From positions 64,001-128,000 of IMG/VR virus record IMGVR_UViG_3300021255_004000: a stretch of DNA of 64,000 nt. The stretch is one strand, 5' to 3'. The notes beneath the pieces were generated by a model. The model saw only the letters and a program-made list of their open reading frames with translations, was not told where the DNA came from and did not search any database. Source of the stretch: a virus (taxonomy: Duplodnaviria; Caudoviricetes). The translations under genes and the position numbers were made by a program. Each line of letters begins with the position of its first letter. Positions within the stretch are counted from its first letter, which is position 1. This document shows positions 1-64,000 of this stretch, piece after piece.

Positions 1-72
1 CATTCTCGGCTAATAACACAGGTAGGCGCAAGCCTACCTTTAATTGAAGAACAATCAATAGGAAGGATATAA

Positions 73-1755
73 ATGAGCGATTTAGTAACAAAAGATACAC
101 CTTCAATTCTCGACTCAGAGGATATGGTAGGTGAAGCAAAGCAGGTTATAGATGCTGTTCCTACTGCTGATATTGAAGGAATGCACTCTCCTGAAGAACT
201 TGCTGAAGCAAGAAACACTTTCTGGAAAGCATATCTTACAAATGGAACAGAACTTCAGGAAGGCAATTTTAACATTGGTTCTTTCTTAAAGAATTACATT
301 CAGACACACGGTAATGCTGACCTTGATGGAATTATTGCTGCACTTCCTGATGAAAAAGCAGGTCTTTACTACAAGACTCACACAGATGCTCTTCAGCAGA
401 AAGTAAATGAAATGGTTGCAAAACTCGGCGCACAGGGAACTCCTGTAAACGCAGAACCTCCAAAGCCATTCAGTGTTGATGATTTGACAAACGACTTGGC
501 AAAGGAACTTGCTGGAAGCGAAGATGAGGTTGACGCTGTTCTTACAGCTGCTGATTCTGCTCAGGATAAGTTTGATACAATCCGCTCTGTAGCAAGAACA
601 ATTCTTCAGGGTAAAGGTATTAAACACCACGCTTTCATCTACGGTGACCCTGGATGTGGTAAGACATTCTCAGTTAAGGAAGCAATGAAATATGACTTCC
701 CTAAAGGACCACTTGCAAGAAAAGGATACTCAATTGAGTTTAACGCAGGTGATATTGGTAAAGCTGCATCAGCAATCGTTGCTTTCTTCTACAAAAACAG
801 ACAGAAAAAAGTAATCATTCTCGATGACTGTGACTCATTCGTTCTTTCAAAGGACCAGGCTATTCAGAACCTTCTTAAAGGTATGTTGGACTTGGACAAC
901 ACTGAAAAGAACCCTAAGATGATTACAGTTGCTCCACAGATTCGTAAACTTGCATCAAAGATTATTGCTGCAGACAATGAAGCACTTGAAGAAGGTGTTG
1001 AGGTTGAAATCAATCAGAACGCTCTTCGTGAAGGCCGCCTTGCTGTTTCAGTAAACGGTGAAGAAGTTTACAATGAAGAAGCTTCTGCTGAAGATCTTGC
1101 ACAGTTCAAACTTGAAGAAGCTGCTCCTGCAAAGAAAGCAATTCGTGAACACACAGATTATTCTGGACTTGGACTTCTTTTCGAAGGCACAGGTGATGAT
1201 GACGAATGGGAAGATATGTCAGAAGATGATGCTGAAGTTGCTGCTCAGTTCGCTGAACTTGACAACGAAGATCCTGAACAGATTCCTCCAAAATGGCGCT
1301 TCGCTTCAAGATTGATTATGATTTCAAACTTGAAGAAAACTGACTTGAATGACGCTGTACTTTCTCGTACACTTTCATACGAGTTGCGCTTGACTCAGGA
1401 AGAGTTTATGGCTCGTCTTGCTCAGATCTTGCCACATATGTTGACAGATGTTGAAACAGAAGATTCAGCTGAAGTTGTTGAATATGCTAAGGAAGCTGCT
1501 TACGCATACTTGCTTGCTGCTGTTGAACTTGCAAACAAAGGCGGCTCAGTTGGTGGTAAACCTGTTCGTATCGTTGGTAAGCTCCAGTTCCGTATTATCG
1601 CAGAACTTGCTGGTAAATGGATGCAGCGTGCTGACGACTACGCTACAAAGAACAACATTGATGTTAGTGACCGTCTTGCATTGGATAGCATTAACAACGC
1701 AATCAAGAGAAAGTTCTTTATGTATGATGTTATGCCATCATTGATTATCGACTAA
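73..1755 (+). CDS. AAA+ family ATPase
   Basis: Walker A GDPGCGKT, Walker B IILDDCD, sensor-like LIMISN and SR finger; RBS GGAAGGA upstream. Confidence 0.8.
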   Translation: MSDLVTKDTPSILDSEDMVGEAKQVIDAVPTADIEGMHSPEELAEARNTFWKAYLTNGTELQEGNFNIGSFLKNYIQTHGNADLDGIIAALPDEKAGLYYKTHTDALQQKVNEMVAKLGAQGTPVNAEPPKPFSVDDLTNDLAKELAGSEDEVDAVLTAADSAQDKFDTIRSVARTILQGKGIKHHAFIYGDPGCGKTFSVKEAMKYDFPKGPLARKGYSIEFNAGDIGKAASAIVAFFYKNRQKKVIILDDCDSFVLSKDQAIQNLLKGMLDLDNTEKNPKMITVAPQIRKLASKIIAADNEALEEGVEVEINQNALREGRLAVSVNGEEVYNEEASAEDLAQFKLEEAAPAKKAIREHTDYSGLGLLFEGTGDDDEWEDMSEDDAEVAAQFAELDNEDPEQIPPKWRFASRLIMISNLKKTDLNDAVLSRTLSYELRLTQEEFMARLAQILPHMLTDVETEDSAEVVEYAKEAAYAYLLAAVELANKGGSVGGKPVRIVGKLQFRIIAELAGKWMQRADDYATKNNIDVSDRLALDSINNAIKRKFFMYDVMPSLIID

Positions 1756-1775
1756 CTTGAAAAGTTGAAATAAAT

Positions 1776-1806
1776 AAAGGCGAGCTTTTTGCTCGCCTTT
1801 TGTTTT
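1776..1806. terminator. bidirectional intrinsic terminator
   Basis: AAAGGCGAGC-TTTTT-GCTCGCCTTT hairpin between convergent genes. Confidence 0.8.
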
Positions 1807-2127
1807 TTATTTATCTTTTTCAAACTCTTCAAACGGGAGTTCGGGTTGCTTTGGCTCAGGGTCTCCTATAATAGGAACGAAGCCAATTTTACCAACTTGA
1901 CCTGTTTCCTGAAACTTCATAAGAAGTTCATTCAAACAAGCAATGCAGTAACAGTTTCTATCAAGAACTTTGTTACCTCTTATATCAACTCGAGTTGTTT
2001 CAAACTTTACTGCACTATCGGTAATATCGCCGTGTTTTGAGCAGAAAATTGCAATCTTTTTTAATTCCTTTCCTGCAGGGATTGTAATTGTGTTGAGACT
2101 CTGATAGCTTCTTTTGCTTTCTTCCAT
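1807..2127 (-). CDS. hypothetical protein (CxxH/CxxC)
   Basis: ORF in tightly packed operon. Confidence 0.6.
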   Translation of the reverse strand: MEESKRSYQSLNTITIPAGKELKKIAIFCSKHGDITDSAVKFETTRVDIRGNKVLDRNCYCIACLNELLMKFQETGQVGKIGFVPIIGDPEPKQPELPFEEFEKDK

Positions 2128-2435
2128 TCTGAATAATCCTCATCAATCATATATTTGCCATCTTTTTCAAAGGCGCCTTCTTTCTTCATTTGCTTATATT
2201 CTTTTGGAGTAAGTTCAACATATTCTTGGCCTTCGTGTTCTTTATAAAATTGTTCACGACTTTTTTGCATATCGTTTAACAACTTCAAAGACCAAAAATA
2301 AACTGTTGTGTATATTCCTACAACAATAAGATATGCAGGAATAAAGATAAAAGGATTCTTTGTCAATAAGAACAAACTTGTGATGGCAATCACAATTAAA
2401 AGTCCTATAAAGAACCTGTTATTTATCTGATACAT
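2061..2435 (-). CDS. hypothetical membrane protein
   Basis: two N-terminal hydrophobic segments. Confidence 0.55.
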   Translation of the reverse strand: MYQINNRFFIGLLIVIAITSLFLLTKNPFIFIPAYLIVVGIYTTVYFWSLKLLNDMQKSREQFYKEHEGQEYVELTPKEYKQMKKEGAFEKDGKYMIDEDYSEWKKAKEAIRVSTQLQSLQERN

Positions 2436-2853
2436 CTCTCTCCATTAAAGCAATTTCAAGCTTCTGAATGCCAATCTTGATTTTGTCATAATCAATTTCA
2501 TTACCAAAAAGAATTACATCTTTAGGTAAGTCACCTGCTTTAATAAGCTCGTAAATGTAATGTGGCGCATACCCAACTGCTTCATCGTGTGTTCGGCAAA
2601 TCATTGGTGATGCAAACTCAAAAGGAATAACAGTTTCCTTCTTAAGTAAACCAACTTTTACAGTACGCTTATAAATAATTCTTACCTGCCAATACTCTGT
2701 CTTGAGTCGTTCAGCAGGTTTTGCAATGGCTTGTCCATACTGAAATAAGTCAGAACCTGGGACCTGCCATTCCTTCATTCTTTGACTACTGTTTACCATC
2801 ATTACTCCTGCGTTAACTGCTTTTTCACTATGTATTTTATGGGTTGCTCCCAT
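2419..2853 (-). CDS. hypothetical protein
   Basis: start overlaps the groEL stop codon. Confidence 0.6.
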   Translation of the reverse strand: MGATHKIHSEKAVNAGVMMVNSSQRMKEWQVPGSDLFQYGQAIAKPAERLKTEYWQVRIIYKRTVKVGLLKKETVIPFEFASPMICRTHDEAVGYAPHYIYELIKAGDLPKDVILFGNEIDYDKIKIGIQKLEIALMERDVSDK

Positions 2854-4562
2854 TACTGAATATCTCCATAGCTGAAGTCTGTTCTTTCAGATATTTCATC
2901 ATTTGCTGTCAAACTGATGTTTTCAAGTTCATCAGTTATGATACATTCTGTTGTAATAAAAATGCCTGCAACTGAAGTTGAATAAGCGAGTGCTGTCTTT
3001 TCAACTTTTACTGGGTCAATGATACCTGCTTTGAACATATCTTTTTCAATGCGTTCAGCTTTTGCATCATATCCATATTCTTTTTTACTGTTGTGTTCAA
3101 TATCAGAGATAATGTAAGCATAATCAGTTGATACTGATTGAATAATCAATGTTGCTGGAATGCGGCAAATATCAAGCATCATTTCATAGCCTGCACGATA
3201 TGAATCATTTGGATAGTCGCGAATCTCATTGCGAAGGTCTCTTGCTGCCTTCAATAAAGTACAACCACCGCCTGGGACAATGCCATCAGAAATAGCTGCT
3301 TGTACTGCGTGAATTGCATCTTCATAGCGGTCTCTTAATTCTTTAATACGAGTTGCAGATAAACCACCAACATAAATAGTTGCCATACCGCCAGTAAGAC
3401 GAGCAATACGCTTACGCATAACTGATATTTCTTCCTCAGAGATTCCCAAGTTTTTGTCTGCCTGTCCTTTTTTGATTTCTTCTTCAATTTCATCTGCACG
3501 AGCTTGAATAGCGTCATCGTCACCAGCTCCGCCTTGAAGAATTGTCTTAAACTTTGAAGATGAAATGCGTTCACATCTACCAAAAGGACCTGCATCCTTC
3601 TGATCTTCAATCTTCTTCATTTCAGTTACAAAATCTTTAATGTCGTCAGGATGTTCCACAACTTTTGTACCCAACATAACTGCAAGATCTTTCAACTGCT
3701 CTTCCTGATTATATGCTCCAACACCAGGTGCACCAATACAAGCAAACTTGCACTGTCTTGTAACAACCATATTTACACACATTGAAACAACTGCTTCATC
3801 ATACTCAGGAGCAATCATTACAATGTTTCTGCCTTTTGCAATACAGTAATTCAAGATGTCTTTCAAGTCTTCAAGAACAGGAGAGAAACCAAGAATTAAA
3901 ATGTTTGCATTTTCAAGTTCAAACTTTTCAGTTCTTTTATCTGTTGCAAAGCGGCCATCTTCAATTCCTCTAGGGAACTCAAGCCCATCAGTAAACTCAA
4001 TAGTTGTTTCTTTTGATTTTGTATGAGAATCCTGAAGGTCAACGATACCGCCTTCGCCAATCATTGAGAATGCCTGATGTACAACGCCACCAACAACTGG
4101 GTCATTGTTAGCAGAAATTGTTGCGATTGATAAAATGTCTTTATCACTTCTTACAGACATCTTGTAATTATCAATCTTTTCAATTAAGTCAGCACAAGCA
4201 GCATCCATACCTTTCTGTAGCTCTGTTGGCTGCTTTCCTGCAGCAACAAGTTTAACACCTGCTTTACACATTTCTGACGACAAAAGAACTGTCGTTGTCG
4301 TACCGTCACCAGCAACTGCGTTTGTATTTTCGGCTGCCTCTTTAATCATTGAAGCGCCTGTATTCATATAAGGATTTGAAAACTTAATTTCACGAGCAAC
4401 TGATACACCGTCTTTCGTGATAACAGGATGTGAAGTGCGTCTATCAAAACAAACATTGCGTCCTCTAGGACCTAATGTTGAAATAACTGCTTGTTCGAGG
4501 AGTGAGATACCTTCAAGCATCTTATCACGAGCTTCACTACCAAAGAGTAATCGTTTACCCAA
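2853..4562 (-). CDS. groEL: phage-encoded GroEL-like chaperonin
   Basis: TLGPRGRNV, ITKDGVSVA, AGDGTTT, ATISANND, GIVPGGG and GIIDPVKV motifs. Confidence 0.95.
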   Translation of the reverse strand: MGKRLLFGSEARDKMLEGISLLEQAVISTLGPRGRNVCFDRRTSHPVITKDGVSVAREIKFSNPYMNTGASMIKEAAENTNAVAGDGTTTTVLLSSEMCKAGVKLVAAGKQPTELQKGMDAACADLIEKIDNYKMSVRSDKDILSIATISANNDPVVGGVVHQAFSMIGEGGIVDLQDSHTKSKETTIEFTDGLEFPRGIEDGRFATDKRTEKFELENANILILGFSPVLEDLKDILNYCIAKGRNIVMIAPEYDEAVVSMCVNMVVTRQCKFACIGAPGVGAYNQEEQLKDLAVMLGTKVVEHPDDIKDFVTEMKKIEDQKDAGPFGRCERISSSKFKTILQGGAGDDDAIQARADEIEEEIKKGQADKNLGISEEEISVMRKRIARLTGGMATIYVGGLSATRIKELRDRYEDAIHAVQAAISDGIVPGGGCTLLKAARDLRNEIRDYPNDSYRAGYEMMLDICRIPATLIIQSVSTDYAYIISDIEHNSKKEYGYDAKAERIEKDMFKAGIIDPVKVEKTALAYSTSVAGIFITTECIITDELENISLTANDEISERTDFSYGDIQ

Positions 4563-4579
4563 AATAAACCTCCAATTTA

Positions 4580-4966
4580 TTATTTAGTCAGCTTTTCAAT
4601 TTCTGAGTCAAACGCCTGTCTTTCATCAGACAAGTCCATATAGTGTTTTGCCGCTGTCTTTGTACCTGCGTCCAAAGCGTGTTCTTTGACTTTGTTTTTA
4701 ATTGCTTCATATCTTTCTTGAACTTCATCAAGTTCAGCTTTGATACTTGCTTGTATTTCAAGCAATTTCAACTCTTCTTGAAAGCCTTTACAATTTTGTT
4801 TGCACTTTAAGCGGAAAACTCCGCCTTCAGAGTATTGTTCTTGCTGACTGCCACAGAATGGACAGTATGTGTGTTCATCATCTTCATAGTATTGAATTGC
4901 AGATATTCTTGCACGGGTACCTGCAGTAAATACTTGTCTTTGAATGTATTCTTTAGGATCGTTCAT
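4580..4966 (-). CDS. hypothetical Zn-finger/coiled-coil protein
   Basis: CPFCG...CKQNC. Confidence 0.6.
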   Translation of the reverse strand: MNDPKEYIQRQVFTAGTRARISAIQYYEDDEHTYCPFCGSQQEQYSEGGVFRLKCKQNCKGFQEELKLLEIQASIKAELDEVQERYEAIKNKVKEHALDAGTKTAAKHYMDLSDERQAFDSEIEKLTK

Positions 4967-5031
4967 ATTGATATATTAACTATAAAGGCAACCTTCATTA
5001 GGTTGCCTACTTTTTAATTCTGACTTTTTAA

Positions 5032-6087
5032 TTATCTGTTTTTACTTCTTATTAAGTTTACCTTAATCATTTTTACTTGTTCAGCAAGATTGAGAACTGC
5101 ACCCTGAGTATCTTCAGATTCACGAATTGCTTTTGCAGCGTCTCCGCCAAACTTTCTTGCAAGATGTTCAACAAGTTCATTGCCAAAGCCAATCTCATCA
5201 TAAGACAAAGTGTTCAACTCATCTTCAAACTCATTGTCAACATCATTTGATATGTCAGAATATGTTACGCCGTAAAGATCATATTCATCATTTTGTTCTT
5301 CGGTTGTTACATCATCATCTTCCCAGTCAAGGTCATCCTGTGAAAGATCATTGTACATATTTTCTGCTTCTTCTTTTGCAATTTCAAACTCAGTTTGCAA
5401 GCGGTCAATAATCTTTTCTTTAGGCTCGCCATTTTCAATCATATCCATACAGTCTTCAACTGCATCTTCACGATGGTCAGGACCCATTCCATAATCAGTT
5501 GTTGGCTGTAAATATTCAGCATCTTTGCCAAACTCAACTTCCATTTCTTTCAAAATGTTTTCTTGAATTGCTTTATTATTGAACAACTTTTCAGGAGCAA
5601 TGCCCTTAATATTAAGATTCTCTCCTAATTTTTTATTATCATCGTCGCTGTTTTCTTTTTTGTATTTTTCGAGAGCATCGTCCTGCTTAATGTTGCCTGC
5701 ATCAATTTCTTGTTCAAGAGATTGTCCAATGATCTTACTTTTAATTGTTGACTGAAGTTCATCACTGTCAGCTTTCTGAGCATCACTGTCCAAAGCTCTT
5801 AACTGGTCTGTCAAAGCCTTTGAAACTTTATCTTCATCGTGTGCATCAGTAATTGCAGCAAGGTCATATTCACCAAGAATATCACCAATCTTCTGTTCTA
5901 TATCTTCTTTAATTAAGCGGCCAACTCTTTTGACAAGTTTAAGTTCAGACAACTTTATTGCCTTGTTGTTACTATTAACAACATACTTAATGCCGTTGCG
6001 AGACTTTACATATCCTTCAAAAATCTCATCTTTCTTTGTATAAGCTGAAATCTCTTGTCCCTCTTGATACTTTGAAAGTCCTATCAT
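5032..6087 (-). CDS. hypothetical acidic protein
   Basis: 351-aa ORF with RBS, terminator hairpin at ~4985-5012. Confidence 0.7.
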   Translation of the reverse strand: MIGLSKYQEGQEISAYTKKDEIFEGYVKSRNGIKYVVNSNNKAIKLSELKLVKRVGRLIKEDIEQKIGDILGEYDLAAITDAHDEDKVSKALTDQLRALDSDAQKADSDELQSTIKSKIIGQSLEQEIDAGNIKQDDALEKYKKENSDDDNKKLGENLNIKGIAPEKLFNNKAIQENILKEMEVEFGKDAEYLQPTTDYGMGPDHREDAVEDCMDMIENGEPKEKIIDRLQTEFEIAKEEAENMYNDLSQDDLDWEDDDVTTEEQNDEYDLYGVTYSDISNDVDNEFEDELNTLSYDEIGFGNELVEHLARKFGGDAAKAIRESEDTQGAVLNLAEQVKMIKVNLIRSKNR

Positions 6088-6107
6088 TATATATCCTCGT
6101 TATCTAA

Positions 6108-6926
6108 TTAGTTGTTGAAATGTTGATAACAAAGATCGAGACATTTCTTAAATCTTTCTTTTGGACGATACGCTGGAAGCTTATTTTTGCCATAAAGTCC
6201 TTTATTGCAACTTTCATCAGGTGGCAACATTCCATTCATTAAGAAGAATGAGTTGCGATAATTATTATACCAAACACCGTTCCAACCATAAAACCAATAA
6301 GGATTTCTTTTTGTGTAAAAGCCATAACCAACATTATAAATTATGTACATTTCAGTCCAAGAAGTTGCAACTGTTCTGAATTGACTGAAATACCAAGTAC
6401 CAACATCAATATTGACATAAATGTTGTACATATCTTCAAGAGTGTACTTTGTGTTATGTACTTTATTATAATCTTCAATAGCATAAGAAGAAACCTGCAT
6501 TAAGCCTTTGCAGTTAAAGCAAGAGCTTGCTTTATAGTTTACCATCATTACATTTGAGGATGTAATATCTTCAGTTCTATGCTTACCACTTTCTGTTGCG
6601 ATAATTGCATAAATAACATAATGGGGTATTTGATACTTAGCTGATGCAAGATTAACTGCGTGAGCAATATCAACTGCATATTCTTCCTGACATATTGCAA
6701 TCGACTTCTCAAGTACTGTAGGAATTACAACTTCAATTGGTTTTTCATCAAGTTCTTTTTCGATTGATGTTTGTGGTGGAATTTTTTGCTTTGCATAAAC
6801 TTTTGAACACAAGCAGCCTATCAATAAAAAGACTGCAGCCCAAATAATTATACAAGCAATTCTGAGTACTTTTACATAACTTTGGGACTCTGCAGGCATT
6901 TCACCACATAAATTTTTACTAAACAT
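6108..6926 (-). CDS. lytic transglycosylase (SLT domain) with N-terminal membrane anchor
   Basis: AIIATESG (catalytic Glu), GLMQV, NIDVGTWY, YNVG. Confidence 0.85.
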   Translation of the reverse strand: MFSKNLCGEMPAESQSYVKVLRIACIIIWAAVFLLIGCLCSKVYAKQKIPPQTSIEKELDEKPIEVVIPTVLEKSIAICQEEYAVDIAHAVNLASAKYQIPHYVIYAIIATESGKHRTEDITSSNVMMVNYKASSCFNCKGLMQVSSYAIEDYNKVHNTKYTLEDMYNIYVNIDVGTWYFSQFRTVATSWTEMYIIYNVGYGFYTKRNPYWFYGWNGVWYNNYRNSFFLMNGMLPPDESCNKGLYGKNKLPAYRPKERFKKCLDLCYQHFNN

Positions 6927-6935
6927 TTTAGCCTC

Positions 6936-7376
6936 TTACCACCAAGACATTACATCTTTTTTCTTGGTGTCCTCTTTTTGTTCGGCCATTGCGTGATAAA
7001 GATCTTCATAATCAATGTCTTCATCATATGACCAAGTTTTCTTATAGCGAACCCTAACCCACCAATACCATTGTTCATTTTGGGTCATAGGCTTATTTGT
7101 TAAAGGGTGAATAAGATTATCAAGATGAGTATGATGCCATCTGCACATACAGTAAACATTTGTTGGATCATAAGTCAATGTTACATTATTACCAACAGGA
7201 AGAACATGTGCGTGATCTATTTGTTGCAACATTTGATAAGGTGGACTTAACTCTTCTTGTTGTTTAACCTCCGATGGCAAAAGAATTGCACAACATCTGC
7301 AAAATCGTTGGTCACGAACATCAACTATTGCTTTTGTCTTTTGCCATTCAGCGTCTTCTGAACTTCTTCTATGCAT
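6936..7376 (-). CDS. HNH nuclease-like protein
   Basis: RD..CRCC...HAHVLP...NVYCMCRWHH. Confidence 0.7.
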   Translation of the reverse strand: MHRRSSEDAEWQKTKAIVDVRDQRFCRCCAILLPSEVKQQEELSPPYQMLQQIDHAHVLPVGNNVTLTYDPTNVYCMCRWHHTHLDNLIHPLTNKPMTQNEQWYWWVRVRYKKTWSYDEDIDYEDLYHAMAEQKEDTKKKDVMSWW

Positions 7377-7794
7377 TTTCTTTAAAGTAGAAATACGGAC
7401 TTACATCAGTATCTTTTTCAAATCCAAGTTTTGTATAAAAGCCTTCGTTTTTGTCTTCTGCATACAATGTTACATAAGGCATTGAACAATACTCTTTCAT
7501 AAACTCATTTAATACTAAAGAACCGAATCCTAGTCTACGATAATTTATATTAACTTCGAAAGAAGAAATATGATCAGAATTGAAAGATTCTTCTTTGCGG
7601 AATCCAATAACAGCCATAGGAACAACACCATCTTCTGTTTCATATTCAGCAACGCACCACTTTATCCATTCATCATCAAGATAGCAGGGGTCTTTTTCAA
7701 ACTGCTCCATAACAAGTTCAAAGCAAGTTGTCAGACCCTGCTCAAAATAGTATGCAAGGAACTCCTCACAAGTATTGAAAAACTTAAAGTTCAT
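7369..7794 (-). CDS. GNAT acetyltransferase
   Basis: YRRLGFGS acetyl-CoA motif; NEGFYTKLGF. Confidence 0.85.
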   Translation of the reverse strand: MNFKFFNTCEEFLAYYFEQGLTTCFELVMEQFEKDPCYLDDEWIKWCVAEYETEDGVVPMAVIGFRKEESFNSDHISSFEVNINYRRLGFGSLVLNEFMKEYCSMPYVTLYAEDKNEGFYTKLGFEKDTDVSPYFYFKENA

Positions 7795-8312
7795 TATTTG
7801 ATACCTGCCTCACCAAGTACTTTTTGGATTGACTTGAAGAACCAATCAAGCTCACTCGGTTTTACTTTTGCAAAGCCATTTACTTCAGGTCTTTCTCTTC
7901 CATAGCCATCTGTAAATGTTGAATCACAATGTAGTGTTTTAAGATCTGGGATTTCAGTAACAAGTCTGAACAAGTGGATGTTTTTGTAAGATGTATACTT
8001 AAACTCCCCAAGATCCTCAATCTTATCTTTGAACTGAGACGCATCGAAGCCAGTCTCTTCACGACATTCACGAATTGCTGCATCAACTGCATCTGCATCT
8101 GTTGTGTTCAAATGTCCTTTTGGTAAGTCATAAGTTGTCTTACCCCAACCTTTTCCTGTAGAGTGACAAGCAAGTATTTCACCTGCTTCATTTTGAACTA
8201 TTAAAGCACAAGATATTTCCTTTCCATCATTTGAAAGAACATATTGTTCATCTTCACCTTCAATAAGTTTGAATAAGCTTTCCTTCATAATATAATTAGT
8301 CATACTAATCAA
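7794..8312 (-). CDS. NUDIX hydrolase
   Basis: PKG...AAIRECREETG Nudix box. Confidence 0.9.
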   Translation of the reverse strand: MISMTNYIMKESLFKLIEGEDEQYVLSNDGKEISCALIVQNEAGEILACHSTGKGWGKTTYDLPKGHLNTTDADAVDAAIRECREETGFDASQFKDKIEDLGEFKYTSYKNIHLFRLVTEIPDLKTLHCDSTFTDGYGRERPEVNGFAKVKPSELDWFFKSIQKVLGEAGIK

Positions 8313-8327
8313 TAATGGAGGACCAAA

Positions 8328-9125
8328 ATGAGAAAAGAAAACGGTCTTATTATTTTTGAATGTGACAAAGACGAAAATGGAAAAGAGATTCTCAACTCAT
8401 CACAGAGAAACAATCAACTTGTTTGGCCATCAGTAAAGAGTAAGCCAAAAGCACAGTATCGAACAGATTGGTCGAATATGTGTAATGTAACATCAATGGT
8501 AATGGGTCTTGAATATGCAGGCTTTACATTCCCAGACGGACCTTACAATCAGCCTGAAGACAACCTTGGCCTTTTCATTTTGACAGACAAAGAGCTTCTT
8601 GAGAAATGGAAGAAACAAGCCCCTGCACAATATGACTTATTCGTCAAGTCTCAGGATGGAAAACTTACAAAAGACCAAGTTAACAAGTATCTTTACTTCC
8701 CAACAGAGTTGCACGACTATTTGAGCTTAGGCGTAAATAGATGGCTTGGTACAAGAGCGACAAAGTTTACAACATCGTTAAGTTTTAAGAAGTTTCTTGA
8801 ACTTGAGATGGTTTTTGGAAACTCGCCTATTGTAATTTCAACAACTTTTGGGGGCTTTGGTCATATTGTTTGTTGCACAGGTGTTGCATATAAAGATGGA
8901 ACTGTGTTCAGCGATAAAGAAGAACTTCCAGGACCTACACCTGAAGGTATTTATGTTGATGATCCTTGGGGAAAGTACAACCCAGCTACAAATAAGTATG
9001 ATGCTCCTAATGGTGGCAATGACATATTTATTCCTTGGGATGTTGTTGTAAAGAGGGTTAAACCTGCCAACTCAGAAGATGTAAAATGGATGCATTTGTT
9101 CTATCACGGACTTGCAGCAGTATAA
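8328..9125 (+). CDS. C39-like cysteine peptidase (possible endolysin)
   Basis: NMCNVTS (Cys), GHIV (His), VDDPWG (Asp). Confidence 0.7.
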   Translation: MRKENGLIIFECDKDENGKEILNSSQRNNQLVWPSVKSKPKAQYRTDWSNMCNVTSMVMGLEYAGFTFPDGPYNQPEDNLGLFILTDKELLEKWKKQAPAQYDLFVKSQDGKLTKDQVNKYLYFPTELHDYLSLGVNRWLGTRATKFTTSLSFKKFLELEMVFGNSPIVISTTFGGFGHIVCCTGVAYKDGTVFSDKEELPGPTPEGIYVDDPWGKYNPATNKYDAPNGGNDIFIPWDVVVKRVKPANSEDVKWMHLFYHGLAAV

Positions 9126-9128
9126 ATT

Positions 9129-9160
9129 AAAAAGGCGGGCAATTTGCCCGCCTTACTTTT
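9129..9160. terminator. bidirectional intrinsic terminator
   Basis: AAGGCGGGCA-ATT-TGCCCGCCTT hairpin between convergent genes. Confidence 0.75.
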
Positions 9161-10549
9161 TTACTTTAACAGATTTTTAATGTTTGCAATCAGAATTGCC
9201 TTGTCAGTTTTTCCGTTGTTTACCTGATCTTTATGGGCAACTTCCAGAGCCTTGCGGAACTTTTCACTTGGCTTGAAACCTAAAGCAATCAGATCATCAC
9301 CAGTTACAATAGGTGCAGGAATTGGCTGACCAATTAAGCTTACAATTTTTGGAGAAGCCAGAGCTTCGTCTAAAGGCATTTCTTCATCGTCAGCAGCAGT
9401 TTTGATACAACCATCGCTGTCGCTTCTGCACAGCTCGCACAGTAAGTCGAAGTCAGGCAGATTCAGAATACTCATAATTGCAAACTTTTTATCCAGCAGG
9501 CCTAACTGATGCATCTTCATATGATTTGCAACTAAGCCTTCAACACGATGAGCTGTTGCACAATCTAATCTTAAGTCTCTCAGGAACTTGTAAGCAATAG
9601 GAGCACCAACTTCTGCGTGATCTTTAACTGCAGGGAAACCATTTTTGCTTAAGCCATTTTTGCGGCCTGAAGCAGGCTTTCCACAGTCGTGCAGAATTGC
9701 GCCCATTATGAAAACGAAACGGTCAATTTCATTTTCAATTTTAGGAGCACGAGCAACTGCAGCTTTTACAACCAGCATTGTGTGGTTGAAAACATTGCCT
9801 TCACTGTGCCATTTTGGGTTCTGCTCGCAAGTTTTCATATCTTCGAAAATCTCAGTTAAGTGAATTGCATCGAAGATTCCCATTCTTCTCATAATTTCAA
9901 AAACTTCCATTGTGAAGTCTTTACCGCCAAAAGTTTTGATTAACTCAGCACATTGTCTTTCAACAGAAACATCAGCAAAAACAACTTCAGGTGTTATTTT
10001 GTTGATGTGTGCCTCGATTGCAGCAACATCCTTTTCATTTGCCTTGAAGCCTTTTGAAGCAACAAAGCGAACATATCGGAAGATTCTTAAAGGATCTTCA
10101 GTGATGCGGTCAACTGCGTTTCCAACAAAACTTAATGTGTTTGATTTGATGTCAGCAATACCACAACCTGTTGGGTCGATAATGTTTCCATCTTTATCTT
10201 CGTACAAAGAGTTTACTGTAAAATCTCTGCGGAAAGCATCATCTTCAATTTTGTTTGAAAACTTGATTGTGGGATGGCGGCCTCTTGTCAGGTCAGAACG
10301 CCAAGTTGCAATTTCAACCTGTTCACCATTGATGATTGGCATTGCAACTCCGTACAAGTTTGCTTTTCTTGTTTCTGTAACACCAAAGATTTTGTTGATC
10401 TCATCAGGTGTTGCATTTGTTGAAATATCATAATCGTGAGGAGTTCTTCCAGTCAGTTCATCACGAACGCAACCGCCGACAAAGTAGGCCTTAAAACCAG
10501 CATTTTCAATAGGTGTAATAACTTTTTTGATAATTTCCTGCTTTGTCAA
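9161..10549 (-). CDS. cca: tRNA nucleotidyltransferase (CCA-adding enzyme) with HD domain
   Basis: VGGCVRD, DYDIST, DAFRRDFTVN, EDPLRIFR; HD motif LHDCGK. Confidence 0.9.
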   Translation of the reverse strand: MTKQEIIKKVITPIENAGFKAYFVGGCVRDELTGRTPHDYDISTNATPDEINKIFGVTETRKANLYGVAMPIINGEQVEIATWRSDLTRGRHPTIKFSNKIEDDAFRRDFTVNSLYEDKDGNIIDPTGCGIADIKSNTLSFVGNAVDRITEDPLRIFRYVRFVASKGFKANEKDVAAIEAHINKITPEVVFADVSVERQCAELIKTFGGKDFTMEVFEIMRRMGIFDAIHLTEIFEDMKTCEQNPKWHSEGNVFNHTMLVVKAAVARAPKIENEIDRFVFIMGAILHDCGKPASGRKNGLSKNGFPAVKDHAEVGAPIAYKFLRDLRLDCATAHRVEGLVANHMKMHQLGLLDKKFAIMSILNLPDFDLLCELCRSDSDGCIKTAADDEEMPLDEALASPKIVSLIGQPIPAPIVTGDDLIALGFKPSEKFRKALEVAHKDQVNNGKTDKAILIANIKNLLK

Positions 10550-10571
10550 TTTGAACCTCCGTTACAAAAAT

Positions 10572-10600
10572 AATATAAAAGACTTGCACGGAAAGTTCAA
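10572..10600 (-). promoter_or_regulatory. sigma70-like early promoter (TTGAAC-N17-TATATT)
   Basis: one of ten copies with the same 17-nt spacer: 10572, 18936, 21048, 27799, 31595, 35749, 39570, 42720, 53998, 59896. Confidence 0.8.
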
Positions 10601-11169
10601 ATATTATGCAAAAGTGGATGATTCTTTTTATAGTCGAACTTCAAGCCGTCCTTTACAATTTTGACGATTTCATCGTAGCCTTTTTCATTACCATCAACGA
10701 CAACAAATGGGATTTTATTGGATTCGAGAAACTTGGATGTTTTTCCATCTATCTCTTTAGCTTCGCCTTCAGTTTGATTTCTTCCGTTAGGATTATATGG
10801 CTTCACACGATTGATGACGAAGTTGAAGTTGAAACGATGATACTTTTCAAACTCTTCAAGAGATGCAGCTTTCAACATTGGCTGATCTTCTCTTGCGTAC
10901 AATGCACCAAGAGCAATAGGGCTATCAGTGATAATTACATCGACTTTGCCAAAGCAGCGGCTTATTTTGAAAGACTGCTTTCCTGTAATGTAAAATTGAT
11001 TTTTGAAAACTTCAGAGTTGTTTTCCCAAACTTTATCTTTTGCAAACTCAGAAACATATTCACAGTCAATACCTGCAAGTTTGAGTTTTGCAAAAACATA
11101 AGCGGCGCCTGTAGATTTTCCTGCGCCTGGGCCAGCGAAAAGATTTACAATAATTGTGTTTTTATCCAT
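10597..11169 (-). CDS. P-loop NTPase/kinase (NadR-like AAA family)
   Basis: GPGAGKST; SEFAK; IITDSP; GRNQ. Confidence 0.8.
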   Translation of the reverse strand: MDKNTIIVNLFAGPGAGKSTGAAYVFAKLKLAGIDCEYVSEFAKDKVWENNSEVFKNQFYITGKQSFKISRCFGKVDVIITDSPIALGALYAREDQPMLKAASLEEFEKYHRFNFNFVINRVKPYNPNGRNQTEGEAKEIDGKTSKFLESNKIPFVVVDGNEKGYDEIVKIVKDGLKFDYKKNHPLLHNI

Positions 11170-11212
11170 AGTTGGATATTAACAAAAAAGGTTGCTAAAA
11201 AGCAACCAATTA

Positions 11213-11295
11213 CGGAACCTGCGTGAGTCGAACACGCTCAACCCGAAGGTTGTACAGCTTAGCAGGCTGCTGCATTACCGTCCTGCCCAGATTCC
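11213..11295 (-). tRNA. tRNA-Ser(GCT)
   Basis: cloverleaf, loop CT-GCT-AA, long variable arm, G73. Confidence 0.9.
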
Positions 11296-11304
11296 AAAAT
11301 ACTT

Positions 11305-11379
11305 TGTGAGTGGCAGGAGTCGAACCCGCCTTCATCTGATCCGTAGTCAGAGGCACCAATTCCGATATACCACACTCAC
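11305..11379 (-). tRNA. tRNA-Arg(ACG)
   Basis: TCTGA-CTACGGA-TCAGA, T-loop TTCGACT. Confidence 0.9.
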
Positions 11380-11388
11380 ATAAAATAT

Positions 11389-11504
11389 AGGCCTGTTGTA
11401 AATAGTGCAAGATTTTCAGTCTCGTGTGTCACCGTTTCACCTCATCAGGAAACCCTGATGGTGGGAGTCGAACCCACTTACGATAATAGGAACAACTTTT
11501 GCCT
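11389..11504 (-). ncRNA. carrier-stem RNA copy 1 with circularly permuted tRNA-Phe(GAA) module
   Basis: GGCAAAAGTTGTTCCTATT...TACAACAGGCC ends; internal order is T arm, loop-closed acceptor stem, D arm, CGAGA-CTGAAAA-TCTTG. Confidence 0.75.
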
Positions 11505-11510
11505 TATGAA

Positions 11511-11584
11511 AGCATCATATCGGATTCGAACCGACCCCTACTGCTTGGAGGGCAGTCGTGCTGAGCCGCTAACACTAATGATGC
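11511..11584 (-). tRNA. tRNA-Gly(TCC), C33 variant
   Basis: G1-C72, C2-G71, U73; loop CC-TCC-AA. Confidence 0.85.
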
Positions 11585-11597
11585 ATATTAAAGTTTT

Positions 11598-11671
11598 TGG
11601 GACCTCGAGGATTTGAACCCCGCACCCAGACATTATGAGTGTCGCGCTCTGACCCAATGAGCTAAGATCCC
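11598..11671 (-). tRNA. tRNA-CAT, probably Ile2 (lysidine type)
   Basis: loop CT-CAT-AA; GGG-starting acceptor and A73 resemble Ile2. Confidence 0.8.
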
Positions 11672-11675
11672 ATAA

Positions 11676-12050
11676 AGATTACACAGTACTAAGAATCTGT
11701 ATCGAACGTCGTACTCGGCGGGATCCTTTTCACTGATGAAGTTGAGTGGCTACTGTGTATCACCATTGATATGACCTGCCGTGGGACACGGGCTTCATCA
11801 TCCTTTGAGCAGCAGTTTTGAGTGACGAGTTCAAAACTTTATTGCCTCTAAGTGCCGCAGGTTCTGTCAGTTGTTTGAGAAGGACAGCGTATGTTAGACG
11901 CTTCCTTAATTATTGTACACTTGGTACAACAATCTCTCGTGTTTCCCTTGTCTTTCAAATCAGGCGCAAGTAAGAAACAAAGCGTTATGGAACCACACAT
12001 AATTCACATCATTTGTTGAACTCATAACCCTAGAAATGCCAAAATCCCTA
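11676..12050 (-). ncRNA. unidentified structured RNA(s)
   Basis: no ORF; several helices (TACACAGTA/TACTGTGTA, GTTTTGA/TCAAAAC, ACCTGC/GCAGGT). Confidence 0.45.
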
Positions 12051-12074
12051 TGTTTTTATATTAACATATTCAAG

Positions 12075-12147
12075 TCAGCCACCTGGGATTTGAACCCAGA
12101 ACCTAAGGATTAAGAGTCCCTCGCGCTAACCGTTGCGCCAGTGGCCG
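12075..12147 (-). tRNA. tRNA-Lys(CTT)
   Basis: AGGGA-CTCTTAA-TCCTT. Confidence 0.9.
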
Positions 12148-12152
12148 ATAAG

Positions 12153-12223
12153 TGAGCGATACGGGAGTTGAACCCGTCTCAGCAGATTAAAAGTCTGCGG
12201 CAAAACCGATTTGCTAATCGCCC
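12153..12223 (-). tRNA. tRNA-Lys(TTT)
   Basis: GCAGA-CTTTTAA-TCTGC. Confidence 0.9.
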
Positions 12224-12233
12224 GTAAATTGTT

Positions 12234-12306
12234 TGAGCTTGATGGGAATCGAACCCACGACCCACAGATTAAAAGTCTGTTGCTCTACCTATTGAGCTAC
12301 AAGCCC
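12234..12306 (-). tRNA. tRNA-Lys(TTT)
   Basis: ACAGA-CTTTTAA-TCTGT, canonical D and T arms. Confidence 0.92.
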
Positions 12307-12324
12307 ATAAGATACTCAAACAAT

Positions 12325-12387
12325 TTAACAGGCTTTGTCTAAGGCAGCAATTACTGCTGCCACTTCCGCATTTCCTCTCATAATCAT
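12325..12387 (-). CDS. 20-aa mini-ORF MIMRGNAEVAAVIAALDKAC
   Basis: strong AAGGAG RBS 6 nt before ATG, lying between tRNA-Cys and tRNA-Lys. Confidence 0.5.
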   Translation of the reverse strand: MIMRGNAEVAAVIAALDKAC

Positions 12388-12400
12388 AATTTACTCCTTG

Positions 12401-12473
12401 AGATGAGGATGGGACTCGAACCCACCTGTAACAGTTTTGCAGACTGCTGCCTCACCAATTTGGCTACCTCATC
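12401..12473 (-). tRNA. tRNA-Cys(GCA)
   Basis: GCAGT-CTGCAAA-ACTGT, U73. Confidence 0.9.
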
Positions 12474-12484
12474 ATAATTTTATT

Positions 12485-12556
12485 TACCGCGTGAAGGAGT
12501 TGAACCTTCCTAAGCCGTCTTGTAAGGGCGGTGCACAACCGATGTACCAACGCGGT
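12485..12556 (-). tRNA. tRNA-Val(TAC)
   Basis: loop CT-TAC-AA, A73. Confidence 0.85.
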
Positions 12557-12566
12557 ATAAAGTTGA

Positions 12567-12649
12567 CGGAAGCGACAGGAATCGAACCTGCGACCTTTTT
12601 AGGGGAGACTGTTTTCAAGACAGTTTGATGCGCCAACCAACTCGCTTCC
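12567..12649 (-). tRNA. tRNA-Ser(TGA)
   Basis: ACTGT-CTTGAAA-ACAGT, variable arm, G73. Confidence 0.85.
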
Positions 12650-12657
12650 AAATGTAG

Positions 12658-12730
12658 GGTGCCCATCGGGATTCGAACCCGACCCTGAAGATCCACAATC
12701 TGCCGTGCTAACCGCTAACACTATGGGTAC
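12658..12730 (-). tRNA. tRNA-His(GTG)
   Basis: loop TT-GTG-GA, C73; genomic -1 base is T, not G. Confidence 0.85.
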
Positions 12731-12732
12731 AT

Positions 12733-12805
12733 TGCTGAAGGCAGGATTCGGACCTGCTACATCTGCCTTATGAGGGCAGCGTTCAACCGTATGAACTTCT
12801 TCAAC
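12733..12805 (-). tRNA. tRNA-Met(CAT), elongator-like
   Basis: CTGCC-CTCATAA-GGCAG; T-loop TCCGAAT. Confidence 0.8.
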
Positions 12806-12812
12806 ATAATAG

Positions 12813-12883
12813 CCCAAACTCAGGGATTTGAACCCCGGCTAGATGATCTTCAGTCACCTGTGCTACCGCTACACCAAGTTTGG
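12813..12883 (-). tRNA. tRNA-Phe(GAA), atypical body
   Basis: GGTGA-CTGAAGA-TCATC; G37 and G73. Confidence 0.75.
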
Positions 12884-12888
12884 ATATC

Positions 12889-12962
12889 TGTGGCATCGGG
12901 GATTCGAACCCCGAAAATTTGCGTTCTTAGCGCAACAAGTATGCCAGTTCCATCAATGCCAC
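12889..12962 (-). tRNA. tRNA-Leu(AAG), short variable loop
   Basis: TTGCG-CTAAGAA-CGCAA; Leu-type D arm. Confidence 0.8.
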
Positions 12963-13570
12963 AAAAGTGTATTAGTTCGTTCATCGTATCTAATAAAGAT
13001 ACAATGAAGTCTACTTTTAATGTAGTCCTCTCTGGCTTTATCTTTCATCTTTCCTTTAACAGAATTGTGATAGCCTTTCTTTTCATCATATTCAAAAGCA
13101 ATGTTCAATTCTTTGTCATAGCCATCAAGGTGATATGGTCCAACACAAACTTCTCCGCCATTCATAGCGTGTTGTAAATGCCAACCATATTTTGCGTTCA
13201 GCTCATCAATGAACTTACAAGCATTTTCATTATAATTGCAATAGTTACCAAGATTGTGTCTTTTCCGCATCATCTCAGCAAGTTTTGCTCTTGTTTCAGG
13301 CGTATGAGTGTGGCCTTTCTTAATCTCACGATTAGGATTCAGTCCACAGTATCTCATATGTTGTGTTTTTGACTCCTTATTATTGAAGATTCTTCCGCAA
13401 AAGTCACAAAAACAAGTTTCTTTTCTATGAAGAGACCTTCCCAAGGAGTCAAGTCCTTGTTCTAATCTTTTTTCACAAGTTTTCTTATGTTCAAAATAGT
13501 TTCTTCTACCTTGAACAACACAACCACAATATTCACATTTCCAATTTTGAGCGTTTTTGTATGTTTTCAT
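12953..13570 (-). CDS. free-standing homing endonuclease (Zn fingers + NUMOD3 + PD-(D/E)XK-like domain)
   Basis: CxxC repeats, HTPETRAKL, YHLDGYD...AFEYDE. Confidence 0.75.
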   Translation of the reverse strand: MKTYKNAQNWKCEYCGCVVQGRRNYFEHKKTCEKRLEQGLDSLGRSLHRKETCFCDFCGRIFNNKESKTQHMRYCGLNPNREIKKGHTHTPETRAKLAEMMRKRHNLGNYCNYNENACKFIDELNAKYGWHLQHAMNGGEVCVGPYHLDGYDKELNIAFEYDEKKGYHNSVKGKMKDKAREDYIKSRLHCIFIRYDERTNTLLWH

Positions 13571-13622
13571 ATCAATTAGTAAAGATTGGAAGACACACTT
13601 AACATCTCAAACCCATATTAAC

Positions 13623-13650
13623 AAAAAAGGCAACTCCTAAGAGCCGCCTT
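13623..13650 (-). terminator. attenuator C terminator
   Basis: AAGGCGGCTC-TTAG-GAGTTGCCTT followed by T tract; 5' strand shared with the antiterminator at 13646-13689. Confidence 0.8.
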
Positions 13651-13682
13651 GAAAGATTTGTAAACTGTTTCTGCTTACAACT

Positions 13683-13811
13683 TCAAGGCTCTAATACGAA
13701 ATGTTTTCCAAAGAGAGAACGAAGGACCATCTTCGAACACATACCGCATCCCAATACGAAACTAACAAATGAGGAATGTTTAACTATGTTCGACATCTTT
13801 GAAAAATTCAT
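13683..13811 (-). CDS. leader peptide C (42 aa) MNFSKMSNIVKHSSFVSFVLGCGMCSKMVLRSLFGKHFVLEP
   Basis: AAGGA RBS; stop TGA lies in the antiterminator strand GCCTTGAA. Confidence 0.75.
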   Translation of the reverse strand: MNFSKMSNIVKHSSFVSFVLGCGMCSKMVLRSLFGKHFVLEP

Positions 13812-13893
13812 ATTCGTCAATCCTTAGCTATCAGGTTGCTACCCAAAATGTTTTTTCTTATTGAATAGTTAGTAAACAATTCAATAAAGTAAG

Positions 13894-13966
13894 TGGACCT
13901 ACCGAGCATCGAACTCGGACCTCAGGATTGCAGATCCCGTATGCCAGCCATTAACACCTTAAGCCC
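13894..13966 (-). tRNA. tRNA-Ala(TGC), C33 variant
   Basis: G3.U70; loop TC-TGC-AA. Confidence 0.85.
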
Positions 13967-13973
13967 ATAAAAA

Positions 13974-14090
13974 TCTTCTGTTTATCCGCGAAGGTTGTTA
14001 CCAACTCTTCTTTCCTCTTGGAGGAACTGCTTTGTTTATTCTCCCGCTCCCGCATAACGCGTCGGTGTTGCGTTAGGAATTCACAGAAGA
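13974..14090 (-). ncRNA. unidentified closed-stem RNA
   Basis: ends pair TCTTCTGT/ACAGAAGA; internal hairpins; flanked by tRNAs. Confidence 0.45.
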
Positions 14091-14094
14091 TTAG

Positions 14095-14167
14095 TGGACC
14101 GTAGGGGAGTCGAACCCCTCTTTCCAGCGTGCAAAGCTGGAGTACTAAGCCGATATACGAACAGCCC
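14095..14167 (-). tRNA. tRNA-Ala(TGC)
   Basis: G3.U70; CCAGC-TTTGCAC-GCTGG. Confidence 0.9.
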
Positions 14168-14174
14168 AAAATTA

Positions 14175-14260
14175 AAAGCGGGTTGTAAAAATTTCGCCGC
14201 AATGACGAAATATTGGAGTCGAACCAATAATTTCCGTTTAATAGGAACAACCTTTGCTTT
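14175..14260 (-). ncRNA. carrier-stem RNA copy 2 with T arm + closed acceptor-like helix
   Basis: AGCAAAGGTTGTTCCTATT...TACAACCCGCT; TATTGG-TTCGACT-CCAATA. Confidence 0.7.
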
Positions 14261-14261
14261 A

Positions 14262-14333
14262 TTCCTCTGCTAGGATTCGAACCCAGAACAACTGATCCAG
14301 AGTCAGCAGTGTTACCAATTACACCACAGAGAA
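14262..14333 (-). tRNA. tRNA-Gln(CTG)
   Basis: U1-A72; GCTGA-CTCTGGA-TCAGT. Confidence 0.9.
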
Positions 14334-14334
14334 G

Positions 14335-14406
14335 TCGGACGAGAAGGAGTTGAACCTTCGAAATCTCGGTCCCAGGCCGAGTGACATACCGCTTGCCGAC
14401 CGTCCG
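14335..14406 (-). tRNA. tRNA-Pro(TGG), C33 variant
   Basis: C1-G72, A73; CTCGG-CCTGGGA-CCGAG. Confidence 0.85.
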
Positions 14407-14414
14407 AAAATGAA

Positions 14415-14486
14415 AGCACCTGAAGGGAGTTGAACCCTCGCCTCAGCCTTGGCAAGGCCGCGTACTAGCCGTTATACTACAAGTAC
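14415..14486 (-). tRNA. tRNA-Gly(GCC)
   Basis: loop TT-GCC-AA, U73. Confidence 0.88.
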
Positions 14487-14494
14487 ATAAAATA

Positions 14495-14571
14495 TTGGGG
14501 TGGGTGGAATTGAACCACCGTGTAACCAACTAACCTTTCTGCGGTTTATCAGACCGAGGGTATACACCCCA
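14495..14571 (-). tRNA. rearranged tRNA-Ile(GAT)-like RNA lacking a canonical D arm
   Basis: 7-bp acceptor, CGGT-CTGATAA-ACCG, T arm; D-loop-like AGTTGGT lies 3' of the anticodon arm. Confidence 0.6.
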
Positions 14572-14587
14572 TTGTGTTTCAAGTTTT

Positions 14588-14660
14588 CAGGTGCGGAGAG
14601 ATTCGAACTCCCACCGACGGACTTGGAAACCGTAATGCTAAACCTTTACACCACGCACCT
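14588..14660 (-). tRNA. tRNA-Trp(CCA)
   Basis: A1-U72, G73; loop TT-CCA-AG. Confidence 0.85.
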
Positions 14661-14663
14661 ATA

Positions 14664-14695
14664 AATCATTAAAGGCTCAACTTTTAGTTGAGCCT
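14664..14695 (-). terminator. attenuator B terminator
   Basis: AGGCTCAAC-TAAAA-GTTGAGCCT plus an interrupted T tract; overlaps the antiterminator at 14689-14721. Confidence 0.7.
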
Positions 14696-14718
14696 GTAAA
14701 ATCCAAATTTTACTAGGC

Positions 14719-14853
14719 TCACTTGATCTGCCACTGTCCTGAAATTGGGGCAATAGCTGCAACTGGTGCAAAGCCGGCGAAAGAAACTGGAAGACTAATG
14801 TGGCCGGCAAGTTTTACTGACTTAACTGATTTACAAACCATCATTGCTTTCAT
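14719..14853 (-). CDS. leader peptide B (44 aa) MKAMMVCKSVKSVKLAGHISLPVSFAGFAPVAAIAPISGQWQIK
   Basis: AGGAGAAAGGA RBS; stop TGA begins the antiterminator strand TGAGCCT. Confidence 0.8.
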   Translation of the reverse strand: MKAMMVCKSVKSVKLAGHISLPVSFAGFAPVAAIAPISGQWQIK

Positions 14854-14958
14854 ATTGTCCTTTCTCCTATAATTTTATATTAACAACTTTTCAGAAGTTT
14901 CTGAAAAATTATTTTCAATATTTAGTTAGTACAGTTGCAAAAACTGTAAGAGTTTTAA

Positions 14959-15040
14959 TCGGCCAGGAGAGACTCGAACTCTCAATCCACACGGCGTCCG
15001 ACCTTAATTCGGATGTGTATACCAATTCCACCACTGACCG
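14959..15040 (-). tRNA. tRNA-Leu(TAA)
   Basis: TCCGA-ATTAAGG-TCGGA, variable arm. Confidence 0.85.
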
Positions 15041-15047
15041 AACAAAA

Positions 15048-15230
15048 TTAACTATCCTTTAAGTATGCAACAGTTTTTCCATTTTCAAACATTTCTTGTT
15101 GAAGTTTGGAAATCTTGTTGTAAAGATCTTGGCAAATGCCTTTTGATCTTCCACTTAAATGGAAGCGTGCCATATGTCCTAGCACGAATGCAAGTTCTTG
15201 CAATCTCTCGTTATCGAGTTTGATTGTCAT
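15048..15230 (-). CDS. small hypothetical protein (MTIKLDNERL...)
   Basis: AAGGAG RBS before ATG at 15230. Confidence 0.55.
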   Translation of the reverse strand: MTIKLDNERLQELAFVLGHMARFHLSGRSKGICQDLYNKISKLQQEMFENGKTVAYLKDS

Positions 15231-15275
15231 ATAGACTCCTTGCACCACCAATTTTTTAATGAAATTGGAAACATT

Positions 15276-15342
15276 GGCGAGCTGTAGCAAATATACATTA
15301 ACAGTGTATTGCCTCATCGGCGTAATAGGAACAACTTATGCC
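15276..15342 (-). ncRNA. carrier-stem RNA copy 3 with tRNA-Asn(GTT) anticodon arm
   Basis: GGCATAAGTTGTTCCTATT...TACAGCTCGCC; ATACA-CTGTTAA-TGTAT. Confidence 0.7.
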
Positions 15343-15351
15343 TAACATGTG

Positions 15352-15433
15352 TGGCCGCAGGAAGTTTTGCCATCTCTTCGTCCCCCGACTTACAAGGTCG
15401 GTGCTCTTAGGGCAGTCTGAGCTACATTTGGCC
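15352..15433 (-). tRNA. atypical tRNA-Thr(TGT) with degenerate T arm
   Basis: D stem GCTC/GAGC; CCGAC-CTTGTAA-GTCGG; no TTCRA loop. Confidence 0.55.
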
Positions 15434-15751
15434 TTTGCTGCATCATAAAAAGACAACGCAGCGAAATCCGAAGTTTTTCTTTCAGTTGCCACAACCAAGT
15501 ATTTTTCAACCCACGTCTCATTAAGACAACCTACACTGGAGCTTTTGGTAAAACTTTCTACCCATATTCATCATACGGTAACCATTGTAAAGGCCTTTAT
15601 GCTTGTTCCGCCAGGCTCCCCGCTGACCAAGCTGATGTCTCGGTAATTTTTCATACCAGCCTCACCTTGGGCTCATACTTCCTTTCCCCAAGTACTCTTA
15701 GGTTTTCACGCGACCTAAACTATCCCACGAGTTTGAAAGAGTTTGCTTTCT

Positions 15752-16054
15752 CTAGTAATAACACCACCATTTGATACGACAAGTTTCACTGTCGAAGCAT
15801 TCAGTAAGAATGTTATCAATTTCCTCTTCCGTTGTATCAATATTAACAGATTTCAGTCTGCTTCTGATAAGTCCACGAGAATCTTTTTTCTTCTCGGAAC
15901 GGTCTCCTTTCATCGCACGGCGAGCGTAACGATCACAAGGATTTCCCCAACGGAACCAGAATCTTCGAGCTTCCTGTGTACCGCGTCTTGCGGTATATTC
16001 ACCGTAGCTGAAGTTTGCCTTATAAAAGGCGCTCTCGCAATAATCATTTAACAT
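15752..16054 (-). CDS. hypothetical basic protein
   Basis: AGGAG RBS; 100-aa ORF. Confidence 0.5.
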   Translation of the reverse strand: MLNDYCESAFYKANFSYGEYTARRGTQEARRFWFRWGNPCDRYARRAMKGDRSEKKKDSRGLIRSRLKSVNIDTTEEEIDNILTECFDSETCRIKWWCYY

Positions 16055-16251
16055 CTAGTGTATCTCCTACACTATCCGTAAGTCATACGCGATCCTCCTA
16101 TTATAGCATCATCGTTCACAGGATCGAACTGCAACCGTACAGACCTTTAGAGCCTATCCGTTTTACCCCACACAGGGCGATGTTGCTTATGGTTGAACGA
16201 GATGGCAACAACATTACTTGTACACCAACGTCATCTGCTATAAAACTAAGA

Positions 16252-16333
16252 TGGGCCAAAGGAGAGTCGAACTCCTAATCCTTTCGGCGACTGCTTTTGA
16301 GGCAGTTGCGTATACCAGTTCCGCCATTAGCCC
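16252..16333 (-). tRNA. tRNA-Leu(CAA)
   Basis: ACTGC-CTCAAAA-GCAGT, variable arm. Confidence 0.9.
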
Positions 16334-16339
16334 AAATGA

Positions 16340-16412
16340 TTGCGGGAGGTGGACTCGAACCACCGACCTTCGGGTTATGGGCCCGATAAGCTGCCAACTG
16401 CTCTATCCCGCG
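16340..16412 (-). tRNA. initiator tRNA-fMet(CAT), C33 variant
   Basis: C1xA72 mismatch, three G-C pairs in the anticodon stem, loop CC-CAT-AA. Confidence 0.9.
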
Positions 16413-16427
16413 ATGTAACATGTGTTT

Positions 16428-16503
16428 TGACGCTGACAGGACTCGAACCTGCGACACCGAGCTTAGAAGGCTCGTGTTCTTATTCCAGCTGAACTACAGC
16501 GCC
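16428..16503 (-). tRNA. tRNA-Arg(TCT)
   Basis: CGAGC-CTTCTAA-GCTCG. Confidence 0.9.
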
Positions 16504-16685
16504 ATATTGAAAGTACTTTATACGTCGGACCAGTCCGTTCAGCTTTCGCCTAGGGAGTTTCGAGGCTCCCACCTACGCATATCAACTTTCTGTGTGCTTT
16601 TCGGGCTTCTTCTACTAAGCACTTAAACTTTCAGTTCTGCTAGAAACCAAAGTTCTTGACGTTCTCTCTAGCAATGAGAACCGTA

Positions 16686-16760
16686 TAGCTGTTGCAGGAG
16701 TCGAACCTGCTATCGTAAAGGATATGAGCCTCACATATTGAACCGTTCTACCCAACAGCG
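16686..16760 (-). tRNA. tRNA-Met(CAT), unpaired 1:72
   Basis: loop CT-CAT-AT; C1xU72. Confidence 0.7.
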
Positions 16761-16768
16761 ACGTACAA

Positions 16769-16890
16769 AAAGACGAGTTGTATTATTCGTGCTCTAACCG
16801 CTGAGCTATCCGCCCACGAACGAGCGGAGTTGGATTCGAACCAACGACCCCGTGCTTAAAAGGCAACAAATAGGAACAACTTATGTCTTT
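16769..16890 (-). ncRNA. carrier-stem RNA copy 4 with circularly permuted tRNA-Lys(TTT)
   Basis: GACATAAGTTGTTCCTATT...TACAACTCGTC; order is anticodon loop CTTTTAA, T arm, loop-closed acceptor TCCGCTC/GGGCGGA, D arm. Confidence 0.8.
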
Positions 16891-16893
16891 TAG

Positions 16894-16966
16894 CGGTGTA
16901 TGCGGGAATCGAACCCGCCATCTCCTGCGTGACAGGCAGGCGAAATAGCCGATATTCAAATACACC
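16894..16966 (-). tRNA. tRNA-Asp(GTC)
   Basis: CCTGC-CTGTCAC-GCAGG, G73. Confidence 0.9.
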
Positions 16967-17175
16967 AAATAAACAAACCACCTTCCAAACGGAACGCCCG
17001 ATACTTGATCTTAATGTCCGCACTTATCCAAGAGTTTCATTTCGCGCGAGAAACTCTCGGGGGTTAGGGAGCTACAGGTGCCTAGGCTTACTACGATTAA
17101 GCCAACAAATGCGAGCTCGTCTCACAAAGGTTTGTACTTTTTGCCAACTTCTGTCTAGAATGAAGTTGAAAGTAG

Positions 17176-17263
17176 TGGGCCGAGAGGGAGTCGAACCCCC
17201 GATGTTTGCCGTAAAGGTGACGGATTTACAGTCCGCTGACTTCGCCACTGGTCACACCGACCC
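17176..17263 (-). tRNA. tRNA-Tyr(GTA)
   Basis: GCGGA-CTGTAAA-TCCGT, long variable arm. Confidence 0.9.
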
Positions 17264-17329
17264 ATAAAATTGATGGCCGTGCTCATCACACATTTACAAC
17301 ATCGTTTCGAGCAATGTTACCATCAAGTA

Positions 17330-17402
17330 AGCTACTTGTAGGACTTGAACCCACAACATCCTGATTACAGGTCAGGCGCTCTACCATTGGAGCTAAAGTA
17401 GC
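17330..17402 (-). tRNA. tRNA-Thr(TGT), C33 variant
   Basis: CCTGA-CCTGTAA-TCAGG. Confidence 0.88.
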
Positions 17403-17558
17403 ACAATAAAAGATAAATTACATTTTTTCTTTCCATACATCTTTCATTCTAATTTGTCCGCGGTCACTGAACGAAGAAGATGGTTGTATTAGATGTTCTA
17501 TAACTTTTCGGGGCCTTAAGCCCGTATTGAGTGTTTCAACATCAGTCTCTTATCTTTA

Positions 17559-17631
17559 AGCCGCCTGAGGGATTTGAACCCACAACATCCGCATTACAGG
17601 TGCGGCGCTCTACCATTGGAGCTAAGGAGGC
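17559..17631 (-). tRNA. tRNA-Thr(TGT), C33 variant
   Basis: CCGCA-CCTGTAA-TGCGG. Confidence 0.88.
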
Positions 17632-17634
17632 ATA

Positions 17635-17706
17635 CAGTTCCGAAAGGAGTCGAACCTTCGTTCTCTGGATGAAAACCAGATGGCCTAGCCGTTAGCCGAC
17701 GGAACC
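17635..17706 (-). tRNA. tRNA-Glu(TTC)
   Basis: TCTGG-TTTTCAT-CCAGA. Confidence 0.88.
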
Positions 17707-17787
17707 AAAAACTGTGAACTACTTCTAAGACTGGACGGAAGTATAGCAGCTCGTTCAAAAGATATATTGACTTTCAAACTTTTGTCT

Positions 17788-17872
17788 CGTATCAGGCAGG
17801 GCTCGAACCTGCGATGGGCTTTCGCTCGGCAGATTAACAGTCTGCTGTCTTCGACCACTCGACCACTGATAC
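17788..17872 (-). tRNA. tRNA-Asn(GTT) with long variable arm
   Basis: GCAGA-CTGTTAA-TCTGC, G73. Confidence 0.85.
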
Positions 17873-17879
17873 ATATTTA

Positions 17880-18431
17880 TTATGTTAAAAAGATTTTTAC
17901 TTCTTCTATAAAGATTTTAGGATTATTGAAAATATCTTTCCAAGATTTTCTCAATTCTTTCCATCCTTCTTCATTCAGAAGTTTATCTTTCTGAACATCT
18001 CTTTCTTTTTGCTCTTGAAATCTTTCGTGTTGTTCACCATCAATTTCAACGCAAAGTTTTTTGTCAGGCCAAGCAAAGTCCAAAGAAAACCTATGAAAAG
18101 GAACTTCTCTGTAATAATCTTTATCAATTTCTTGACCAAATTCATTTCTCATCATTGTAATAAACCACTCCTCAGGATATGAAGGTTTATTATTCCAACG
18201 ACAATCTCCAATGTTATGAGCTCGACCTTCAGCGTGAGCTTTTTTCATCGAAGCAGAAATCTTTTGTCTAACATCATCCGACATTGTATGTCCGCAATGA
18301 TCCTTCAACTTCTGTCTTGTTTCTTCTGACAAAACAGGTTTTTCTTTTCCAAGAGCTTTAGCCTTAGTATATTGATTTGTACCGTGGCCTTTTCTTGCGT
18401 GCATTGCATCGTACCATTTTTGACTTTTCAT
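17880..18431 (-). CDS. free-standing homing endonuclease (NUMOD3 + DUF559/Vsr-like domain)
   Basis: SEETRQKL/SDDVRQKIS repeats; FSLDFAW..LCVEIDGEQH...RD..KD. Confidence 0.8.
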   Translation of the reverse strand: MKSQKWYDAMHARKGHGTNQYTKAKALGKEKPVLSEETRQKLKDHCGHTMSDDVRQKISASMKKAHAEGRAHNIGDCRWNNKPSYPEEWFITMMRNEFGQEIDKDYYREVPFHRFSLDFAWPDKKLCVEIDGEQHERFQEQKERDVQKDKLLNEEGWKELRKSWKDIFNNPKIFIEEVKIFLT

Positions 18432-18519
18432 ATCAATTAGTACGGTCCTCCGCTCTACATGTGTCCCTATCGTCGGAACCTATTGTCAACATCTTATCGT
18501 CGGTCCCTATTGTCGGTAG

Positions 18520-18593
18520 CGGGATATGCGAGCATCGAACTCGCGACCTCTAGCGTGACAGGCTAGCGTGGTAGCCAACTCCACCAATACCCC
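18520..18593 (-). tRNA. tRNA-Asp(GTC)
   Basis: CTAGC-CTGTCAC-GCTAG. Confidence 0.88.
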
Positions 18594-18807
18594 AAAATTG
18601 TAGGTATAAGAAACCTTTTGCAAGGAAAGGAATTACCCGTATGCCTTTTACCAGCCAACAACTTGTTCAGTAGTTCCATTTCTGTTATCTGACCAATAGT
18701 GTTTCTACTGGCTCTGACAAGTTATCAACCAAGGATTCGAACCTTCCACCGAACGATACCACGAGGTGGCAGCAACCAAGCTGTTATTTTATTCCGTTTA
18801 ACGTTCT

Positions 18808-18880
18808 TAGATCTTGCGGGGATCGAACCCACTCCTCCACCTTGAAAGGGTGGCGACTCAACCTTTTTGTCCTAAGATCC
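18808..18880 (-). tRNA. tRNA-Glu(TTC)
   Basis: CCACC-CTTTCAA-GGTGG. Confidence 0.88.
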
Positions 18881-18999
18881 ATATTTGAAGTTTCCTTCTT
18901 TTGTTGTAAACCTTTTGTATCGGTTTTACAGAAATAATATAAAAGAAGTTTTTTCAAAGTTCAAAAATTTTTATTTTTTTGCAATTTTTGTTATAAAAC

Positions 19000-19028
19000 A
19001 AAAAAGGCAAACCTTCATCGGTTTGCCT
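19000..19028 (-). terminator. attenuator A terminator
   Basis: AGGCAAACC-GATGAA-GGTTTGCCT followed by T tract; overlaps the antiterminator at 19023-19059. Confidence 0.8.
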
Positions 19029-19050
19029 CAGGGAAACATTTCTCAGTTCT

Positions 19051-19173
19051 CTAAGGCAACCTTGTATCTTCATTATAATCGTATTCATCTGTAGTGATAG
19101 CAGTTCTAACATCATTATTCAATAATGATCTTGTTGTGAGAACTTCTGCTGTCAATGAATACAATGAAGTCAT
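19051..19173 (-). CDS. leader peptide A (40 aa) MTSLYSLTAEVLTTRSLLNNDVRTAITTDEYDYNEDTRLP
   Basis: AAGGAAGG RBS; stop TAG lies in the antiterminator strand TTGCCTTAG. Confidence 0.78.
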   Translation of the reverse strand: MTSLYSLTAEVLTTRSLLNNDVRTAITTDEYDYNEDTRLP

Positions 19174-19267
19174 TTTTAATAGCCCTTCCTTAATATATTT
19201 CAATTAGTACAACCCTTAAAAATGTAAGAGTTGTAATTTGTTCCTCGTATATTTATATTAACAGATT

Positions 19268-19867
19268 TTAGTCTTCTGCTGTAGGAATTTCAATTCCAAA
19301 CAGTTTTGATAACTTATCTTTCCAATTAAGGAAATCATCGTTATGGCCGCCATCTGCATAATAAGTTACACCGTCATAAATCTTATCATAATTTGATAAG
19401 AAAGCTTTACAGAACTCTTCGTTCTCAGGATCGCCATCGCTGGCAGTATCATAAAGCTCGTCAATAAGTGTATCAAGCTTCTCAATGCAGTTTGCTGCTG
19501 CTTCATAGTTTGTCCAAACTCTTGAGAGAATTTGGAATAAACTTATCAACTTCATAAACTTATGCTTCAAAGCATCTGTTTTGATTACATCATACATATC
19601 AGAAAGTTCGCCGCCTACAATAACTGGGACGCCATTCAATCTTTCAAATGCGTGACATAATTCGTGTGCAACATATTTAGGCAAGTCCTCTTTGGAAACT
19701 TTTTTCCAAACAGAAATACTCTTTTCTGAAATGTTGTACTTTGCTTTCATTCCTGTGTAGTCAAAGTCGACAACATTTATAGAAACACTTGGACACGGAA
19801 TACCTGCATCCTCAAGCTTATCAAGCAAATTGTCTAAACACGCCTGTGCATCTTCTTGTTTAATCAT
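19268..19867 (-). CDS. HExxH metallopeptidase-like protein
   Basis: VAHELCHAFE. Confidence 0.65.
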   Translation of the reverse strand: MIKQEDAQACLDNLLDKLEDAGIPCPSVSINVVDFDYTGMKAKYNISEKSISVWKKVSKEDLPKYVAHELCHAFERLNGVPVIVGGELSDMYDVIKTDALKHKFMKLISLFQILSRVWTNYEAAANCIEKLDTLIDELYDTASDGDPENEEFCKAFLSNYDKIYDGVTYYADGGHNDDFLNWKDKLSKLFGIEIPTAED

Positions 19868-20035
19868 AAACGGTACTCCTAATATTTAGTTATAGGAGAA
19901 AGAGTTCTCGCCGGTTTTAATTTCTCAAACTACAGCCCCGCTACCTGCATTCGATTTTTGCAAGCCATACGAGTAGCATCACTGCTGCGAGGTTGATGGG
20001 ACTTTCACCCATAGTGACGTTTAACGAACTCCTAA

Positions 20036-20124
20036 TTCGGAAGGCGGGATTCGAACCTGCACGACGCTGATATGCGTCACCAGAATCAAAGTCTGGGGAG
20101 ATACCAATTACTCTTTACTTCCGA
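20036..20124 (-). tRNA. tRNA-Gln(TTG) with long variable arm
   Basis: CCAGA-CTTTGAT-TCTGG; GACGC-ATATCA-GCGTC arm. Confidence 0.7.
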
Positions 20125-20130
20125 GTAAAA

Positions 20131-20700
20131 TAGTTTTCTCACTCTTGTTTGCAACGCGACGCAAGATTCCAATAGGTGGACATATCCGATATTCCTATTA
20201 TACGGAAGGCCCTTAAGCGCATCTACTGCCGCGAGAAAACTATAGGTGAACCAAGGACTTGAACCTTGCCGTTACTCCAGCCTTGCGAGCTTCACGGATC
20301 CAACAGTGTCCACCATCATTATAAGTGCAGTCGGGAATTGAACCCGCTCTCAGCTGGCGTGATCCGCGTGGGACGAAGCCGTGCCTTTTTCCTTCATCGC
20401 ACTTAACAAGCCTTACGGATTGCTCCTGCTTGTAATGGAGTCTTAGAGGTTTGACTGCCAACCTTTAGAACATAGAGGATTCGAACCTCAGTTTCTGAGC
20501 ATACTACACTCAGCGTTCTAGACCCTGCCCTACTTTGCTGTGCACTGCTTTTTCGAGCTTTCGAACTAATGTTCTCCTTTGACGGTATCAACTTCATCCT
20601 GCGTCGTCATATACAGGCCTTTACCATCCGGTGCTTCCAGCGGTTGAGTATAACTCCTCATATTTCCCGTTCTCTGTGTAGCCATCTACGTTGAAGTTGT
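20131..20700 (-). ncRNA. run of tRNA-like and closed-stem RNAs (20131-20242, 20244-20314, 20324-20403, 20467-20574)
   Basis: three units have an acceptor stem and a TTCRA T arm but non-canonical D/anticodon regions; 20131-20242 is a closed stem. Confidence 0.5.
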
Positions 20701-20706
20701 CAAATA

Positions 20707-20779
20707 TAGTTCCTACGGGGCTTGAACCCATTTTTCGAGCTTGAGAGGCTCGCGAATTAGCCAGTTATTCGAAGGAACC
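20707..20779 (-). tRNA. tRNA-Glu(CTC)
   Basis: CGAGC-CTCTCAA-GCTCG. Confidence 0.85.
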
Positions 20780-20784
20780 AAAAA

Positions 20785-21015
20785 TTACATCTCAGGAATA
20801 AGCGTGCCATCTTTTAACCAAGCTTTTGGAGTAAAGTTTGGCATAGGCTGTAATGTTTCAAAAGACCACCAAGCATTATCATTTTTATCCCAAAGACCAT
20901 AACCAATGCCTTTTGAACCATCACTGTTAAAACCTACAAGAAGAACGACACCTTGATCTTTCCCTGCTTCCAAGTCAAAATTCCAAGTTGCTTCAACTGT
21001 TACTGTCTTTGCCAT
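20785..21015 (-). CDS. hypothetical protein
   Basis: AGGAGG RBS; downstream of early promoter 21048-21076. Confidence 0.65.
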   Translation of the reverse strand: MAKTVTVEATWNFDLEAGKDQGVVLLVGFNSDGSKGIGYGLWDKNDNAWWSFETLQPMPNFTPKAWLKDGTLIPEM

Positions 21016-21149
21016 ACTCGCCTCCTTGTTTGCGTTTTGACAATAATAATATAAAAGAATGTTTGAAAAAGTTCAAAAATTCTTAAATATTTTTCAAAAA
21101 AAAATACCTGCAGCAACAGCCACAGGTATTATATTAACACTTTAGGCTA

Positions 21150-22337
21150 TTACTGTTGAACCTGCTGTTGAGCTTGCTCCAAAGCTAAGTTTGGATTTTC
21201 CTGAGCAACCTGAATTGCCTGAGCAACAACATCAGGATTGATATTTGCACCAAGCTGATTTCCATATCTTTTATAGAAATTAAGAGCTGCACCAACATTC
21301 TTACAGCGAATTGCTGCTGCTGCGAGAATCATATTCTCGACTCCATTATGATTTTGGAAGAACTGTGGAAGATCATTTCGAAGTCCCTGCTCGCCCTGTG
21401 CATTTGCCTGACCTAAGAACTTGGAAATATAATTTACCAATTCTTTAGCTCCTGCATCAGTACCATCAAAATTGTTAAGTTGCTTTACGATTGCATTTGC
21501 AGTCATATTAGCAGAAGCTTCGTTCATTTGAATAAGACTTTCAAAGAAGTTGGTTTTCTCATCTTTAGCAGGTTTAGCAGCTTCAAGGATTTCATTAAAC
21601 AAACTTTCTTTGAAGCCAAGCTTCTGAAGAATTGAAGATTTTGCTTGTGGCTGCGCAGCAGTTGGCATTACAGTTCCAGTGTTGTTATCAACAACCTGAG
21701 CATTCTTGTTCATTGACATATCAGGCTTTTCAGGAGACCAATCCTGCATTGCTGCTTTTTCTTTTGCTGGAGCAGCAGCGTAAGCTTTCTGAAACTTGTC
21801 AACACGAGCAGCTGCGGCAGGAGACATTGAGTTCTTTGCTGCAACTGGGTTAGCCCAAGCAGTTTTATCAGGTCCCATAGGAACGCCTACATAAACACCT
21901 GTTTTATCAACTTCTGCCTGTCCTCTTCCGTTAGGCCCTGGTGTTATATCACGAATGCCTTTGTTAGCAAGATCACCAGCAAGAGCGCGGCCTGATGCTT
22001 CGCCGTTTGCATACTGCATTGTTCCGCCAATCTGTGCTTCACGAATGTTTACTGACCAGTTCTTTTCGATTTTTGGAAGTATTCCTCTTACCCATCTCAT
22101 CAAACTGTTAAACTGTTCAGGATTTTCTGTTGGATGTTCTTCATCAATCTTTCCTGCGATGTATTCAACAATTCCTATATCTGGGTCATTTACGCCTGCG
22201 TCAACATCTTCGCAATATCTGCCATACCAAAAGTCAACATCAGCTTCAAGACCATCATAAGAATCAAAAAAGTTTCCTTCGCGGAAAGTATCATATGCAT
22301 ATCCTCTGTTAAGGAGGTCCTCAATCATCTTTTCCAT
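21150..22337 (-). CDS. hypothetical protein (possible virion protein)
   Basis: 395-aa ORF preceded by the TACTAAT motif. Confidence 0.7.
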   Translation of the reverse strand: MEKMIEDLLNRGYAYDTFREGNFFDSYDGLEADVDFWYGRYCEDVDAGVNDPDIGIVEYIAGKIDEEHPTENPEQFNSLMRWVRGILPKIEKNWSVNIREAQIGGTMQYANGEASGRALAGDLANKGIRDITPGPNGRGQAEVDKTGVYVGVPMGPDKTAWANPVAAKNSMSPAAAARVDKFQKAYAAAPAKEKAAMQDWSPEKPDMSMNKNAQVVDNNTGTVMPTAAQPQAKSSILQKLGFKESLFNEILEAAKPAKDEKTNFFESLIQMNEASANMTANAIVKQLNNFDGTDAGAKELVNYISKFLGQANAQGEQGLRNDLPQFFQNHNGVENMILAAAAIRCKNVGAALNFYKRYGNQLGANINPDVVAQAIQVAQENPNLALEQAQQQVQQ

Positions 22338-22389
22338 TAAAATGTCCTCTTATAAATTAGTAAAGGCGAGCAAAAAGCCCGCCTTATAT

Positions 22390-22938
22390 TTATTTTATAA
22401 GTTTGTCAAAATAATACAGTTTCCACGGAACAAGAACGATTCGCCCATCTTTACTGTGATATGGTGTATGATAATGGCCCGTTATGTAACGATGTTTGTG
22501 ATGACTTTCAATATACTTGCGTATCTTTACAGTTTTATATGCATCAGGCTCTGCCTTTCGTATTTTTGGCTTAAAATGATTTATTGTTTTATTGAACCAA
22601 TCAGGCGTTTTATGTCCGTGTTCAAGCAGCCAAGTTTTATCCTTTACAAGGATTTTAACACCATCATAATCAGAAATGTTTGGGTCATTGTTTCCTTTAA
22701 CATAAACAGCGTTTCTTTTTGCAAGTTGTTTCATCAAAGACGCGTGGTGCAAATAAAGATCTTCTCTTTTGTAATGTGGTTGAATAAAGTCACCAAGAAT
22801 GATCACTCCATATTCTTTAGGAGCTTCTTTCAGTTCATCAATAAGTTTTTGTTCTTCAGGCCAACAGTGCATACTGCTTAAATGCAAGTCTGCAACAATC
22901 AACCATTTTGTACTGTCTGTCCAAAAGTAATGTTTCAC
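22390..22938 (-). CDS. calcineurin-like metallophosphoesterase
   Basis: ADLH, LGD, GNND, EHGH, GHYH. Confidence 0.85.
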   Translation of the reverse strand: MKHYFWTDSTKWLIVADLHLSSMHCWPEEQKLIDELKEAPKEYGVIILGDFIQPHYKREDLYLHHASLMKQLAKRNAVYVKGNNDPNISDYDGVKILVKDKTWLLEHGHKTPDWFNKTINHFKPKIRKAEPDAYKTVKIRKYIESHHKHRYITGHYHTPYHSKDGRIVLVPWKLYYFDKLIK

Positions 22939-23405
22939 TTTAATACATATCCTTCGTCTGTGTTATAAACTCTGATAACATCAACGCCTTTGTCAAGAAG
23001 ATACTGACCTAAAGCGCTTGCATTATCTTGCCATAATCTGCGTTTTTGTTTGATATTTGTATCGTCTTCTCTGCCGCGCTTTTTGAAGTCAACATACTGT
23101 CTCTTATCGTGCATCCACATAACAGAAACATCATAGTTGTTCAATCGTTTCAAAACTGCTTCTGCTTGTTCAACATCCTTAAAAGCATTATCAAGAATTA
23201 CGGTGTTCTCAAAATGTTCAACTTCAAGAAGATGGTTAATCGTATTGGCAAGTACTTCAGGACTAACACGAACACCATCAAACTTCTGCTGTCGAAAATA
23301 ATCTCCTAAGTGAATGACACTACAAGGAAACATTCTTTTCAAATGATGTTCAATAAAATGCGACTTGCCGCTATAACATTGTCCCACAAGACAGATAATT
23401 TTCAC
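22935..23405 (-). CDS. P-loop nucleotide/polynucleotide kinase-like protein
   Basis: GQCYSGKS; VILDN; RGREDD lid-like motif. Confidence 0.7.
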   Translation of the reverse strand: MKIICLVGQCYSGKSHFIEHHLKRMFPCSVIHLGDYFRQQKFDGVRVSPEVLANTINHLLEVEHFENTVILDNAFKDVEQAEAVLKRLNNYDVSVMWMHDKRQYVDFKKRGREDDTNIKQKRRLWQDNASALGQYLLDKGVDVIRVYNTDEGYVLK

Positions 23406-23821
23406 GATACTCGACTCTCCATTTCAAATTGTTCTCTTTGTTTGAAGATTGGCATTTCAAAGAATCGCTCAACATATTGTACTGCTGACTGCAAAGTATA
23501 ATAATAGTTTGTAATTTCAGACTTATCTTCGCTGCCATCACCTTTTGTAATTTTTACTTGCCACTGTACAAGCTTAGGTTTGTCTGTCGGCTCAACAAAA
23601 GCAACAAAGTCAAGGCCTGTGTAAATTAAGCAATTTTCTTTAATATGCCAATGATCATTCATTTTCCATCGTCCTCGCAAATTGATTGCTCAAGCTTGAT
23701 AGCAATTACATCTTTGCTATCACAAACATCACTAATATGATAATCATTACCATAGCGATCACGAATAACCACCTCCGCATTAGGATGTTTTGAAACAATC
23801 GTCCCAAGCTTAATTAACAAC

Positions 23822-24412
23822 TCATTTGCATTCATTCTTGTGTTCCTCATATTTGTCAGGACCAGTGTAAGCTTCGAGCATCTTTTCTGTAACAATTTTG
23901 TGTTCTTTGTAAAGGAAATTGAACCAAGATGATGTTGTACTTGGAATAAGTTTTCCTTCAACCTTAAACCAATAAGGCCAATCGGTACCTTTTAATACCA
24001 GCGGCTTCTGTTCTGTTTCAACTGCTTTTTTAATCTTTTTCAAATCTTCAGGCGATACATAATAGTCACCGTGATAAATATGATAGTACTTTACATCCAA
24101 GACGCCAATAAAGTTTTGATAACTTTCTTTGAGCGGAACAAATCCCAAAGCATCAAGTTCACTTTTCAAATAGTATTCATAATTTGAATTGTAGCCTCTT
24201 AGTATGAAGCGTTTCTCTTTCTTGTCCCAATTGTGGGATTCTGTTTCTTCATAATATTCTTCAAGACCTGGGATGTTATGATTCCAAAGTTGAACAAACT
24301 TTTCTTTGAGTTCTTTGTTTGCTTCTGTTTCTTTTTCATACTCGCCGTAAAGGTCGTGACCTTGCATTTTTCTGATTACAAAAGTATCATAATCTTTCTT
24401 CTTTCCAAACAT
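23822..24412 (-). CDS. hypothetical protein
   Basis: AAGGAG RBS, 196 aa. Confidence 0.6.
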   Translation of the reverse strand: MFGKKKDYDTFVIRKMQGHDLYGEYEKETEANKELKEKFVQLWNHNIPGLEEYYEETESHNWDKKEKRFILRGYNSNYEYYLKSELDALGFVPLKESYQNFIGVLDVKYYHIYHGDYYVSPEDLKKIKKAVETEQKPLVLKGTDWPYWFKVEGKLIPSTTSSWFNFLYKEHKIVTEKMLEAYTGPDKYEEHKNECK

Positions 24413-24889
24413 ATTGACTCCTTTAGTCTATATTAACTTTGCGGTCATATTTCATACCCCATTTTATAACTTTTTTGCAATTCTTCCAATAAAGACTTGT
24501 ACAAGAAAATGTAACACAATCTTTTGGAAGTTGTGATTCACTGTCAGTGTAAATCGGATTGAAAGCAACAACAACGCCCATATATTTCATTGTCTTGTGA
24601 AAATGATACACAGGTCTTTTTGAAAAGAAACATTGAAGTGTTTCGTGGCATTTTGTGTTGCCTATCCAATAAACAACTTCAACAGTTTCCCAAGCAGCTT
24701 TCTTGTCGTACTTAGTCATTTGTCACCTCAATTCCCAAATGTTTTAACATCAAGCGGCAGCCCCAAGAAAATGTTTTGAAACGAGATGGATCCATCTGAT
24801 GTTCTTTTTGATAATCTTTTTCCCATTTCTCACCTTCTCCTGTCCAAAGGTCACAGACAAGATTTTGAAAATCTGCAACATTCATTTTC

Positions 24890-25918
24890 TCAGGCATTCT
24901 TTTTCTCCTTAAGTAATGGACATTTGTCACCACATACATTGCAAGTTTCCTGAATATCCATTGCCCCGAAAAGATTTATGTGAGCAGAACATTGTGTTCT
25001 TTGTTTTTCTTTCTTTGCGATAATCGGATCTTCTTCCTCGTGAGCTTCCCACCAATCATTTGCAATTCCATTCACAAGTTTTGCAACTCGCCATTTCTGA
25101 CACTCATCTTCAACATCTTCAACGGTTGGCATCTTGATATGTTCACTGCGGGAAAGCATACACTCTGTTGAAATATCAAAACCTTCTTTCAGTGCAAGTG
25201 TGTAACCAATGATTGCGTTCAATTCATCATAACCATTTACAGCATCAGTAAGCAGAGGACCCATTGCACAAATGCGTCTTGTTCCTAAAATGTATTTGTA
25301 AATTGGAAACTCAGAAATTGGGACATGCCCGAATGCTTCGATTTGATAGTCAAGAATTGTTGCATCACTGAACTTATCATAAAAGTCGCAAGCAACTCTC
25401 AATTCATCGATTGTAAGTTTATTTGCTTTTTCACAAGCGCCCGGGCGAAGAGATGTACCCAAAAAGATTGTGTGTACGCCGCAGTCATATGCATAAAGAA
25501 CAAGTTCACTGAAGTTTTTGTAAAATGGATTTTCCCACTGATCATCTTTTTCAATTTGTTCACGAAGGAACTGACCACCGCGGGAATTGATAACATATCC
25601 GCTTCTTTCTGCTTCACGAATAAGATAAGCAGGTGTAATATGAAAAGTCATTGCTTTTACACCATAAGACGCCTGCCGTTTGATTGTATCTTTGATGTCT
25701 TCTTCAAAAAGAATACTTTCATAAATCGGCGCAGAACAAAGAATGACATTTTTGCCAACTTTGTCCCGAACGGATTCCCAAAGAGCTTTCACTCTTGGTT
25801 TGTCAACTGAAATAACACTGACATAATCGATGTTGTACTTGGAAGCGAGCTCGAGTTTTTTCAACTCATCTGTAAATGATTGCTCGGGATATGACAACCC
25901 AATGTTTAATTTAAGCAT
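24890..25918 (-). CDS. divergent ThiC/BzaF-family radical-SAM enzyme
   Basis: MTFH, SRGG, ENPFY, LRPG, E.FGHVP, GPLLTD..GYD, EH..MPT.EDV and C-terminal CNVCGDKC match ThiC motifs in order. Confidence 0.8.
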   Translation of the reverse strand: MLKLNIGLSYPEQSFTDELKKLELASKYNIDYVSVISVDKPRVKALWESVRDKVGKNVILCSAPIYESILFEEDIKDTIKRQASYGVKAMTFHITPAYLIREAERSGYVINSRGGQFLREQIEKDDQWENPFYKNFSELVLYAYDCGVHTIFLGTSLRPGACEKANKLTIDELRVACDFYDKFSDATILDYQIEAFGHVPISEFPIYKYILGTRRICAMGPLLTDAVNGYDELNAIIGYTLALKEGFDISTECMLSRSEHIKMPTVEDVEDECQKWRVAKLVNGIANDWWEAHEEEDPIIAKKEKQRTQCSAHINLFGAMDIQETCNVCGDKCPLLKEKKNA

Positions 25919-26276
25919 TTATTGCTCTCCTTAGTGTGAAATATGTTTGTCTACATATTCAAGATTGAGATGATTTTCAACAACACCAACTTGAACATTC
26001 AAGAGGTCATTGTACAATGAATGCATTCTCAAACATCGTTCAATGCACTGCAATTCATTGTAGTCAAGCTTTTCTTGATTCTTTATTTTGTCAAAAAGTT
26101 TCTGCTCCCAATCACCCATTCAACAGCTCCTCAGCTCTCTCAACTGCTTTTGTATAACTTTTACTCTGATTAAGAGTTTCAACAATATGTTTTGGAAGAG
26201 CTTCATTTAACGCAAGAAGTACTCCTGCAAATAAAGCTCTGTCCTCAACAAGTTGAACAACATCATAGTCCATTGC

Positions 26277-27512
26277 TCACTCCTCAGTACCATCAGTCAT
26301 CTGCATACCCATAAGGTGCAAAGTATCACGGTACAGTGTTCTTGAGTTTTTACCCTTTTCAATGAAAGCATCAAAAAGTTCATCAGCTTTCTTTCCATAA
26401 AGTTGTTTGAACAAAGCAGCATCTTCTGGAAAATCTTCATTCACTGAAGTGTAGAACTCTTTCTTATCTGCATACTTTGCTGCGATTACTGTGTTGACAT
26501 ATTCAACTTTTTCTTCAAGCCATTTACGGTACAGCTGAACATTGTGAGAGATTTCCTCAACACGAGCTTTTACTTTTGGATCAGCAGCGCAAAGGTCATC
26601 AACTTCATTCATACAGTAATATTTGAACAAGCGGTTGTCACCGAAGTCTTCGCCTCTTGACTCAAACTTTACGCGAATGTAATCATCGATTTTGACTTTT
26701 ACACGGTTGAAATATTTATCACATACAACAACGCCTTCACCGTTATCTTTTACATTCCAACCTGCAAGTACATCAAGCATTTCCTTTGCGGATTTGAAGT
26801 TGTACATCTTTGGAGTTTCAAAAGGAAAATGGAATCTTTCTTTTGCTTCAGTGAAAGTTATTTCATCGCCACTTGGCATACGGAAACCAATAAGCCAAAG
26901 TTTTGCATCTTTTACCAAGTCAGTGTGAATTCTGTTCCAAGGTGACTCCAGTTCAAACATTGCTGTTGAACCTTCAGGCATTCTTTTTGCCCATTCACAA
27001 TCAGAGAAAAGGAAACCATCTGAGAAGAAAGCTGATGAAACGTCATTCTTTAATGCCCGCAAAAGAACATCAGACATATTGTTCAATCTTGGCAAGCCTG
27101 GGACATAATCAACAGGAGCGCCTTTCTCATTCTCAGTAATCACACGACCGTTTGACATCCAATAAACATTGCCGTGCCATTTGAACGCTTTGAAAATCCA
27201 GCCGTCACGCTTGTGGGAAACCCAAGCAGAATCCCAGTCAATGTCAGCAGCAACGCCTTCATCTTTGTAATTCCAAAACTTTGTGAATGGAGCACAGATG
27301 ATTTCACCTGTAGTTTTGTCAATTACAGTACCACGACACTGACACATTATATCAAAGATTTCCTTGTCATCAGGCATATCCATAAGATTGTACATAAGTA
27401 CAACCCAGTTGCGGCCTTCAACAGGATAAATGGATTTCATATTTGGTCTGAGGATTTCTTCCCAATTTGGATTTGATTTTACGAAGTTTTCAAGTTTCTC
27501 AAAGTGTTTCAT
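26277..27512 (-). CDS. T4 Rnl1-like RNA ligase
   Basis: CRG, PFTKFWN, KRDG (motif I), FEL, EGVVV, KVK. Confidence 0.85.
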   Translation of the reverse strand: MKHFEKLENFVKSNPNWEEILRPNMKSIYPVEGRNWVVLMYNLMDMPDDKEIFDIMCQCRGTVIDKTTGEIICAPFTKFWNYKDEGVAADIDWDSAWVSHKRDGWIFKAFKWHGNVYWMSNGRVITENEKGAPVDYVPGLPRLNNMSDVLLRALKNDVSSAFFSDGFLFSDCEWAKRMPEGSTAMFELESPWNRIHTDLVKDAKLWLIGFRMPSGDEITFTEAKERFHFPFETPKMYNFKSAKEMLDVLAGWNVKDNGEGVVVCDKYFNRVKVKIDDYIRVKFESRGEDFGDNRLFKYYCMNEVDDLCAADPKVKARVEEISHNVQLYRKWLEEKVEYVNTVIAAKYADKKEFYTSVNEDFPEDAALFKQLYGKKADELFDAFIEKGKNSRTLYRDTLHLMGMQMTDGTEE

Positions 27513-27534
27513 TTATGATACCTCCGTATAAATA

Positions 27535-27768
27535 TTAACAAACTTCTTTAAGGAAGTCGAACTTGATAAGATTTTTATAAGATGTTCCTGATGAACCTGA
27601 TCCTTTTGCAATTTTCAAAGGAAGTTCACCATTCTTGTGAATAATTGCATTTCCTTTAGGAGATTCTTCAACACCAAAAACTTCTCCTTCTTTAAGTTCA
27701 ATCGATGTAAACTTGCCTTCCTGACGGCCATAGATGATCCAATTTGAAGTTGTTTTGAATGTTTTCAT
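27535..27768 (-). CDS. hypothetical early protein
   Basis: AAGGAG RBS, downstream of early promoter. Confidence 0.6.
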   Translation of the reverse strand: MKTFKTTSNWIIYGRQEGKFTSIELKEGEVFGVEESPKGNAIIHKNGELPLKIAKGSGSSGTSYKNLIKFDFLKEVC

Positions 27769-28164
27769 AATTTGCTCCTTTATCTGATTTACAAAAATAA
27801 TATAAAAGATTTACATTAAAAGTTCAAAAATTATAATAAATTATCCTTGTATTCTTATTATTATATTGTCCCATATAGCTAAAAAAGTCATTTTGACATT
27901 TTCTGTCAATCTGTCAACCATTTCTTTTTTGCCCATTTTTTGCCTTCTTCTATTGAGTTGACAATTTTTGTGTCAATTAAGTTTGCGCCGCCCATAACCC
28001 ATACTTCATATTTAGGACTGTTCTTTCTTTGACAAATTGAAATAATAAAGCCATCATCTTCTTCCCAATACCAAGCTTTCAACTTTTTATCATATTCCCA
28101 CATATCTTTTCCCATAAAAAAACCCGAGAATTAAATCTCGGGTTCTCGATCTATTTACTGTCAA

Positions 28165-30066
28165 TTACTCAACAAGTTTAATAAGGTCGTTTTTGCTCAT
28201 CTGAGTAAGGTCAATGTCAGGCTCATCTTCAACAAACTCAAAACCTGCGGCAGCAAGTAAGTCGTTCAACTTGATGTAGCTGTTTGCTTTTACCTTGCCC
28301 TGTGCTTCAATAATTTTCATCATTGAAACAGAAGGCACTCGTGCAGCACCAGCTTCCATATCTGACATAAAGATTTTGCCATCTTCAATTTTTGCAACAA
28401 CCTTTTGACCATAAGTATCGTGCTGAAGTTCTGCTTCAAACACAATCTTGTTTGGGTCAACCATCGCGTCTTTAGCGCTATATCTGCGGTTCATTCTGTC
28501 CATATTTGCTTTGTCTGGGTCAACAGCAACGAAAAGTTTGAACTTTGAATGCTCATCTCCTGAGAACTTGTTGATTGAAATTACACCATCAGGAGCGCCC
28601 TTTCCGATGTAAATACATTCGGCAGCTTCAGGATTTGCGCTTGTCATATCACCAGAGTAGATGATCTTGCCATACTTACCACCGTGATAGTCGCCGTTCC
28701 AACCATAATGCTGGCCTGTCTTGCTGACATAATGAAGGTCATAGTCTCTTACGCCCCATTCATCACGCCAGTAAATGCCGAATACATTGTCCTTCTCTGC
28801 GAGAGGAATTGCAGTACCCATAGGATAGTTGCCAACAAAGTTCTTTTCAGAAGTTGGAATTGTCAACTCAAGACCCTTAGGAAGTTTGATTCTTGTTGGT
28901 CTTTCGAGAACAACATCATTTCCTTCAGCATCTTTTGTTGTAACCTTTGTGATGGCTTTCTTTGCCAAGTTGTTGATGTATGAGTCCTTAAGGATTGCAT
29001 ACAACTCAGCAAGGTACTTTTCATCACAAGAAGCCTGATAACCTTCGCGAACGAAAGTCTTTCCGTTTCTGATTACAAACATACGGCCTTTAACATCCTG
29101 ACCGTTCACGCGTTCCATAATGCCCTGCATAAGCTGACCTTTCTTGAAGGCAGTCAAAGAATCAACTTTTTCTGCTGCTTCTTTAAGATAAGCGTCCTGC
29201 TGACCTTCAGGATTGAAACATCTTTCCCAGAAACCAATCTTCATTGGCTTGTGGTTCTTAACAGCCAACTTACGAATGTGGTTGATTGTTGTATGTGTTT
29301 CAGCGCATTTCATTGCAAGAATAAGCGGCTTGTAACGATAGAAGATAGTTGACAGAGCAACATCTCTTTCGCTCAAGATCTTGTTCAAGTCTTTCTTCTG
29401 CTTTGCAGGCAATGCAGCAACCAAGCTTTTGATACGAGCGATTGACTCTCTTGACTTAACAAGCATTGCTGTGTCCTGTGTCAAAAGATACATAACAACA
29501 CGCAATACTGAAATTGGCTGCTTAGGGTATGCGCCCATCTGAACAGCGAAGATAGCCTGAGCTTCTTTGTTTGCAATTTCATCAACATCAACTTTGTTCA
29601 AGAAGTCATAATCTTTGATGTAGTCCATCAAAAGCTGAAGTGTCTTTTCGTTGATTGCAATGCCTGACTTCAACATTCCGTAGCACTCTTCGAAGATTTC
29701 ATCTTCTGTTGCAGGAAGAATGACTTTGTACTTTTTGTACTCGATTACAGGCGGTTCATCGTTCGGAACATAGCCGTTGCCTTCCTGAGTATGGCCTGTA
29801 CCATAAGTTGAAGCATAATGCATCCACTGGTCAAAAGCGAGCTCGAGGCGATCCTTTGATACAACATCTTCAAATGTTTTGTAGAAAGTTGAGTTTGGAT
29901 TGTAAGTCTCATTCTCGAGAAACTTTACAATTTCTTTGCTTCCGCAGCAATCTGGGTGGACAAGGTAACCTGCCTTCATAGCCTTTTCGTTTACTGCTTT
30001 GAATGTTGCAAGGTCACAAGTACAAGAAGGAGCTTTGTTAAAAAGCTGAATAAGTTTCCAGTTCAT
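28165..30066 (-). CDS. large helical protein with C-terminal TerD-like domain (candidate Ro/Rot-like RNA-binding protein)
   Basis: GIYW...DYDLH...GWN...YSGDMTSA...AAECIY resembles TerD-type motifs; carrier-stem RNAs lie directly upstream. Confidence 0.55.
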   Translation of the reverse strand: MNWKLIQLFNKAPSCTCDLATFKAVNEKAMKAGYLVHPDCCGSKEIVKFLENETYNPNSTFYKTFEDVVSKDRLELAFDQWMHYASTYGTGHTQEGNGYVPNDEPPVIEYKKYKVILPATEDEIFEECYGMLKSGIAINEKTLQLLMDYIKDYDFLNKVDVDEIANKEAQAIFAVQMGAYPKQPISVLRVVMYLLTQDTAMLVKSRESIARIKSLVAALPAKQKKDLNKILSERDVALSTIFYRYKPLILAMKCAETHTTINHIRKLAVKNHKPMKIGFWERCFNPEGQQDAYLKEAAEKVDSLTAFKKGQLMQGIMERVNGQDVKGRMFVIRNGKTFVREGYQASCDEKYLAELYAILKDSYINNLAKKAITKVTTKDAEGNDVVLERPTRIKLPKGLELTIPTSEKNFVGNYPMGTAIPLAEKDNVFGIYWRDEWGVRDYDLHYVSKTGQHYGWNGDYHGGKYGKIIYSGDMTSANPEAAECIYIGKGAPDGVISINKFSGDEHSKFKLFVAVDPDKANMDRMNRRYSAKDAMVDPNKIVFEAELQHDTYGQKVVAKIEDGKIFMSDMEAGAARVPSVSMMKIIEAQGKVKANSYIKLNDLLAAAGFEFVEDEPDIDLTQMSKNDLIKLVE

Positions 30067-30088
30067 TTAAGAACCTCTTAAAAAGTAA

Positions 30089-30145
30089 CAGGCGGGTTGT
30101 AATTTGAAAAACTTTCATATTCCTTGTTAGGAACAACCGTTGCCT
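30089..30145 (-). ncRNA. carrier-stem RNA copy 5
   Basis: GGCAACGGTTGTTCCTAAC...TACAACCCGCC. Confidence 0.65.
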
Positions 30146-30152
30146 TAAATAG

Positions 30153-30359
30153 TGGAATGGGAAGGAGTCGAACCTCCCTAGACAATACATTACTGTACCG
30201 TCTTAATTTCGTGCAGCATCTGATTACTGATGTGAGGTCTTTGCAGTCTTACCTATCAGCCTTTCATAGCAACACCCGACCCTTAGCTTGCTTTCAGTGG
30301 CCTGCATACCCCCTAATAACAAACCCAATCGGAATGCCCAAAGTCTTACTCTGGATTCC
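30153..30359 (-). ncRNA. ~205-nt RNA ending in a tRNA-like T arm/acceptor
   Basis: GGAGG-TTCGACT-CCTTC plus GGAAT/ATTCC terminal pairing. Confidence 0.4.
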
Positions 30360-30403
30360 ACTTTTAGCTAGAAGATACTTGTTCGCGGCCAACGAACTTC
30401 TCT

Positions 30404-30757
30404 CTAGTCCCGTTCACTCCATAATATTTTTGCGTTTCCCCAACTTCCAACCTGAACAGTCTCTAACTGTTCAACTTTGAAAGGAGCAGTGGCCGAACCA
30501 ACTCTGGAAACAACAAGTTCAAAGTTTTTGTATTTTGTTTTAAGACTTTTTGTTATAAGCTTTTTTACATTGTTGTAAAGTTTCTGATTGTAGTCATTCT
30601 TTCTGCCTTTGTTAAGCATTGTGTAATGAACAACAGCAGTTTTCTCTTTTGAAAGGTCTGGGATTCTCAAGTCAGGTCGTTTCCCGGGCTTAAGTTCAAC
30701 ACCGTAGATTTCGCCGTTATAATTGCAGCTTACAACCCAATGATTCTGTAGAATCAT
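30404..30757 (-). CDS. hypothetical protein
   Basis: GGAGG RBS before MILQNH. Confidence 0.55.
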   Translation of the reverse strand: MILQNHWVVSCNYNGEIYGVELKPGKRPDLRIPDLSKEKTAVVHYTMLNKGRKNDYNQKLYNNVKKLITKSLKTKYKNFELVVSRVGSATAPFKVEQLETVQVGSWGNAKILWSERD

Positions 30758-30785
30758 AAAAACCTCCAAAAGATAATGTTTAGCA

Positions 30786-30916
30786 GAGCGGGAATTATTG
30801 AAACCCGTCCTCGGCGGCTTCTCCCCAGCTAGGGAAAGTGTAGCAATCCACTCGCATCCTAAGATGCCCTAGCACTGAAGTATAATTTGCGTTAAGATAG
30901 GAACATTCCTATGCTC
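30786..30916 (-). ncRNA. carrier-stem RNA copy 6 with multibranch insert
   Basis: GAGCATAGGAATGTTCCTATC...ATAATTCCCGCTC. Confidence 0.6.
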
Positions 30917-30927
30917 AGTAAACATGG

Positions 30928-30979
30928 TCGGCGAGAAGTAAAACAAATCCCGATTGTAAATAGGAACCTCTTATGCCGA
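30928..30979 (-). ncRNA. carrier-stem RNA copy 7 (minimal)
   Basis: TCGGCATAAGAGGTTCCTATT...TACTTCTCGCCGA. Confidence 0.65.
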
Positions 30980-31266
30980 TATTTTATTTAGTTTTAATTG
31001 TCAAAAAGTAACCTACTTTTCAACAAGTGAAACTCTCTGTTTGTGGGCGTCAAAAGTAACAATTAAGTTTGAGTTGGCAACATCATCCTCAATGTCGATT
31101 GGCGTTCCTGCAGCAGTTGAAAGAACCATAATTGTCAAAAGATCTTCAACATCTTTCTTGAGCTCCTGTCGAACCCAACGATTTCCGTTCTTGCGAACCC
31201 AGAAAACTGGACCATCAGAAGTGTTCTCAACTTCAACTTTATATTTATCCATCAAGGTCCTCCAAA

Positions 31267-31560
31267 TTAACGGTAGTTTTTTGCAATCTCAATAGCAACA
31301 TTCATTGCATTTATATCGACAAACCAATCCTGTCCTAAGTCAAGACAGAGCGGAACACCGTGTTCGAACTCAGCGATTGAGTCGATTCCATAAGAATATG
31401 TAGGCTGTCCTTTGTCCCAATCACTGCCATCATTCTTTGCATATTTGCGGTCGATGAAAAGAATTGTCTTTCCATAGCCCCAACAAGCTTCGTCCTGAAC
31501 GCGGATTCCCCAGCGCGGTGTACAAGGAATGAAGTTTTCAATGATTGTTGGTTCTGCCAT
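31267..31560 (-). CDS. hypothetical early protein
   Basis: AGGAGG RBS, downstream of early promoter. Confidence 0.6.
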   Translation of the reverse strand: MAEPTIIENFIPCTPRWGIRVQDEACWGYGKTILFIDRKYAKNDGSDWDKGQPTYSYGIDSIAEFEHGVPLCLDLGQDWFVDINAMNVAIEIAKNYR

Positions 31561-31873
31561 AATTTATTCCTCCTTTACGGCGTTTTACAGTAATAATATA
31601 AAAGACGCCGTTAAGAAGTTCAATTTTCAAAAGCAGAAATTGATAATTTTTTCAACAAAATCCATTCCTCTACTTCAATTCGCCAAAATCCTGATAAGTC
31701 ACGATCTCTTGGACAGTCAAGATTCATATAAAACTTTTTCGTATCAGTACGATAATAAACGATTTGGAACTCAGTCTTTCCTGTGATAGAAGTACCAAGT
31801 ATCAAATACATTCCTGTTTCAGGCGGCTCTGTACAAGACATAGAATTGGGAACTTTTTCGTTTTCAAAAACGC

Positions 31874-32365
31874 TTAATTCCATTCGCTTTCATCCGATAA
31901 TTCAACAGCTTCCACAAGATTATTTGCTGCGTGAACGAGACATTCAGCATCATATGTTCTTGTTTTTGCACGCATAATTTGTTCAATCAACTTTCTTACA
32001 GCAGGTTTAATTGACTCAGGCTTATCGAAAGCAAACTCTTCTGCAACCAATGTTGTAATTGTCTTGAAGTATGCGTCTTCATCAACTTCTTCAATCTTGT
32101 AATCGTAGAAGCGTTTTGTGAAGTCCTTCATATACCAAACAATCTTTCGAGTATCTTCTGCAGCTTTCTCTTTTCTCGAGAGTCCTTCTTCTGCTTTTGA
32201 ACCGAAACGATAACAATACTTTAACTGACCTGCATCAAGTGCAAGAATGCCAGGGAAGCCTCTTGTAATAACTTCAAGCAATTCAATACACTCAGGATGT
32301 ACTCGATTGTCATTGACTTTCTTCTCGTAATAAGAAGGATGATTTACTCTTGTATCTTCGTTCAT
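31874..32365 (-). CDS. DUF3310-like phage protein
   Basis: VNHPSYY...ECIE...KY..R.G.K...ED..K..WY. Confidence 0.7.
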   Translation of the reverse strand: MNEDTRVNHPSYYEKKVNDNRVHPECIELLEVITRGFPGILALDAGQLKYCYRFGSKAEEGLSRKEKAAEDTRKIVWYMKDFTKRFYDYKIEEVDEDAYFKTITTLVAEEFAFDKPESIKPAVRKLIEQIMRAKTRTYDAECLVHAANNLVEAVELSDESEWN

Positions 32366-32878
32366 TTATACTTCCTCCTCAAACTGCGCTCCGCAGCCTG
32401 GACATTTTGTAAATATTAAAGGCGAAGTAGTTCCACAATTTGGACATCTAGCCTGTGGGATTCCTTCGATAATTGTTAAGTGTTTAAGCTTTTTCTGATG
32501 AGCATCATCAACTTCTTTTTTATTAAAAATGTAATGGTCGAGATCTTCATCAGAACAAGTGAAGTTTGCTTCTACTTCATCTACATTCTTAAAGATTTCT
32601 TCAACTTTATCAATTCCACCAAAAGGCTCACACATATCACCAAGTTGCTTATTAAGCCTTTCAAGAGTTTTTACAGTTTCTTCGATCTCCTTTTTCTTAT
32701 CGTGAATTACATTCCACCAATAAGCGGACATTCCATAAGACTGCATAACAAGTTCAGACTCCTGAGAAGCGAGATGATCGTGAGCCATCTTACGAAGCTC
32801 AATTTTCATCTTCTCATTTAAGTCTGCGAATTCATCTTCACTTGTCTGGCGCGGCGTCACATTTAATCTCTGTGGCAT
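32366..32878 (-). CDS. hypothetical protein with C-terminal double zinc ribbon
   Basis: CPNCG...CPGCG. Confidence 0.6.
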   Translation of the reverse strand: MPQRLNVTPRQTSEDEFADLNEKMKIELRKMAHDHLASQESELVMQSYGMSAYWWNVIHDKKKEIEETVKTLERLNKQLGDMCEPFGGIDKVEEIFKNVDEVEANFTCSDEDLDHYIFNKKEVDDAHQKKLKHLTIIEGIPQARCPNCGTTSPLIFTKCPGCGAQFEEEV

Positions 32879-33236
32879 TTATCTCTTCCTCAGAAAGTCC
32901 AAAGGATTTTCCTATTTCATTCCAATCAATTCTTGTTTCTTCAGGGAAACAACAGTTTGGCCAAGAAGCGTCGTCGATGTAAACATTTGCAACAATTTTC
33001 TGTGAGCCTGTTGTGTATGGTGCGCAGTTTACATAGTTGGGAGTAAATCCTTGTGCTTTCAAATTAGACAACGCATTAGCAAGAGATTCTCCGTAACGGC
33101 AAGTCCATAGGCAAATATCATTGCCTCTTGCCTGTAAGGCCTTCAAAACATTGATAGCATTCTCTCTAAAAGGCCCTACATCAGGGTACATATTTCGCTG
33201 TGTTATAGTTCCATCAAAATCAACTGCGATTGTCAT
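32838..33236 (-). CDS. HAD-family phosphatase
   Basis: AVDFDGT, WTCR, YIDD. Confidence 0.85.
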   Translation of the reverse strand: MTIAVDFDGTITQRNMYPDVGPFRENAINVLKALQARGNDICLWTCRYGESLANALSNLKAQGFTPNYVNCAPYTTGSQKIVANVYIDDASWPNCCFPEETRIDWNEIGKSFGLSEEEINATEIKCDAAPDK

Positions 33237-33245
33237 ACAATAATA

Positions 33246-33959
33246 TTAACCAAAAATGCCATACTTCAGCGGCTGACCATTTGCTTTGCGAATAATCGTA
33301 CAACTGAGTTTGTCAACTTTACTGTAGTCTGCAATTAAAAGTTTGCAATCAGTGATCCCACAGATCATTGAGATTTGAGTACCGTAAGCAACAAGGTCGC
33401 CTATTTCATAAGTGTTGCCAAACTCATCAGTTGAGTCTTTTACATCATTCTTTCTTGGCGAAATTACATTAAGTTCTTCTTTCTTAGGATGCGCCCAAAA
33501 CATTCCTCTACCAATGTTATTGACAATATCAGCAGCATCCAACATTGCTTTTGATACATTTGCAAAGTCATCATCAACAGCAACATAATAAGCATTACTT
33601 CCAAAGTACTCATCATCATTGTGTTTCAAAACTTTATAGACTTCTTTTGTTATGAACATTTCAATAAGAGCATATACACTTTTCTCACGAGAAGGACGAT
33701 CTTTCTGCATTTCATAGCTATCATATCCGTCATAAAGTTTATGAGCATCTGCATCATCAAGTAATGACCAAAGTTCATCAACTGCACGAACAAACTCATC
33801 AGGTAGTTTGTCATCATCTGTATAGCACAGCCAATCTTTTACTCTTTGGCCATAGTCAAGTTCATAAAGATTAACTTTCTTGTTGTACTTTGTTGCAAGG
33901 TACTGAGCATAGCCTTCTCCATTTATTAAGCCATCTCTAGACCAACCTTTTATAAACAT
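33246..33959 (-). CDS. hypothetical protein, paralog 1
   Basis: C-terminal DEFGNTYEIGDLV motif. Confidence 0.65.
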   Translation of the reverse strand: MFIKGWSRDGLINGEGYAQYLATKYNKKVNLYELDYGQRVKDWLCYTDDDKLPDEFVRAVDELWSLLDDADAHKLYDGYDSYEMQKDRPSREKSVYALIEMFITKEVYKVLKHNDDEYFGSNAYYVAVDDDFANVSKAMLDAADIVNNIGRGMFWAHPKKEELNVISPRKNDVKDSTDEFGNTYEIGDLVAYGTQISMICGITDCKLLIADYSKVDKLSCTIIRKANGQPLKYGIFG

Positions 33960-33969
33960 TTCTTACCTC

Positions 33970-34674
33970 TTAATACGCGATGTTTGCTGGAGTTCCGTTT
34001 CCTTTTTTGATAACAAACACACTTTCAGGAGAACAGTTTCCGCCGCTCAACAGTACCAGCGACTTTTCTGTTGTTCCGATAATTACATCAGCAAAAGTTC
34101 CTGTAGTTCCTACTCTGCTTCTTGCAACAAAGTCTCCTACTTCAAACTTGTTTCCATAATGGTCATAAGCAAACTTGTTTGCAAGAGGCTCTGTTTTAGG
34201 AATACCTGCACTTGTCTTACTCTCCATTTTAATGAAAACATCTTTTCCTGTGATACATTTGATTTCTTTCAAAATCTCACCGAAGTATGTAAGGAAGTCA
34301 GGCCACTTGTCGTCATCATCAAGATACACATTGTACTCGCAACCCCACTCATTGTCAAATGCATCGCAGTTTTCTCTTCCTGTTTCAGGAAATCTTTCCA
34401 AACGCTGACGAATAAAAATCCCCAAACATTCCCAGGCAACTTCTCCTGAAGGAGTACGATATTCCCCGATTTCATTTTTGTTGAAGTTCTTAATGCCTTC
34501 AACTTCAATAGATGAAAGCTTTGGGTCAAGCGGATTCAAGGCCTGAACAAGTTCAAAGAACTCATTGTTCCTTGCATCATATTCAATTCGGACTGAATGA
34601 TAAACTGTCTTCTTCTTTTTGATAGCGGCCTGCATACGGGCCCAGCCTTTGCAAGTGTTTTTAAGCTTGAACAT
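33970..34674 (-). CDS. hypothetical protein, paralog 2
   Basis: C-terminal DHYGNKFEVGDFV motif; GGAGG RBS before MFKLKN. Confidence 0.65.
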   Translation of the reverse strand: MFKLKNTCKGWARMQAAIKKKKTVYHSVRIEYDARNNEFFELVQALNPLDPKLSSIEVEGIKNFNKNEIGEYRTPSGEVAWECLGIFIRQRLERFPETGRENCDAFDNEWGCEYNVYLDDDDKWPDFLTYFGEILKEIKCITGKDVFIKMESKTSAGIPKTEPLANKFAYDHYGNKFEVGDFVARSRVGTTGTFADVIIGTTEKSLVLLSGGNCSPESVFVIKKGNGTPANIAY

Positions 34675-35434
34675 CAAAGTCCTCCGGTGTTTTAAGCGGT
34701 TCTCCACCGTTTGTGTTTGCAGGATGTTTTTTAACAACATATCCATATCCGTAATTGTTGAGGCAACGCCAAGATGCTTTGTTGAAGCCAACAAAAATAT
34801 CGGCTCCGCCTTCAGTAAGGATTACTGTATCACCAGGCTCAGGAATGTTTCCAAGGATATCTCTTTCGAGATGATCTTCGCCAGCAGGGGTTGTTGAATA
34901 CTTTACACTTTTAAGTTTGAAGTTTGTACTGACATTTGAGTTGATGTTGTACTTTTCAAGTATCTTGTCAAACTCGGCCTTTACATCAATCTTTTCGATG
35001 TCTTTGCACCAGAGTTCAAAGACGATTTCATTTCCATATTCAAATTCACCTGATGCGCGGTTGTACTTCTGTTTTACATCAACAATGTGGAAAGCCCATT
35101 CTTCAGGACGTTCATAGAAGAACAGACGAGCAATCTTTCTGACAGATGTTCCAAATCGTCTTGCTATTGCAGCATCTTCTGATTTTTCATAGCTGTTAGG
35201 ACCGAAATTTTTGATGTCATAGTCGCAAGGTTCATCGCTGTCTTCTTTTGTAATTGCATAAATGCGAGCTTGAACATCAGTATAAATGTCTGTGGCTTTT
35301 TCTTTTGAGATCGGAACTTCTGAGAAGACGTGAAGTTCTCCCATTTTTACTGCTTGGTCATTGTTATAACAATGGCTCAACAATTTAATGAAGTCCTTAA
35401 TCGAACCCCAGTTTCTTTGATAATTCTTAATCAT
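34661..35434 (-). CDS. hypothetical protein, paralog 3
   Basis: C-terminal DILGNIPEPGDTV motif. Confidence 0.6.
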   Translation of the reverse strand: MIKNYQRNWGSIKDFIKLLSHCYNNDQAVKMGELHVFSEVPISKEKATDIYTDVQARIYAITKEDSDEPCDYDIKNFGPNSYEKSEDAAIARRFGTSVRKIARLFFYERPEEWAFHIVDVKQKYNRASGEFEYGNEIVFELWCKDIEKIDVKAEFDKILEKYNINSNVSTNFKLKSVKYSTTPAGEDHLERDILGNIPEPGDTVILTEGGADIFVGFNKASWRCLNNYGYGYVVKKHPANTNGGEPLKTPEDFDVQA

Positions 35435-35717
35435 TAGGCATTCCCTTTTCGATTTTATTGTATTTATTTGCAACTCTTGTCAAGAAAGAGTCCATAGATT
35501 CGCCGTCTCTCTGAACAACCTGAAAGATTGCGCCAACCTGAGGAAGAACAATATCAGCACGGTCAAATGTTCGATCTTTAGGCTCGACATAATTGCCGAT
35601 TTCGTCAACTTCAAAAAACTCAAACTCGATGTCAATACGAGAATCAGAAGTTTTCATCTGATAATCAGTGAAGTCTGTGCGTGAATCAAGCCATTTCTGT
35701 ATCATTTTTCCTGTCAT
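35427..35717 (-). CDS. hypothetical early protein
   Basis: AAGGAG RBS, downstream of early promoter. Confidence 0.6.
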   Translation of the reverse strand: MTGKMIQKWLDSRTDFTDYQMKTSDSRIDIEFEFFEVDEIGNYVEPKDRTFDRADIVLPQVGAIFQVVQRDGESMDSFLTRVANKYNKIEKGMPND

Positions 35718-36189
35718 AATTTGCTCCTTTTCAGTGGTTTACAGATATAATATAAAAGACTATTCAATAAAGTTCAATTTTATATCAGAAAATTTGTGTC
35801 TTCTTCTGTGTGCAAGATACATAAAGTTCTCACAATCGTCCATACTTTCACAGTCTTTGATAATATCATAAGAGCTCATTTTCTTAATGTCTTTCAAACA
35901 AACACTTTCTTGATAAACAATCAACAACATTGCTAATGACTTAAGAAACAAACGACGTTGACTATCAGAAACAAAGCCATTCCAGTGATATGAGTCATCT
36001 TTCCAAGGAGTATGAGAAATCCACATATCAATATCAACAACACTATCATTTGTTTCAGTTATATCATAAACAACATTACAATTCATAATTATAAATAATA
36101 CTCCTTATTTCTTATATTTATTATTGTCCCATATAGCTAAAAAACTCGAGTTTGAAAAATTAAAGGCAACTTTTCGTTGCCTTTTTATA

Positions 36190-36852
36190 TTAGCCATCTA
36201 CTTCTGCGTAAACAGTATTTACATCTTTTTCTGTCAACTTGTCGTTCCAAATGCCACGACTTGCTGTTCGCCTGCCGCCGTATGAATTCATAATTGTATC
36301 GACAACAATCATCTTCTGTGCTTCCAACTGTTTGTACTGCTGAACATAAGAGCCTTTCATAAAGTCATTCGGGAAGCTCAAGTTGATAAGAGATGACATA
36401 ATCAAATCCTGCTCATCGCGGATTTCCTTGTATCTCTGTTTGTACTTTTCGAGATCTTCTTTTGAAAGCCAAGACTCTTCACAGTCTTTTTTCAGCTTGT
36501 AAGCAATCGACTTGCGATCGTCATCTTCATCTTTGTAGCCGATTTCTTCCTTGATTTCTTTCAAGGCTTCTTTACAAGCTCTTTCTTTTTCGGCGCGTTC
36601 TTTCTGACGCATTAACTTTTCACGTGTAAAGACTTTCCAAACATCAATATCGAACTTGTCGCTATCGATGTCAAGAACCTCTCTGTCAATCTTTTCTGCT
36701 TTCTCACAGCATTCTACATCCATTTCTTCATCCATATCGTAAATCCCCTTTATAAATTGTGAATAAGGTTTTGGTGGTCCCATCCATTTTGCCCAGTTTT
36801 GAACCATCCTCAATAATGAATTAGATCCTTTGCTAAAGTCCTGCATTACCAC
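36190..36852 (-). CDS. hypothetical coiled-coil protein
   Basis: 220-aa ORF followed by a terminator hairpin. Confidence 0.6.
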   Translation of the reverse strand: MVMQDFSKGSNSLLRMVQNWAKWMGPPKPYSQFIKGIYDMDEEMDVECCEKAEKIDREVLDIDSDKFDIDVWKVFTREKLMRQKERAEKERACKEALKEIKEEIGYKDEDDDRKSIAYKLKKDCEESWLSKEDLEKYKQRYKEIRDEQDLIMSSLINLSFPNDFMKGSYVQQYKQLEAQKMIVVDTIMNSYGGRRTASRGIWNDKLTEKDVNTVYAEVDG

Positions 36853-37086
36853 TCACCCTCACTAACCCAATAATCTTTGCAAAACGGAAGTGGAGATGAT
36901 TTCTCTGCTCCTTCGCAATGAGCTTTTGGGTCGTTTCTTTTGTTGAACTTGCAGACTGAGCAACCTACTCCAATTGACTCAAGCCACTTTTCATTGTGGC
37001 TTTTTATCAACTCAACAAGTTCAACGGCATCTTCATTTTTGAGATGAAACTTTTCGCAAATCTCTTTGAGGATGCCGTCGTCCATA

Positions 37087-37728
37087 TTAGGCCTCCCGTC
37101 TTGCGAAAGTCAAGCCTGCAAGGAAAAGGCGCTTTGCCATAGGGTCATCTTCATCGAGATTGAACTTGCGGCAAAGAGCGCGGAAAGCTTTCTCTTCTTC
37201 AGAGATTTCGTACTTTTCGTGGAGCTCAGAAAGTACTTCGTGGATCTTTTCAATTTCTTCATCATCAAAGTCTTTCAACATTGATGTGATTTCATTGATG
37301 CGAGCCTCGCGTGTTACTTTTGCTGATGCGTTGTCACTCTCTTCTTCATCGATTGCCTGACCTGTTACTTCAGCAATTTTGTCGCGGATAAAGCGGATAG
37401 CTTCTGCGCGTGACATACCTGACGGCATTTCAACAATGTGAACTTCAGGTCCATTTCTGCGGCTTTCAGGTTTCTTTTCTGCCTTAGGTTTTGTAGTTGA
37501 TTTCGGAGCTTTTGAAGCCTGCTCAATGAAATACTGTGCAAGCATTTCAAAGCGAGCCTTACGGTCAATATCGCCCCAGTCGCGATGAATACCGAGCATA
37601 TCCTCGAGTACCTTAGCTTTGCGTTCGAATGAATCAAAGCCATAATGATTGAGAATGAGCTTTACATTCTCGATTGTTTTGTCAGTTAATGCGTTAAGTC
37701 CCGCAATAGCATCTTCTTTTCTTCCCAT
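37087..37728 (-). CDS. hypothetical protein
   Basis: GGAGG RBS, 213 aa. Confidence 0.65.
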   Translation of the reverse strand: MGRKEDAIAGLNALTDKTIENVKLILNHYGFDSFERKAKVLEDMLGIHRDWGDIDRKARFEMLAQYFIEQASKAPKSTTKPKAEKKPESRRNGPEVHIVEMPSGMSRAEAIRFIRDKIAEVTGQAIDEEESDNASAKVTREARINEITSMLKDFDDEEIEKIHEVLSELHEKYEISEEEKAFRALCRKFNLDEDDPMAKRLFLAGLTFARREA

Positions 37729-37898
37729 AGGAATACCTCCAAAAATATATTAACCTTGCAAAATGAAATCTATGTTAAAGTCTTTCACTTTACGCGTCTT
37801 TTTTATTCCAACGAGAAACTTGTAAGCCTCGTCTTCAAATCTGAACTTTTCAGTTCGAGTCTTACCGTTCTCATAAATAATTTTCAATACCCACATAC

Positions 37899-39536
37899 TT
37901 AGGCCTCAACATCTATCCGCTTCGTAAAGTTGGATATTTTGTTTTCATCAACAACCAACAAGCGGTTTGTACTTTCATCAAGAAGAAGCCAATCATTATG
38001 GAAAACATACAAAGTTTGAAAAAATGAATTAGAAGTGCCTTCCTGAATGATTGCAACTTCCATACTTTTCTTGAAGTCATTCCAATTATTTAACTTGCCA
38101 GTTTTTACATCTTTTGCAAAAAACAGCTGAGCAATGAAGTTGTTTCCCACAATCTGACTGTGAATTACGGGGTCATCTTGCATCACACCTGCAAACTCGC
38201 GAATAACATCTTCCTTAAACTCATTTCCTTCAAGGAACTGAACGCCTTTGTAACTCGTATGTCCTTTGAGGAACTTAATCGTCTGCATCGTGTACCTCGT
38301 ACTCAACTTCTTCTACATCATCAACAGTTTTGCTGTTTCTTTCATTCGGAACACACCAAATCAAAAGAGCGACAATTACTCCTATGACAGGATGTCCAAA
38401 ACTGCCAAGTGCAACTGCAAGCAAAACAGCCAATACATTATTCCAAAACCACATAATCAACTCTCCCAAGCATGATCTTCTGCAGCGGAATCAGTTCCAT
38501 AGTCATATCCTAACTGAAGAACCTCTTCGTAAATCTCGTGGGCAATATCAATTCTTTTTGTAGGATCTTTTATTGCCTCTTCAATTAGTGTTACAACCCA
38601 AGCTTTATACTTTTTCTCGCAATCAGGTTGCAACATTCCGTACTTTATATCCTTTGCAGGAGCTTTAGGTAAACTCATAACTTACACCTTTACAAAATCT
38701 TTACAAGCCTGATATGAACCTTGATACAGGATGTGTGTTTCACCCATATAAGTTTCATACTCTTCTTTGTTCAAAAGGCGGATGCCAACATCTGTTTTGA
38801 CAAGATACCAAATGTTAACACGCAGTTCATCAAGTTTCCAAGGATCGTCTGCAAACTTTGCTGCTTTTTCTTCAGTAAGAGGCTTCCAATAACCGCCATC
38901 ATTGCAGTCTACCCAATATTCAATACACGATTGGTTTTCGCGCAGAAGTTTAAGCTTCTCCTGCTGAAGTTTCAGATTAGTTTCGATCTTATCGAGAATT
39001 TTTGCAACATTCTTTGCCATTATGCTTCCTCCTTGTTATATGCTTCAAGCCAACAGTGCATATCTTCATAATCAAGACTTGTTGTTGAAATGCGTTGTGA
39101 GAAGTAAGGGTTATTATAATTTTTTGAATAAACCACAAGCTTCTTTTCAGCGGGATTCTTTTCGTCGTGCTCAAGAACGAGAACAGCGAATTTCTTAACT
39201 TCTACAACTTTTTCAATTTCATCGTGAAAGAACTTTCCAGTCAAAGTCCCAGGAACCAATTCTTCTTTTGTAAAGTCAAGAAACTCTCTTTTCTCCATAT
39301 TAAGCATTCTCCTTGTCCCAGTCTTTGTTGAACTTTGCCATCTTTTTGAAAGTCTGAATTGCAAACTTTTTTGCATCAACGAACTCTTTCTCGAGGCGAG
39401 CCTTTCCATCAGAGCCTGTTACCTTGTAACGGCCGTCCTTGCAATGTTCAATCATTGGCATATGTTCGTGGCTTACACATACTGTGTACCACTTTCCATT
39501 GATCTGCTGCTTCTCAAACTTGTAAGCCTTTCCCAT
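37899..39536 (-). other. early operon of about six small hypothetical ORFs
   Basis: abutting ORFs downstream of promoter 39570-39598. Confidence 0.55.
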
Positions 39537-39649
39537 ATTGTTGCTCCTTTTTAATCAATTTACAAAAATAATATAAAAGACTTATAATAAAAGTTCAAAA
39601 AAAATAGGGGAAATCAATGAAGAATTTCCCCTATTTCTCTCCTCTCTAA

Positions 39650-39743
39650 AGCGGGTCCCCCGAGTCGAACGGGGCATAACATCCAAAGTACTATGGCCAC
39701 TTTCCTATGGATCACGGTTTGCCGCTACCTTTATCAGGCCCGC
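39650..39743 (-). ncRNA. tRNA-like RNA without recognisable anticodon
   Basis: acceptor GCGGG/CCCGC, CCCCG-TTCGACT-CGGGG. Confidence 0.5.
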
Positions 39744-39948
39744 ATAACATGCGCGGAAATTGCTTATTCGCAAGTATTCCATTTCCGCAAAAAGTTGAAA
39801 ACTGTAGGGTCTTACTAAAACTTGCGACCTAATCTGCTTTCAACTAGGGATACACCGTTTGTCCTCGTCGTTATCACGAGAGCACGAGGAATCCTCCACC
39901 ATCAATTTTTGAAAGAAATTGAAAACTTTTGCATTGTAAAACGCATAG

Positions 39949-40023
39949 AACTTCAAGTAGGATTTGAACCCACATCACCGCCAATCACCCGGCAGTATGC
40001 TTACCAAGTTACACCATTGAAGT
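39949..40023 (-). tRNA. tRNA-like RNA with non-canonical 8-nt anticodon loop (GGGTGATT)
   Basis: intact acceptor, D and T arms. Confidence 0.6.
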
Positions 40024-40026
40024 ATG

Positions 40027-40620
40027 AGTTGCCTCATTCAACGGGATATGCTTCCCCGCAATACCATCCACATTTCTCAATCCTAGAAGTGGCCAAACCG
40101 TATTTTTGCAATTATCTCTTATTTAGCGTCTTAGTGTAATTGCACCACATTTTATGACGGGGAAGGCGTTTTCGGATTCTCCGAAGAAACCCCGATTAGC
40201 CTACATGTGCGGAACCTAAACCTTCAACTGCTTAGAAGGAAACTTTCCGCGTGGAGCTCTCCTATCAAACCTGCAGCAATAAGGCATACTAGGTCGATTG
40301 TCTACAAGCTCTTGTTCATTTGGGGATGCCCGATTTCTCGAACATGCCTTCCACCACTTTGTTCTTTTTAGACGGTGAACAAAGAATATCCATCTTACTA
40401 CACTTGGGAGTCGAACCCAATTCTCTCATTCCTGAGCGTCCCTATCCCGTTGGACCCGTGCAGCCCTTTTTTCTCCGCTTTCGCAGAGGCGACCAACTCA
40501 ATCCTAGTGCCCGCAAGCCCCGTAAGTTTGTCCTGCCTTTATATGCAGGGTCGATGGTCTAATCATAATTGTTCTTTTAATATCGCCGGCCATCTTTACA
40601 CTAATAAACGATATTAAAAG
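40027..40620 (-). ncRNA. large structured ncRNA candidate (~600 nt)
   Basis: GC-richer region with no credible gene; long-range pairing CAACGGGATA/TATCCCGTTG; internal TTGGG-TTCGACT-CCCAA. Confidence 0.45.
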
Positions 40621-40736
40621 TTATTTGAACGCAGCTTATTATGAGAACTGTTTCTCCGGATGAAACCTCACAATAAATCCACTCCAAATCGCCGGCTCCG
40701 CCAAACCGAATTATCATCTCTTATTGCAGCGGATAT

Positions 40737-41114
40737 TGGACCTGGGGAGTTTCGAACTCCCGTCTTGCTCTGACGCCCATTAACACTCTTTACAGGCTTA
40801 AAACCGAATTGACGGTAGGGACGGTCAAAACCCATATTTACTTTTGGTTTTCGATTGAACTGAGCAAGCAACCCAACTCTTGTTCAACTTATCAGATGGG
40901 CGATACGAACATTCCACTATCTGAGTCGTGAAAGTCGCAGTTGGTCCTCAAAGGGTCCAACTAGGTGTTGCCTTAGGCAGCGCGAGCGAAAGCTGCGCGT
41001 GAACCACGAGCAACAACTGAACGTTTAGTTGCAGTTATTCTTTTCCGTATTAAGGTCGGCACCTTTACCTGATGTTAAAGAACTATTCAGCCAATCGATT
41101 CCAAAGTCAGGCCC
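40737..41114 (-). ncRNA. ssrA: tmRNA; tag (A)ATKRSVVARGSRAAFARAA*
   Basis: GGGCCTGA 5' end, G3.U70 Ala acceptor, T arm, ATAACT-GCA resume context, tag frame 41032-40973 ending AA-stop. Confidence 0.9.
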
Positions 41115-41152
41115 GATTAAACTGTAATTTTATATTAACAGCTGTTGAAGAA

Positions 41153-41518
41153 TTACCGATAGAATTTTGTCCACCCAGGTTTTTGAACATCGTCCTTAAA
41201 CTTCTGTTTAAGATTATCCCAAAGTTCAATGCCTGCAGCTGTCAATTCATAGTCATTGACAAACTGTGGAAGTTCTCCAACTTCGTTAACTTTCTCTTTT
41301 ATAAGTTTTTCATTTACAAGACAGCGAGCTGTCTGTGTAAAAACCGCGTTTGAAAAAGTTTGAGCAAACTGAACACAGTTTTCAAACTCATCTCCAAAAG
41401 TTTCCTGTCTTTCTTTCGCATCCTGCAAAAGAGACTTCATCAAAGATTCCTTATCATACTCATTCAAAAGATTGAGAATAAGGAAGTCGCATTCATTAGG
41501 TTTGTAAGCCTTCATCAC
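41153..41518 (-). CDS. hypothetical protein
   Basis: GGAGG RBS. Confidence 0.55.
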   Translation of the reverse strand: MMKAYKPNECDFLILNLLNEYDKESLMKSLLQDAKERQETFGDEFENCVQFAQTFSNAVFTQTARCLVNEKLIKEKVNEVGELPQFVNDYELTAAGIELWDNLKQKFKDDVQKPGWTKFYR

Positions 41519-41683
41519 CTAACCTCCATATAAGAAGTTAGTTAGAAAAACTTGTTGCGAAGCTTTTTGTTTGCAATAAGTGCAACAACGAAAGCAACTG
41601 TAACACAACAGAAAACAAAAGCCAGTCCGCTTCCTGCAAACCAAGGAAACACAGGATCTTTTCCCAACCAATCAATAATTGCA

Positions 41684-42106
41684 TTACACAGCTTCATATC
41701 CAAAGCCCTCTTTTGACTGTACTTTATATGCCTTTTGAGGATTGTCTTCTTTGTCTTTTAAATCCTTAAGGTACTCGATTGCATCATCTCGAGAGTCAAG
41801 AATTATTGTGTTGTTCTTGATACGAGAGAAGTTGATTTCATCTTCAGACAAGTCTCTTTCTGTAAACTTGGCTTCATCTTCGTCATTCATAAGTACCCAA
41901 ACCTTTTTGTCAAGGTCCTCAGGAGACTGCAATTTTTTGATTATGTCTTTTGGGAATACTTCAAACACAAAAGAACCGTCTCTCTGCAAAACTGCAAACT
42001 CAATCCAGTTGTCATCAATGGAAAGAACTTCTGCGTGCGGGAATGTTGTATCATTCCTAAGAAATACTTTATAAGTATCACCTGGCTTTATGACTGTGTC
42101 TCTCAT
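41684..42106 (-). CDS. hypothetical protein
   Basis: overlapping start/stop with neighbour. Confidence 0.6.
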   Translation of the reverse strand: MRDTVIKPGDTYKVFLRNDTTFPHAEVLSIDDNWIEFAVLQRDGSFVFEVFPKDIIKKLQSPEDLDKKVWVLMNDEDEAKFTERDLSEDEINFSRIKNNTIILDSRDDAIEYLKDLKDKEDNPQKAYKVQSKEGFGYEAV

Positions 42107-42408
42107 TATTCCTCCACTACATAGGCGGTCATTTCAGTTGTGTACTCGCCTTCGTTTACTATTTGAACAAGAATCAGCGGAATAACTTCGCCGTTACCTT
42201 TGTGAAAGTTTGCCTTTCTTTTGATTGAACCATCAGGAAGTTTGACTTCAGTAACATTCGGAACAATGCCTGCAATTCCAAGATCGTGTAGCTTCGACCA
42301 CATAATATAGAAGTCCTGTGGACGCTTTCTGCCGTTTCCAAATTCTCGAACAACTTCCTTAACTTTATTTACAAAAGTCGGGTCCATTTTCATTTCGTTT
42401 ATTTTCAT
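42106..42408 (-). CDS. hypothetical protein
   Basis: operon-packed ORF. Confidence 0.55.
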   Translation of the reverse strand: MKINEMKMDPTFVNKVKEVVREFGNGRKRPQDFYIMWSKLHDLGIAGIVPNVTEVKLPDGSIKRKANFHKGNGEVIPLILVQIVNEGEYTTEMTAYVVEE

Positions 42409-42840
42409 TTTGCAAGAACTCCTGCCAAGATTGCTTCATTAGAGCGAATTACTCTCTGTGAGCCTTTCTCTGCAACAAAAACTTTTCCTACTTTGTTGTA
42501 AGAAACTTCCCAGCCGTTGATGTTATGAACAATCTTCTGATCTGTGTCGATCTGATCTTTACGGCCTTTGCTGAGAATTGAGACAATTCTTGCTTTATTC
42601 ATAGTATGCTCCTTGTTTGAAAAGTGGCGAAGGTTTCCCGCTCCTTGGGTCAACCTACAAACCCCGAATCCCCTGAGGAACTTCCTCAGTTCAACGCTGG
42701 TTTAGCACCAGACAATAATAATATAAAAGAAAAGCGGACAAAGTTCAATTTGTCCGCATATTTTTTCAAAAATTTTACCGTTCGGTAATAATTTTCTTAA
42801 AAAGTATAATTTTTCAGTTATATTTTACCGCTCGGTAAAA

Positions 42841-43200
42841 TTATAAGTATTGATCTCCAGTGTCCCAGTCATCATACTTTAAAGCAGGAGCTTTAGAGTT
42901 TGTTTCAAACCAGTCATCAATTACATCTTTAACTGCCTGTGCAGTAAGTTCAGGAACAACATTCTTTACGAAATGTGAACCATTGACATTTCTTCCCTTT
43001 CTGCATCTTAATGTCCAAGTGCCATTTTTAGGATTCAGTCTACCTGCAACTATAAGATACATTTGCCCTCTAATTTCATCCATCCACATCTTGAAATGTG
43101 TGAGTGGCTGTCCATTGTAACCGTCACGATCTACATCAACACAGATGTAATCGTCACCCAATCCATCCTCAATTTCGTCAAAGTCAAAATTGCTATCCAT
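42841..43200 (-). CDS. hypothetical protein
   Basis: operon-packed ORF. Confidence 0.6.
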   Translation of the reverse strand: MDSNFDFDEIEDGLGDDYICVDVDRDGYNGQPLTHFKMWMDEIRGQMYLIVAGRLNPKNGTWTLRCRKGRNVNGSHFVKNVVPELTAQAVKDVIDDWFETNSKAPALKYDDWDTGDQYL

Positions 43201-43201
43201 A

Positions 43202-44392
43202 TTAAAACCTTCCTATTGTAAGATGAAGTTGAACACAATCGTTATCAACTATCATATTTTTTTCAATGTCTTTGTAATGATACCCATAATCTTTAGGTAC
43301 AGTTTTACAGAAGTTTTTCCGCCACTCATCTGTATCGTCTATAGGATGTTCAAATACGATTGTAACATCCTCAGGTCCATTTGGTAAAAAGTCAATCATC
43401 TTGTTATCATTAAACTTGTTGTAAACTCTTTCCCAGTTTTGGAACATTTTACGATAGAAGTACTTGTTATCGCCATCATCCTTATCAACTGCCATACGAT
43501 AGTCAGGATGCATCATTTCAGTTTGTCCGTGCCAGCTGATTGCTTTTACAACGCCGTCACTTCTCATTGATACTTTCAAATAAATGTATTTCTTTTTGTC
43601 ACGAACAGGAACCATAATTGAGAACACATAAAGTTCTTCATTAGGATTATTACGGTTTTGAACAACTGCAATAAGAGAACGAGGCTCAAGAAACTTTTCA
43701 ATAATGTACATTGATGTTTTCTTGTCAAGTTTTTCATTATGCATAAAGTCGAGATTTTTATCGCGGTTTATAATGTCAAACTTATATCTTTTAATTGAGT
43801 CTTTAATAGCAGCGACAACTGCTTCTGCTTCTTCTTTTGAATGGTGTCGATACGCATTTACTTTTGTTTCATTCAATATTGCTTCAAACAACTGAATCTT
43901 ATCACTTTTAAGGTTTTCTTCCATTAAGAAATGATTTGTTGCATCATCAACGTTTTTGAAGTCTTCACCTACTTCAGATTCGTGGTCATAAATGTATAAT
44001 GGGAGATGCGTTGCTTTTAAGTCATCTTCATACTGCAATAAAAAATCAACAACATACTTGATGTTCTTTTTGCCTTTATATTCTATTGAGAAGAAATTGT
44101 CTTTTGGAAATGTATCATAAAGACGGATACGCAAATTGCCACGATTAAGTCCAACATACAAAAAGTCGACTTCTCTGTCACCCATTTCTGTCAAGTCACG
44201 AAGCTCTTGCTTGATGGTTGTATTCCAATCAGCAGCGACATCTTCAAGCTCATCTTGAGGGACAGACAACTTTTCAGGATACTTTAACAGCACTTCAAGA
44301 TGCTCTTCACATCCGCATTCTTGTACATCAATAAGTTGTTTCTGTCTGCCGTTATACCAAAGGCCTTGCATTTCACCAAGACGAAATCCCAT
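43202..44392 (-). CDS. multidomain protein with central MqsR/RelE-like domain
   Basis: R.KN...LYVF...IYLKV...AISWH pattern. Confidence 0.55.
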   Translation of the reverse strand: MGFRLGEMQGLWYNGRQKQLIDVQECGCEEHLEVLLKYPEKLSVPQDELEDVAADWNTTIKQELRDLTEMGDREVDFLYVGLNRGNLRIRLYDTFPKDNFFSIEYKGKKNIKYVVDFLLQYEDDLKATHLPLYIYDHESEVGEDFKNVDDATNHFLMEENLKSDKIQLFEAILNETKVNAYRHHSKEEAEAVVAAIKDSIKRYKFDIINRDKNLDFMHNEKLDKKTSMYIIEKFLEPRSLIAVVQNRNNPNEELYVFSIMVPVRDKKKYIYLKVSMRSDGVVKAISWHGQTEMMHPDYRMAVDKDDGDNKYFYRKMFQNWERVYNKFNDNKMIDFLPNGPEDVTIVFEHPIDDTDEWRKNFCKTVPKDYGYHYKDIEKNMIVDNDCVQLHLTIGRF

Positions 44393-44441
44393 AAAATAAT
44401 CAACTCCTGCTAATTGAATAATTAGTTGGAGGTTATGACTT

Positions 44442-44972
44442 ATGAGAAATGAAGCTCAGTATTGTACATCGATTGTAAAGTCATTGAATGCAGTAGGAGA
44501 CCTTGCTTATAAAATCCCAGATGCGTCTGGAAACTGGGCAACTTCAATCCGTGTTTTCGACATAATGGGAAGAAAAGACAATAAACCTTTATATCTTGAA
44601 GCAAAGTTTAACAAAGATCCATCAGCATTCAATCTTAATCGTATTGAAGATCATCAGGCATATTACCTTGATGAGTTTGCAAAAATCCCAGATGCATTTT
44701 GCTACATTGCTTTAGGCGTTCAATGGAAAAGAGGTGAAACAAGATCATTCATTTTTGATTGGCGTGACATCTCAGTTTTGTATCACAAAGGTTTTTCAAT
44801 TCATAAAAAAGAATTAGAGAAGTTGCCTTACAATCTTATTAAGAAAGATATCTTTACTTTTGATAATATAATAACAAAGGAAACACTTGTTTCCATTTAT
44901 GGAGAATCAATTTATGACGAAAGCAATATTTCAATGTCCGAAGTGCCAAAAGACCTTAGTGAAGAAGTTTAA
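44442..44972 (+). CDS. RecU-like Holliday junction resolvase / PD-(D/E)XK nuclease
   Basis: FD...YLEAK...IEDHQ...L. Confidence 0.7.
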   Translation: MRNEAQYCTSIVKSLNAVGDLAYKIPDASGNWATSIRVFDIMGRKDNKPLYLEAKFNKDPSAFNLNRIEDHQAYYLDEFAKIPDAFCYIALGVQWKRGETRSFIFDWRDISVLYHKGFSIHKKELEKLPYNLIKKDIFTFDNIITKETLVSIYGESIYDESNISMSEVPKDLSEEV

Positions 44973-45105
44973 TGTAGGAGAATTACCTACACCGCCAAAA
45001 TGTGAATGCGGAGAAGAAATGAACCGCATTTTTGGAAAAGTTCAAATCGGTGATGTTGTTTCTGACGATATGATTGATTTAGGACAAAAGATGTTGTATT
45101 CTTAA
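44914..45105 (+). CDS. FmdB-like zinc-ribbon protein
   Basis: FQCPKC...CECG..M.RIF; GGAG RBS. Confidence 0.65.
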   Translation: MTKAIFQCPKCQKTLVKKFNVGELPTPPKCECGEEMNRIFGKVQIGDVVSDDMIDLGQKMLYS

Positions 45106-45138
45106 AAAAGAAGGCAGCTCGAAAGCTGCCTTTTATTT

Positions 45139-46035
45139 TTATTTTTCCAACATTCCTATAATAAAGTCAGGATCATTGTGAAGCTTTCTTGCCAATTCGC
45201 CTTGGTCAATGTTGTACTTTTTCATCAAGTCTCCAACATTCATTGCAGCATAAATTGTGTTCTTTGCAACATCAAGTTCTGAAGCAATTTCAGGAATTGA
45301 CTTTCCTTTAAGAACCATTGCAAGAATCTTTCTTTTTGGTACATTTACTTTCTTTGATGCAGATTCGTTCATTTCAGGATCATTACAGAACTCACGCCAG
45401 TCAGCAGAGAAGTCGTCAACATCGATTTCTGTTGCGTTATCTCCTGTCAATTTATCCCAAGCTGTTGCTCCACCCTTTTCGCTGTCGTCCATTCCATCAG
45501 GATTCAAAGCGTTTTCGTTAGGATCTTTTGCACGCTGAACATTTTCAGAAATTGCATCCATACGAAGGTACTGACCGAACCAATACTGCCAGTTACCAAT
45601 CTTCATTGTACCGTCTTTGTAAACTTTTGGCTTGAAACTCTTAATTGCTTTATCAAAAGCAACATACATAATTCCAATAAAGTCACTGAAGTCGCCGTTG
45701 TCAAGACGAGCTTTAATAACTTTTCCTGAAGCAGCAGAACCAATGAATACCTTCCAGAAGATATAGTAACACATCTTACGAGCAGCAATAATCAAATAGC
45801 ATTCTGCATATTCGTTTCCTGCTTTTGCGTCTTCAATAATCTTACTGAGGTCTTCATTGACTGATGCAACATATGCTTTATATCCGCTTCCTGGGTAAAC
45901 TGCGTTGAAGAACTCTTCATCAAACTTTGATGAGAGTGAACCGTTTGCCTTAAGTTCATTGCGGAATTCCATATAGTCGTTTTTGTCAAGGCTCTCAACA
46001 TTTTCAACACCGAGAGCTTCAGTCATCTTTGCCAT
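45139..46035 (-). CDS. phage sigma70-like factor
   Basis: region-2-like AKAGNEYA..YLI / DKAIKSF; C-terminal HTH KSIPEIASELDVAKNTIY. Confidence 0.65.
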   Translation of the reverse strand: MAKMTEALGVENVESLDKNDYMEFRNELKANGSLSSKFDEEFFNAVYPGSGYKAYVASVNEDLSKIIEDAKAGNEYAECYLIIAARKMCYYIFWKVFIGSAASGKVIKARLDNGDFSDFIGIMYVAFDKAIKSFKPKVYKDGTMKIGNWQYWFGQYLRMDAISENVQRAKDPNENALNPDGMDDSEKGGATAWDKLTGDNATEIDVDDFSADWREFCNDPEMNESASKKVNVPKRKILAMVLKGKSIPEIASELDVAKNTIYAAMNVGDLMKKYNIDQGELARKLHNDPDFIIGMLEK

Positions 46036-46060
46036 ACTTTAATTTCCTCTTATAAATTAG

Positions 46061-46471
46061 TTATGACACTATCTTTCTTGTGTTATTATAGATGACTACT
46101 TTGTAAGGTTTACTTTTTGAAATACACAGGTCAATGTCGTGTTTTGTTCCTTTTGACTGTCCGTCCCATAAGATTAAACAGTAATCACACCTATCAACCA
46201 TATCAACATTGCGACGAAATCCCGCAGATTTACCATATTTGTCCCATTCAGCAGGAAAGTCCCAAGTTCCTAAGTTATGTCTATCTGCCCATTCTTTTGC
46301 AATCATATCAACACCACGAGCAAGGCCTTGTATGATAATAAAATCCATATCGCCTTGCCCAAAGCGATTTTCTTGGTCAGCGTAAACTTCTTTGAGATAA
46401 TTTACTATCTGTGTTTCAACCCACTTAACATCAGTTATTGTTCGTGAGCCACATACCATAACTCCAACCAT
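46061..46471 (-). CDS. SLOG-family (YspA/DUF2493-like) protein
   Basis: VCGSR, GLARGVD, AEWDKYGKSAGFRRN, WDGQSKGT. Confidence 0.85.
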   Translation of the reverse strand: MVGVMVCGSRTITDVKWVETQIVNYLKEVYADQENRFGQGDMDFIIIQGLARGVDMIAKEWADRHNLGTWDFPAEWDKYGKSAGFRRNVDMVDRCDYCLILWDGQSKGTKHDIDLCISKSKPYKVVIYNNTRKIVS

Positions 46472-46887
46472 TATTTCTTAAGGTGTTCGATGATATGATC
46501 TGTAGGAATCAATTCTGAAGCAAGTACTGTTACCTCGTTTCCATCACGAAGAATCTTGCACTTTGACTTTGCAGCAAAAACATAATCTTTATTATCAACA
46601 TCATCGTGAACTTTTATGCCTTTCATATGTGTTGAACCAACAAATGTTCCGAAACCTGTCATCGAGTGCAAGTCTGATGTATCACTTCCATCGCGGTAAA
46701 CATTATACAAAACGGGATCAGCTTTTGCAGCTTGACCTTCTGGTGAGTCAAATGTTGCATCAGGACATTCATTTAAGAATGTGTCAATAGAAGCAAGACG
46801 CGCCTGAAGTGAAGCATAGTCCATTGTTGCCAAAAAGTATGATCTCTGACCACCTTCACGGCAATTCTCCTTTTTCTTTACAATCAT
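46471..46887 (-). CDS. stand-alone fragment of a family A DNA polymerase (motif A)
   Basis: MDYASLQARLA (cf. DYSQIELR) and DLHSMTG; GGAGG RBS before ATG 46887. Confidence 0.65.
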   Translation of the reverse strand: MIVKKKENCREGGQRSYFLATMDYASLQARLASIDTFLNECPDATFDSPEGQAAKADPVLYNVYRDGSDTSDLHSMTGFGTFVGSTHMKGIKVHDDVDNKDYVFAAKSKCKILRDGNEVTVLASELIPTDHIIEHLKK

Positions 46888-47278
46888 AGTGCCTCCAATT
46901 TTCATAAATATATTAACTAAATCGTATATGTTCAAAATCGTTTATTCTCATAATGAGTACTACTTGTATGATGGCTTCAACTTTTATGGGTCTTATCATT
47001 CAATGGCAGATGCTGAAAGTGGGCGGCATTGCTTAAAAAGACAACACGCTGTACCTCTTGAACAAGCAGCAGAACTTCTTGGGTACAAAGTAATTGTACC
47101 TTGTCTTGACTAACAAGTTTCCAAAACTACATCAAAATCAGGCGGAGCAGGATAATCCCGTAAACAAACAGGACACCTAAAACAACTTATCCCTTTGATA
47201 TGTTTGTTATCGTCCCACCAAGTGTCCCATATTGGAATAAGCTCTTCACCGCAGACACATCGTCCAAACTTTGAATCA

Positions 47279-47665
47279 TCAATATCCGACATCGTCTTCT
47301 CCTTCCCAAAGTTCTTGTTCAGCATCAAAGCGATACCAAAACTCCCAATATCCTTTAGGCTTCTTATCAAGATAAACTAAAACAGCATCATCAAACAGTT
47401 CCATTTGAATATTGAAAAACTCTTTGGCTTCAGGAGTATAAAACCATTCAAGAGTTCTTTTGTCTTGTATTCCGATAATGTTCATTGACGAAGGACCTGT
47501 GCTATAGTTTATTTGACAGTAACCATTTATGAAGTTGCGGGGCTTTCTGAATCCCGCAACAAACTTTCCTTCAGTGTTTTCCTGAAAGTCAAGAATCATA
47601 TAGCGGAGTTCATTTTTCATAGTAAGGTCATTGATACCCCAAGAATTAGGCTTCATCGTCAGCAT
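47279..47665 (-). CDS. hypothetical protein
   Basis: operon-packed ORF. Confidence 0.5.
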   Translation of the reverse strand: MLTMKPNSWGINDLTMKNELRYMILDFQENTEGKFVAGFRKPRNFINGYCQINYSTGPSSMNIIGIQDKRTLEWFYTPEAKEFFNIQMELFDDAVLVYLDKKPKGYWEFWYRFDAEQELWEGEDDVGY

Positions 47666-49070
47666 TAGAATCCTCCACAGGAATCATTGACATTATAGCG
47701 GGATCAAAGAGATACTTACCGATGATGCCGACCTGTCCTTGGTTTTGTTTCAACATTGAAACTTCACAATAATCAGGCATATCTTTCCACAAGTCTTTAT
47801 CTTCAATCATCTGTTCAGCATAGTACTTTGCTCGGAATAAACCGATTGCCCAACGAACGCGTTCAAGGAATGCACCTGAGTTTTTGATTTGATTTCTTAC
47901 AGGACGGAACTTTTTCAAGTCATCAAGATCATCTGCACGGCCTTCGCCTTCACCCTTACGATTCATCTGAAGAACAGCAATGTAATGGAAGCCAAGTTCC
48001 TTTGCCATAGCATTAAGGATGTTGATTGCAACTTCAATACCTTGTGCGAAGTTCATACCTTTATCATCAGTAATCATAAACTCTTTAACCATTGAAAGAA
48101 GGTCAAATACAACAATGCAGTACTCCTGACCAATGTCCTGCTGAAACTTTTTAATGTCCTGCTTAATCTGTGTCAAAGAAATTGAAGCACATTCAGAAAA
48201 GCGGAAGTTTGGATTCTGTTTCAAAATATCAAACTGAGCTTTAATCTGATCTTTAATCATTTGCCAAGTTTCTTGGTCAGCAGGGTTTACAAGATCTTCC
48301 ATATCGATGTTACTTCTCAAAGCCATCATACGGTCAAATGTATCAGTTTCACCCATTTCCAAAGAATAGTACATTAAAGGAACTCTTTGATTGATACAAC
48401 GGTTGATTAAGTTAAGACAGAAAGCAGACTTACCCATACCTGTTGCAGCAGCAATCAAACCACCGCTTCCTGGTGCAGGTCCATACTTAACTGCTTTATC
48501 CAAAATAGGATCACCAAACTTATACTGTTTGCCGTTCTTACGAGCTTCAAAGTTTTCAAGATATGACTGCTCAACTTCATCAAAAGTTTTGATTCTTGCT
48601 TTCTTTGCAATCGGCATCAATTCATTTTCTGCCTGATAAAGCAAGTTACGAATCTTTTCGTTATCAGCTTCGCTTCTTAAAGGATTTGAATTGATAATCT
48701 TTTTAACTTTCTCAAGATAATCAAGTCCTTTCAAAGAACAAGCAGTATCCTGAAGCATTTCAACTGCATCTTTGATAACAACATTTGGGTCAGTATTTAC
48801 ATTTATAAATGCCTGAATAAAGTCAGGTGTAACATTGATGTTACGAGCAGATGCATCTTGAAAGATTGCATTTTTTGATTGTGGAATGCCTGCTGCATTC
48901 AACTTCTGCATTGCATCAAAAGTATCTTTACAAGTTTCGTGAACAAAGACATCTCTTTCAACACCAGTCTCAAGGAAGTTTTGTGGATTTAAGTAAAGAG
49001 CATTTAACAAGCGGTACTCTGCAATAAGTACTGGGTTCTGCTCATCAAGATTTTCAACATTTCTGTTCAT
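47646..49070 (-). CDS. DnaB-like replicative helicase
   Basis: AATGMGKS, YSLEM, VVFD, LQMNR, KNSGA. Confidence 0.9.
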   Translation of the reverse strand: MNRNVENLDEQNPVLIAEYRLLNALYLNPQNFLETGVERDVFVHETCKDTFDAMQKLNAAGIPQSKNAIFQDASARNINVTPDFIQAFINVNTDPNVVIKDAVEMLQDTACSLKGLDYLEKVKKIINSNPLRSEADNEKIRNLLYQAENELMPIAKKARIKTFDEVEQSYLENFEARKNGKQYKFGDPILDKAVKYGPAPGSGGLIAAATGMGKSAFCLNLINRCINQRVPLMYYSLEMGETDTFDRMMALRSNIDMEDLVNPADQETWQMIKDQIKAQFDILKQNPNFRFSECASISLTQIKQDIKKFQQDIGQEYCIVVFDLLSMVKEFMITDDKGMNFAQGIEVAINILNAMAKELGFHYIAVLQMNRKGEGEGRADDLDDLKKFRPVRNQIKNSGAFLERVRWAIGLFRAKYYAEQMIEDKDLWKDMPDYCEVSMLKQNQGQVGIIGKYLFDPAIMSMIPVEDSNADDEA

Positions 49071-49090
49071 AAAATTATATTAACTCCCAA

Positions 49091-49840
49091 TTAGAAAAGT
49101 GAACCGTCAAATTCCTTAGTTGTTGACTGCATATAGTTGTCCAAGAACTGAAGATAACAATTATGCAACATAACTTCTCTTTCAACGAAGTCCTGAATTG
49201 AATGACTTAAGCCGTTTGCTTCAATGTTTTTGATTTCAACATTACTTACAAAAAAGATACCTTTGTTTAAGGCGCCTACACGACGACGAATCCAAGAGTC
49301 AATGTAACTCAACTGATAGCCTGACTTCCAAAGTTTCATCTTCTCTTTATCGAAAGATTCATCAATGATAATCAAATCAGTTTCTTCGAGCTTCTCAACC
49401 ATCGCTTTTGCTTTTTCAGCTTTTTCCTGATTGAAATCTTCAGCATCCATCAACAACTTTACAAGGTCATTCATCAACATATAACGAACAGAATAACCTT
49501 TGTCAAGCAGCTGATGTCCAACCCAAGACATCATTGTCGTTTTCTGAGTTCCGTTTGGTCCGTAAAGATAACAAACCAAAGAACGAACTGCTGGGTTTTT
49601 ATCAAACTGCTCAACATAATTGATGATACGGTCTTTGTCTTTAATCGACTTTGTACCTGCATAAGTGCGAGGATTGTAATTGTAATGTCTTGTGTCAAAG
49701 CCGTTGTGCTTGTAAGTTTTTTCAACTGTGTTTTCGTGATCCCACTTTTTGTGGCATTCACATTCAACCGCAACCATACCATCATTGGTCATTTTATAAA
49801 GCCAACCATTATTGCACTTTCTGCAAGGTACAAATTCCAT
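49091..49840 (-). CDS. DnaC/IstB-like helicase loader
   Basis: N-terminal CxxC..CxC, GPNGTQKT, DLIIIDE. Confidence 0.8.
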   Translation of the reverse strand: MEFVPCRKCNNGWLYKMTNDGMVAVECECHKKWDHENTVEKTYKHNGFDTRHYNYNPRTYAGTKSIKDKDRIINYVEQFDKNPAVRSLVCYLYGPNGTQKTTMMSWVGHQLLDKGYSVRYMLMNDLVKLLMDAEDFNQEKAEKAKAMVEKLEETDLIIIDESFDKEKMKLWKSGYQLSYIDSWIRRRVGALNKGIFFVSNVEIKNIEANGLSHSIQDFVEREVMLHNCYLQFLDNYMQSTTKEFDGSLF

Positions 49841-50667
49841 TAAAAAGAACCTCCACTTTCATTGCTTGTTGCAACATTTTGAAAATATTGTCTGCTTTCA
49901 ACAAACTTCTTTAAGTCATCGTAGTGACGATCATATATATGCATTGAGTCACTTGTCCAAATAATTGTTCCGACTTCAAGATCAGGATATGTTGATTTCA
50001 AATCTTCATACATATTCTGATAAACGAAACAGTTCCAAGCAAGGTCTGAACAAATGAAACCATAACGAATATCGTTACTTCTCATATTGTGAACCATATA
50101 AAGTTTGTTGTTTCTGATAAAGAAGTGAGAATACATTGTGCAAATCATATCGTGCATTCCGTCACGCTTATAATCTTTGTAGATTTCGGGGCGGTTATAC
50201 ACAATGATAGCGTTTCTTGTTGTTTTGTCTTTTTTCAAAACTTCAAGGCAGTTGTCATACTGTGAACCATTCTCTTCACTGAAAACACACCAGCCATAAT
50301 TGCTGTTGATTTCTTTCTTTTCATCTTTTGTGCAGCACGACTGCCAGGTATGATTTGTTTCAATTCCTTCGTGACCAATGATACTTAAGTCCATTGACTT
50401 GTACCATTCAAGTTCAGACTTTACATACTTCTTTGGTGTTTGAAAACTTTTGTCAAGATAGATGTAAGGAGCATAAGGGTCAAGCTGAATTGTTTTTGCA
50501 AGCAATTCCACATAAGAACTCTGCCCATCAACTTGTGATGCATTTGCACCTGTTTTTACAACATCGTTGTTCATTACTTTGTAAAAAAGTGAATAAAGCA
50601 AATCACGAACAACGATGTCATTGTTACGATTTTTCTCAATCGGTTCTTCAACCGTAAATGTTCTCAT
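49840..50667 (-). CDS. dCMP hydroxymethylase (T4 gp42-like, thymidylate synthase fold)
   Basis: ELEWYKS, EINSNYGW, DMICT, MRSND..YGF..D.AW, SMHIY; GGAGG RBS before ATG 50667. Confidence 0.85.
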   Translation of the reverse strand: MRTFTVEEPIEKNRNNDIVVRDLLYSLFYKVMNNDVVKTGANASQVDGQSSYVELLAKTIQLDPYAPYIYLDKSFQTPKKYVKSELEWYKSMDLSIIGHEGIETNHTWQSCCTKDEKKEINSNYGWCVFSEENGSQYDNCLEVLKKDKTTRNAIIVYNRPEIYKDYKRDGMHDMICTMYSHFFIRNNKLYMVHNMRSNDIRYGFICSDLAWNCFVYQNMYEDLKSTYPDLEVGTIIWTSDSMHIYDRHYDDLKKFVESRQYFQNVATSNESGGSF

Positions 50668-50686
50668 TTGAACCTCCAATAAAATA

Positions 50687-50935
50687 TTAACTGATTTTGA
50701 CTTCCATTCCGTCAAAACATACGGGCCAGAAGTCAAGACACAGTTGAACATCTTCATATGAAAGTTCGATTTCTTTCCCCGCCATAAAGGCGTCCATTTC
50801 AAAGATATGAAGAACTCTTTCTAATTCTCTTCTAACTTCATTATCGCCCCATAAAGAAATATAGTGTTTAAGCGTGTCGATTGCATTAAAGATGTTTACC
50901 ATATTTCTTTCTGGAGTAGTGTCAGTTATAATCAT
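50687..50935 (-). CDS. hypothetical protein
   Basis: CLDFWP.CFDG motif shared with the next ORF. Confidence 0.6.
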   Translation of the reverse strand: MIITDTTPERNMVNIFNAIDTLKHYISLWGDNEVRRELERVLHIFEMDAFMAGKEIELSYEDVQLCLDFWPVCFDGMEVKIS

Positions 50936-51534
50936 TTTTTAGTTGCCTTTGGTTTTGATACTTCAAAGTAATCTGCACCATTTTCTTCGTCATCAGGAAT
51001 GCCATTTCCATTGTCATCAACTTTACAGTCAATTCCATCAAACATTGCAGGCCAAAAGTCGATACATTGCTCAAAGAAACGAGTGTTCAACATAACTTTC
51101 TTCTGAACAAGATACTGCTTTGACTGCAAAACTTTTAAGATTGCTTTATACAACTTAACTTTTCGTTCATCAGAAGAAGTTGAAATCTTTCTTTCAAGTT
51201 CAGCAACAGCTCTGTCATAAGGACGATTTGGCTTGATGTCATATTCCATTGCTTTTTTCTGTGCAGCAAGTTTCATTGCTTCTTGGCGTTTTAATTCCAT
51301 TTCCTGCTTAAGTTTCTGTTCAACAAGACGAAGTTGTCGATCCTTTTCTCTTCGCATTTTGTCATATTCTTTTTCTTTCTTGTACATTATTGCAAAAAAG
51401 ACCATAAAGATAAATGCGACTCCTGATGGTATAGCCATCGTAAATGGAATAATTTCAAATAATGAACAAGAAACTCCAACTACGCCTAAGATACCAAAGA
51501 TAATACTTGTCACTAACATTGATGTCATTTGCAA
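50932..51534 (-). CDS. membrane protein with coiled coil
   Basis: two TM segments; CIDFWP.MFDG. Confidence 0.65.
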   Translation of the reverse strand: MQMTSMLVTSIIFGILGVVGVSCSLFEIIPFTMAIPSGVAFIFMVFFAIMYKKEKEYDKMRREKDRQLRLVEQKLKQEMELKRQEAMKLAAQKKAMEYDIKPNRPYDRAVAELERKISTSSDERKVKLYKAILKVLQSKQYLVQKKVMLNTRFFEQCIDFWPAMFDGIDCKVDDNGNGIPDDEENGADYFEVSKPKATKK

Positions 51535-51588
51535 CTCCTTAAAAACATGGGCGGTTGAGCCCTTAAACTCAACCGCATTTATTCAACC

Positions 51589-52590
51589 TTATTTATTTGG
51601 CTGCATCAAATCTCGAACCGAACCGAGTGCTTTCAAATCCTGAACTACAACTGTATCAGGAACAGGAGCATATTTACCCTGCTTAATTGCTTCAGCCTGA
51701 GCCTGTGCAATAATCTTGGTGTTTTCGATTTCCTGTTCACCTCTCTTGCGTTTCAACTCAAGATCAAGGGTGGAAGCTTTAGCTCGAGCAACATCTGCTT
51801 CAATGTTTGCTTCTTTAATCTTATTCTGACGCTGTGCTTCGATTAAGTCGGCCTTCTGATGTTCAAGAACAATCTGTGCCTGTACTTTTGCCTGTTCGTC
51901 AATGTTTGACTGCAAAGTTGTATCATCATAAACTAAGCCATCGACGATTGCCAACTGGTCAATAGTAATACCCTGTCCTGCAAAATGTTCCTTAGTCTTT
52001 GTAACAGCATCTGACAAGATTACATCGCGCATTTTCGCAACATCTTTGTACTCAACTGTATGGAATGCCTTACCTGCTTCCTGGGCAAAGTAACGGTTTA
52101 TCTGTGTATCAATTACCGACTGGAAGTCAACTGCTTTGTAGTAACTTAAGTATAGAGCTGCATCTTCAGGCTTAATTCGTACGGTGTACGACATAGGAAT
52201 TGTAATGCCCTGTGAAGCTGCTGTTTCAACTTTAATTGCATTCTTTTCATTCTGTAACCAGTTACCTGAACGCGGTGTTAAGTCGACTGTGATTACACGA
52301 ACTGTACCTTTGTAATAACCAGAGCGAGCAAAGCGGCCTGTCTTAATCCACTTGTGCGGAATCTGAATGAGTTTGCTTGAAACCAAGTGGTTCTGATAAA
52401 ACTCAACATTTTCGTTCAACTGAACCTGATCTTCTGTTTTCACATTTTCATCAGTGAACATTGGGATTACGAAGGCGGTCTCATTAGGACCAACTTCCAC
52501 ATACTCAGGCTTGTCGTAAGGACGAACACAACCTGTAAACGATACTGTCATTGCAACAAGCAATGCGAATACGAATGACAACTTTTTCAT
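51589..52590 (-). CDS. SPFH/band-7 domain lipoprotein
   Basis: lipobox FTGC; YVEVGPNETAFVI; GITIDQL; coiled-coil tail. Confidence 0.75.
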   Translation of the reverse strand: MKKLSFVFALLVAMTVSFTGCVRPYDKPEYVEVGPNETAFVIPMFTDENVKTEDQVQLNENVEFYQNHLVSSKLIQIPHKWIKTGRFARSGYYKGTVRVITVDLTPRSGNWLQNEKNAIKVETAASQGITIPMSYTVRIKPEDAALYLSYYKAVDFQSVIDTQINRYFAQEAGKAFHTVEYKDVAKMRDVILSDAVTKTKEHFAGQGITIDQLAIVDGLVYDDTTLQSNIDEQAKVQAQIVLEHQKADLIEAQRQNKIKEANIEADVARAKASTLDLELKRKRGEQEIENTKIIAQAQAEAIKQGKYAPVPDTVVVQDLKALGSVRDLMQPNK

Positions 52591-52613
52591 TCATATACCT
52601 CCAAAAAATTGTT

Positions 52614-52997
52614 TTATTTTTTCGGCTTTACACGACCTTTATTAAAGGTGTCCTTAGCCGTGGTATAATATGTATAGGCTTGTGAGTCTTGGGTATAGGA
52701 ACTATCCTCAGTAAACCACAAAGCAAATATAACATATTTTTCTGTTTTCCATTCACCAGGTGCTTTGTCATTTCCTGGGTAGTACAACAGAAACAGGTAC
52801 CCATTGTCACCTGCCTTTGTTTCAAGCAGCTTTGCATTTGTTGAAAACTGCTGCGGAACAACCTGTTCTGTAACAGGTGCGGGCTTCTCAATTGGACTTT
52901 TGTTTTCCCAAGGGTAGTACTCTTTTGAGGGCTCACAGGAAACAAAAAGTCCAACAAGCAGTGTTGCAAAAAGCAACTTAATTGTCTTTGTCTTCAT
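52614..52997 (-). CDS. putative lipoprotein
   Basis: signal peptide ending FVSC. Confidence 0.6.
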   Translation of the reverse strand: MKTKTIKLLFATLLVGLFVSCEPSKEYYPWENKSPIEKPAPVTEQVVPQQFSTNAKLLETKAGDNGYLFLLYYPGNDKAPGEWKTEKYVIFALWFTEDSSYTQDSQAYTYYTTAKDTFNKGRVKPKK

Positions 52998-53283
52998 CGA
53001 TCTTGTCCTTGATATATCTTACTACAAGATCTGCTGCTCTGACTGCAAAACATATTGTGATAATCACGAAGATAACCGCAGCGATGTGTGGCAGGCTTGC
53101 AGTATAAGTTGCAACTGCATTGCTGCCGTTTTTCAAACCTTCAATTACTGCAGCCGTCTGGGCATTGTTCTGAACAAAAGTTTCAGCAAGCGGGGCGGCA
53201 GAACCGAAGAGCAAAGCAAGAACTGTATTAAGAATTACTTTCACTTTCGGAAACTTTTTCGTTTCCTTCTGATTTTTTGACAT
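52978..53283 (-). CDS. membrane protein
   Basis: two hydrophobic segments. Confidence 0.55.
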   Translation of the reverse strand: MSKNQKETKKFPKVKVILNTVLALLFGSAAPLAETFVQNNAQTAAVIEGLKNGSNAVATYTASLPHIAAVIFVIITICFAVRAADLVVRYIKDKIDEDKDN

Positions 53284-53617
53284 CAGCTTTCTCCTTTTCA
53301 ATTAAATTAACAATATATGTTCTTTCCAAGACTTTTTCAAACCATCTGCAGTACCAAAGTCCTGCGGCAACAAAAACAGCAAGAGATATGAATATTGCGA
53401 TAAGTCCTGCAACGGCTCCGCGTCCTTTTGCAACTTCAAGTGCAACATCTGCAACAAGATCAGCAACAAGGAATGTGTACCATCCTGTCCATCGTTCCCA
53501 GAAGCTCACTTTTCGTTTGGAAATGCCGACTGAAGCAACTTTGTACTTATCGTCATTCTCGTTTTCATTCATAGCATCGATTGACTGCTGAGTCAACATC
53601 TGCAATCTTTCTTCCAT
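53228..53617 (-). CDS. membrane protein
   Basis: hydrophobic segments, RBS. Confidence 0.55.
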   Translation of the reverse strand: MEERLQMLTQQSIDAMNENENDDKYKVASVGISKRKVSFWERWTGWYTFLVADLVADVALEVAKGRGAVAGLIAIFISLAVFVAAGLWYCRWFEKVLERTYIVNLIEKEKADVKKSEGNEKVSESESNS

Positions 53618-53629
53618 ATATCCTACCTC

Positions 53630-53965
53630 CTAGTAGTCAGCTCTTCTTTTTGCTTCCCAGATTTCCTGAAGCTCTTTGTAAGCTTTGTCTTCAATCATTT
53701 TTGCAACAGTGTAAGCGCAGCTGTATTTGATTGCACATTTGTTAAACTGATCTTTTATCCAATCTTCAGGAACTTTACCTTCCTCGAAGAAATAAGCTTT
53801 GTTGTTGTGGCCATTGAAAATTGCCTTACCGTTCTCAAGTTCAACAAGAGCAACACCGTTCTTCCATTCAAGGATGTTTACATAATGCCAGTCAAAAACA
53901 TCAGTGTAGGCGTAGAAGTCTCCAAAATCTTTAAACTGTTCTTCGGTATACTGTGCTTTTGCCAT
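53630..53965 (-). CDS. hypothetical early protein
   Basis: AAGGAG RBS, downstream of early promoter. Confidence 0.6.
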   Translation of the reverse strand: MAKAQYTEEQFKDFGDFYAYTDVFDWHYVNILEWKNGVALVELENGKAIFNGHNNKAYFFEEGKVPEDWIKDQFNKCAIKYSCAYTVAKMIEDKAYKELQEIWEAKRRADY

Positions 53966-54408
53966 AATTTGCTCCTTGTTGTTTGGTTTACAGTAATAAT
54001 ATAAAAGAGGAGCGATAGAAGTTCAAATTTTTACATAAAAATTTTCTAATAATTTTTCATATTCAAAAACATCAAAATTGATACGAAGATTTCTTTCATC
54101 ATATGTTCCGTGGATTCTTATTCCGTCAGCGTAAAGATTCATAATAAGAGCATCACAAGAGTCTTTTTCATAGATCAATGCAAACTCTCTATCTGGTGTT
54201 TTCACTGACCATCCGCATTCGTTGTCTTTCAATCTTATCGGATACTTTTTGAGTTCTGAGAATTCTTTCTCTGTAATAAATCCGCACTGTTGCAAAACTG
54301 CTATAAAAGTTACAGCTTTAATAACTTCGTTTTCCATATTAAAATATTAACGCCTGACCATTAAGATCAGGCGTTTTATGTGGATATTTTTATTTCAACT
54401 CCAACTTA

Positions 54409-55917
54409 TTAGTTGAAGTGTTTTCCACAGCAAGGGCAAACTGAGAATGAGTTTGGCGAAAGCTGTCCACAACCGCCCTGGTCTGTAGGACAGTCGAGAA
54501 GTGAAGGAGCTGTGTCAGTCCATTCAATGTGGTTAAGTGTTCCATCAGAGTTGAGAATTACATCTTTGATGTAAGATTTCTGCTCTGTTGAAAGTTCATT
54601 GTAACCTTTGAGAACTGCAAGCTTTTCAGGAGTCAAACCTGAAGCAGGCGTTTCCTGAGCAACAGTTCTTGTTACTGGAGCAGCTTCCTGTACTGGAGCC
54701 ATATTGTCAAATGAAGGAGCAGCCTGTGTTGCAGGAGCAGCATCAGCAGCCGGAGCAGTTTCCTGTGCAGGAGTTTCAGCAGGAGCAGCGTTTGCAGCTG
54801 CAGCTTCTCTTGCAGCTTTTTCCTTTGCCCACTGTTCTGATTCCTCTTTTACAAGAGCCTGAAGGTCTTCATAAAAGTGGCTGTCTGCCTTCTTTCCTGC
54901 TTTCAAAGCGTCTTCATTGCAAGCAGCATCAATCAACTGAATTGTCTTTCCAAGGTACTTATCAATAGTATGATAAGATGTTACGCGGAAGTTTTCATCA
55001 AGATCGTAACGAGCATAATTCAATTCTTCAGCTGTCAAAGCAGGTTCCTGAGAAATGAACCTGTACTCAGCAGGGTCAATACCCATTGACTTATCAAGAT
55101 TTGCCTTGATAGCGGCAGGATTTGTAAATGCTGTACCGTTAAACATATTTGTTACAGTATCAAGCTTTTCACCTGTCTTTGTAATTACAACATCATACTT
55201 CTCCCAACCCATTTTGAAGTTGTTGCGAAGATTTGTAAGCGGACCAAAGAAGCCAAATGCGGGTACACCAAAGTCAGCGTATTCCTTTCCATCAGGTGTA
55301 ACATTTACATTCTTTGAAATCAACTTTGTGTGTTTATTTGTTTTACACCAGTCATCACGGCGGTCGATAACATTGATAAGCAACATTTCAGGACCTTTCC
55401 AACCGCGGGCATACATATAAGGCCATTTACCGTCAGCTTCTGTATAGCCGCCTTTGTTTACCTTTTCGTATACATCTGGGTGATTGATTTTGAATGTTTC
55501 GATAGGTTTGTTCTTTCCTGTAGCAGGATCTTTTACCCATTCCTTTGCATAAACCTTGTCAATGATTTTCCACATCAAGTGGTCCTGCTCAGGTTCATCA
55601 GCACGAAGCGGAAGGTAAAGATAGAAAACAGTTTTTCCGTCATCAGACTTTACTTTTGAGATATGCATAAACTTCATATCAGAAGGATTTGGGCGATGAG
55701 CCTTAAGGTCTTCTGCAACAAAGTTACCTACAAAGCGAACAATAGTTGGATGTTCTTTTGAAAGACCAACATACTTGATTGCTTCATACTCGCGTTTCTG
55801 ATAATTTGCGGAATTTTTCTTGCGTTCCTCTTCCTTCTTTTTTCTCTCGTCTTCAGAGGCAACCCAAGAGTTGAAGATGTCATCGTCGTTCGATGCAGTG
55901 AATTGTGTTTCGTTCAT
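54409..55917 (-). CDS. putative single-stranded DNA-binding protein (gp32-like) with Ala/Pro linker and C-terminal Zn ribbon
   Basis: IVRF...INVID...YDVVITKTG pattern; replication-gene context. Confidence 0.5.
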   Translation of the reverse strand: MNETQFTASNDDDIFNSWVASEDERKKKEEERKKNSANYQKREYEAIKYVGLSKEHPTIVRFVGNFVAEDLKAHRPNPSDMKFMHISKVKSDDGKTVFYLYLPLRADEPEQDHLMWKIIDKVYAKEWVKDPATGKNKPIETFKINHPDVYEKVNKGGYTEADGKWPYMYARGWKGPEMLLINVIDRRDDWCKTNKHTKLISKNVNVTPDGKEYADFGVPAFGFFGPLTNLRNNFKMGWEKYDVVITKTGEKLDTVTNMFNGTAFTNPAAIKANLDKSMGIDPAEYRFISQEPALTAEELNYARYDLDENFRVTSYHTIDKYLGKTIQLIDAACNEDALKAGKKADSHFYEDLQALVKEESEQWAKEKAAREAAAANAAPAETPAQETAPAADAAPATQAAPSFDNMAPVQEAAPVTRTVAQETPASGLTPEKLAVLKGYNELSTEQKSYIKDVILNSDGTLNHIEWTDTAPSLLDCPTDQGGCGQLSPNSFSVCPCCGKHFN

Positions 55918-56029
55918 TTATTTCTCCTATTTGACGCCTTGAACTTGGCATCTATAATTTATTTTATAACTGCTAGGCAGTTACTTGCAATTTTAATATT
56001 AACACTTACTTGTGTTTTATGAACAATAT

Positions 56030-56572
56030 TTAGTTATCTTTGTTCCAAGGTAAGCGCACTGTTGGAAGCTCTTCAAGACGCAAAGCATTTCTATCATACA
56101 GTGGACCTCTTTCAAGATAGTCATCAAAGTTGTCGTGAAAGTTTCTTTCAACACATCGTACAACATCATCGATTGCTCGCTGTTCCAAGTTATGGATTTC
56201 TGTTTCAGGAATTGTTCTAAGAGCCTCTCTTCTATTGAATAAAAAGCCTTTAGGAAGCATATCATCCAAAACTTTTACCATCTCATTGTAAAGTCGAATA
56301 ACCGTATGAAAGCCATTCTGATAACGAACAGCCATTCTGCTGTCCATTGCTTGTTCTTTTGCAAGTTCTTCTCTTTTAGCCTCAAGTTTTCGTGATTCCT
56401 GTTGAAGAGCTTTTTTAGCTTTTTCAAGTTCTGCAGGCTCTTCTGCAAGACGCCAAGTTTGCTTCTTAAGATGGTCATAACAATTATCACAAACTATTTC
56501 GCCTGTTGAAAACTCTTTATGAAAGTCTTTTGCTTCTTGTCCACAAAAGTCACAAACATACTTTATTGCCAT
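56030..56572 (-). CDS. Zn-finger coiled-coil protein
   Basis: CDFCG...CDNC. Confidence 0.6.
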   Translation of the reverse strand: MAIKYVCDFCGQEAKDFHKEFSTGEIVCDNCYDHLKKQTWRLAEEPAELEKAKKALQQESRKLEAKREELAKEQAMDSRMAVRYQNGFHTVIRLYNEMVKVLDDMLPKGFLFNRREALRTIPETEIHNLEQRAIDDVVRCVERNFHDNFDDYLERGPLYDRNALRLEELPTVRLPWNKDN

Positions 56573-57188
56573 ATTTTACTCCACATAGAAGTGAGAAAGA
56601 AACTTTTCAACTTTATCATCGCGATAAAAGCAGTCATCATCTGTGCCGCGCAACTTATTGCACTCATCTGGGAAGAATGCATAATATGCGTTAAAGATAC
56701 ACTGACCCCATCTCCACTCTTTATATGTGTTTGCAAACTCCTGAGCTTTGCGATAAGCAGCGTTTGCAAGATCTTCATTTACTGTAAAAACAATCATATT
56801 ATCTCTCCCACTTAATAAATCGGGTTTCCCCACTGTGTTACATCGATTTCAGCATAATCAGAAAGAGCGTCAACATTCTTTCCATAGGCATCCATCAACT
56901 TTATAAGCTTCTGCTTGTACTCTTCATTTATGAGTCCGTTGTTGAGAATGTCTTCATAAAGATTGTCAAACTCATCGTCACTCATTGTTTCTGGATTTTC
57001 CATTATTCTGACTCCCAATAAAAAAGATTTAAGCAACGATTGCCTTCACAATCAGTGCTTGTTTCAATACTTAAAACATCGCACTTGCTTATTTGGTTTT
57101 TAACAATATACTCATTCAGTTTGTCTACAGCAGACTTGTTATCTGTACTCCAAAAAGTCACCTTCTTTATTGTCATCATATAGGACTC

Positions 57189-57887
57189 CTAACATTTGAA
57201 TACATAAATACCGAACTCTTTAAGATGCTTTGCACCTTCAGGTAAGCGGTCATATTCATTATGATAGAACACATATTTGATACCTGCCTGTGCAATCATT
57301 TTAGCGCAACCTGGGCAAGGACAAGTTGAACAGTACAAAGTCAAGTCATCATAACTGTCCATTGAACTGTTCTTACCAAGTTCAAGAACAGCGTTCATTT
57401 CTGCGTGAACTTCATAAGCTTCTGAAAACTCGTGATGTCTTGTACTATAGTCTTTCTTAAGGCGGTCCATAGGAGTAAATACTTCATTACAGTTTTTGAA
57501 GCCTGAAGGAGTACCATTGAGACCTGTGGAAACAATTCGTCCGTTCTTTTCAATAACGCAACAAACCTTAAGGCGTGTACATTTTGAAAGCTGCTTCAAT
57601 GACTCAGTAACACCAAGGAAAGCTTTTGCCTGACGAAGATTTATTGTAATCTTTGCACCAAGGTCTTTATCGCTGTCAACTCTTCCAATAATGTTTGCTT
57701 CAGGCAGCGCATCAATCAACATTGAAACAGTTGCCAAATCATCGGTGAAGTCATAAACAACATCATCGTTTTCTTTGTGACGAATCCAAACTTCAACATC
57801 GGTTATGTCGTTAAACTCTTTGAAGTTATCACGATTAACTTTGTCGTCTCGTAAGTTTGATCTGTAGAATACCAAGTTCTGAATCAT
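57189..57887 (-). CDS. dCMP deaminase
   Basis: GLNGTPSG, HAEMNA, PCPGCAK. Confidence 0.92.
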   Translation of the reverse strand: MIQNLVFYRSNLRDDKVNRDNFKEFNDITDVEVWIRHKENDDVVYDFTDDLATVSMLIDALPEANIIGRVDSDKDLGAKITINLRQAKAFLGVTESLKQLSKCTRLKVCCVIEKNGRIVSTGLNGTPSGFKNCNEVFTPMDRLKKDYSTRHHEFSEAYEVHAEMNAVLELGKNSSMDSYDDLTLYCSTCPCPGCAKMIAQAGIKYVFYHNEYDRLPEGAKHLKEFGIYVFKC

Positions 57888-58151
57888 TTCTGCAACTCCT
57901 TAATTTTTGCTGCTGAGCAACCTGTAAGATCTTTTAATGTTGCAGGTGCCCGTCTTATCCAATGTTTACCTGTCTTATCAACTGCACCAAAATAGGTTGA
58001 GCCCATAAGACGGAAACGAATAAGAGTCGGATATTTTGCAACGCCACTTTCAAGCTGCTTAAAGTTTTCCCAAGCTTTTGGGATTTCATTCGGATTCAAC
58101 ATAATTGTATATTAACACCACTCAAAGCCAATTTCTGCTCGAACGAAGTTT

Positions 58152-58721
58152 TTAATAAGATGCTGTTTCATCGTTCCTCCATACATTTGTTACTTGACAC
58201 CTTTCAATTTTCATAACATCAAGATTTCTGAACTGAAAGTTTTTTGAATTGAGAATGTCAAATATATGATCGCCGGTCTTTTCGTAAAGTTCACGAACAA
58301 GTCTTCCATAAAAGCCGTGGCCAATAACAACAACATTTTCTGGGCTGCTTGCATTGATGTCAATAAGAGCATTATTCCATCGGTCAACAATATCAGTGAA
58401 ACGAAGATAAACTTTTTGATTGAAGGTTTCTTCATCGATCTCCCAAAACTTCAAGCCTGACTCAGCAAGTTCACTTATATCAAACTCAGCAAGATCAGGA
58501 AGAACAGTGTACTCTTTCCCAGGGAACAAAGCTTCTGCAGTTTGCTTACATCTTTTTGCAGGAGATACGAACAACTTAAAATCTCTAGGAAGATGACACC
58601 CAACATACCACTTCCATTTGTCAACATCGAAGTTGATTATGCTTTGATTGTCATAATCTTTGACAATTTCTCCTGCGACATTTGCTGCTGTGGGTGCGTG
58701 TCTAATGTAATAAAGTGTCAT
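58152..58721 (-). CDS. histidine phosphatase family protein
   Basis: IRHA, SPAKRCKQTA, L.E, VIGHG. Confidence 0.85.
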   Translation of the reverse strand: MTLYYIRHAPTAANVAGEIVKDYDNQSIINFDVDKWKWYVGCHLPRDFKLFVSPAKRCKQTAEALFPGKEYTVLPDLAEFDISELAESGLKFWEIDEETFNQKVYLRFTDIVDRWNNALIDINASSPENVVVIGHGFYGRLVRELYEKTGDHIFDILNSKNFQFRNLDVMKIERCQVTNVWRNDETASY

Positions 58722-58724
58722 ATA

Positions 58725-59063
58725 TTACCTCGGGCTGTGACATTCCAGTCCTCCTATTGCAGAACCTTTATGTCGAACAACTTTAGTTTCATATTCTTTC
58801 AAAACGCCGTTACCTTCGGCGTGAAGGACATAATTGTAAATCCTACTTAAAACTTCGTTTTTGTCTTTAACTCCTCGAATGTTATCCAACAGACGTGGCT
58901 CGTGAACCATTGTTAAGTGGTCAATAAAAACATAAGCAGATTGACCTCCATTAACCGCTTTAACAATTTCGGGAAGATGTTTCTGTAATTCCTGCAAAGA
59001 AACAGAAGCTTCAATGTTGCTCGGCCTCTGTCTTTTTGCTTCGTGTATTGTAATTAAAGCCAT
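58725..59063 (-). CDS. hypothetical protein
   Basis: operon-packed ORF. Confidence 0.55.
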   Translation of the reverse strand: MALITIHEAKRQRPSNIEASVSLQELQKHLPEIVKAVNGGQSAYVFIDHLTMVHEPRLLDNIRGVKDKNEVLSRIYNYVLHAEGNGVLKEYETKVVRHKGSAIGGLECHSPR

Positions 59064-59512
59064 TACTTATTCAAAACTTCACGGATGTACCAGCGACCAA
59101 GTTCAGTCAAGTCCCATTTGCGAGTTTTTGCAGAGTATGAAATCAACTTGCCCTGATGAAGAGCAGAATAAACGCAGCAGTTCTGACCGCGAAGTGGATG
59201 TCCTTTTTCAAGATGATCCCAGTTCCAATCAGGATGGCGAGTCTTACAAGCAGCAATCCAATTATTGTGACGACGAACCGCGGCTTCTTCATCAATTCCA
59301 AAAGCGCGAACCAATGTTTCAATTTTCTTTGATGGTCCGTTTGCTTCAAGGTCACGAAGAACGATTGCATACTGAGAATCTTTCTTTCCTTTTCCCAGTG
59401 TATAGCCATTCTGTGAATTGCGGTTTACAACCTCAAAAGGAACTGCTTTTGCTCCGTTAAGATAATATGATTTCAACTGATCTTCTGAAAGACATTCCAA
59501 CAATCTTCTCAT
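59063..59512 (-). CDS. hypothetical protein
   Basis: AGGAG RBS before MRRLLE. Confidence 0.55.
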   Translation of the reverse strand: MRRLLECLSEDQLKSYYLNGAKAVPFEVVNRNSQNGYTLGKGKKDSQYAIVLRDLEANGPSKKIETLVRAFGIDEEAAVRRHNNWIAACKTRHPDWNWDHLEKGHPLRGQNCCVYSALHQGKLISYSAKTRKWDLTELGRWYIREVLNK

Positions 59513-59522
59513 AATGTTACTC

Positions 59523-59861
59523 CTACCAAATATATTTTCCGTTAACATAACGGATTTTGCCTTCACTGATTGAACCATTGATAAGCTGTGCAGCGTACTT
59601 TACAATCTTTCTGCGAAGAACTGCATCCTGCTTGTCAGTAAGAAACTTTTTGTATTTGTACTGCTTTGCAAGAGATGAAAGAAAACGAGCATCAGAACCT
59701 GTAAAGCCAATCCCATTGTAGCGGTTTGTTGACTCAGTTCTCTGCTCGTCAAATGTCTGATTTTCAAAAATGCGGAGTAAAGCCCGTACACGAACATCCT
59801 TGCGTGTTTCAAGATTGATCTTCATCTGTGTTATAAGTTGGGCTCTAGAAGTATATTCCAT
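59523..59861 (-). CDS. hypothetical early protein
   Basis: AAGGAG RBS, downstream of early promoter 59896-59924. Confidence 0.65.
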   Translation of the reverse strand: MEYTSRAQLITQMKINLETRKDVRVRALLRIFENQTFDEQRTESTNRYNGIGFTGSDARFLSSLAKQYKYKKFLTDKQDAVLRRKIVKYAAQLINGSISEGKIRYVNGKYIW

Positions 59862-60105
59862 AAATTGCTCCTTTTATCAGGTTTGTTACGATAATAATAT
59901 AAAAGAAGCAATTAAAAAGTTCAATTTTTTACGCCAATTTTTTGTAAAAATAAATCTTTTGGGATAGGCATTTCATATTCAATGCCATTTACATCACGAC
60001 AGCGAGTAACTTCCCAAACTCCTGTTGTGTCGTCTGCTGACCAAATTGAAACAATGTGGTCAACATTAACATCATTAGGTTTTCTTGTTTGTCGATTGAT
60101 AAGAC

Positions 60106-60828
60106 TTATGAACATAATTCTCTCCATCGTGTTTGCAATAATCGTGTGTATATGTCAACTGGGATTCCATATCTGCCTAACGAAAATCCATCATTAACTT
60201 CGATTAAAGCTGTTTCTCCTGTATGTAAAACACCAACATCTAATGCATAAGCAGACGGCGCATCAACGAAATCTTTCGCCATCTGTTCAACAACTTTCAT
60301 ATCAGGAAGTGTTCCGTCTTTCCCAGGAGCTGCATACATTCCCATTACTTTGCCGTTTATTACAGGACAACGATACTCACTTATGAATATAACAGGCTCG
60401 CTGCACCAAAGCTTTGTTTGATTTCCTGCACCATTTACATATTGCAAGTCATCAATCATTGAGCAAACAAATCCTGTGAAGCGTTTCAACTTATCCTTCG
60501 GCTTAATGAACCAATCAAGAGTCCCATCTTTGCTGTCATACATAAGGTTACGAACTTCTTTCATCGTTGAAGTCCATACTTTACGATGTAAGTACTTTTG
60601 CAAACTTTCTGGATAATCATTATAATGATATTCAATTCCAAGTTGGTTCATTGCACTCAACATTACAGGAATTTCACCCATAATGAAGTCGCCTTTATCA
60701 ATCTTAAACTTTCTTTGCATAAGATGCTTTTTGTAAAAAGGCGTTACATTTTGAAAACCAAGTTTATGTGCAACTTCCCATTCTTCATCGTCAAATCTTG
60801 AATGGTCATTAAGCTGAATATAATTCAT
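60106..60828 (-). CDS. ATP-grasp protein (DUF4343/R2K-like)
   Basis: FIKP..K.FTG, SEYR, YALDVG, LIEVNDGFSLG.YG. Confidence 0.8.
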   Translation of the reverse strand: MNYIQLNDHSRFDDEEWEVAHKLGFQNVTPFYKKHLMQRKFKIDKGDFIMGEIPVMLSAMNQLGIEYHYNDYPESLQKYLHRKVWTSTMKEVRNLMYDSKDGTLDWFIKPKDKLKRFTGFVCSMIDDLQYVNGAGNQTKLWCSEPVIFISEYRCPVINGKVMGMYAAPGKDGTLPDMKVVEQMAKDFVDAPSAYALDVGVLHTGETALIEVNDGFSLGRYGIPVDIYTRLLQTRWRELCS

Positions 60829-61229
60829 TAACAATATCCTTGCATTGCGTGATGCAATGTTGCTATAAGTTGAGGATCCGAAACTTTTATGTTTACTTCT
60901 GCTTCAGGTCCTGGCGGTGCTATTTGAAAGCCGTGAATGTTTAAGTCATTGTTCATCATTTGATTTATAGAAGTAACCATCCATCCATTTGGATTTCTTT
61001 CCAATGTTTTTGCTATGTAATCATTTGTATAAGCCATTCTTTGAATAGCACCGCCAACGCCAAAGCTAGGACCAGACTGTTGTGCTATCATATCAGCGAA
61101 GTCTTCTCTTGTAAGAGACTTATTAACAGAAGCTTCTTCTAATTCTTTTTGTCTTTGGTATTCATCGAGAATGGTGTCCTCTTCTTCCCATTCATCTTTA
61201 TCGTCAATCTTGTTTGGCTTCTTCACCAA
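60828..61229 (-). CDS. hypothetical protein
   Basis: operon-packed ORF. Confidence 0.55.
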   Translation of the reverse strand: MVKKPNKIDDKDEWEEEDTILDEYQRQKELEEASVNKSLTREDFADMIAQQSGPSFGVGGAIQRMAYTNDYIAKTLERNPNGWMVTSINQMMNNDLNIHGFQIAPPGPEAEVNIKVSDPQLIATLHHAMQGYC

Positions 61230-61905
61230 AAACCTCCGACTTTGTTTTATGTCTTCCGCAGCATTTTGCTTCTGTACAATAGCCTACTGCATCACACTTA
61301 GGAACAAAGAGTTCTTTACAAATGATTTCCCATTCAGGAGAGTATTCCATAAGAGCTTTCTTCAACATATTTGCAAACTCACGGATTTCCCAGTATGCGC
61401 GTGAACAAAGCCGCATATTCATAAAGTTAATTAAAGTTCTTAAGTTCACTTTCCAAATCATTTTCGACTGATAAGCAAGCGGAAGCAGGTTGGTATAATC
61501 TTCTTTAGGAATGCCCAAAGCTTTCAACGCACCCATAGCCATTTTGATGTCACTCATAGCTTTACACCAAACTTCCATTGCTTCATTGTTGTTTGAAATA
61601 GAAGGAGGAGTGATAACTTCAAATCCTTTTTCATAGTCGATATAACGGGTTGACGCCTGCATACGAGTTGGAGAACCGCCAATGTGAGTGTAAAGTTCAC
61701 GCATCATTTTTGCTGACCAGCCGTCAATTACAAGATAGACATCAGGAAGTTCTTCTACACGACCGTGACCACTTTTAATGCAGTCAAGAGCACGAACGAC
61801 ATTTCTGTCTTTATCAAGTTTGGCTCCCCAGCACACGCCAGCATTAAAGCCTATACAGTTCAATGGATCTTTCATAGTCCAGTCTTTAATCTCTATTGTC
61901 TTCAT
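61204..61905 (-). CDS. thyX: flavin-dependent thymidylate synthase
   Basis: SGH...E, QASTRY, LLP, NLRTLINF..RLC.RA.WEIR. Confidence 0.9.
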   Translation of the reverse strand: MKTIEIKDWTMKDPLNCIGFNAGVCWGAKLDKDRNVVRALDCIKSGHGRVEELPDVYLVIDGWSAKMMRELYTHIGGSPTRMQASTRYIDYEKGFEVITPPSISNNNEAMEVWCKAMSDIKMAMGALKALGIPKEDYTNLLPLAYQSKMIWKVNLRTLINFMNMRLCSRAYWEIREFANMLKKALMEYSPEWEIICKELFVPKCDAVGYCTEAKCCGRHKTKSEVFGEEAKQD

Positions 61906-61969
61906 ATATTGATATTAACAAAAAATCCTTCAGTAAAAACTGAAGGATTTCTCAAATATAATTTTTATG

Positions 61970-63439
61970 TTAGTTATCTGCTAAGTTGTCTTCTCGTAAG
62001 TCAACAAGTTCTTGTGCGATTTGTTTAGAGTATCCTGTCATTTCAGCAATTCCATCAACATCACCTTTTCGTATCAACTCACGAACTTTTGTACCTGAAA
62101 CTGCTCCTTCGCCTCTATCAGTAAGAACCATCTTCTCAGGAAATGTTGTTGTCGGGTCAGTGTCAAAATCTTTATTCTTAGAGAACAAATCAGCACGGTC
62201 AGGACCTACAATGTAAACAGGACGAATCTTTGGTCCAAACATATTATATGCTTCCCAAATAAGTCCTTTAACTGTAATGGCAGGCATTCCTGTTTTCAGT
62301 ATAACTGCTTTACCTTCAAGGCCTTCTTGCTTCAAATATGCATCACATATTTCAGCTCTTTGCTCTGTTGTGTACATTTCTCTGTCATCATCAAAAGGCT
62401 TTCCACTTCTTGGGATACCAATTAAGAACTTGTTACAGCCCTTTTCTCTAAAAGCAGAGATCATTCTACCGTGGCCTTTAGGTCCTGTAAACGGAGCAAA
62501 ATGTCCAAACAATAAACCAACAAGTTCAGTGTCTGGGCCAATTTTACCAACTAAAATGTCTTTACCATTAACATCAATCTTATTGAGACCAGTCTGTAAG
62601 TTGTTTAAGTCAGGAGCAGAAGCTGTTGTTTTCTTTTTAGTGTTATGTTCAGCAAATGCTTTCTTAAACTCTCTTGATGTCATCTTAAATGCAAAGTCAA
62701 TTCCTTTACAGATGGCAACAAGACCTTCATAGAAAACGCTATAACTTGAGTCAGGAATCTCATCAAGGAATCTGTTCTGCAGCTGCTCTTGTGCAATTCT
62801 TGCATTTTCTTTTGTAGGATTTGCAATATAAGGAGCAATAATGTCACTTGTGTCAAATGGCTTATAGTGAATAGTTGTTGCTGACATTGGCTTTGTAATA
62901 AATGTAGGACTGTCAATTAAAGAGCATATTGCGTCTATCAATGTTTCTTGTGATGGGAGCTTTTGTAAGTCGGCGCCCATAACACTAACAACAAAACATC
63001 CGCCATCAGAGCCAAAAGCCTCTTTCTTGTAAGGCACAAGATTGATTCTGATTGCATCAGCATCTCTTGAGCGGGCAACCAAAACCATCTCAATCTGAAT
63101 CTTAATTAAAGACTGATTGTACTCTTTTCTTAAAGAGTCAACGAAATCAATAAAGTCGGGTTTGTCAAAAATCTCAAAATATAATAATGAAATACCTTGA
63201 GCGTTTTCTTTATATATTCTTTCGTCAAAACCAAATCTTTCAAAGAAAAGTTGACCATCATAACCAACCAAGATTGTTGCGCCGTCAATTTTTTCAGAGA
63301 TTGAAATAATGTCTTCTGACACAGTGCAGTCATTATCATAAATATAATTTGCTACTGCATCAAAAGCTGAAGGACGCATCTGTGATGGCTTATTGTCATT
63401 GAAAAGATGTGGAAGATGTGATTTGCCTTCTAATGCCAT
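61970..63439 (-). CDS. fusion of a ligase-like (EKIDG) N-domain and a HIGH-type cytidylyltransferase-like C-domain
   Basis: SEKIDGA; GHFAPFTGPKGH, VGPDR, VSGTKVRE. Confidence 0.65.
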   Translation of the reverse strand: MALEGKSHLPHLFNDNKPSQMRPSAFDAVANYIYDNDCTVSEDIISISEKIDGATILVGYDGQLFFERFGFDERIYKENAQGISLLYFEIFDKPDFIDFVDSLRKEYNQSLIKIQIEMVLVARSRDADAIRINLVPYKKEAFGSDGGCFVVSVMGADLQKLPSQETLIDAICSLIDSPTFITKPMSATTIHYKPFDTSDIIAPYIANPTKENARIAQEQLQNRFLDEIPDSSYSVFYEGLVAICKGIDFAFKMTSREFKKAFAEHNTKKKTTASAPDLNNLQTGLNKIDVNGKDILVGKIGPDTELVGLLFGHFAPFTGPKGHGRMISAFREKGCNKFLIGIPRSGKPFDDDREMYTTEQRAEICDAYLKQEGLEGKAVILKTGMPAITVKGLIWEAYNMFGPKIRPVYIVGPDRADLFSKNKDFDTDPTTTFPEKMVLTDRGEGAVSGTKVRELIRKGDVDGIAEMTGYSKQIAQELVDLREDNLADN

Positions 63440-63999
63440 TATTCTCCTCCAGTTCCGCCTTCATCAGTGATTTCAGCATCTCTTTGTCTGTTTACATAAG
63501 TTGAGTAATAGTCGACTTCTTTGTCTGCAACTTCATCACCAAACTTATCTTTCAAATATGGGAACACTTCGTAAAACTTATTTACTGCTGTTTCTTTCCA
63601 TCCCTTATCTTCGTCTTTGTCAAATGCAGACAACTTTTGAGCATAAGGTGCCCAAATTAAGTCAATGAAATAGTCAAATACTCTGCAGATTTCTTCTTTT
63701 GTAAAGTTTTCTTCCATCAAAGAAAGTGTTCTTACAAATGAATACAACTTTTTCTTTTCTTCTTCTGATTTTGGAGGACGATGGAAGAACAGTTCAAAAA
63801 TCTTATCAACATCAGTTGTATATTCAGATTCTTTTGTTGGCTGCTTATAAACCTTCTTAAGTCCTGTCTCTTCATCAACTGCTTCTGTACCATCATCATT
63901 TAACCAAGGCTTTAATTTATTGCGAACACCTTTATCTACTGAGAATGCAATAGATGATGGGTTAAGGATTTTCTCACCGTGCGAAGTTACCGGTCTGCC
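63439..63999 (-). CDS. hypothetical protein, 5'-truncated by the window end
   Basis: frame stays open upstream of 63747 to the window edge. Confidence 0.6.
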   Translation of the reverse strand, partial: GRPVTSHGEKILNPSSIAFSVDKGVRNKLKPWLNDDGTEAVDEETGLKKVYKQPTKESEYTTDVDKIFELFFHRPPKSEEEKKKLYSFVRTLSLMEENFTKEEICRVFDYFIDLIWAPYAQKLSAFDKDEDKGWKETAVNKFYEVFPYLKDKFGDEVADKEVDYYSTYVNRQRDAEITDEGGTGGE

Positions 64000-64000
64000 T

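Follow-up and report, generated by a model that had tools for sequence, protein, structure and literature searches.

Three tiny genes in the tRNA array of a large rumen phage, each ending in a putatively switchable transcription stop

The analysed window, a 64-kb stretch of DNA from a large rumen phage, carries an array of at least 33 tRNA genes, every one on the minus strand. Three tiny genes (leaders A, B and C), each ending in a putatively switchable transcription stop, lie in this array ahead of tRNA blocks A, B and C (Table 1). A degenerate Ile(GAT)-like tRNA in block B (14495-14571) and a CAT tRNA (16686-16760) were added with Rfam; the block B Ile tRNA is intact in the relatives L055 and L076. 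An Arg(CCT) call made by ARAGORN (14204-14280) was without Rfam support. The gaps between the tRNAs are filled with other structured, Y-RNA-like and tRNA-like elements. Genes for a CCA-adding enzyme, a T4 Rnl1-like ligase and tmRNA, all related to tRNA maintenance, are found close to the array. The terminator at the array end, which lacks both a leader and a competing helix, therefore served as a control.

Table 1. Positions of the tRNA blocks, leader units and promoter-like elements in the window
Feature	Position	Strand	Details
tRNA block A	14958..18881	-	Glu, Asp, Asn, Glu, Thr, Thr, Tyr, Asp, CAT, Arg(TCT), Met, Leu(CAA), Leu(TAA)
DUF559 endonuclease ORF	17880-18431		inserted in block A
tRNA block B	13893..14661	-	Trp, Ile(GAT)-like, Gly(GCC), Pro, Gln(CTG), Ala, Ala
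tRNA block C	11212..12963	-	Leu(AAG), Phe, Met, His, Ser(TGA), Val, Cys, 3x Lys, CAT (Ile2?), Gly(TCC), Arg(ACG), Ser(GCT)
TGTTAATAT extended -10-like motif	19255..19263	-	upstream of leader A
TACTAA motif	19204..19209	-	upstream of leader A
Shine-Dalgarno site AAGGAAGGG, leader A	19183..19191	-	conserved in aligned variants
Leader A ORF	19051..19173	-	40 codons + TAG
Antiterminator A, 5' strand	19046..19062	-	contains stop codon 19053-19051; pairs with 19035-19020, dG -17.0, z -3.8 vs shuffles
Terminator A hairpin	19004..19029	-	10 pairs; T-run 19003-18995
Promoter-like TTGAAC-N17-TATATT	18936..18964	-	between terminator A and first tRNA
TGTTAATAT extended -10-like motif	14877..14885	-	directly 5' of leader B Shine-Dalgarno site
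Shine-Dalgarno site, leader B	14869-14859	-	
Leader B ORF	14719..14853	-	44 codons + TGA
Antiterminator B, 5' strand	14707..14722	-	contains stop codon 14721-14719; pairs with 14701-14688, dG -16.2, z -4.6
Terminator B hairpin	14673..14695	-	9 pairs; poor T-run; absent from terminator-scan hits
Shine-Dalgarno site, leader C	13826-13821	-	
Leader C ORF	13683..13811	-	42 codons + TGA
Antiterminator C, 5' strand	13680..13690	-	contains stop codon 13685-13683; pairs with 13655-13645, dG -13.3, z -2.5
Terminator C hairpin	13627..13650	-	10 pairs + T-run
TGTTAATAT motif	13615..13623	-	overlaps terminator C T-run; possible attenuator-independent promoter, block C
Array-end terminator	11190..11207	-	control; competing-helix z +0.4

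The leader units of the array, first described in an initial annotation of the sequence, were confirmed. All three ORFs were found between the tRNA blocks with the annotated lengths, and an AAGGA/AGGAG-type Shine-Dalgarno site is located 7-11 nt 5' of each start codon. In public data, gene callers have labelled the ORFs hypothetical proteins. Across all 64 kb of the window, ORFs of 40-42 aa in front of strong terminators occur only inside the tRNA array, and strong terminators outside the array come after genes of 106-633 aa. In relatives, the indels found in the leaders are in-frame only (-3, +3 and +6 in leader A, a 6-nt deletion in leader B). Between the window and L074-76, leader C shows five differences, all non-synonymous and all leading to amino acids of the set carried by its tRNA block (in-set residues). 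Altogether, the leaders have more non-synonymous than synonymous changes. Contigs from RNA libraries span the region; such contigs cannot reveal transcript ends.

The stop codon of each leader lies, as annotated, within the 5' strand of an antiterminator helix, and this helix and the terminator compete for the terminator 5' arm. Terminators A and C are strong, but the intrinsic terminator assigned to unit B is weak and was missed by the terminator scan. In 8 of 8 leader units, the end of the ORF, stop codon included, pairs with the 5' arm of the terminator (dG -12.5 to -17.0, z -2.5 to -4.6), whereas competing pairing at eight ordinary control terminators reached dG -3.3 to -8.8 with z near 0. 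This specific pairing distinguishes the leader-associated terminators from ordinary ones. The hairpins might instead be processing or stability elements of the tRNA precursor, serving as nuclease entry sites or in 3'-end protection, with the ORFs being incidental. The array does need processing into single tRNAs, and its gaps hold structured elements of other kinds. However, this explanation appears highly improbable to us, as it leaves unexplained the conserved start codons, the Shine-Dalgarno sites and the in-frame-only indels, and likewise the mutually exclusive helices with canonical G+C-rich stem and T-run terminators and the composition match.

The annotated counts of leader residues that match downstream tRNAs (31/40 in leader A and 38/42 in leader C, Met1 included) are correct, and all 20 amino acids occur across the three leaders. 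For comparison, windows of the phage's own proteins, polar and hydrophobic stretches included, were used as natural controls. Such windows reach the 30/39 in-set residues of leader A at a frequency of 3.7e-4, and none of 10,597 attains the 37/41 of leader C (<1e-4). Residues 9-40 of leader C are all in the block C set. In leader C and in its counterpart C' in related phages, out-of-set residues are confined to positions 2-10 and 41-45, which lie outside the stretch where sensing is expected. Leader B, which precedes blocks B and C, had been assigned to block B. Indeed, its C-terminal stretch matches Trp, Ile, Gly, Pro, Gln and Ala, but the whole leader fits blocks B and C together (43/43) better than block B (20/43, natural windows 2e-2). 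Shuffling tRNAs among blocks gave p=0.0014 and shuffling amino-acid labels p=5e-6; the observed leader positions rank 9-10 among 528 possible block boundaries. In silico, the composition of the leaders is thus supported to match the downstream and not the upstream tRNAs. The match resides at the amino-acid level and is not clear at the codon level. The term codon-programmed is an overstatement, since codon-level matches (observed vs predicted: 26 vs 21.7, 15 vs 12.9 and 29 vs 26.2) barely exceed what genome codon usage and amino-acid identity would give. Classical leaders have tandem runs of regulatory codons, and these leaders have none.

Related phages carry a second array type (type II), in which the leaders have diverged and track a different tRNA partition. 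Leader composition and block content hence co-vary. The in-set counts are 36/38 for II_A (natural windows 2.2e-3) and 40/45 for II_C (1.9e-4). In type II, the Trp, Gln, Pro and Ile tRNAs are located behind leader A', and these four residues account for 11/38 positions of A' vs 2/39 in the type I leader (Fisher p=0.006). Block C' has a tRNA for Ala but none for Arg, and leader C' contains three Ala and no Arg; leader C has no Ala and one Arg. When the type II variants L001 and L005 are compared, insertions in one strand of the antiterminator helix are matched by insertions in the other. Among close relatives, tRNA content varies while the leader stays unchanged. L024 and L041 have a further attenuator-like unit whose competing helix is specific (z -3.5 and -6.3); the composition of this unit shows no significant match to its eroded tRNA block (21/30). 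Unrelated leaders with the same pattern are present in two distant megaphages, both on the reverse strand (33/35 in-set in G001, L062; 28/34 in G006, L081; ∼4e-3 each), and the G006 antiterminator is a perfect 12-nt helix (dG -25.3, z -4.5). Units D and E, which were tested after the hypothesis was set, confirmed the composition match. No such units were found in the related arrays of G005 and G010 or in phage T5.

The units could also be attenuators or insulators coupled to translation, reporting on the overall capacity to translate, such as ribosome availability or transcription-translation coupling, rather than on the supply of particular tRNAs. Their composition would then have another cause, for example avoidance of dependence on the tRNAs of other blocks. 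The weak codon-level match, the lack of single-codon runs and the mixing of two blocks in leader B fit this explanation, and the anatomy requires just a ribosome that reaches or fails to reach the stop codon. We nevertheless consider it unlikely, because a general sensor needs neither block-restricted amino acids nor a change in composition when tRNAs move between blocks, and because the boundary test puts the leaders at the best-fitting partition.

Two promoter-like motifs of the phage, TTGAACTT..TCTTTTATATT and TGTTAATAT, are strongly over-represented. The latter occurs 12 times in the window, always on the minus strand, vs 0.84 expected; the TTGAAC-N17-TATATT element belongs to a class of 10-11 copies, minus strand only, vs 0.07 expected. 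TACTAA, proposed as the promoter-like motif heading each unit, is indeed present upstream of every leader and also before both homing-endonuclease ORFs. A promoter role is not supported; the over-represented motifs differ from it. The caveat that promoter motifs follow terminators A and C was borne out by conserved members of both over-represented classes, and a promoter-like element is conserved after terminator A' in type II. Blocks A and C should therefore need no read-through, and units A and C would only add read-through and modulate rather than switch. To say that the leaders switch on their blocks was an overstatement for these two. Gating without an intervening promoter is predicted only for unit B in the window and for C' in type II relatives. 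Block C' (∼18 tRNAs) is probably expressible only by read-through, because there is no room for a promoter after terminator C'.

The same elements bear on whether the leaders are ordinary small phage genes or chance ORFs that end transcription units ahead of a normal terminator and the next promoter, with a match arising by chance or from shared polar vs hydrophobic/basic classes. Promoter-like motifs follow terminators A and C as they do other unit boundaries in the window, leader A closes a unit starting from a promoter at 21076, and the public gene calls agree with small genes. Leaders C and C' are hydrophobic and basic, A and A' acidic and polar, and the window was picked once the match had been seen. 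On the other hand, ordinary terminators lack the stop-codon-containing competing helix seen in all leader units, and the phage's own protein windows almost never attain the in-set counts. Lys makes up 9.1% of the proteome but is absent from the 77 residues of leaders A and A', whose Arg codons suit the Arg tRNAs of their own blocks. The match held in units D and E, and the non-synonymous excess is unlike a protein under purifying selection. Ordinary genes are therefore a very unlikely explanation.

In our view, each unit is probably a ribosome-mediated (leader-peptide) transcription attenuator in front of a phage tRNA block; the initial interpretation is partly supported. RNA polymerase would transcribe a short ORF of 35-46 codons carrying a Shine-Dalgarno site, whose last codons, together with the stop codon, would form the 5' strand of the antiterminator helix. 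On reaching the stop codon, a ribosome would cover this strand, so that the terminator forms and transcription ends before the tRNA block. If charged tRNA is scarce, the ribosome would stall earlier, the antiterminator would form and polymerase would enter the block. As the leaders are spelled mostly in amino acids of the following tRNAs, read-through is probably tuned by the decoding speed of those codons, and shortage of those tRNAs, not others, would raise transcription of the block. Accumulating phage tRNAs would lower read-through again, resulting in negative feedback. Unit B would gate both blocks B and C, and units A and C would provide read-through on top of the promoter-like elements behind them. 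Translation, stalling and regulated termination are predicted here from sequence. The shortage might be caused by host shut-off, anticodon nucleases or starvation; that anticodon-nuclease damage is sensed is pure inference.

Folding with a ribosome footprint, as proposed in the initial annotation, gave the terminator in every unit when the ribosome was placed at the stop codon, but a response to stalling only in some. With stalls at codons 21-29, I_A and II_A fold to the antiterminator, and I_C does so for a stall at codon 29. Minimum-free-energy folds of I_B, II_C, D and E retain the terminator under any footprint, and a switch in these units rests on kinetic reasoning. In the model, a stall early in a 40-codon ORF (codon 11, I_A) might not release the antiterminator.

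We found no published description of leader-peptide attenuators in phage tRNA arrays. Phage tRNA arrays, as in T5, T4-like and giant phages, replace a depleted host tRNA pool, and the large array described here likewise covers nearly all amino acids and adjoins tRNA repair and maturation genes. In the published accounts known to us, such arrays are treated as promoter-driven. In T5, unlike here, the small ORFs of the tRNA region run directly into tRNAs without a terminator hairpin. T-box riboswitches, which precede translation-related genes, likewise respond to tRNA status by forming either a terminator or an antiterminator, but they bind uncharged tRNA directly and have no ORF; neither a T-box nor another Rfam cis-regulator matched in the array region at E<=0.1. 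The attenuator of pheST (phenylalanyl-tRNA synthetase), with its pheM leader, places a component of the translation apparatus under the control of ribosome stalling on cognate codons, as is proposed here. It differs in being chromosomal, sensing one amino acid and having no tRNA array. The E. coli tRNA-Phe genes pheU and pheV have 5' leaders of just 3-4 nt, and in the literature covered no confirmation was found of any cellular tRNA gene being attenuated by ribosome stalling on cognate codons. The multivalent attenuators of enterobacteria, with the ilvGMEDA leader responding to Ile/Leu/Val and the thr leader to Thr/Ile, share with the phage units a short translated ORF before the regulated genes (here predicted). 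Common to both would also be mutually exclusive antiterminator and terminator, with a ribosome at the stop codon leading to termination and a stalled one to read-through, and the sensing of more than one amino acid (both proposed here). Unlike these attenuators of biosynthetic enzyme genes, the phage units precede tRNA genes, their leaders of 35-46 codons sample 6-15 amino acids without tandem runs, and promoter-like elements come after some of them. A single phage tRNA array contains several of these units, and every unit is matched to its own block.

The tRNA array of the window is divided by three short ORFs, leaders A, B and C, each followed by a block of tRNA genes (blocks A, B and C). 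Whether the amino acids of a leader correspond to the tRNAs behind it was scored by counting, without Met1, the residues served by a tRNA of the downstream block (in-set residues). Equal-length stretches from the phage's own proteins, polar and hydrophobic ones included, served as natural windows. Leader A has 30 of 39 residues in-set, a count reached by natural windows at 3.7e-4, and leader C 37 of 41 (0 of 10,597 natural windows). Leader B scores 20 of 43 against block B (natural windows 2e-2) and 43 of 43 against blocks B and C together (0 of 10,509). The match claimed by the initial annotation withstood shuffling, both of tRNAs among blocks (p = 0.0014) and of amino-acid labels (p = 5e-6), and when both boundaries were moved with tRNA order fixed, the actual leader positions ranked 9-10 of 528. 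The match is to the block behind a leader and does not extend to the block before it (leader C scores 5/41 against block B; leader B, 4/43 against block A). Leader A is devoid of Gly, His, Phe, Cys, Gln, Trp and also of Lys, the commonest residue of the proteome (9.1%). The only out-of-set residues of leader C are at positions 2, 8, 41 and 42; these would be distant from the switch, or would lie beneath a ribosome that itself masks the antiterminator strand. Codons often fit the isoacceptors of the block as well: AGA/AGG in A goes with Arg(TCT) and CGT in C with Arg(ACG), and in B CAG goes with Gln(CTG), GGC with Gly(GCC) and ATT/ATC with Ile(GAT). At the codon level, however, observed matches exceeded expectation only slightly (26 vs 21.7 in A, 15 vs 12.9 in B, 29 vs 26.2 in C). 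Of the description "codon-programmed" the amino-acid part is thus retained, and because the codon-level excess is slight, the match is claimed at the amino-acid level only.

The leader ORFs themselves, which had been named from the sequence alone, are real. Each has a Shine-Dalgarno motif of the AAGGA/AGGAG type 7-11 nt 5' of its ATG, and start codon and Shine-Dalgarno site are kept in relatives. These relatives comprise a type I array (the window, L054, L055 and L069-L079) and a type II array (L001-L005, L059-L061 and L065-L068); most loci fetched via the adjoining 190-aa gene (L006-L052) had no tRNA array beside that gene. The leaders were confirmed as open frames: every indel inside them is in frame (-3, +3 and +6 in leader A, -6 in leader B), and single-base indels occur in their flanks. 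Substitutions are mostly non-synonymous, with ~9 vs 2 synonymous in A and 5 vs 0 in C at the few sites that differ among type I variants, the pattern to be expected where being translated counts for more than the peptide made. Between the window and L074-76, leader C differs by N2S, V19I, M28K, R31H and E41K, all five non-synonymous and all five in-set. Forms of leader A with 52-53 aa in the protein database were rejected: they stem from gene calls with TAG translated as Gln, and the TAG is conserved in the DNA. TAG=Gln was likewise used in some public gene calls for type I contigs.

Coordinates of the leader units, the tRNA array and its surroundings (window positions unless a related locus is named)
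Feature	Position	Strand	Remarks
Leader A ORF	19173..19051	minus	40 codons, stop TAG
Leader B ORF	14853..14719	minus	44 codons, stop TGA
Leader C ORF	13811..13683	minus	42 codons, stop TGA
Terminator A	19029-19004	minus	10-pair stem, T-run; terminator scan
Terminator B	14695-14673	minus	9-pair stem, poor T-run; failed terminator scan
Terminator C	13650-13627	minus	10-pair stem, T-run; terminator scan
Competing helix A	19062-19046 with 19035-19020	minus	dG -17.0
Competing helix B	14722-14707 with 14701-14688	minus	dG -16.2
Competing helix C	13690-13680 with 13655-13645	minus	dG -13.3
Unit D leader	4719-4829 of L062 (G001, 363-kb phage)	reverse	36 codons, then terminator and 24-tRNA block
Unit E leader	L081 (G006)	reverse	35 codons, 7 Ala; block behind starts with four Ala tRNAs
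Ile(GAT)-like tRNA	14495-14571	minus	aberrant D arm; Rfam, missed by ARAGORN
CAT tRNA	16686-16760	minus	Rfam, missed by ARAGORN
Endonuclease-like ORF	17880-18431	minus	DUF559/MTES_1575 match; inserted in array
Endonuclease-like ORF	12953-13570	minus	zinc-finger-like; inserted in array
CCA-adding enzyme	9161-10549		
AAA_28 kinase-like protein	10597-11169		
Metallophosphoesterase	22390-22938		
ThiC-family radical SAM protein	24890-25918	minus	near array
T4 Rnl1-like RNA ligase	26277-27512	minus	
tRNA-like gene	39948-40023	minus	four-base anticodon call; ~20 kb from array
tmRNA gene	40737-41114	minus	~20 kb from array
YrlA-like weak match	16788-16852	minus	Rfam
YrlA-like weak matches	L024 5094-5157, 6321-6394		Rfam
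TTGAACTT-class example sites	21076-21048, 18964-18936, 10600-10572	minus	
TGTTAATAT example sites	61920, 41140, 27540, 11184	minus	

In the whole window, strong terminators behind ORFs of 40-42 aa are confined to the tRNA array, and the remaining ones follow genes of 106-633 aa. In each unit, the 5' arm of the terminator has a potential pairing partner upstream, a segment reaching over the final codons and the stop codon. In A, B and C this competing helix is at least as stable in energy as the pairing of the two terminator arms with each other, and against shuffled upstream segments it reached z -2.5 to -4.6 in eight leader units (three in the window, five in relatives). Eight ordinary terminators of the window served as a control and gave dG -3.3 to -8.8 with z near 0, one at -2.1. 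The competing helix is specific to leader-associated terminators. Two type II variants, L001 and L005, are distinguished by insertions that match each other on the two strands of the competing helix, and types I and II by a matched one-base change on both terminator arms. Constrained folding was carried out with a ribosome footprint at the stop codon or at upstream stall codons. A footprint on the stop codon led to the terminator fold in all units. The antiterminator fold was obtained with footprints at codons 21-29 in A and in its type II counterpart A', and with a stall at codon 29 in C. Minimum-free-energy folds with footprints retained the terminator in B, in type II C', and in units D and E of two distant megaphages. 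The proposed exchange of folds under a stalled ribosome therefore agrees with the constrained folds for A and C and fails to appear for B; switching in B, C', D and E can be argued on kinetic grounds only.

The type II array has a different partition of the tRNAs. It has two leaders only, A' and C', ~35-39% identical to A and C. Behind A' lie Trp, Gln, Gln, Ile, Ala, Ser and Arg(ACG), in some genomes also Pro; A' has 36 of 38 residues in-set (natural windows 2.2e-3) and C' 40 of 45 (1.9e-4). Leader composition was found to co-vary with block content, a check suggested in the initial annotation: W, Q, P or I make up 11 of 38 residues in A' vs 2 of 39 in A (Fisher p = 0.006), tracking the move of the tRNAs. 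Block C' has an Ala tRNA and lacks an Arg tRNA, and leader C' has 3 Ala and 0 Arg vs 0 Ala and 1 Arg in leader C. The single type II boundary is the maximum of the boundary score. In several genomes a tRNA was lost with the leader unchanged; leaders do not follow loss over short time scales. The first tRNA of block C' lies ~12 nt past the T-run, and Lys, Phe, Val, His and Cys tRNAs occur in this block and nowhere else in the array. On this layout block C' would be expressible by read-through only, which argues that terminator C' is regulated or leaky.

Units D (in G001) and E (in G006) were tested after the hypothesis had been fixed, and were found by searching relatives without a ribosome-binding-site filter. 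Leader D has 33 of 35 residues in-set (natural windows 4.5e-3) and a competing helix at z -3.6; it uses all 15 amino acids of its block, its single Trp being matched by an intron-containing tRNA-Trp. A homologous unit is present in the related genome G003. Leader E has 28 of 34 in-set (natural windows 4.4e-3) and uses all 11 block amino acids, and pairing of its last codons with terminator arm and loop gives a perfect 12-nt antiterminator (dG -25.3, z -4.5). In L024/L041 another unit carries a specific competing helix (z -3.5 and -6.3); its composition against the eroded array (21/30 in-set) was not significant, and a search for extra tRNAs there with Rfam found none. Two other candidate leaders, ORFs of 15 aa in L062 and 62 aa in L082, showed neither competing helix nor match and were rejected. 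Since units occur in distant phages and none was found in the arrays of G005 (L064) and G010 (L082) or in phage T5, the device is recurrent, not universal. On the reverse strands of L062 and L063 (G001 and G003), several tRNAs contain introns (Trp, Phe, Lys, Leu and Asp calls). G003 also has a tRNA whose anticodon is CTA, suggestive of TAG recoding there.

Two promoter-like classes are strongly over-represented in the window, both on the coding strand only. The combination TTGAACTT..TCTTTTATATT has 11 copies vs 0.07 expected; written as TTGAACTT-N11-TCTTTTATATTATTAYTGTAA and preceded by A/T-rich sequence, the family has its 11 sites at 10572-59924 on the minus strand. Its copies usually lie 20-30 nt 5' of a Shine-Dalgarno site and start codon, and it is probably the phage's principal promoter class. 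The extended -10-like motif TGTTAATAT has 12 copies vs 0.84 expected. It stands 6 nt before the ATG at 61920 and 11184, where it would give leaderless mRNAs, directly upstream of the tmRNA gene, and before leader A (19263), leader B (14885) and several genes; three copies overlap terminator T-runs. Promoter motifs past terminators A and C, raised as a caveat in the initial annotation, are indeed present: a TTGAACTT-class copy at 18964-18936 separates terminator A from the first tRNA and is conserved at the equivalent position in type II, and a TGTTAATAT copy at 13623-13615 overlaps the T-run of terminator C. None was found between terminator and tRNAs for B or C'. Block A is predicted to be transcribed from its promoter-like element independently of its own attenuator, and block C probably likewise, so that units A and C would only add read-through from upstream. 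The notion that leaders switch on their blocks gives way to modulation for A and C, and is compatible with the layout of B. There, TGTTAATAT, Shine-Dalgarno site, ORF and hairpin are followed within a few bases by tRNA-Trp; unit B appears to be the window's only clean promoter-leader-terminator-gene layout, yet has the weakest predicted terminator. The motif TACTAA, once taken as promoter-like, occurs upstream of all three leaders and both homing-endonuclease ORFs. It lies on either side of TGTTAATAT, and because its distance from start codons is inconsistent, no promoter role could be assigned to it.

The phage is a large one from ruminant gut metagenomes, and contigs with the array or a relative of the adjoining 190-aa gene reach 75-419 kb. 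About 36 tRNA genes were identified by ARAGORN and Rfam on the minus strand from 20780 to 11212; an ARAGORN call of Arg(CCT) at 14204-14280 was without Rfam support. The array had no Megablast match among 50,697 deposited phage genomes, and no relatives of the CCA-adding enzyme were found among viral contigs. Together with the Rnl1-like ligase, the metallophosphoesterase and the ThiC-family protein, this enzyme forms what looks like a tRNA repair and maintenance neighbourhood; the AAA_28 kinase-like protein and the tmRNA are also counted among the tRNA-maintenance genes around the array. TACTAATTGATATG stands upstream of each of the two array-inserted endonuclease-like ORFs. The one at 12953-13570 is absent from close relatives L055 and L074-76 and from RNA and DNA contigs of other samples. 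Parts of the region were found in six ruminant-gut RNA libraries. In four rumen metatranscriptome runs, which belong to three studies, contigs span the array with leaders B and C; they show neither transcript starts, ends, strand nor level, and may include DNA carry-over. Their gap at 13039-13592 corresponds to variants without the endonuclease insertion. Gaps between tRNAs in the window and in L024 gave weak matches to YrlA, a Y RNA-like family (28-37 bits, below gathering score). In type II arrays nearly all tRNAs are separated by gaps of 150-300 nt. A conserved, apparently structured stretch of ~150-190 nt lies 3' of tRNA-Gln(TTG) (~19900-20035, minus strand) and includes GGGTGAAAGTCCC and GGGGCTGTAGTTTGA; in type II (L001 10620-10790) it is flanked by two TGTTAATAT motifs upstream of leader A'. 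This stretch had no Rfam match.

All three units combine a short ORF and ribosome-binding site upstream of genes, an intrinsic terminator between leader and genes (with a poor T-run in B), a helix that cannot coexist with the terminator and includes the stop codon in its 5' strand, and enrichment of cognate amino acids. Ribosome-mediated (leader-peptide) transcription attenuation of the tRNA blocks is the best explanation of these features, and we consider it fairly probable from the sequence. It is amended in three respects: the match is at the amino-acid level, A and C modulate and do not switch, and leader B covers two blocks. More tentatively, giant phages could possess modular demand-sensing for tRNA genes, each block being gated by a leader that lists its amino acids. 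The charged-tRNA pool would be read per amino acid and only missing ones topped up, for instance following host shut-off or the cleavage of tRNAs by host defences. Such a system would be evolvable, as the composition of a leader would be adjusted when tRNAs change block. If leader-peptide attenuation of tRNA blocks is real, phage tRNA arrays would be regulated, self-limiting circuits and not constitutive cargo, tRNAs sharing one regulatory unit could be predicted from leader sequence, the units would be natural, compact multi-amino-acid sensors for decoding speed, and the findings would bear on phage answers to tRNA-targeting host defences.

Leader-peptide attenuation is textbook knowledge for amino-acid operons and one synthetase operon. 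Full-text literature searches turned up no description of tRNA genes, or of phage or viral tRNA arrays, under leader-peptide control. A T-box riboswitch is recognized by a covariance-model match (specifier loop, T-box sequence), from which the array region differs: at E<=0.1, Rfam gave no T-box match in 10500-21500 and only tRNA, tRNA-like and weak Y-RNA-like matches. The architecture also differs from that of the phage T5 tRNA region, where small ORFs are found without terminator hairpins, whereas the leaders described here are followed by a terminator.

Follow-up and report, generated by a model that had tools for sequence, protein, structure and literature searches.

The window analysed here (the whole 64,000-nt stretch, positions 64,001 to 128,000 of viral record IMGVR_UViG_3300021255_004000) is AT-rich, with a GC content of ~0.38, and nearly every one of its genes is on the minus strand. 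It encodes 35 tRNA genes, all within positions 20780-11212, together with a tmRNA, a CCA-adding enzyme and an RNA ligase of the Rnl1 type. The top match of its chaperonin among GenBank phages is 34% identical, and animal gut metagenomes, those of cattle and sheep among them, hold near-identical DNA; therefore the window belongs to an uncultured giant phage of animal guts (gut/rumen). The genomes of its relatives reach 295-363 kb.

Three leader-terminator units, each with a short open reading frame (leaders A, B and C), were used to divide the tRNA array into three blocks (Table 1). The genes of block 3 are, in order, those for Leu-AAG, Phe, Met-CAT, His, Ser-TGA, Val, Cys, three Lys tRNAs, a second CAT tRNA that is a candidate for Ile2, Gly-TCC, Arg-ACG and Ser-GCT. 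The tRNA-like Ile-GAT sequence of block 2 has an Rfam score of 32.9 bits, and a counterpart is called by ARAGORN in two related genomes (L013 and L095). The blocks are partly sorted by the second base of the codon, and hence by hydrophobicity.

Table 1. Features of the tRNA array and of its three leader-terminator units, in window coordinates.
Feature	Position	Strand	Description
Unit A (L1)	19262-18995	(-)	GTTAATAT at 19262-19255, hairpin and TACTAA, Shine-Dalgarno sequence, ORF 19173-19051, terminator 19029-19004
tRNA block 1	18881-14958	(-)	Delimited by the leader-terminator units
Unit B (L2)	14884-14660	(-)	GTTAATAT at 14884-14877, Shine-Dalgarno sequence, ORF 14853-14719, terminator AGGCTCAA/TTGAGCCT, then tRNA-Trp
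tRNA block 2 (middle)	14661-13893	(-)	Includes tRNA-like Ile-GAT, 14571-14495
tRNA-Ala	ends at 13893	(-)	Last tRNA gene before leader C
Hairpin with TACTAA	13889-13857	(-)	TACTAA (13874-13869) in the loop; directly after tRNA-Ala
Shine-Dalgarno sequence AAGGA	13825-13821	(-)	9 nt before the ATG
Leader ORF C (L3)	13811-13683	(-)	ATG 13811-13809, TGA 13685-13683; 42 codons and stop
Antiterminator hairpin (RNAfold)	13689-13646	(-)	17 bp in total; stop codon 13685-13683 in the 5' strand
Intrinsic terminator	13650-13621	(-)	10-bp stem, 13650-13641 with 13636-13627; loop TTAG; T run
Promoter-like motif GTTAATAT	13622-13615	(-)	Directly after the leader-C terminator
205-codon ORF, Cys-rich	13570-12953	(-)	618 nt, between GTTAATAT and tRNA-Leu, the first tRNA of block 3
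tRNA block 3	12963-11212	(-)	14 tRNA genes; block closed by a terminator at 11207-11190

Leader C was examined following an original prediction that this region holds an attenuator controlling the tRNA genes behind it. The predicted ORF is indeed present as an ATG-initiated minus-strand frame with a Shine-Dalgarno sequence, and thus a short ORF with a ribosome-binding site lies upstream of, and on the same strand as, a tRNA block, as the attenuator class requires. Its Shine-Dalgarno sequence is AAGGA, whereas other genes of the window have the GGAGG type, and the 28 nt around it are identical in the window and in the related genomes L013, L096 and L095. The hairpin with TACTAA that precedes it is found 5' of leaders A and B also, and the version at leader A differs in a compensatory way between L013 and the window; as a word TACTAA is not enriched in the window and is notable only for its placement beside hairpins before leaders. 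No Pfam family matches the leader peptides.

Residues 3-7 and 9-40 of leader C are drawn exclusively from F, S, K, M, V, H, L, G, C and R, with a single I (codon ATA), so that only N2, N8, E41 and P42 fall outside the block-3 set; a residue check thereby upheld the claim that codons 9-40 are restricted to amino acids with tRNAs in that block. The list of codons put forward for this ORF was correct for those it named (GGA, CGT, CTT/CTC, GTA, AAA/AAG, TCA/TCG/AGT and ATA) but omitted TTG, TTA, GGT, GTT, GTC, TCC and TCT. Among the omitted codons, GTT (present twice), GTC, TCC and TCT need relaxed wobble by a single Val or Ser tRNA, TTG and TTA are cognate to Leu tRNAs of the upstream block, and GGT is cognate to Gly-GCC of the middle block. 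That TTG, TTA and GGT are served by the tRNAs of other blocks counts against an attenuator.

The amino acid composition of leader C tracks the downstream tRNA block far beyond chance. The block-3 set accounts for 37 of 41 residues (background share 0.548, binomial p 1e-6), a number reached by none of 11,041 control segments of 41 residues from the 55 long ORFs of the window. Leader A has 30 of 39 residues in the block-1 set, which 4 of 11,151 control segments attain, and all 43 residues of leader B, which lacks D, E, N, T and Y, belong to the combined set of blocks 2 and 3. When the twenty amino-acid labels were permuted, a procedure that preserves leader composition and block sizes, 2 of 200,000 permutations attained the observed total for leaders paired with their own blocks, and 0 of 200,000 the total for leaders compared with all downstream blocks. 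Because of the partial sorting of the blocks by codon second base and hydrophobicity, labels were also permuted within the four second-base classes; the observed value was then reached in 0 of 30,000 permutations for the window, 3-5 of 30,000 for L095 and 2-4 of 30,000 for L001. Synonymous codon choice for Leu and Arg matches the block downstream of each leader in 13 of 16 cases in the window (7.5 expected from phage codon usage, p 0.005) and in 15 of 19 in L001 (p 0.005), and gives no signal in L095, so that two of three lineages are positive.

Such a match could in principle be a by-product of biased composition, if leader C were an ordinary small protein gene at the end of an operon, encoding a hydrophobic, basic peptide of 42 residues and followed by an ordinary terminator and an extra hairpin. 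Short ORFs are common in phage tRNA regions, and with blocks partly sorted by second base a hydrophobic peptide beside a NUN block is not very unlikely when taken alone. The class-preserving permutations (p about 1e-4 or less in three lineages), the match of each of three leaders to its own block, the choice of Leu and Arg codons in keeping with the block, and the lack of a family match all argue against this explanation, which is judged quite improbable once the evidence from structure and from relatives given below is included.

RNAfold predicts that the end of leader C pairs with the sequence behind it. An outer helix of 9 bp joins 13689-13681 (GCCTTGAAG), within which the stop codon lies, to 13654-13646, and an inner helix of 8 bp joins 13680-13673 to 13665-13658. 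The five nucleotides AAGGC are at once the last of the antiterminator 3' strand and the first of the terminator stem, and the overlap of terminator and antiterminator, inner 8-bp helix included, is therefore as originally proposed. Folding z-scores of -2.65 and -3.86 were obtained for the 86-nt core and for 296 nt, respectively. A strict scan gave 16 minus-strand terminators in the window, of which only those of leaders A and C and one dubious intragenic site are preceded by an 8-9-nt sequence complementary to their 5' arm; shuffles of the upstream sequence match the 9-nt complement of leader C in 9 of 300 cases, and that of leader A in 2 of 300. The lack of such a complement at other terminators is a further point against an ordinary gene with an ordinary terminator. 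The low z-score over 296 nt, and the location of the region between tRNA genes, where processing signals are expected, would also suit an untranslated ORF in a region that serves only as a structured 3' end or as a signal for tRNA-precursor processing; however, the composition signal is found in this reading frame only.

In the window the full antiterminator (-23.2 kcal/mol) and the full terminator (-22.4 kcal/mol) of leader C differ by 0.8 kcal/mol and overlap by 5 nt, the equilibrium pairing of the terminator base is 0.14-0.43, and with more upstream context the best fold retains a 9-bp terminator. As the two states are nearly isoenergetic, any switch at leader C of the window would be partial, or else kinetic and dependent on the order of folding. 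When 14 nt from the stop codon were held unpaired in imitation of a terminating ribosome, 12 of 13 leader versions, including all four versions of leader C that were tested, folded best into the full terminator; the segment extracted for the remaining version (L083) ended before the 3' arm of the terminator. Without this masking, the antiterminator clearly displaces the terminator in about 7 of the 13 versions, and the two structures clearly exclude each other in L001 as well as in several leader A and B versions. A long-range pairing between the conserved 5' region and the terminator, considered as a 'protector' helix, was unsupported and was set aside.

The motif GTTAATAT has 21 occurrences in the window, all on the minus strand, compared with 2.1 expected. 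In seven cases it stands exactly 6 nt before an ATG that has no Shine-Dalgarno sequence; it also precedes the tmRNA, and a distance of 6 nt likewise separates it from the first base of tRNA-Leu in L013 and L096. This positioning suggests a promoter element with a start site ~7 nt downstream. A copy stands behind the leader-C terminator of the window, L013, L096 and L095; that of L001 is degenerate. No GTTAATAT is found upstream of leader C, which is co-transcribed with block 2. With GTTAATAT immediately behind the leader-C terminator, block 3 is therefore not dependent on read-through alone; very probably it has its own start, and leader C only modulates additional read-through from the middle operon. 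Thus the freedom from intervening promoters that characterizes attenuators and their genes is not seen at leader C of the window. Transcription of the block from the motif at ~13615 exclusively, regardless of the leader, had been named beforehand as an outcome that would contradict the sensor; a start of the block there is very probable, although read-through may still add to it.

The 205-codon ORF between this motif and tRNA-Leu is absent from the same place in L013, L096, L095 and L001, and is an insertion in the window alone. Its Pfam matches are all below threshold, a 155-nt stretch of it resembles Lak phages, and by context it is homing-endonuclease-like. Its 618 nt separate the attenuator from block 3 in the window, which counts against an attenuator. 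As a coding insert in a phage tRNA region it is like segB of T4, a homing endonuclease gene among phage tRNA genes (PMC2330249). ORFs of the segB type are mobile endonucleases that are not known to have either a composition linked to the neighbouring tRNAs or a switchable terminator, and in this they are unlike leader C.

A terminator followed by a promoter-like motif is also the form of an ordinary operon boundary, as seen in the window at 4980, 11183 and 61919, and block 3 very probably has its own start. The leader might accordingly be translated and matched to its block with an output other than read-through into block 3: it could set the efficiency with which the middle operon ends, thereby insulating that operon from the next promoter, influence the processing or stability of tRNA precursors, or feed stalled ribosomes to the tmRNA that the phage carries. 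This explanation is unlikely, considering that leaders A and B lie behind the promoter motif and directly before their blocks with no promoter between, that no intact motif follows the leader-C terminator in L001, and that a stop codon in the antiterminator strand is the geometry needed for control of read-through.

Leaders A and B are in the classical position of attenuators: each is found just behind GTTAATAT and directly before its tRNA block, and no further motif occurs between the terminators and the blocks. The tRNA genes behind both of these leaders, and apparently those behind leader C of L001, therefore have no intervening promoter and depend on read-through. The antiterminator strand of unit B, TGAGCCT, contains the stop codon. 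The T run of the leader-B terminator is poor in the window, where the strict scan missed it, and good in L001.

Relatives were sought with the CCA enzyme, the neighbouring P-loop kinase and a profile of leader B. Close relatives were not found in public phage collections, in which there were only short matches, to Lak phages and to one tRNA. Within IMG/VR, the CCA enzyme as query returned nothing, and exact leader patterns returned either nothing or one chance match without tRNAs. A word-based protein search with leader C returned only the copy in L001. Leaders A, B and C are nevertheless all carried by four related lineages: L013, with a kinase 95% identical to that of the window; L096/L097, close to the window; L095, of intermediate relation, in which Gly-TCC and Cys have moved to block 1; and L001/L002/L093, a 295-kb phage with a CCA enzyme 75% identical. 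In all four, the three leaders are in frame, and Shine-Dalgarno sequence, ATG and stop codon are in the same relation to the hairpins; the layout of three RNA strands is kept, in part with different sequence. All insertions and deletions within leaders A and B have lengths divisible by three. This preservation of frame, start, Shine-Dalgarno sequence and stop position in all lineages, and of triplet phase where lengths differ, argues against an untranslated ORF, and a region acting solely as a structured 3' end or processing signal is very improbable.

Comparison of leader C in the window and in L095 gives 10 amino-acid replacements, of which 9 remain inside the block-3 set, alongside 5 synonymous changes. 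As replacements outnumber synonymous changes, the sequence of the peptide appears to be under little constraint while its composition is kept; replacements that are at least about as common as synonymous changes, yet confined to the set, are difficult to reconcile with an ordinary protein gene. The leader C of L001 has 47 codons and is 42% identical, and its outer, inner and terminator helices differ in sequence with the same layout: the last codons are in the 5' strand of the hairpin, and the arrangement of shared strand and terminator is retained. The N-terminal MNF.KM.N.V and the C-terminal KHFV are preserved as far as L001. This conservation of parts of the peptide would be expected of a small protein gene, and is not required of a pure codon sampler, against which it counts. 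The shared strand of leader B in L095 carries a C-to-T substitution. Its terminator partner has changed to match, turning C-G into U-A; its antiterminator partner, kept constant by the TGA codon, now forms a tolerated G-U pair with it. Covariation counts, from alignments of 3-5 sequences, were not above those of shuffles.

In a more distant group (L083, L087 and L110, kinase ~58% identical), an unrelated leader of 30-31 codons immediately precedes the first tRNA of the array. The strand containing the last codons and stop of this leader base-pairs with the 5' arm of a terminator, and the composition of the leader matches the array (permutation p 0.0004-0.01). The occurrence of the same design without sequence relationship in another lineage is also evidence against a chance property of one small gene. 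Neither GTTAATAT nor such leaders were found, with the strict terminator scan, in the more distant giant relatives G001, G004 and G005, which have 24-42 tRNA genes; small Glu-Arg-Cys tRNA clusters without a leader are present in L023, L028 and L038; and no tRNA array is near the distant CCA-enzyme homologues P0012, P0015 and P0040. The search for homologous leaders suggested with the original prediction was thus positive for four related lineages and, with an unrelated leader of the same design, for L083, L087 and L110, but negative for G001, G004, G005, L023, L028 and L038. The lack of such leaders in G001, G004 and G005 counts against an attenuator.

Four metatranscriptome assemblies from bovine or sheep guts have contigs, possibly derived from DNA, that cover leader C, leader B and tRNA blocks. 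One such contig, again possibly from DNA, spans block 2, the terminator and block 3 of a variant without the inserted ORF; the alignments to the window end at 13608-13611 because the inserted ORF begins there.

Two more specific proposals concern the end of the leader and its single Ile codon. Leaders A and C do both end with CCT and a stop codon, as had been claimed, and this ending is retained by leader A in four lineages and, for leader C, in the window, L013, L096 and L095. It is absent from leader C of L001 (which ends PES-stop), from leader B and from the distant leaders. CCT also belongs to the GCCTT strand that is complementary to AAGGC, and a role for Pro-stop is therefore not needed; slow termination there, by which the ribosome could, as suggested, be held on the antiterminator strand, is possible, but the Pro-stop is not general across leaders, and the RNA constraint also explains CCT. 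The suggestion that the CAT tRNA at 11598 in block 3 reads ATA as Ile2 is plausible, its support being positional and short of proof. Of the three CAT tRNAs of the window, the one at 16338 looks like the initiator by established identity rules, as its alignment shows a C1-A72 mismatch and, at the foot of the anticodon stem, three G-C pairs. ATA persists in leader C throughout the lineages; at the place of the CAT tRNA of the window, between Lys-CTT and Gly-TCC, L001 has a tRNA-Ile(TAT), the two tRNAs being dissimilar in sequence.

The closest known counterparts of leader C are the multivalent attenuators of enterobacteria, such as the ilvGMEDA and thr leaders, and more generally trpL, hisL, leuL and pheL. 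In these attenuators of amino-acid operons, a ribosome near the stop codon masks the antiterminator strand so that the terminator forms, and a ribosome stalled upstream permits read-through. Like the ilv and thr leaders, leader C combines a short ORF and ribosome-binding site, codons for more than one amino acid, a strand positioned for masking near the stop codon, and a terminator. It differs from them in that its target is tRNA genes rather than biosynthetic enzymes, in that it samples about ten amino acids mirroring a whole block rather than runs of one to three, and in being located inside a tRNA operon with a promoter-like motif behind it. It has no clear 1:2 'protector' pairing, and an untranslated leader C should therefore give read-through rather than super-attenuation. 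Among 43 Rfam matches in the region 10500-21500, the Trp, His, Leu, Thr, Phe and similar leader families are absent. T-boxes recognize uncharged tRNA by direct binding, do not require an ORF, and regulate genes for synthetases and amino acids. They resemble leader C, as interpreted here, in sensing tRNA status through a choice between terminator and antiterminator, but leader C has a conserved ORF, and no T-box match was found by Rfam in 10500-21500 at E up to 1.

The evidence taken together is best accounted for by leader C as a multivalent, ribosome-mediated (leader-peptide) transcription attenuator, to which a probability of about 0.6 is assigned. An attenuator explains a peptide that drifts with its composition fixed, a stop codon in the antiterminator strand, a strand shared with the terminator, and the repetition of the design three times in one array and again in an unrelated lineage. 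The sensor interpretation is favoured by the conserved frame, the composition, the codon choice and the layout, and weakened by the probable separate start at GTTAATAT, the inserted ORF and the nearly equal folds.

In the mechanism proposed, for which translation of the ORF, its coupling to RNA polymerase, and the direction and size of the effect are deduced from the sequence, a ribosome would follow the polymerase along the leader. If the codons served by block 3 were read quickly, the ribosome would arrive at the stop codon and cover the 5' strand of the hairpin, the terminator would fold, and the transcript would end at ~13623. If any of the sampled aminoacyl-tRNAs were scarce, the ribosome would stall further upstream, and the hairpin would keep AAGGC; the terminator would be cut to 5 weak pairs, and transcription would continue into block 3, supplementing that from the GTTAATAT start behind the terminator. 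The outcome would be negative feedback of tRNA supply on the transcription of tRNA genes. Leaders A and B would act likewise for their own blocks, leader B sampling both of the blocks downstream of it.

There is about an even chance that these leaders represent an undescribed class of device in giant phages, 'codon-sampling' leader attenuators, in which each tRNA block is placed behind a mini-ORF made of its own amino acids. With such devices a phage might gauge the speed of decoding and top up the exact set of tRNAs in shortage, whether the shortage followed host shut-off or the cleavage of tRNAs by host anticodon nucleases. The units could be chained, with leader B sampling two blocks and leader C the last one. 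A full-text literature search, in which few subscription journals were covered, returned no paper on leader-peptide attenuation of tRNA genes in phages or bacteria; such attenuation was found described for amino-acid operons only, and tRNA genes appear to be a new target. To our knowledge, the regulation described for tRNA genes is exerted at the promoter.

The purpose of tRNA genes in phages and the way in which they are regulated are still under debate. If the attenuator interpretation is true, the phage would have direct feedback from decoding speed to tRNA supply, by means of an ORF that reads the availability of the tRNAs encoded behind it, and the logic of trp and ilv attenuation would be extended to a new class of targets. 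The correspondence of leader composition to block content would then serve as a sequence signature for annotating phage tRNA operons, and for predicting which of the unusual tRNA genes have a function, candidates being the CAT tRNA taken as Ile2 and the D-armless Ile tRNA. The units are small and portable, and therefore open to reporter assays despite the phage being uncultured; they would also provide a basis for synthetic sensors of tRNA pools.

The promoter-like motif GTTAATAT occurs 21 times in the window, against 2.1 occurrences expected, and all 21 sites lie on the minus strand, which is the coding strand. At four sites it directly follows the T run of a terminator on the 3' side; it also precedes the tmRNA gene, and in related metagenomic lineages the 5' end of a tRNA lies 6 nt downstream of it. 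GTTAATAT is probably the main promoter element of the phage. Since an ATG lacking a Shine-Dalgarno sequence is often found exactly 6 nt downstream of the motif, such sites suggest leaderless mRNAs.

Each of the three short leader ORFs (A, B and C) that stand before the tRNA gene groups (blocks 1, 2 and 3) is preceded by a hairpin, with TACTAA just after the hairpin or within its loop. This arrangement was also found in the relatives L013, L095 and L093, and in the stem before leader A the window and L013 differ by a compensatory change. The element may serve in processing, terminate transcription by another polymerase, or act as a promoter of a second type.

Features discussed in the text, with their positions in the window or in related lineages
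Feature	Sequence	Position	Strand
GTTAATAT, example sites	window	4980, 11183, 13622, 14884, 19262, 41139, 61919	minus
Hairpin with TACTAA, one per leader	window	19235-19204, 14950-14926, 13889-13857	
Cys-rich ORF, 205 codons	window	12953-13570	minus
Conserved non-coding element	window	~14075-13975	
Conserved non-coding element	L001	7236-7320	
Conserved non-coding element	L095	~11060-11130	
YrlA-like match	window	16788-16852	minus
Neighbouring tRNA-like element	window	16686-16760	minus
tRNA-like gene	window	39948-40023	minus
Phage tmRNA	window	40737-41114	minus
Apparently split P-loop kinase gene	L083	6502-7046	
Apparently split P-loop kinase gene	L087	9962-10541	

The 205-codon ORF is inserted exactly between GTTAATAT and tRNA-Leu, and is absent from the corresponding site in four relatives; similar ORFs are present elsewhere within the tRNA arrays of relatives, and Lak megaphages have 70% identity to a 155-nt stretch of it. 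The ORF behaves like a homing endonuclease gene. In the lineage of L083 and L087, the P-loop kinase gene within the tRNA array appears to be broken into short frames. This may result from a frameshift or insertion, or from misassembly.

A non-coding element of ~90 nt that starts with AACGC...GCGTT is conserved: in the window it is located between the two tRNA-Ala genes, and in L001 and L095 it lies directly 5' of leader C. It had no match in Rfam, and may represent either a small RNA or what is left of a tRNA. Within the tRNA array there is also a sub-threshold match (32 bits) to the Y RNA-like YrlA, adjoining a tRNA-like element, and L007, a relative of the group, has a weak TROVE/Ro-like match. 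The tmRNA and a nearby tRNA-like gene, of which the anticodon was called as four bases (gtga), are ~20 kb away from the array.

Comparison with L095 (7781-9902) indicated that its Gly-TCC and Cys tRNA genes are in block 1, whereas those of the window are in block 3. Leader A of L095 has acquired a Gly and a Cys, one of each, and leader C of L095 contains a single Gly instead of three, with Cys still at two; this single case may represent co-variation of leader with block content.

Follow-up and report, generated by a model that had tools for sequence, protein, structure and literature searches.

A Candidate Leader-Peptide Attenuator ahead of a tRNA Gene Block in an Uncultured Giant Rumen Phage

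Genomic Setting and Layout of the Leader B Unit

The DNA analyzed here, called the window, is a stretch of 64,000 nucleotides from an uncultured giant phage of the rumen. Its G+C content is about 38%, and every gene, those for RNA included, is on the minus strand. Within its tRNA island, a short open reading frame (ORF), designated leader B, is located between the genes for tRNA-Leu(TAA) (14958-15041) and tRNA-Trp (14588-14660), with the following features around it.

11212-20780, minus strand: tRNA island, interspersed with DUF559-type endonuclease-like ORFs
14877-14885, minus strand: promoter-like motif TGTTAATAT, 24 nt upstream of the leader B ATG
14858-14868, minus strand: ribosome-binding region AGGAGAAAGGA (AGGAG/AAGGA), read from the sequence and conserved in relatives
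14719-14853, minus strand: leader ORF B, 44 codons plus a TGA stop codon (14721-14719)
13893-14660, minus strand: tRNA block B, comprising Trp-CCA, an atypical Ile-GAT-like tRNA, Gly-GCC, Pro-TGG, Gln-CTG, and two copies of Ala-TGC (ARAGORN and Rfam)

Leader B (ORF/peptide: MKAMMVCKSVKSVKLAGHISLPVSFAGFAPVAAIAPISGQWQIK) directly precedes tRNA-Trp and the same tRNA block in every relative. The Ile-GAT-like tRNA that the sequence-only reading had counted in block B is present at 14495-14571 (minus strand) but atypical: it scores 32.9 bits with Rfam, receives no ARAGORN call, and has 15 nt inserted in its variable region that are missing from the relatives, in which block B is the same but Ile-GAT is normal. 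This tRNA may be defective or unusual. An ARAGORN call for Arg-CCT at 14204-14280 was rejected, because it overlaps tRNA-Gln and has no backing from Rfam. After tRNA-Ala lies a conserved non-coding element, CTAACGCAACACCGACGCGTTATGCGGGAGCGGGAG (14040-14092, minus strand), which is also found in L001, a relative of 75% identity (L001:7235-7275).

The short sequence GTTAATAT has 21 copies in the window (for example at 11176-11183, 13615-13622, 14877-14884, 19255-19262, and 41132-41139), where 2.1 would be expected, and every one is on the minus (coding) strand. The copies usually read TGTTAATAT, and they often lie directly after the T-run of a terminator and ahead of genes, the tmRNA, or leaders A and B, leader A belonging to a sister unit described below. 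The copy upstream of leader B is invariant across all relatives. GTTAATAT is probably a phage promoter element resembling a -10 box. Another motif, TACTAA, had been put forward as promoter-like from the sequence alone; it shows no enrichment (16 matches against 27 expected) and was discarded. The 13 nt between the terminator hairpin described below and tRNA-Trp are too short for a promoter, and the layout of the unit is therefore promoter, leader ORF, switch, and structural RNA genes. This is the classical order of an attenuator, minus a convincing 1:2 pause hairpin.

Maintenance of the Leader ORF in Relatives

Relatives were reached in metagenomes through the neighbouring gene for CCA-adding enzyme. 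Homologues of leader B form 24 protein clusters of 80-93% identity, together with two diverged forms, one in L001 (64% identity) and the other in L014. Bovine gut metagenomes are the main source of DNA near-identical to the window. A scan of JGI metagenomes turned up just two loci, whose leader is identical; scans of IMG/VR with the CCA enzyme and the leader alignment as queries gave no matches, and neither the region nor the leader peptide has any relative among GenBank phages. More distant relatives of the CCA enzyme (L011-L013) were uninformative, since no tRNA island lies beside the gene.

The start, stop, and frame of leader B are maintained in the relatives. Among the close ones, codons 30-36 vary by indels of 3, 6, and 9 nt, so that the frame and the position of the stop codon are preserved. 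The dN/dS ratio of leader B is 0.37 against L001 and 0.72 against L009, compared with 0.15 and 0.09 for the CCA enzyme in the same small sample, and the dS of leader B is about half that of the enzyme or less. Within the limits of the small sample, this pattern would fit selection acting on the RNA and its translation, and not on the peptide itself, which has no match in Pfam. Two properties of the peptide speak against an attenuator: codons 22-36, the supposed sensor stretch, are its most variable part, and the succession of a Lys-rich N-terminus and a hydrophobic stretch is also reminiscent of a small membrane peptide.

Mutually Exclusive RNA Folds at the Stop Codon

The end of leader B and the segment before tRNA-Trp can adopt two alternative structures.

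14689-14721, minus strand: antiterminator helix of 14 bp; 5′ strand 14721-14707, loop 14706-14703, 3′ strand 14702-14689
14673-14695, minus strand: terminator hairpin of 10 bp, AGGCTCAACT / AGTTGAGCCT around an AAA loop, with 14695-14689 of the 5′ arm shared with the 3′ strand of the antiterminator
14661-14672, minus strand: interrupted U tract TTAATGATTTAT, by reading of the sequence

It had been noticed from the letters alone that an antiterminator, TGAGCCT-A-GTAAAAT / ATTTTAC-AGGCTCA, starts exactly at the stop codon, and its first base is indeed the T of the TGA (14721). As RNA (UGAGCCU-A-GUAAAAU / AUUUUAC-AGGCUCA), this helix has a predicted energy of -15.1 kcal/mol (z = -5.3 against shuffles). 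The terminator hairpin, AGGCUCAACU / AGUUGAGCCU, starts with the last seven bases of the antiterminator and alone has -14.8 kcal/mol; it is followed by the tail UUAAUGAUUUAU and then by the start of tRNA-Trp. In the full segment, the antiterminator (-15.9 kcal/mol) and the terminator combined with an inner 7-bp hairpin (-18.2 kcal/mol) are mutually exclusive and close in energy. When transcripts are folded step by step as they lengthen, the antiterminator remains the best structure for as long as the 3′ arm of the terminator is incomplete. A point against attenuation is that the U tract UUUAAUGAUUUAU is interrupted in the clade of the window and that a simple terminator scan gave no call there. 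The U tract of L001 is canonical (TTTTTTGATTTAT).

All seven sequences compared (the window, L007-L010, L001, and L014) preserve the UGA-to-GG(C/U)UCA helix, with differing inner sequences. In L001 the inner helix is rebuilt into a perfect 17-bp stem from UGA to GGCUCA (-20 kcal/mol, z = -7.3), and the antiterminator helix of L014 has 14 bp. The terminator of L014 has changed on both sides, its 5′ arm from GGCUCAAC to GGUUCAAC and its 3′ arm from GUUGAGCC to GUUGAACC, a compensatory replacement of C-G by U-A, and the antiterminator retains the changed position as a G-U pair. Both folds are thus conserved in three diverged lineages, which are not independent tests because of their common ancestry. 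A putative pause or 1:2 hairpin inside the ORF (GCCGGC...GCCGGC) was not significant in any of the three (z = -1.75, -0.6, and +0.8).

Two further units of the same design lie in the tRNA island.

19004-19173, minus strand: sister attenuator A; 40-codon ORF rich in Thr/Asp/Glu/Tyr/Asn/Arg, antiterminator over the stop codon, canonical terminator
13627-13811, minus strand: sister attenuator C; 42-codon ORF rich in Phe/Ser/Lys/Met/Val/His/Leu/Cys, antiterminator over the stop codon, canonical terminator

The helices of A and C likewise take in the stop codon and part of the 5′ arm of the terminator, and orthologues of A are found at L007:5290-5412, L015:5533-5652, and L014:7320-7433. As a control for specificity, the terminator-like hairpins on the coding strand of the window (about 22) were scored for the best pairing of the 5′ arm with the 60 nt upstream. 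Leader A ranked first (-11.1 kcal/mol, z = -4.2), B second (-10.7 kcal/mol, z = -2.3), and C about fourth (-8.7 kcal/mol). Four bovine gut RNA libraries from three studies yielded contigs that run through the leader, the terminator, and tRNA-Trp, with no transcript ends, strand, or level readable from them. They give a weak hint of read-through transcripts of leader B, although DNA carry-over could also account for them.

Composition of the Leaders and the tRNA Blocks

The sequence-only reading regarded leader B as a sensor of the amino acids served by block B, and its counts are borne out by the ORF. Thirteen of the last 16 residues are Ala, Pro, Ile, Gly, Gln, or Trp; the 43 residues that follow Met1 are all drawn from the amino acids served by blocks B and C, with no Thr, Tyr, Asp, Glu, Asn, or Arg; and the codons are as listed (CCA three times, CAG twice, GGC twice, TGG, ATT three times, and ATC). 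No 16-residue stretch among 49,873 in the proteins of this phage and its relatives reaches 13 of 16, and none of 42,817 stretches of 44 residues is free of Thr, Tyr, Asp, Glu, Asn, and Arg. The statement that the codons are cognate to block B holds for most of them but not for Gly39, a GGA unread by Gly-GCC, and, under strict wobble, UGC does not pair with the rare GCC found at three of the seven Ala positions.

When the three leaders are considered together, each matches its own tRNA block above the amino-acid background of the phage (30/39 residues for A, p = 4e-5; 20/43 for B, p = 0.0055; 36/41 for C, p = 1e-7), and matches to the other two blocks are depleted. After shuffling of the tRNA genes among the blocks, the diagonal sum of 86/123 was reached in 247 of 200,000 trials. 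At the codon level and under strict wobble, the 3 × 3 pattern of leaders and blocks recurs in the window, L001, and L014, and the codons of leader B are split about equally between blocks B and C with block A avoided.

For leader B by itself, the whole peptide was not significant in tRNA shuffles (p = 0.14), which counts against an attenuator; the restriction of every residue to blocks B and C gave p = 0.004, and the last 16 residues, a stretch picked post hoc, gave p of about 4e-4. Two other results weigh against codon-specific sensing: cognate codons are used at 15 of 20 positions against 12.9 expected from phage codon usage (p = 0.21), which is no excess, and the Pro codons vary among CCA, CCC, and CCT in the relatives.

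Changes of tRNA genes in L014 allow some of the correspondence to be followed. Block B of L014 contains Gln-UUG and its leader B has three CAA codons, while lineages with Gln-CUG use CAG. Block A of L014 houses Gly-UCC and Cys tRNAs; leader A of L014 has acquired one Gly codon (GGG) and one for Cys, and its leader C has lost two of three Gly. No Arg-UCU gene was detected in L014, whose leader A has lost two AGA codons. Co-variation fails in two cases, since two Cys codons are still present in leader C of L014 and leader A gains two CAA codons though Gln lies outside its block. The C-terminal bias and the Gln switch agree with an amino-acid-specific sensor, but the whole peptide and codon usage give no significant signal, and codon-specific sensing by leader B is only moderately supported.

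Leader C and the Proposed Nesting of B and C

In the N-terminal half of leader B, 17 of 21 residues are those of block C. This had suggested a nested logic, in which B also opens the way to block C. It fits the leaders of the window and L001, both of which contain residues of blocks B and C only, but not that of L014, which has Asn and an Arg encoded by AGA; many population variants of leader B also have Thr, Tyr, Asp, Asn, or Glu, against such nesting. The stretch from terminator B to leader C is free of GTTAATAT, and block C may therefore depend on the promoter of B. In the window, the following ORF is situated between terminator C and tRNA block C.

12953-13570, minus strand: ORF of 205 aa with weak zinc-finger matches, preceded by GTTAATAT

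This ORF is absent from L007-L010, L001, and L014, in which tRNA-Leu follows terminator C immediately. The ORF probably arrived as a mobile insertion, bringing GTTAATAT with it, and it may bypass attenuator C in this phage.

It is possible, if rather doubtful, that the three leaders constitute a hierarchical, demand-driven circuit for tRNA supply, in which each block would be made only when its codons are decoded slowly and leader B would read the codons of block C as well. Because of this double reading, transcripts from the promoter of B would pass whenever either set of tRNAs is short, for example after host shut-off or the action of anticodon nucleases.

A Model for Attenuation and Its Alternatives

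The anatomy claimed for the unit from the sequence, namely a promoter-like motif, a ribosome-binding site, a short ORF, and a stop-anchored antiterminator overlapping a terminator hairpin ahead of the tRNAs, has stood up to the comparison and is shared by three lineages. Its best explanation is a transcription attenuator of the ribosome-mediated (leader-peptide) type that gates tRNA block B, and we place somewhat more belief than doubt in it. The analysis establishes the sequence, both folds and their conservation, the preserved frame, and the bias in composition, whereas promoter use, termination, coupling, and the identity of the codons that matter are what we infer in this model. Transcription would begin at TGTTAATAT, and the 44-codon leader would be translated as RNA polymerase advances. 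A ribosome running freely to the UGA would cover the 5′ strand of the antiterminator (the outer UGAGCCU), leaving the terminator as the only fold: the freed AGGCUCA would pair with the downstream GUUGAGCCU, the terminator hairpin would form, and transcription would stop 13 nt before tRNA-Trp. If the ribosome were delayed at least four codons upstream, the antiterminator would form first and hold the 5′ arm of the terminator, and the polymerase would read into tRNA-Trp, Ile, Gly, Pro, Gln, and Ala. Candidate sites of delay are the stretch rich in Ala/Pro/Ile/Gly, Gln40 or Trp41 (both borderline), and the N-terminal half rich in Lys/Ser/Val. With no translation at all, read-through would be the default. 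Since the tRNAs of block B would speed decoding of the leader, the circuit would act as a negative-feedback controller of supply.

The unit could also sense the general rate of translation, that is, the pace of the ribosome relative to RNA polymerase, for example after host shut-off, and the composition of the leader would then be incidental. The anatomy of such a device is identical to that of a codon-specific attenuator, and it would readily accommodate the lack of codon-level excess over phage codon usage, the variable and indel-bearing sensor stretch, and read-through by default without translation. It leaves aside the 3 × 3 association of residues and tRNA blocks across three leaders, the joint change of Gln codon and anticodon in L014, and the extreme composition of each leader, and we regard it as unlikely. 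A similarly low probability is given to an ordinary small phage protein gene, perhaps for a membrane peptide, with an unremarkable hairpin or weak terminator behind it, the tRNA match and the stop-codon helix being coincidences. Here a Lys-rich N-terminus and a hydrophobic Ala/Pro/Ile/Gly/Val/Phe stretch would exclude acidic and polar residues on their own, more than 24 clusters preserve the ORF, leader B alone is statistically weak, and phage T5 has small ORFs among its tRNA genes without such a switch. However, constraint on the peptide is relaxed while the frame is kept, indels fall within the hydrophobic stretch, and no family matches it. Moreover, the alternative helix is conserved despite its rebuilt sequence, two sister units of very different composition share the design, and antiterminator potential is specific to the terminators of the leaders.

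The hairpin might instead be an element of RNA processing or stability that guides or protects the 5′ leader of the tRNA precursor (at RNase P or RNase E sites) with no termination, translation of the ORF being irrelevant or of consequence for decay only. The canonical U tract in L001 and the canonical terminators of the sisters A and C disagree with this, and it explains neither the stop-codon-anchored helix nor the maintained ORF; although 13 nt separate the hairpin from the 5′ end of the tRNA, the clade of the window has a weak U tract, and RNA-library contigs cross the site, we consider it the least probable of these explanations.

Relation to Known Attenuators

In the ilvGMEDA, ilvBN, and thr leaders, as well as in trpL, hisL, leuL, and pheL, a short translated leader lies between the promoter and the structural genes, as in the leader B unit. 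The multivalent ilv and thr leaders also contain regulatory codons for several amino acids, and in the enterobacterial leaders the 5′ arm of the intrinsic terminator can alternatively pair upstream with the position of the ribosome selecting the fold. Unlike these systems, leader B is phage-encoded and precedes genes for tRNAs, the very molecules that would be sensed, rather than for biosynthetic enzymes; its antiterminator begins at the stop codon, and it has no runs of a single codon. It also has just three segments; a 1:2 pause or anti-antiterminator hairpin did not reach significance, and untranslated transcripts should therefore read through by default.

Attenuation by a leader peptide acts on a gene of the translation apparatus in the pheST (phenylalanyl-tRNA synthetase) operon of E. 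coli, as proposed for leader B; its leader, pheM, is bacterial, responds to a single amino acid, controls a synthetase, and has no sequence relation to leader B. T-box riboswitches resemble the unit in that a choice between terminator and antiterminator reports tRNA status, but they bind uncharged tRNA directly, have no ORF, and control synthetase or amino-acid genes. An Rfam search of 10500-21500 (E <= 0.1) found no leader family (Trp, His, Thr, Leu, or Phe) and no T-box; the matches were tRNAs, one partial tmRNA, one weak YrlA-like element, and one chance match to a plastid family. Phage T5 was considered as a cultured model and rejected, because the small ORFs beside its tRNA genes have neither a terminator or switch nor a matching composition.

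Phage tRNA genes are usually regarded as constitutively co-expressed cargo, and a full-text literature search found no account of leader-peptide control of such genes. If the attenuator model holds, the phage would gauge decoding speed for each codon set and replenish only the scarce tRNAs, and classical attenuation would be extended from the supply of amino acids to that of tRNAs. This would be relevant to the survival of giant phages when host translation is shut off and under defences that cleave tRNAs, and the small leader B element would be a compact natural sensor of codon-specific translation speed.

Other RNA Elements of the tRNA Island and the Window

Several other RNA elements were observed in the window and its relatives. 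Sub-threshold matches to YrlA (Y RNA-like) lie inside the tRNA island at 16788-16852 and at L001:1318-1387, with 32 and 40 bits against a gathering score of 69. The tRNA-Gln(TTG) genes of the window (20036-20124) and L014 (L014:10764-10848) have an unusually long variable arm. A tRNA-like gene at L014:8046-8123 scores 46 bits with Rfam, has the anticodon TTA by relaxed ARAGORN, and may encode an ochre suppressor tRNA. The window also contains a tRNA-like gene with a four-base anticodon (39948-40023) and a tmRNA gene (40737-41114). Finally, between Lys-CTT and a tRNA with the anticodon CAT, a stretch of 400 nt free of tRNAs (11673-12073, minus strand) has GTTAATAT at its start; it is kept in L014 in different reading frames and is therefore probably a structured RNA rather than a gene.

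Follow-up and report, generated by a model that had tools for sequence, protein, structure and literature searches.

A candidate leader-peptide attenuator preceding a tRNA gene block in an uncultured giant rumen phage

Leader-peptide attenuators are known from enterobacteria, where they include trpL, hisL, leuL, thrL and pheL as well as the multivalent leaders of ilvGMEDA and thr. The phage locus described here resembles these systems in combining a short, codon-enriched open reading frame (ORF) with an intrinsic terminator and a mutually exclusive antiterminator, in an arrangement in which a ribosome at the stop codon would favour termination. It differs from them in that the genes under putative control are phage tRNA genes and not genes for biosynthetic enzymes, and in that the phage leaders each cover 7-10 amino acids and do not carry runs of one codon. 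There are also three RNA segments instead of four, with no region 1 and with the stop codon inside the antiterminator arm, and the phage modules are chained in one array, the first of them (module A) with an extra promoter.

T-box riboswitches of Firmicutes likewise couple the status of tRNA to read-through of a terminator via a choice between terminator and antiterminator. These elements bind uncharged tRNA directly, through a specifier codon and the T-box sequence, and do not need translation; they control synthetase and amino-acid genes, not tRNA genes. The T-box covariance model gave no match in an Rfam E-value scan of positions 10500-21500, which returned only tRNAs and weak matches. In pyrBI/pyrE attenuation, as proposed here, the position of the ribosome relative to the terminator hairpin decides termination. 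However, the leader ORF of that system extends through the terminator, and termination is prevented by close coupling, whereas the phage ORF stops 21 nt before the terminator 5' arm. Full-text searches of the literature turned up no description of phage tRNA genes under leader-peptide attenuation, and such control, if real, would carry this classical mechanism over from amino-acid genes to tRNA genes. Why phages carry many tRNA genes, and how their timing and dose are set, is debated; suggested reasons include compensation for codon usage, evasion of host tRNA nucleases and surviving a shut-off of the host.

The window that we analysed is a 64,000-nt stretch of DNA from an uncultured giant rumen phage with related contigs from cattle and sheep gut metagenomes. 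A 77-kb relative was estimated by CheckV to be 26% complete. Nearly all genes in the window are on the minus strand. They include an array of ~37 tRNA genes running from 20780 to 11212, followed by a gene for a CCA-adding enzyme (9161-10549); genes for a T4-type RNA ligase (26277-27512) and a tmRNA (40737-41114; tag peptide ATKRSVVARGSRAAFARAA, ARAGORN) are found elsewhere in the window. ARAGORN also called a tRNA-like gene with a four-base anticodon (gtga) at 39948-40023, and another call with a four-base anticodon (tttc) lies in the array of the relatives (L139:2336-2419). A DNA search with positions 18800-20000 against 50,697 phage records gave no match. The upstream neighbour of the leader studied here (leader A) is a gene for a 199-aa protein, and neither this protein nor the leader matched a Pfam family. 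The features of module A and the tRNA block behind it are as follows.

19254..19263, minus strand: TGTTAATATA motif, immediately downstream of the 199-aa gene's stop codon
19204..19232, minus strand: 5'-UTR hairpin ACAACTCTT/AAGGGTTGT, with a CTTAC...TACTAA motif
19183..19191, minus strand: Shine-Dalgarno-like AAGGAAGGG, at a distance of 9 nt from the ATG; all relatives retain AAGGA(A)
19051..19173, minus strand: putative leader ORF A, 40 codons plus TAG stop, start codon ATG
19075..19086, minus strand: EYDY motif (GAA TAC GAT TAT, codons 30-33), from alignments
19051..19061, minus strand: candidate antiterminator 5' arm GGUUGCCUUAG, including the stop codon
19020..19031, minus strand: candidate antiterminator 3' arm CUGAGGCAAACC, overlapping the whole terminator 5' arm
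18995..19029, minus strand: intrinsic terminator, stem GAGGCAAACC/GGTTTGCCTT, loop GATGAA, tail TTTTGTTTT
18934..18964, minus strand: promoter motif TTGAAC-N17-TATATT, between terminator A and the first tRNA (tRNA-Glu)
14958..18881, minus strand: tRNA block A, with Glu-TTC x2, Asp-GTC x2, Asn-GTT, Thr-TGT x2, Tyr-GTA, Met-CAT x2, Arg-TCT, Leu-CAA and Leu-TAA
17880-18431: DUF559 endonuclease gene inside block A

Two tRNA genes were missed by default ARAGORN: a third CAT-anticodon tRNA in block A (16685-16761, 37.3 bits) and an Ile-GAT tRNA with an odd D arm (14495-14571, Rfam 32.9 bits). An ARAGORN call of Arg-CCT at 14204-14280 overlaps a tRNA-Gln and is without Rfam support. Block A also contains a weak Rfam match to YrlA (Y RNA-like) at 16788-16852, with 32 bits against a gathering score of 69.

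A first-pass annotation had proposed that the ORF at 19173-19051 is the leader of an attenuator sensing the tRNAs of the downstream block. Re-translation of this ORF returned the peptide given there, MTSLYSLTAEVLTTRSLLNNDVRTAITTDEYDYNEDTRLP followed by the stop, and confirmed that K, G, H, C, F, Q and W are all absent from it. As in known attenuators, this is a short ORF with a start codon and a ribosome-binding site, and it is open in relatives. Residues 27-39, which had been put forward as the sensor stretch, do consist only of T, D, E, Y, N, R and L, and tRNAs for all seven lie within 18881-14958. A match down to the level of codons had also been claimed. The codons are as described: the Leu codons are TTG, TTG, CTC, TTA, TTG and TTG (TTR in 5/6), the Arg codons are AGA, AGA and AGG, Thr is encoded by ACA/ACT only and Glu by GAA only. 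The weight of this observation is modest, since 41% of the Leu codons in this phage's own genes are TTR and 43% of the Arg codons are AGR, giving p ~0.05 for Leu and ~0.08 for Arg in leader A.

Upstream of the ORF, the TGTTAATATA motif is presumed to be a promoter of extended -10 type from which the leader transcript starts. With one mismatch allowed it occurs in 24 copies in the window against 6.2 expected, 22/24 of them on the minus strand, and copies also precede leader B and the leader A of relatives. The stem of the 5'-UTR hairpin shows a compensatory change in L149-L153 (ACCACTCTT/AAGAGTGGT). The window contains exactly three instances of CTTAC-N(8-24)-TACTAA, each of them preceding one of the leaders A, B and C, the latter two belonging to sister modules further along the array:

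14674..14950, minus strand: module B, with CTTAC..TACTAA, TGTTAATATA, ORF 14853-14719, antiterminator UGAGCCU:AGGCUCA and terminator 14694-14674
13627..13893, minus strand: module C, with the same motif, ORF 13811-13683, antiterminator GCCUUGA:UCAAGGC and terminator 13650-13627

All three leaders have a Shine-Dalgarno sequence and a stop codon in or beside the helix arm that pairs with the terminator 5' arm. Terminator B lies 12 nt from tRNA-Trp without an intervening promoter. In L142, terminator C is followed directly by tRNA-Leu, with ~68 nt from the end of the leader C ORF to this tRNA. A loose scan of IMG/VR for CTCTTAC..TACTAANTNAA gave at least 118 matches in unrelated contigs, apparently by chance, and was discarded, as was the one locus added by a terminator pattern scan (L008), an unrelated chance match.

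Between leader A and the tRNA genes, the terminator hairpin at 19029-19004 has a 10-bp stem and a 6-nt loop with a dG of -15.9 kcal/mol, and is kept in all relatives. This places an intrinsic terminator between the leader and the genes it is proposed to regulate. The first-pass annotation had further suggested that the stop-containing TTGCCTTAG could sequester the terminator 5' arm, and this pairing was found: TTGCCTTAG (19059-19051) and CTGAGGCAA (19031-19023) form 9 bp, one of them G.U, and the helix extends, with one bulge, to GGUUGCCUUAG:CUGAGGCAAACC. When the nascent RNA was folded up to the terminator loop, the predicted energy was -17.3 kcal/mol and 9/10 bases of the terminator 5' arm were paired upstream. 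Folds with the upstream part shuffled reached -9.9 +/- 2.6 kcal/mol, and the real nascent fold was better than 99% of shuffles. In the nascent fold the antiterminator with the stop codon in its 5' strand is thus mutually exclusive with the terminator, as attenuation requires. The stop region was paired with the terminator 5' arm in the predicted nascent RNA of 6/6 modules, with dG of -17 to -23 kcal/mol and p <= 0.02 against shuffles.

The antiterminator helices were read directly and folded for each sequence, as MAFFT misaligns the arms by one column between lineages. Helix A exists in three versions related by paired changes, GCCUUAG:CUGAGGC, GCCUAGU:ACUAGGC and GCCUAGGU:ACUUAGGC, and these changes include paired one-base insertions. 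As controls, we folded other minus-strand terminators, and 7/9 were without comparable upstream pairing (z -1.0 to +0.9). A promoter overlaps the control terminator at 42757 (z -2.3), whose 5' arm does not take part in the pairing. At the control terminator at 21130, 9/12 bases of the 5' arm are paired upstream (z -2.5). This terminator (21103-21150) follows a 395-aa gene, its 5' arm pairs with the end of the coding region, and a promoter motif TTGAAC-N17-TATATT then follows; the pairing could be chance, or could reflect translation-sensitive termination at an ordinary gene.

We found no segment able to pair with the antiterminator 5' arm, that is, no equivalent of region 1. Absence of translation would therefore default the switch to read-through. 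In contigs from rumen RNA libraries of four studies, covering 13500-19400, terminator B was bridged in four runs and terminator A in one. These contigs are assemblies from related strains that may include DNA, and 3' ends and transcript levels are not readable from them.

If the leaders report on the tRNA blocks behind them, their codons should match those blocks. We counted the leader codons that are readable, under standard wobble rules, by tRNAs between each leader's own terminator and the next module, both for the window and for the diverged G001 lineage.

Window leader A: 29/39 codons read by its own block
Window leader B: 19/43 read by its own block, and 43/43 by blocks B+C, that is, everything downstream
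Window leader C: 34/41 read by its own block
G001 leader A: 30/38 read by its own block, and 36/38 at the amino-acid level
G001 leader C: 40/45 read by its own block

Leader A is thus enriched in codons that report on the genes behind it (29/39 against a background of 38%). When tRNAs were randomly re-partitioned among blocks, the 82/123 observed in the window compared with 44 +/- 8 and the 70/83 observed in G001 with 47 +/- 6, and 0/100,000 partitions reached the observed value in either case. Swapping the leaders among the blocks gave at most 57. As blocks and peptides are each chemically coherent, amino acids were also permuted within physicochemical classes only, which gave p = 4e-4 for the window, 7e-3 for G001 and 2e-4 for the two combined. 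The leaders were also compared with windows of the same length from the phage's own genes. The value of window leader A was reached by 1/9,253 of these, that of window leader C by 0/9,179, that of window leader B against B+C by 0/9,105 and that of G001 leader C by 0/9,031; the codon-level value of G001 leader A was reached by 2%. Lys and Arg illustrate the match. All Lys residues (16/16) are in leaders with Lys tRNAs in downstream blocks, and 6/7 Arg residues are in the A leaders, the seventh being a CGT in leader C, whose block holds Arg-ACG. A mismatch was seen for Ile in G001, where the four Ile codons are ATT/ATC and the Ile tRNA of the block has the anticodon TAT.

To follow these modules in evolution, we compared the only two diverged lineages available, the window type (L140-L142, L149-L153) and the G001 type (L001-L005, L145-L148, L154). 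Window-type relatives have the same three leaders with small changes. Across the G001 type, the neighbouring 199-aa protein is 41-85% identical to that of the window; the terminator and promoter are kept, and leader A is MMLSRVYEQEQITRNNPNTTIWTNIINPREYDYDSGQPS. The two A leaders have only EYDY, 4 of ~40 residues, in common, in a comparison where the neighbouring protein is 85% identical, and EYDY is the sole motif that they share. A homologue of leader C in G001 is ~30% identical and has its own terminator, which ends 12 nt before tRNA-Leu. No module B-like leader was found before tRNA-Trp in G001, where there is an 87-aa gene without a terminator. Block A of G001 additionally holds Pro, Ser, Trp, Gln, Ile, Ala and Arg-ACG tRNAs, and its leader A contains P x3, S x3, W, Q x3, I x4 and one CGC codon. 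Relative to the window, this leader has gained P, Q, W, I and CGC and has lost most Leu, and the Leu tRNAs TAA and CAA have moved to block C. This joint change of leader and block is suggestive of the proposed match, although it is not significant alone.

Twenty-nine natural variants of leader A were available, with peptide conservation of 83-100% within clades. Indels in leader A are in frame (-3 in L141, +3 in L142, +6 in L153), as is one of -6 in leader B. In L154, an insertion of +1, three codons short of the ORF's end, leads to another TAG within the same helix arm. Fixed replacements between sublineages of the window type are S3L and D29N in leader A, P22S, V23A and Q42C in leader B, and M28K, R31H and E41K in leader C. 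All of these (8/8) are to residues of the matching set, for which a rough estimate of chance is 0.005, and substitutions out of the set were seen in single contigs only. The correspondence has exceptions among relatives: L002 and L003 have the same leader with a block that is without Pro and Tyr tRNAs, and L142 is without Arg-TCT, with a 102-aa gene separating the promoter from the first tRNA. Endonuclease genes of DUF559 or HNH type occupy differing sites in the tRNA blocks of different strains (L142:11704-12384 and 13496-14305; L149:1916-2476), and such insertions probably explain the gain or loss of single tRNAs (Arg-TCT, Pro, Tyr).

All leader variants examined retain the TAG stop at the DNA level. 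Database proteins of 52 aa had raised the possibility of a TAG-to-CAG polymorphism. This was rejected, as the DNA has TAG and the genes had been called with TAG read as Gln. The entries P0004-P0009, P0013-P0016, P0018, P0019, P0021 and P0022 (52-58 aa) carry a false extension of 12 residues into the terminator loop. There was no sign of TAG recoding in the window, where TAG terminates 7/70 long ORFs and coverage rises little if it is treated as a sense codon. Separately, a conserved element of ~170 nt with a multi-stem fold lies between the 199-aa gene and leader A in relatives (L001:6622-6790, also L005 and L143-L148) and is missing from the window at ~19245. Two-sided changes keep 9/43 of its predicted pairs, mostly in the diverged L144 copy, and it matched no Rfam family.

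The main revision to the first-pass annotation concerns a feature absent from it. Forty bases past terminator A lies a TTGAAC-N17-TATATT motif. The window has ten copies of this 31-nt motif where 0.01 would be expected, and all ten are on the minus strand (the other nine at 10570, 21046, 27797, 31593, 35747, 39568, 42718, 53996 and 59894). Its consensus is TTGAACTTT-N10-CTTTTATATTAT, and the copy after terminator A is kept in nearly all relatives. Two further copies follow a terminator beside ordinary genes (21130 then 21076, and 39635 then 39598). We interpret the motif as a conserved phage promoter. A second motif, (T/A)GTTAATATA, occurs 24 times (22/24 on the minus strand), in many cases just past the T run of a terminator or ahead of a start codon, and the two motifs probably represent two promoter classes. 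With a promoter of its own, block A would not be under the sole control of attenuator A, which would gate only read-through from upstream. The attenuator reading thus stands as far as the leader, the terminator and the antiterminator are concerned, all of which pass the computational tests, and fails as an account of the whole control of the block. We speculate that if the TGTTAATATA promoter and the TTGAAC-type promoter act at different times, the attenuator could control the block at one stage only.

This promoter also lends itself to a simpler account, in which module A is an ordinary operon end: ORF A encodes the small protein of a last gene, the terminator is a plain one, the block is transcribed from the following promoter only, and the match and the helix have no regulatory meaning. 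Much about module A would fit, as its terminator-then-promoter junction is like those at 21130/21076 and 39635/39598, the terminator at 21130 likewise has upstream pairing, the peptide is conserved within clades like a real protein, some relatives lack the matching tRNAs, and a protein gene follows the promoter in L142. We nevertheless consider this account unlikely. The composition match survives three null models in two lineages, and modules B and C are without a promoter between terminator and tRNAs. The peptide keeps 4 of ~40 residues between lineages where the neighbouring protein keeps 85%; the leader has no Pfam match, and frameshifts alter its C-terminal residues while leaving the stop within the helix arm.

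Two other readings keep the hairpins functional and dispense with the sensing of specific tRNAs. The leaders might sense general translation status, such as the supply of ribosomes, a global starvation or a shut-off of the host by toxins or nucleases; any slowing of ribosomes would then relieve termination, and codon content would be secondary. The lack of region 1 would suit such a sensor, as the absence of ribosomes alone would give read-through, and so would the multivalent leaders, with 7-10 amino-acid types each, and the translation-repair genes of the phage (tmRNA, RNA ligase, CCA-adding enzyme). Block-specific composition is not something that a general sensor would require, yet there are sharp differences between the three leaders and each one suits the block behind it; the use of Lys versus Arg tracks the blocks, and fixed substitutions remain in the matching sets, so that we hold this reading to be improbable. 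Even less credence is given to the idea that the hairpins are processing or stability elements of tRNA precursors, with untranslated ORFs and an alternative helix that serves folding or nuclease recognition. The modules do lie inside an array that needs processing, further conserved hairpins such as the CTTAC..TACTAA stem flank them, and modules A and B are bridged by RNA-library contigs. We regard it as very improbable in view of the conserved start codon, Shine-Dalgarno sequence and frame, with every indel in the ORFs in frame, and of a composition match that is a property of the reading frame.

Taken together, we favour, with some confidence, the reading that ORF A is the translated leader peptide of a transcription attenuator, one of three that divide the tRNA array. 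Anatomy, conservation, the codon/tRNA match and maintenance of frame support it in silico. That the ORF is translated, that switching depends on the ribosome, that the promoters are active and that regulation runs in the proposed direction is what we infer from these sequence features. According to this attenuator model, a transcript carrying the 40-codon ORF would start upstream, probably at TGTTAATATA. When the leader is read fast, the lead ribosome would reach the TAG and cover GGUUGCCUUAG, the terminator at 19029-19004 would fold and transcription would stop. An early stall, caused by slow decoding of Thr, Leu (TTR), Asp, Asn, Glu, Tyr or Arg (AGR) codons, would leave GGUUGCCUUAG to pair with CUGAGGCAAACC; with the antiterminator formed there would be no terminator, and RNA polymerase would continue into tRNA block A. 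Slow reading of the matching codons would thus probably let extra transcription into the tRNAs of block A, as a supplement to promoter-driven expression of the block, and the outcome would be negative feedback between decoding capacity and tRNA synthesis.

The model also limits which codons could act as sensors. A ribosome has a footprint such that a stall at codons 34-40 would mask the antiterminator 5' arm, which promotes termination. Sensing in the proposed direction would therefore be confined to codons up to about Tyr33, with EYDY at the last usable position. By this footprint argument, the first part of the sensor stretch proposed at residues 27-39 remains usable, and its last 6-7 codons would be too near the helix.

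For annotators, these modules would suggest a rule for finding mini-ORFs that gene callers miss or miscall; many existing entries are 52-aa artefacts of reading TAG as Gln. On a broader scale, we see about an even chance that giant phages run their tRNA arrays as chained feedback cassettes, each behind a mini-ORF that test-translates the codons of its own tRNAs and lets transcription continue only if this translation is slow. Such chained cassettes would form a homeostat of tRNA supply, possibly tuned to the depletion or cleavage of host tRNAs during infection. If this is true, the tRNA supply of these phages would be a regulated, demand-driven system.
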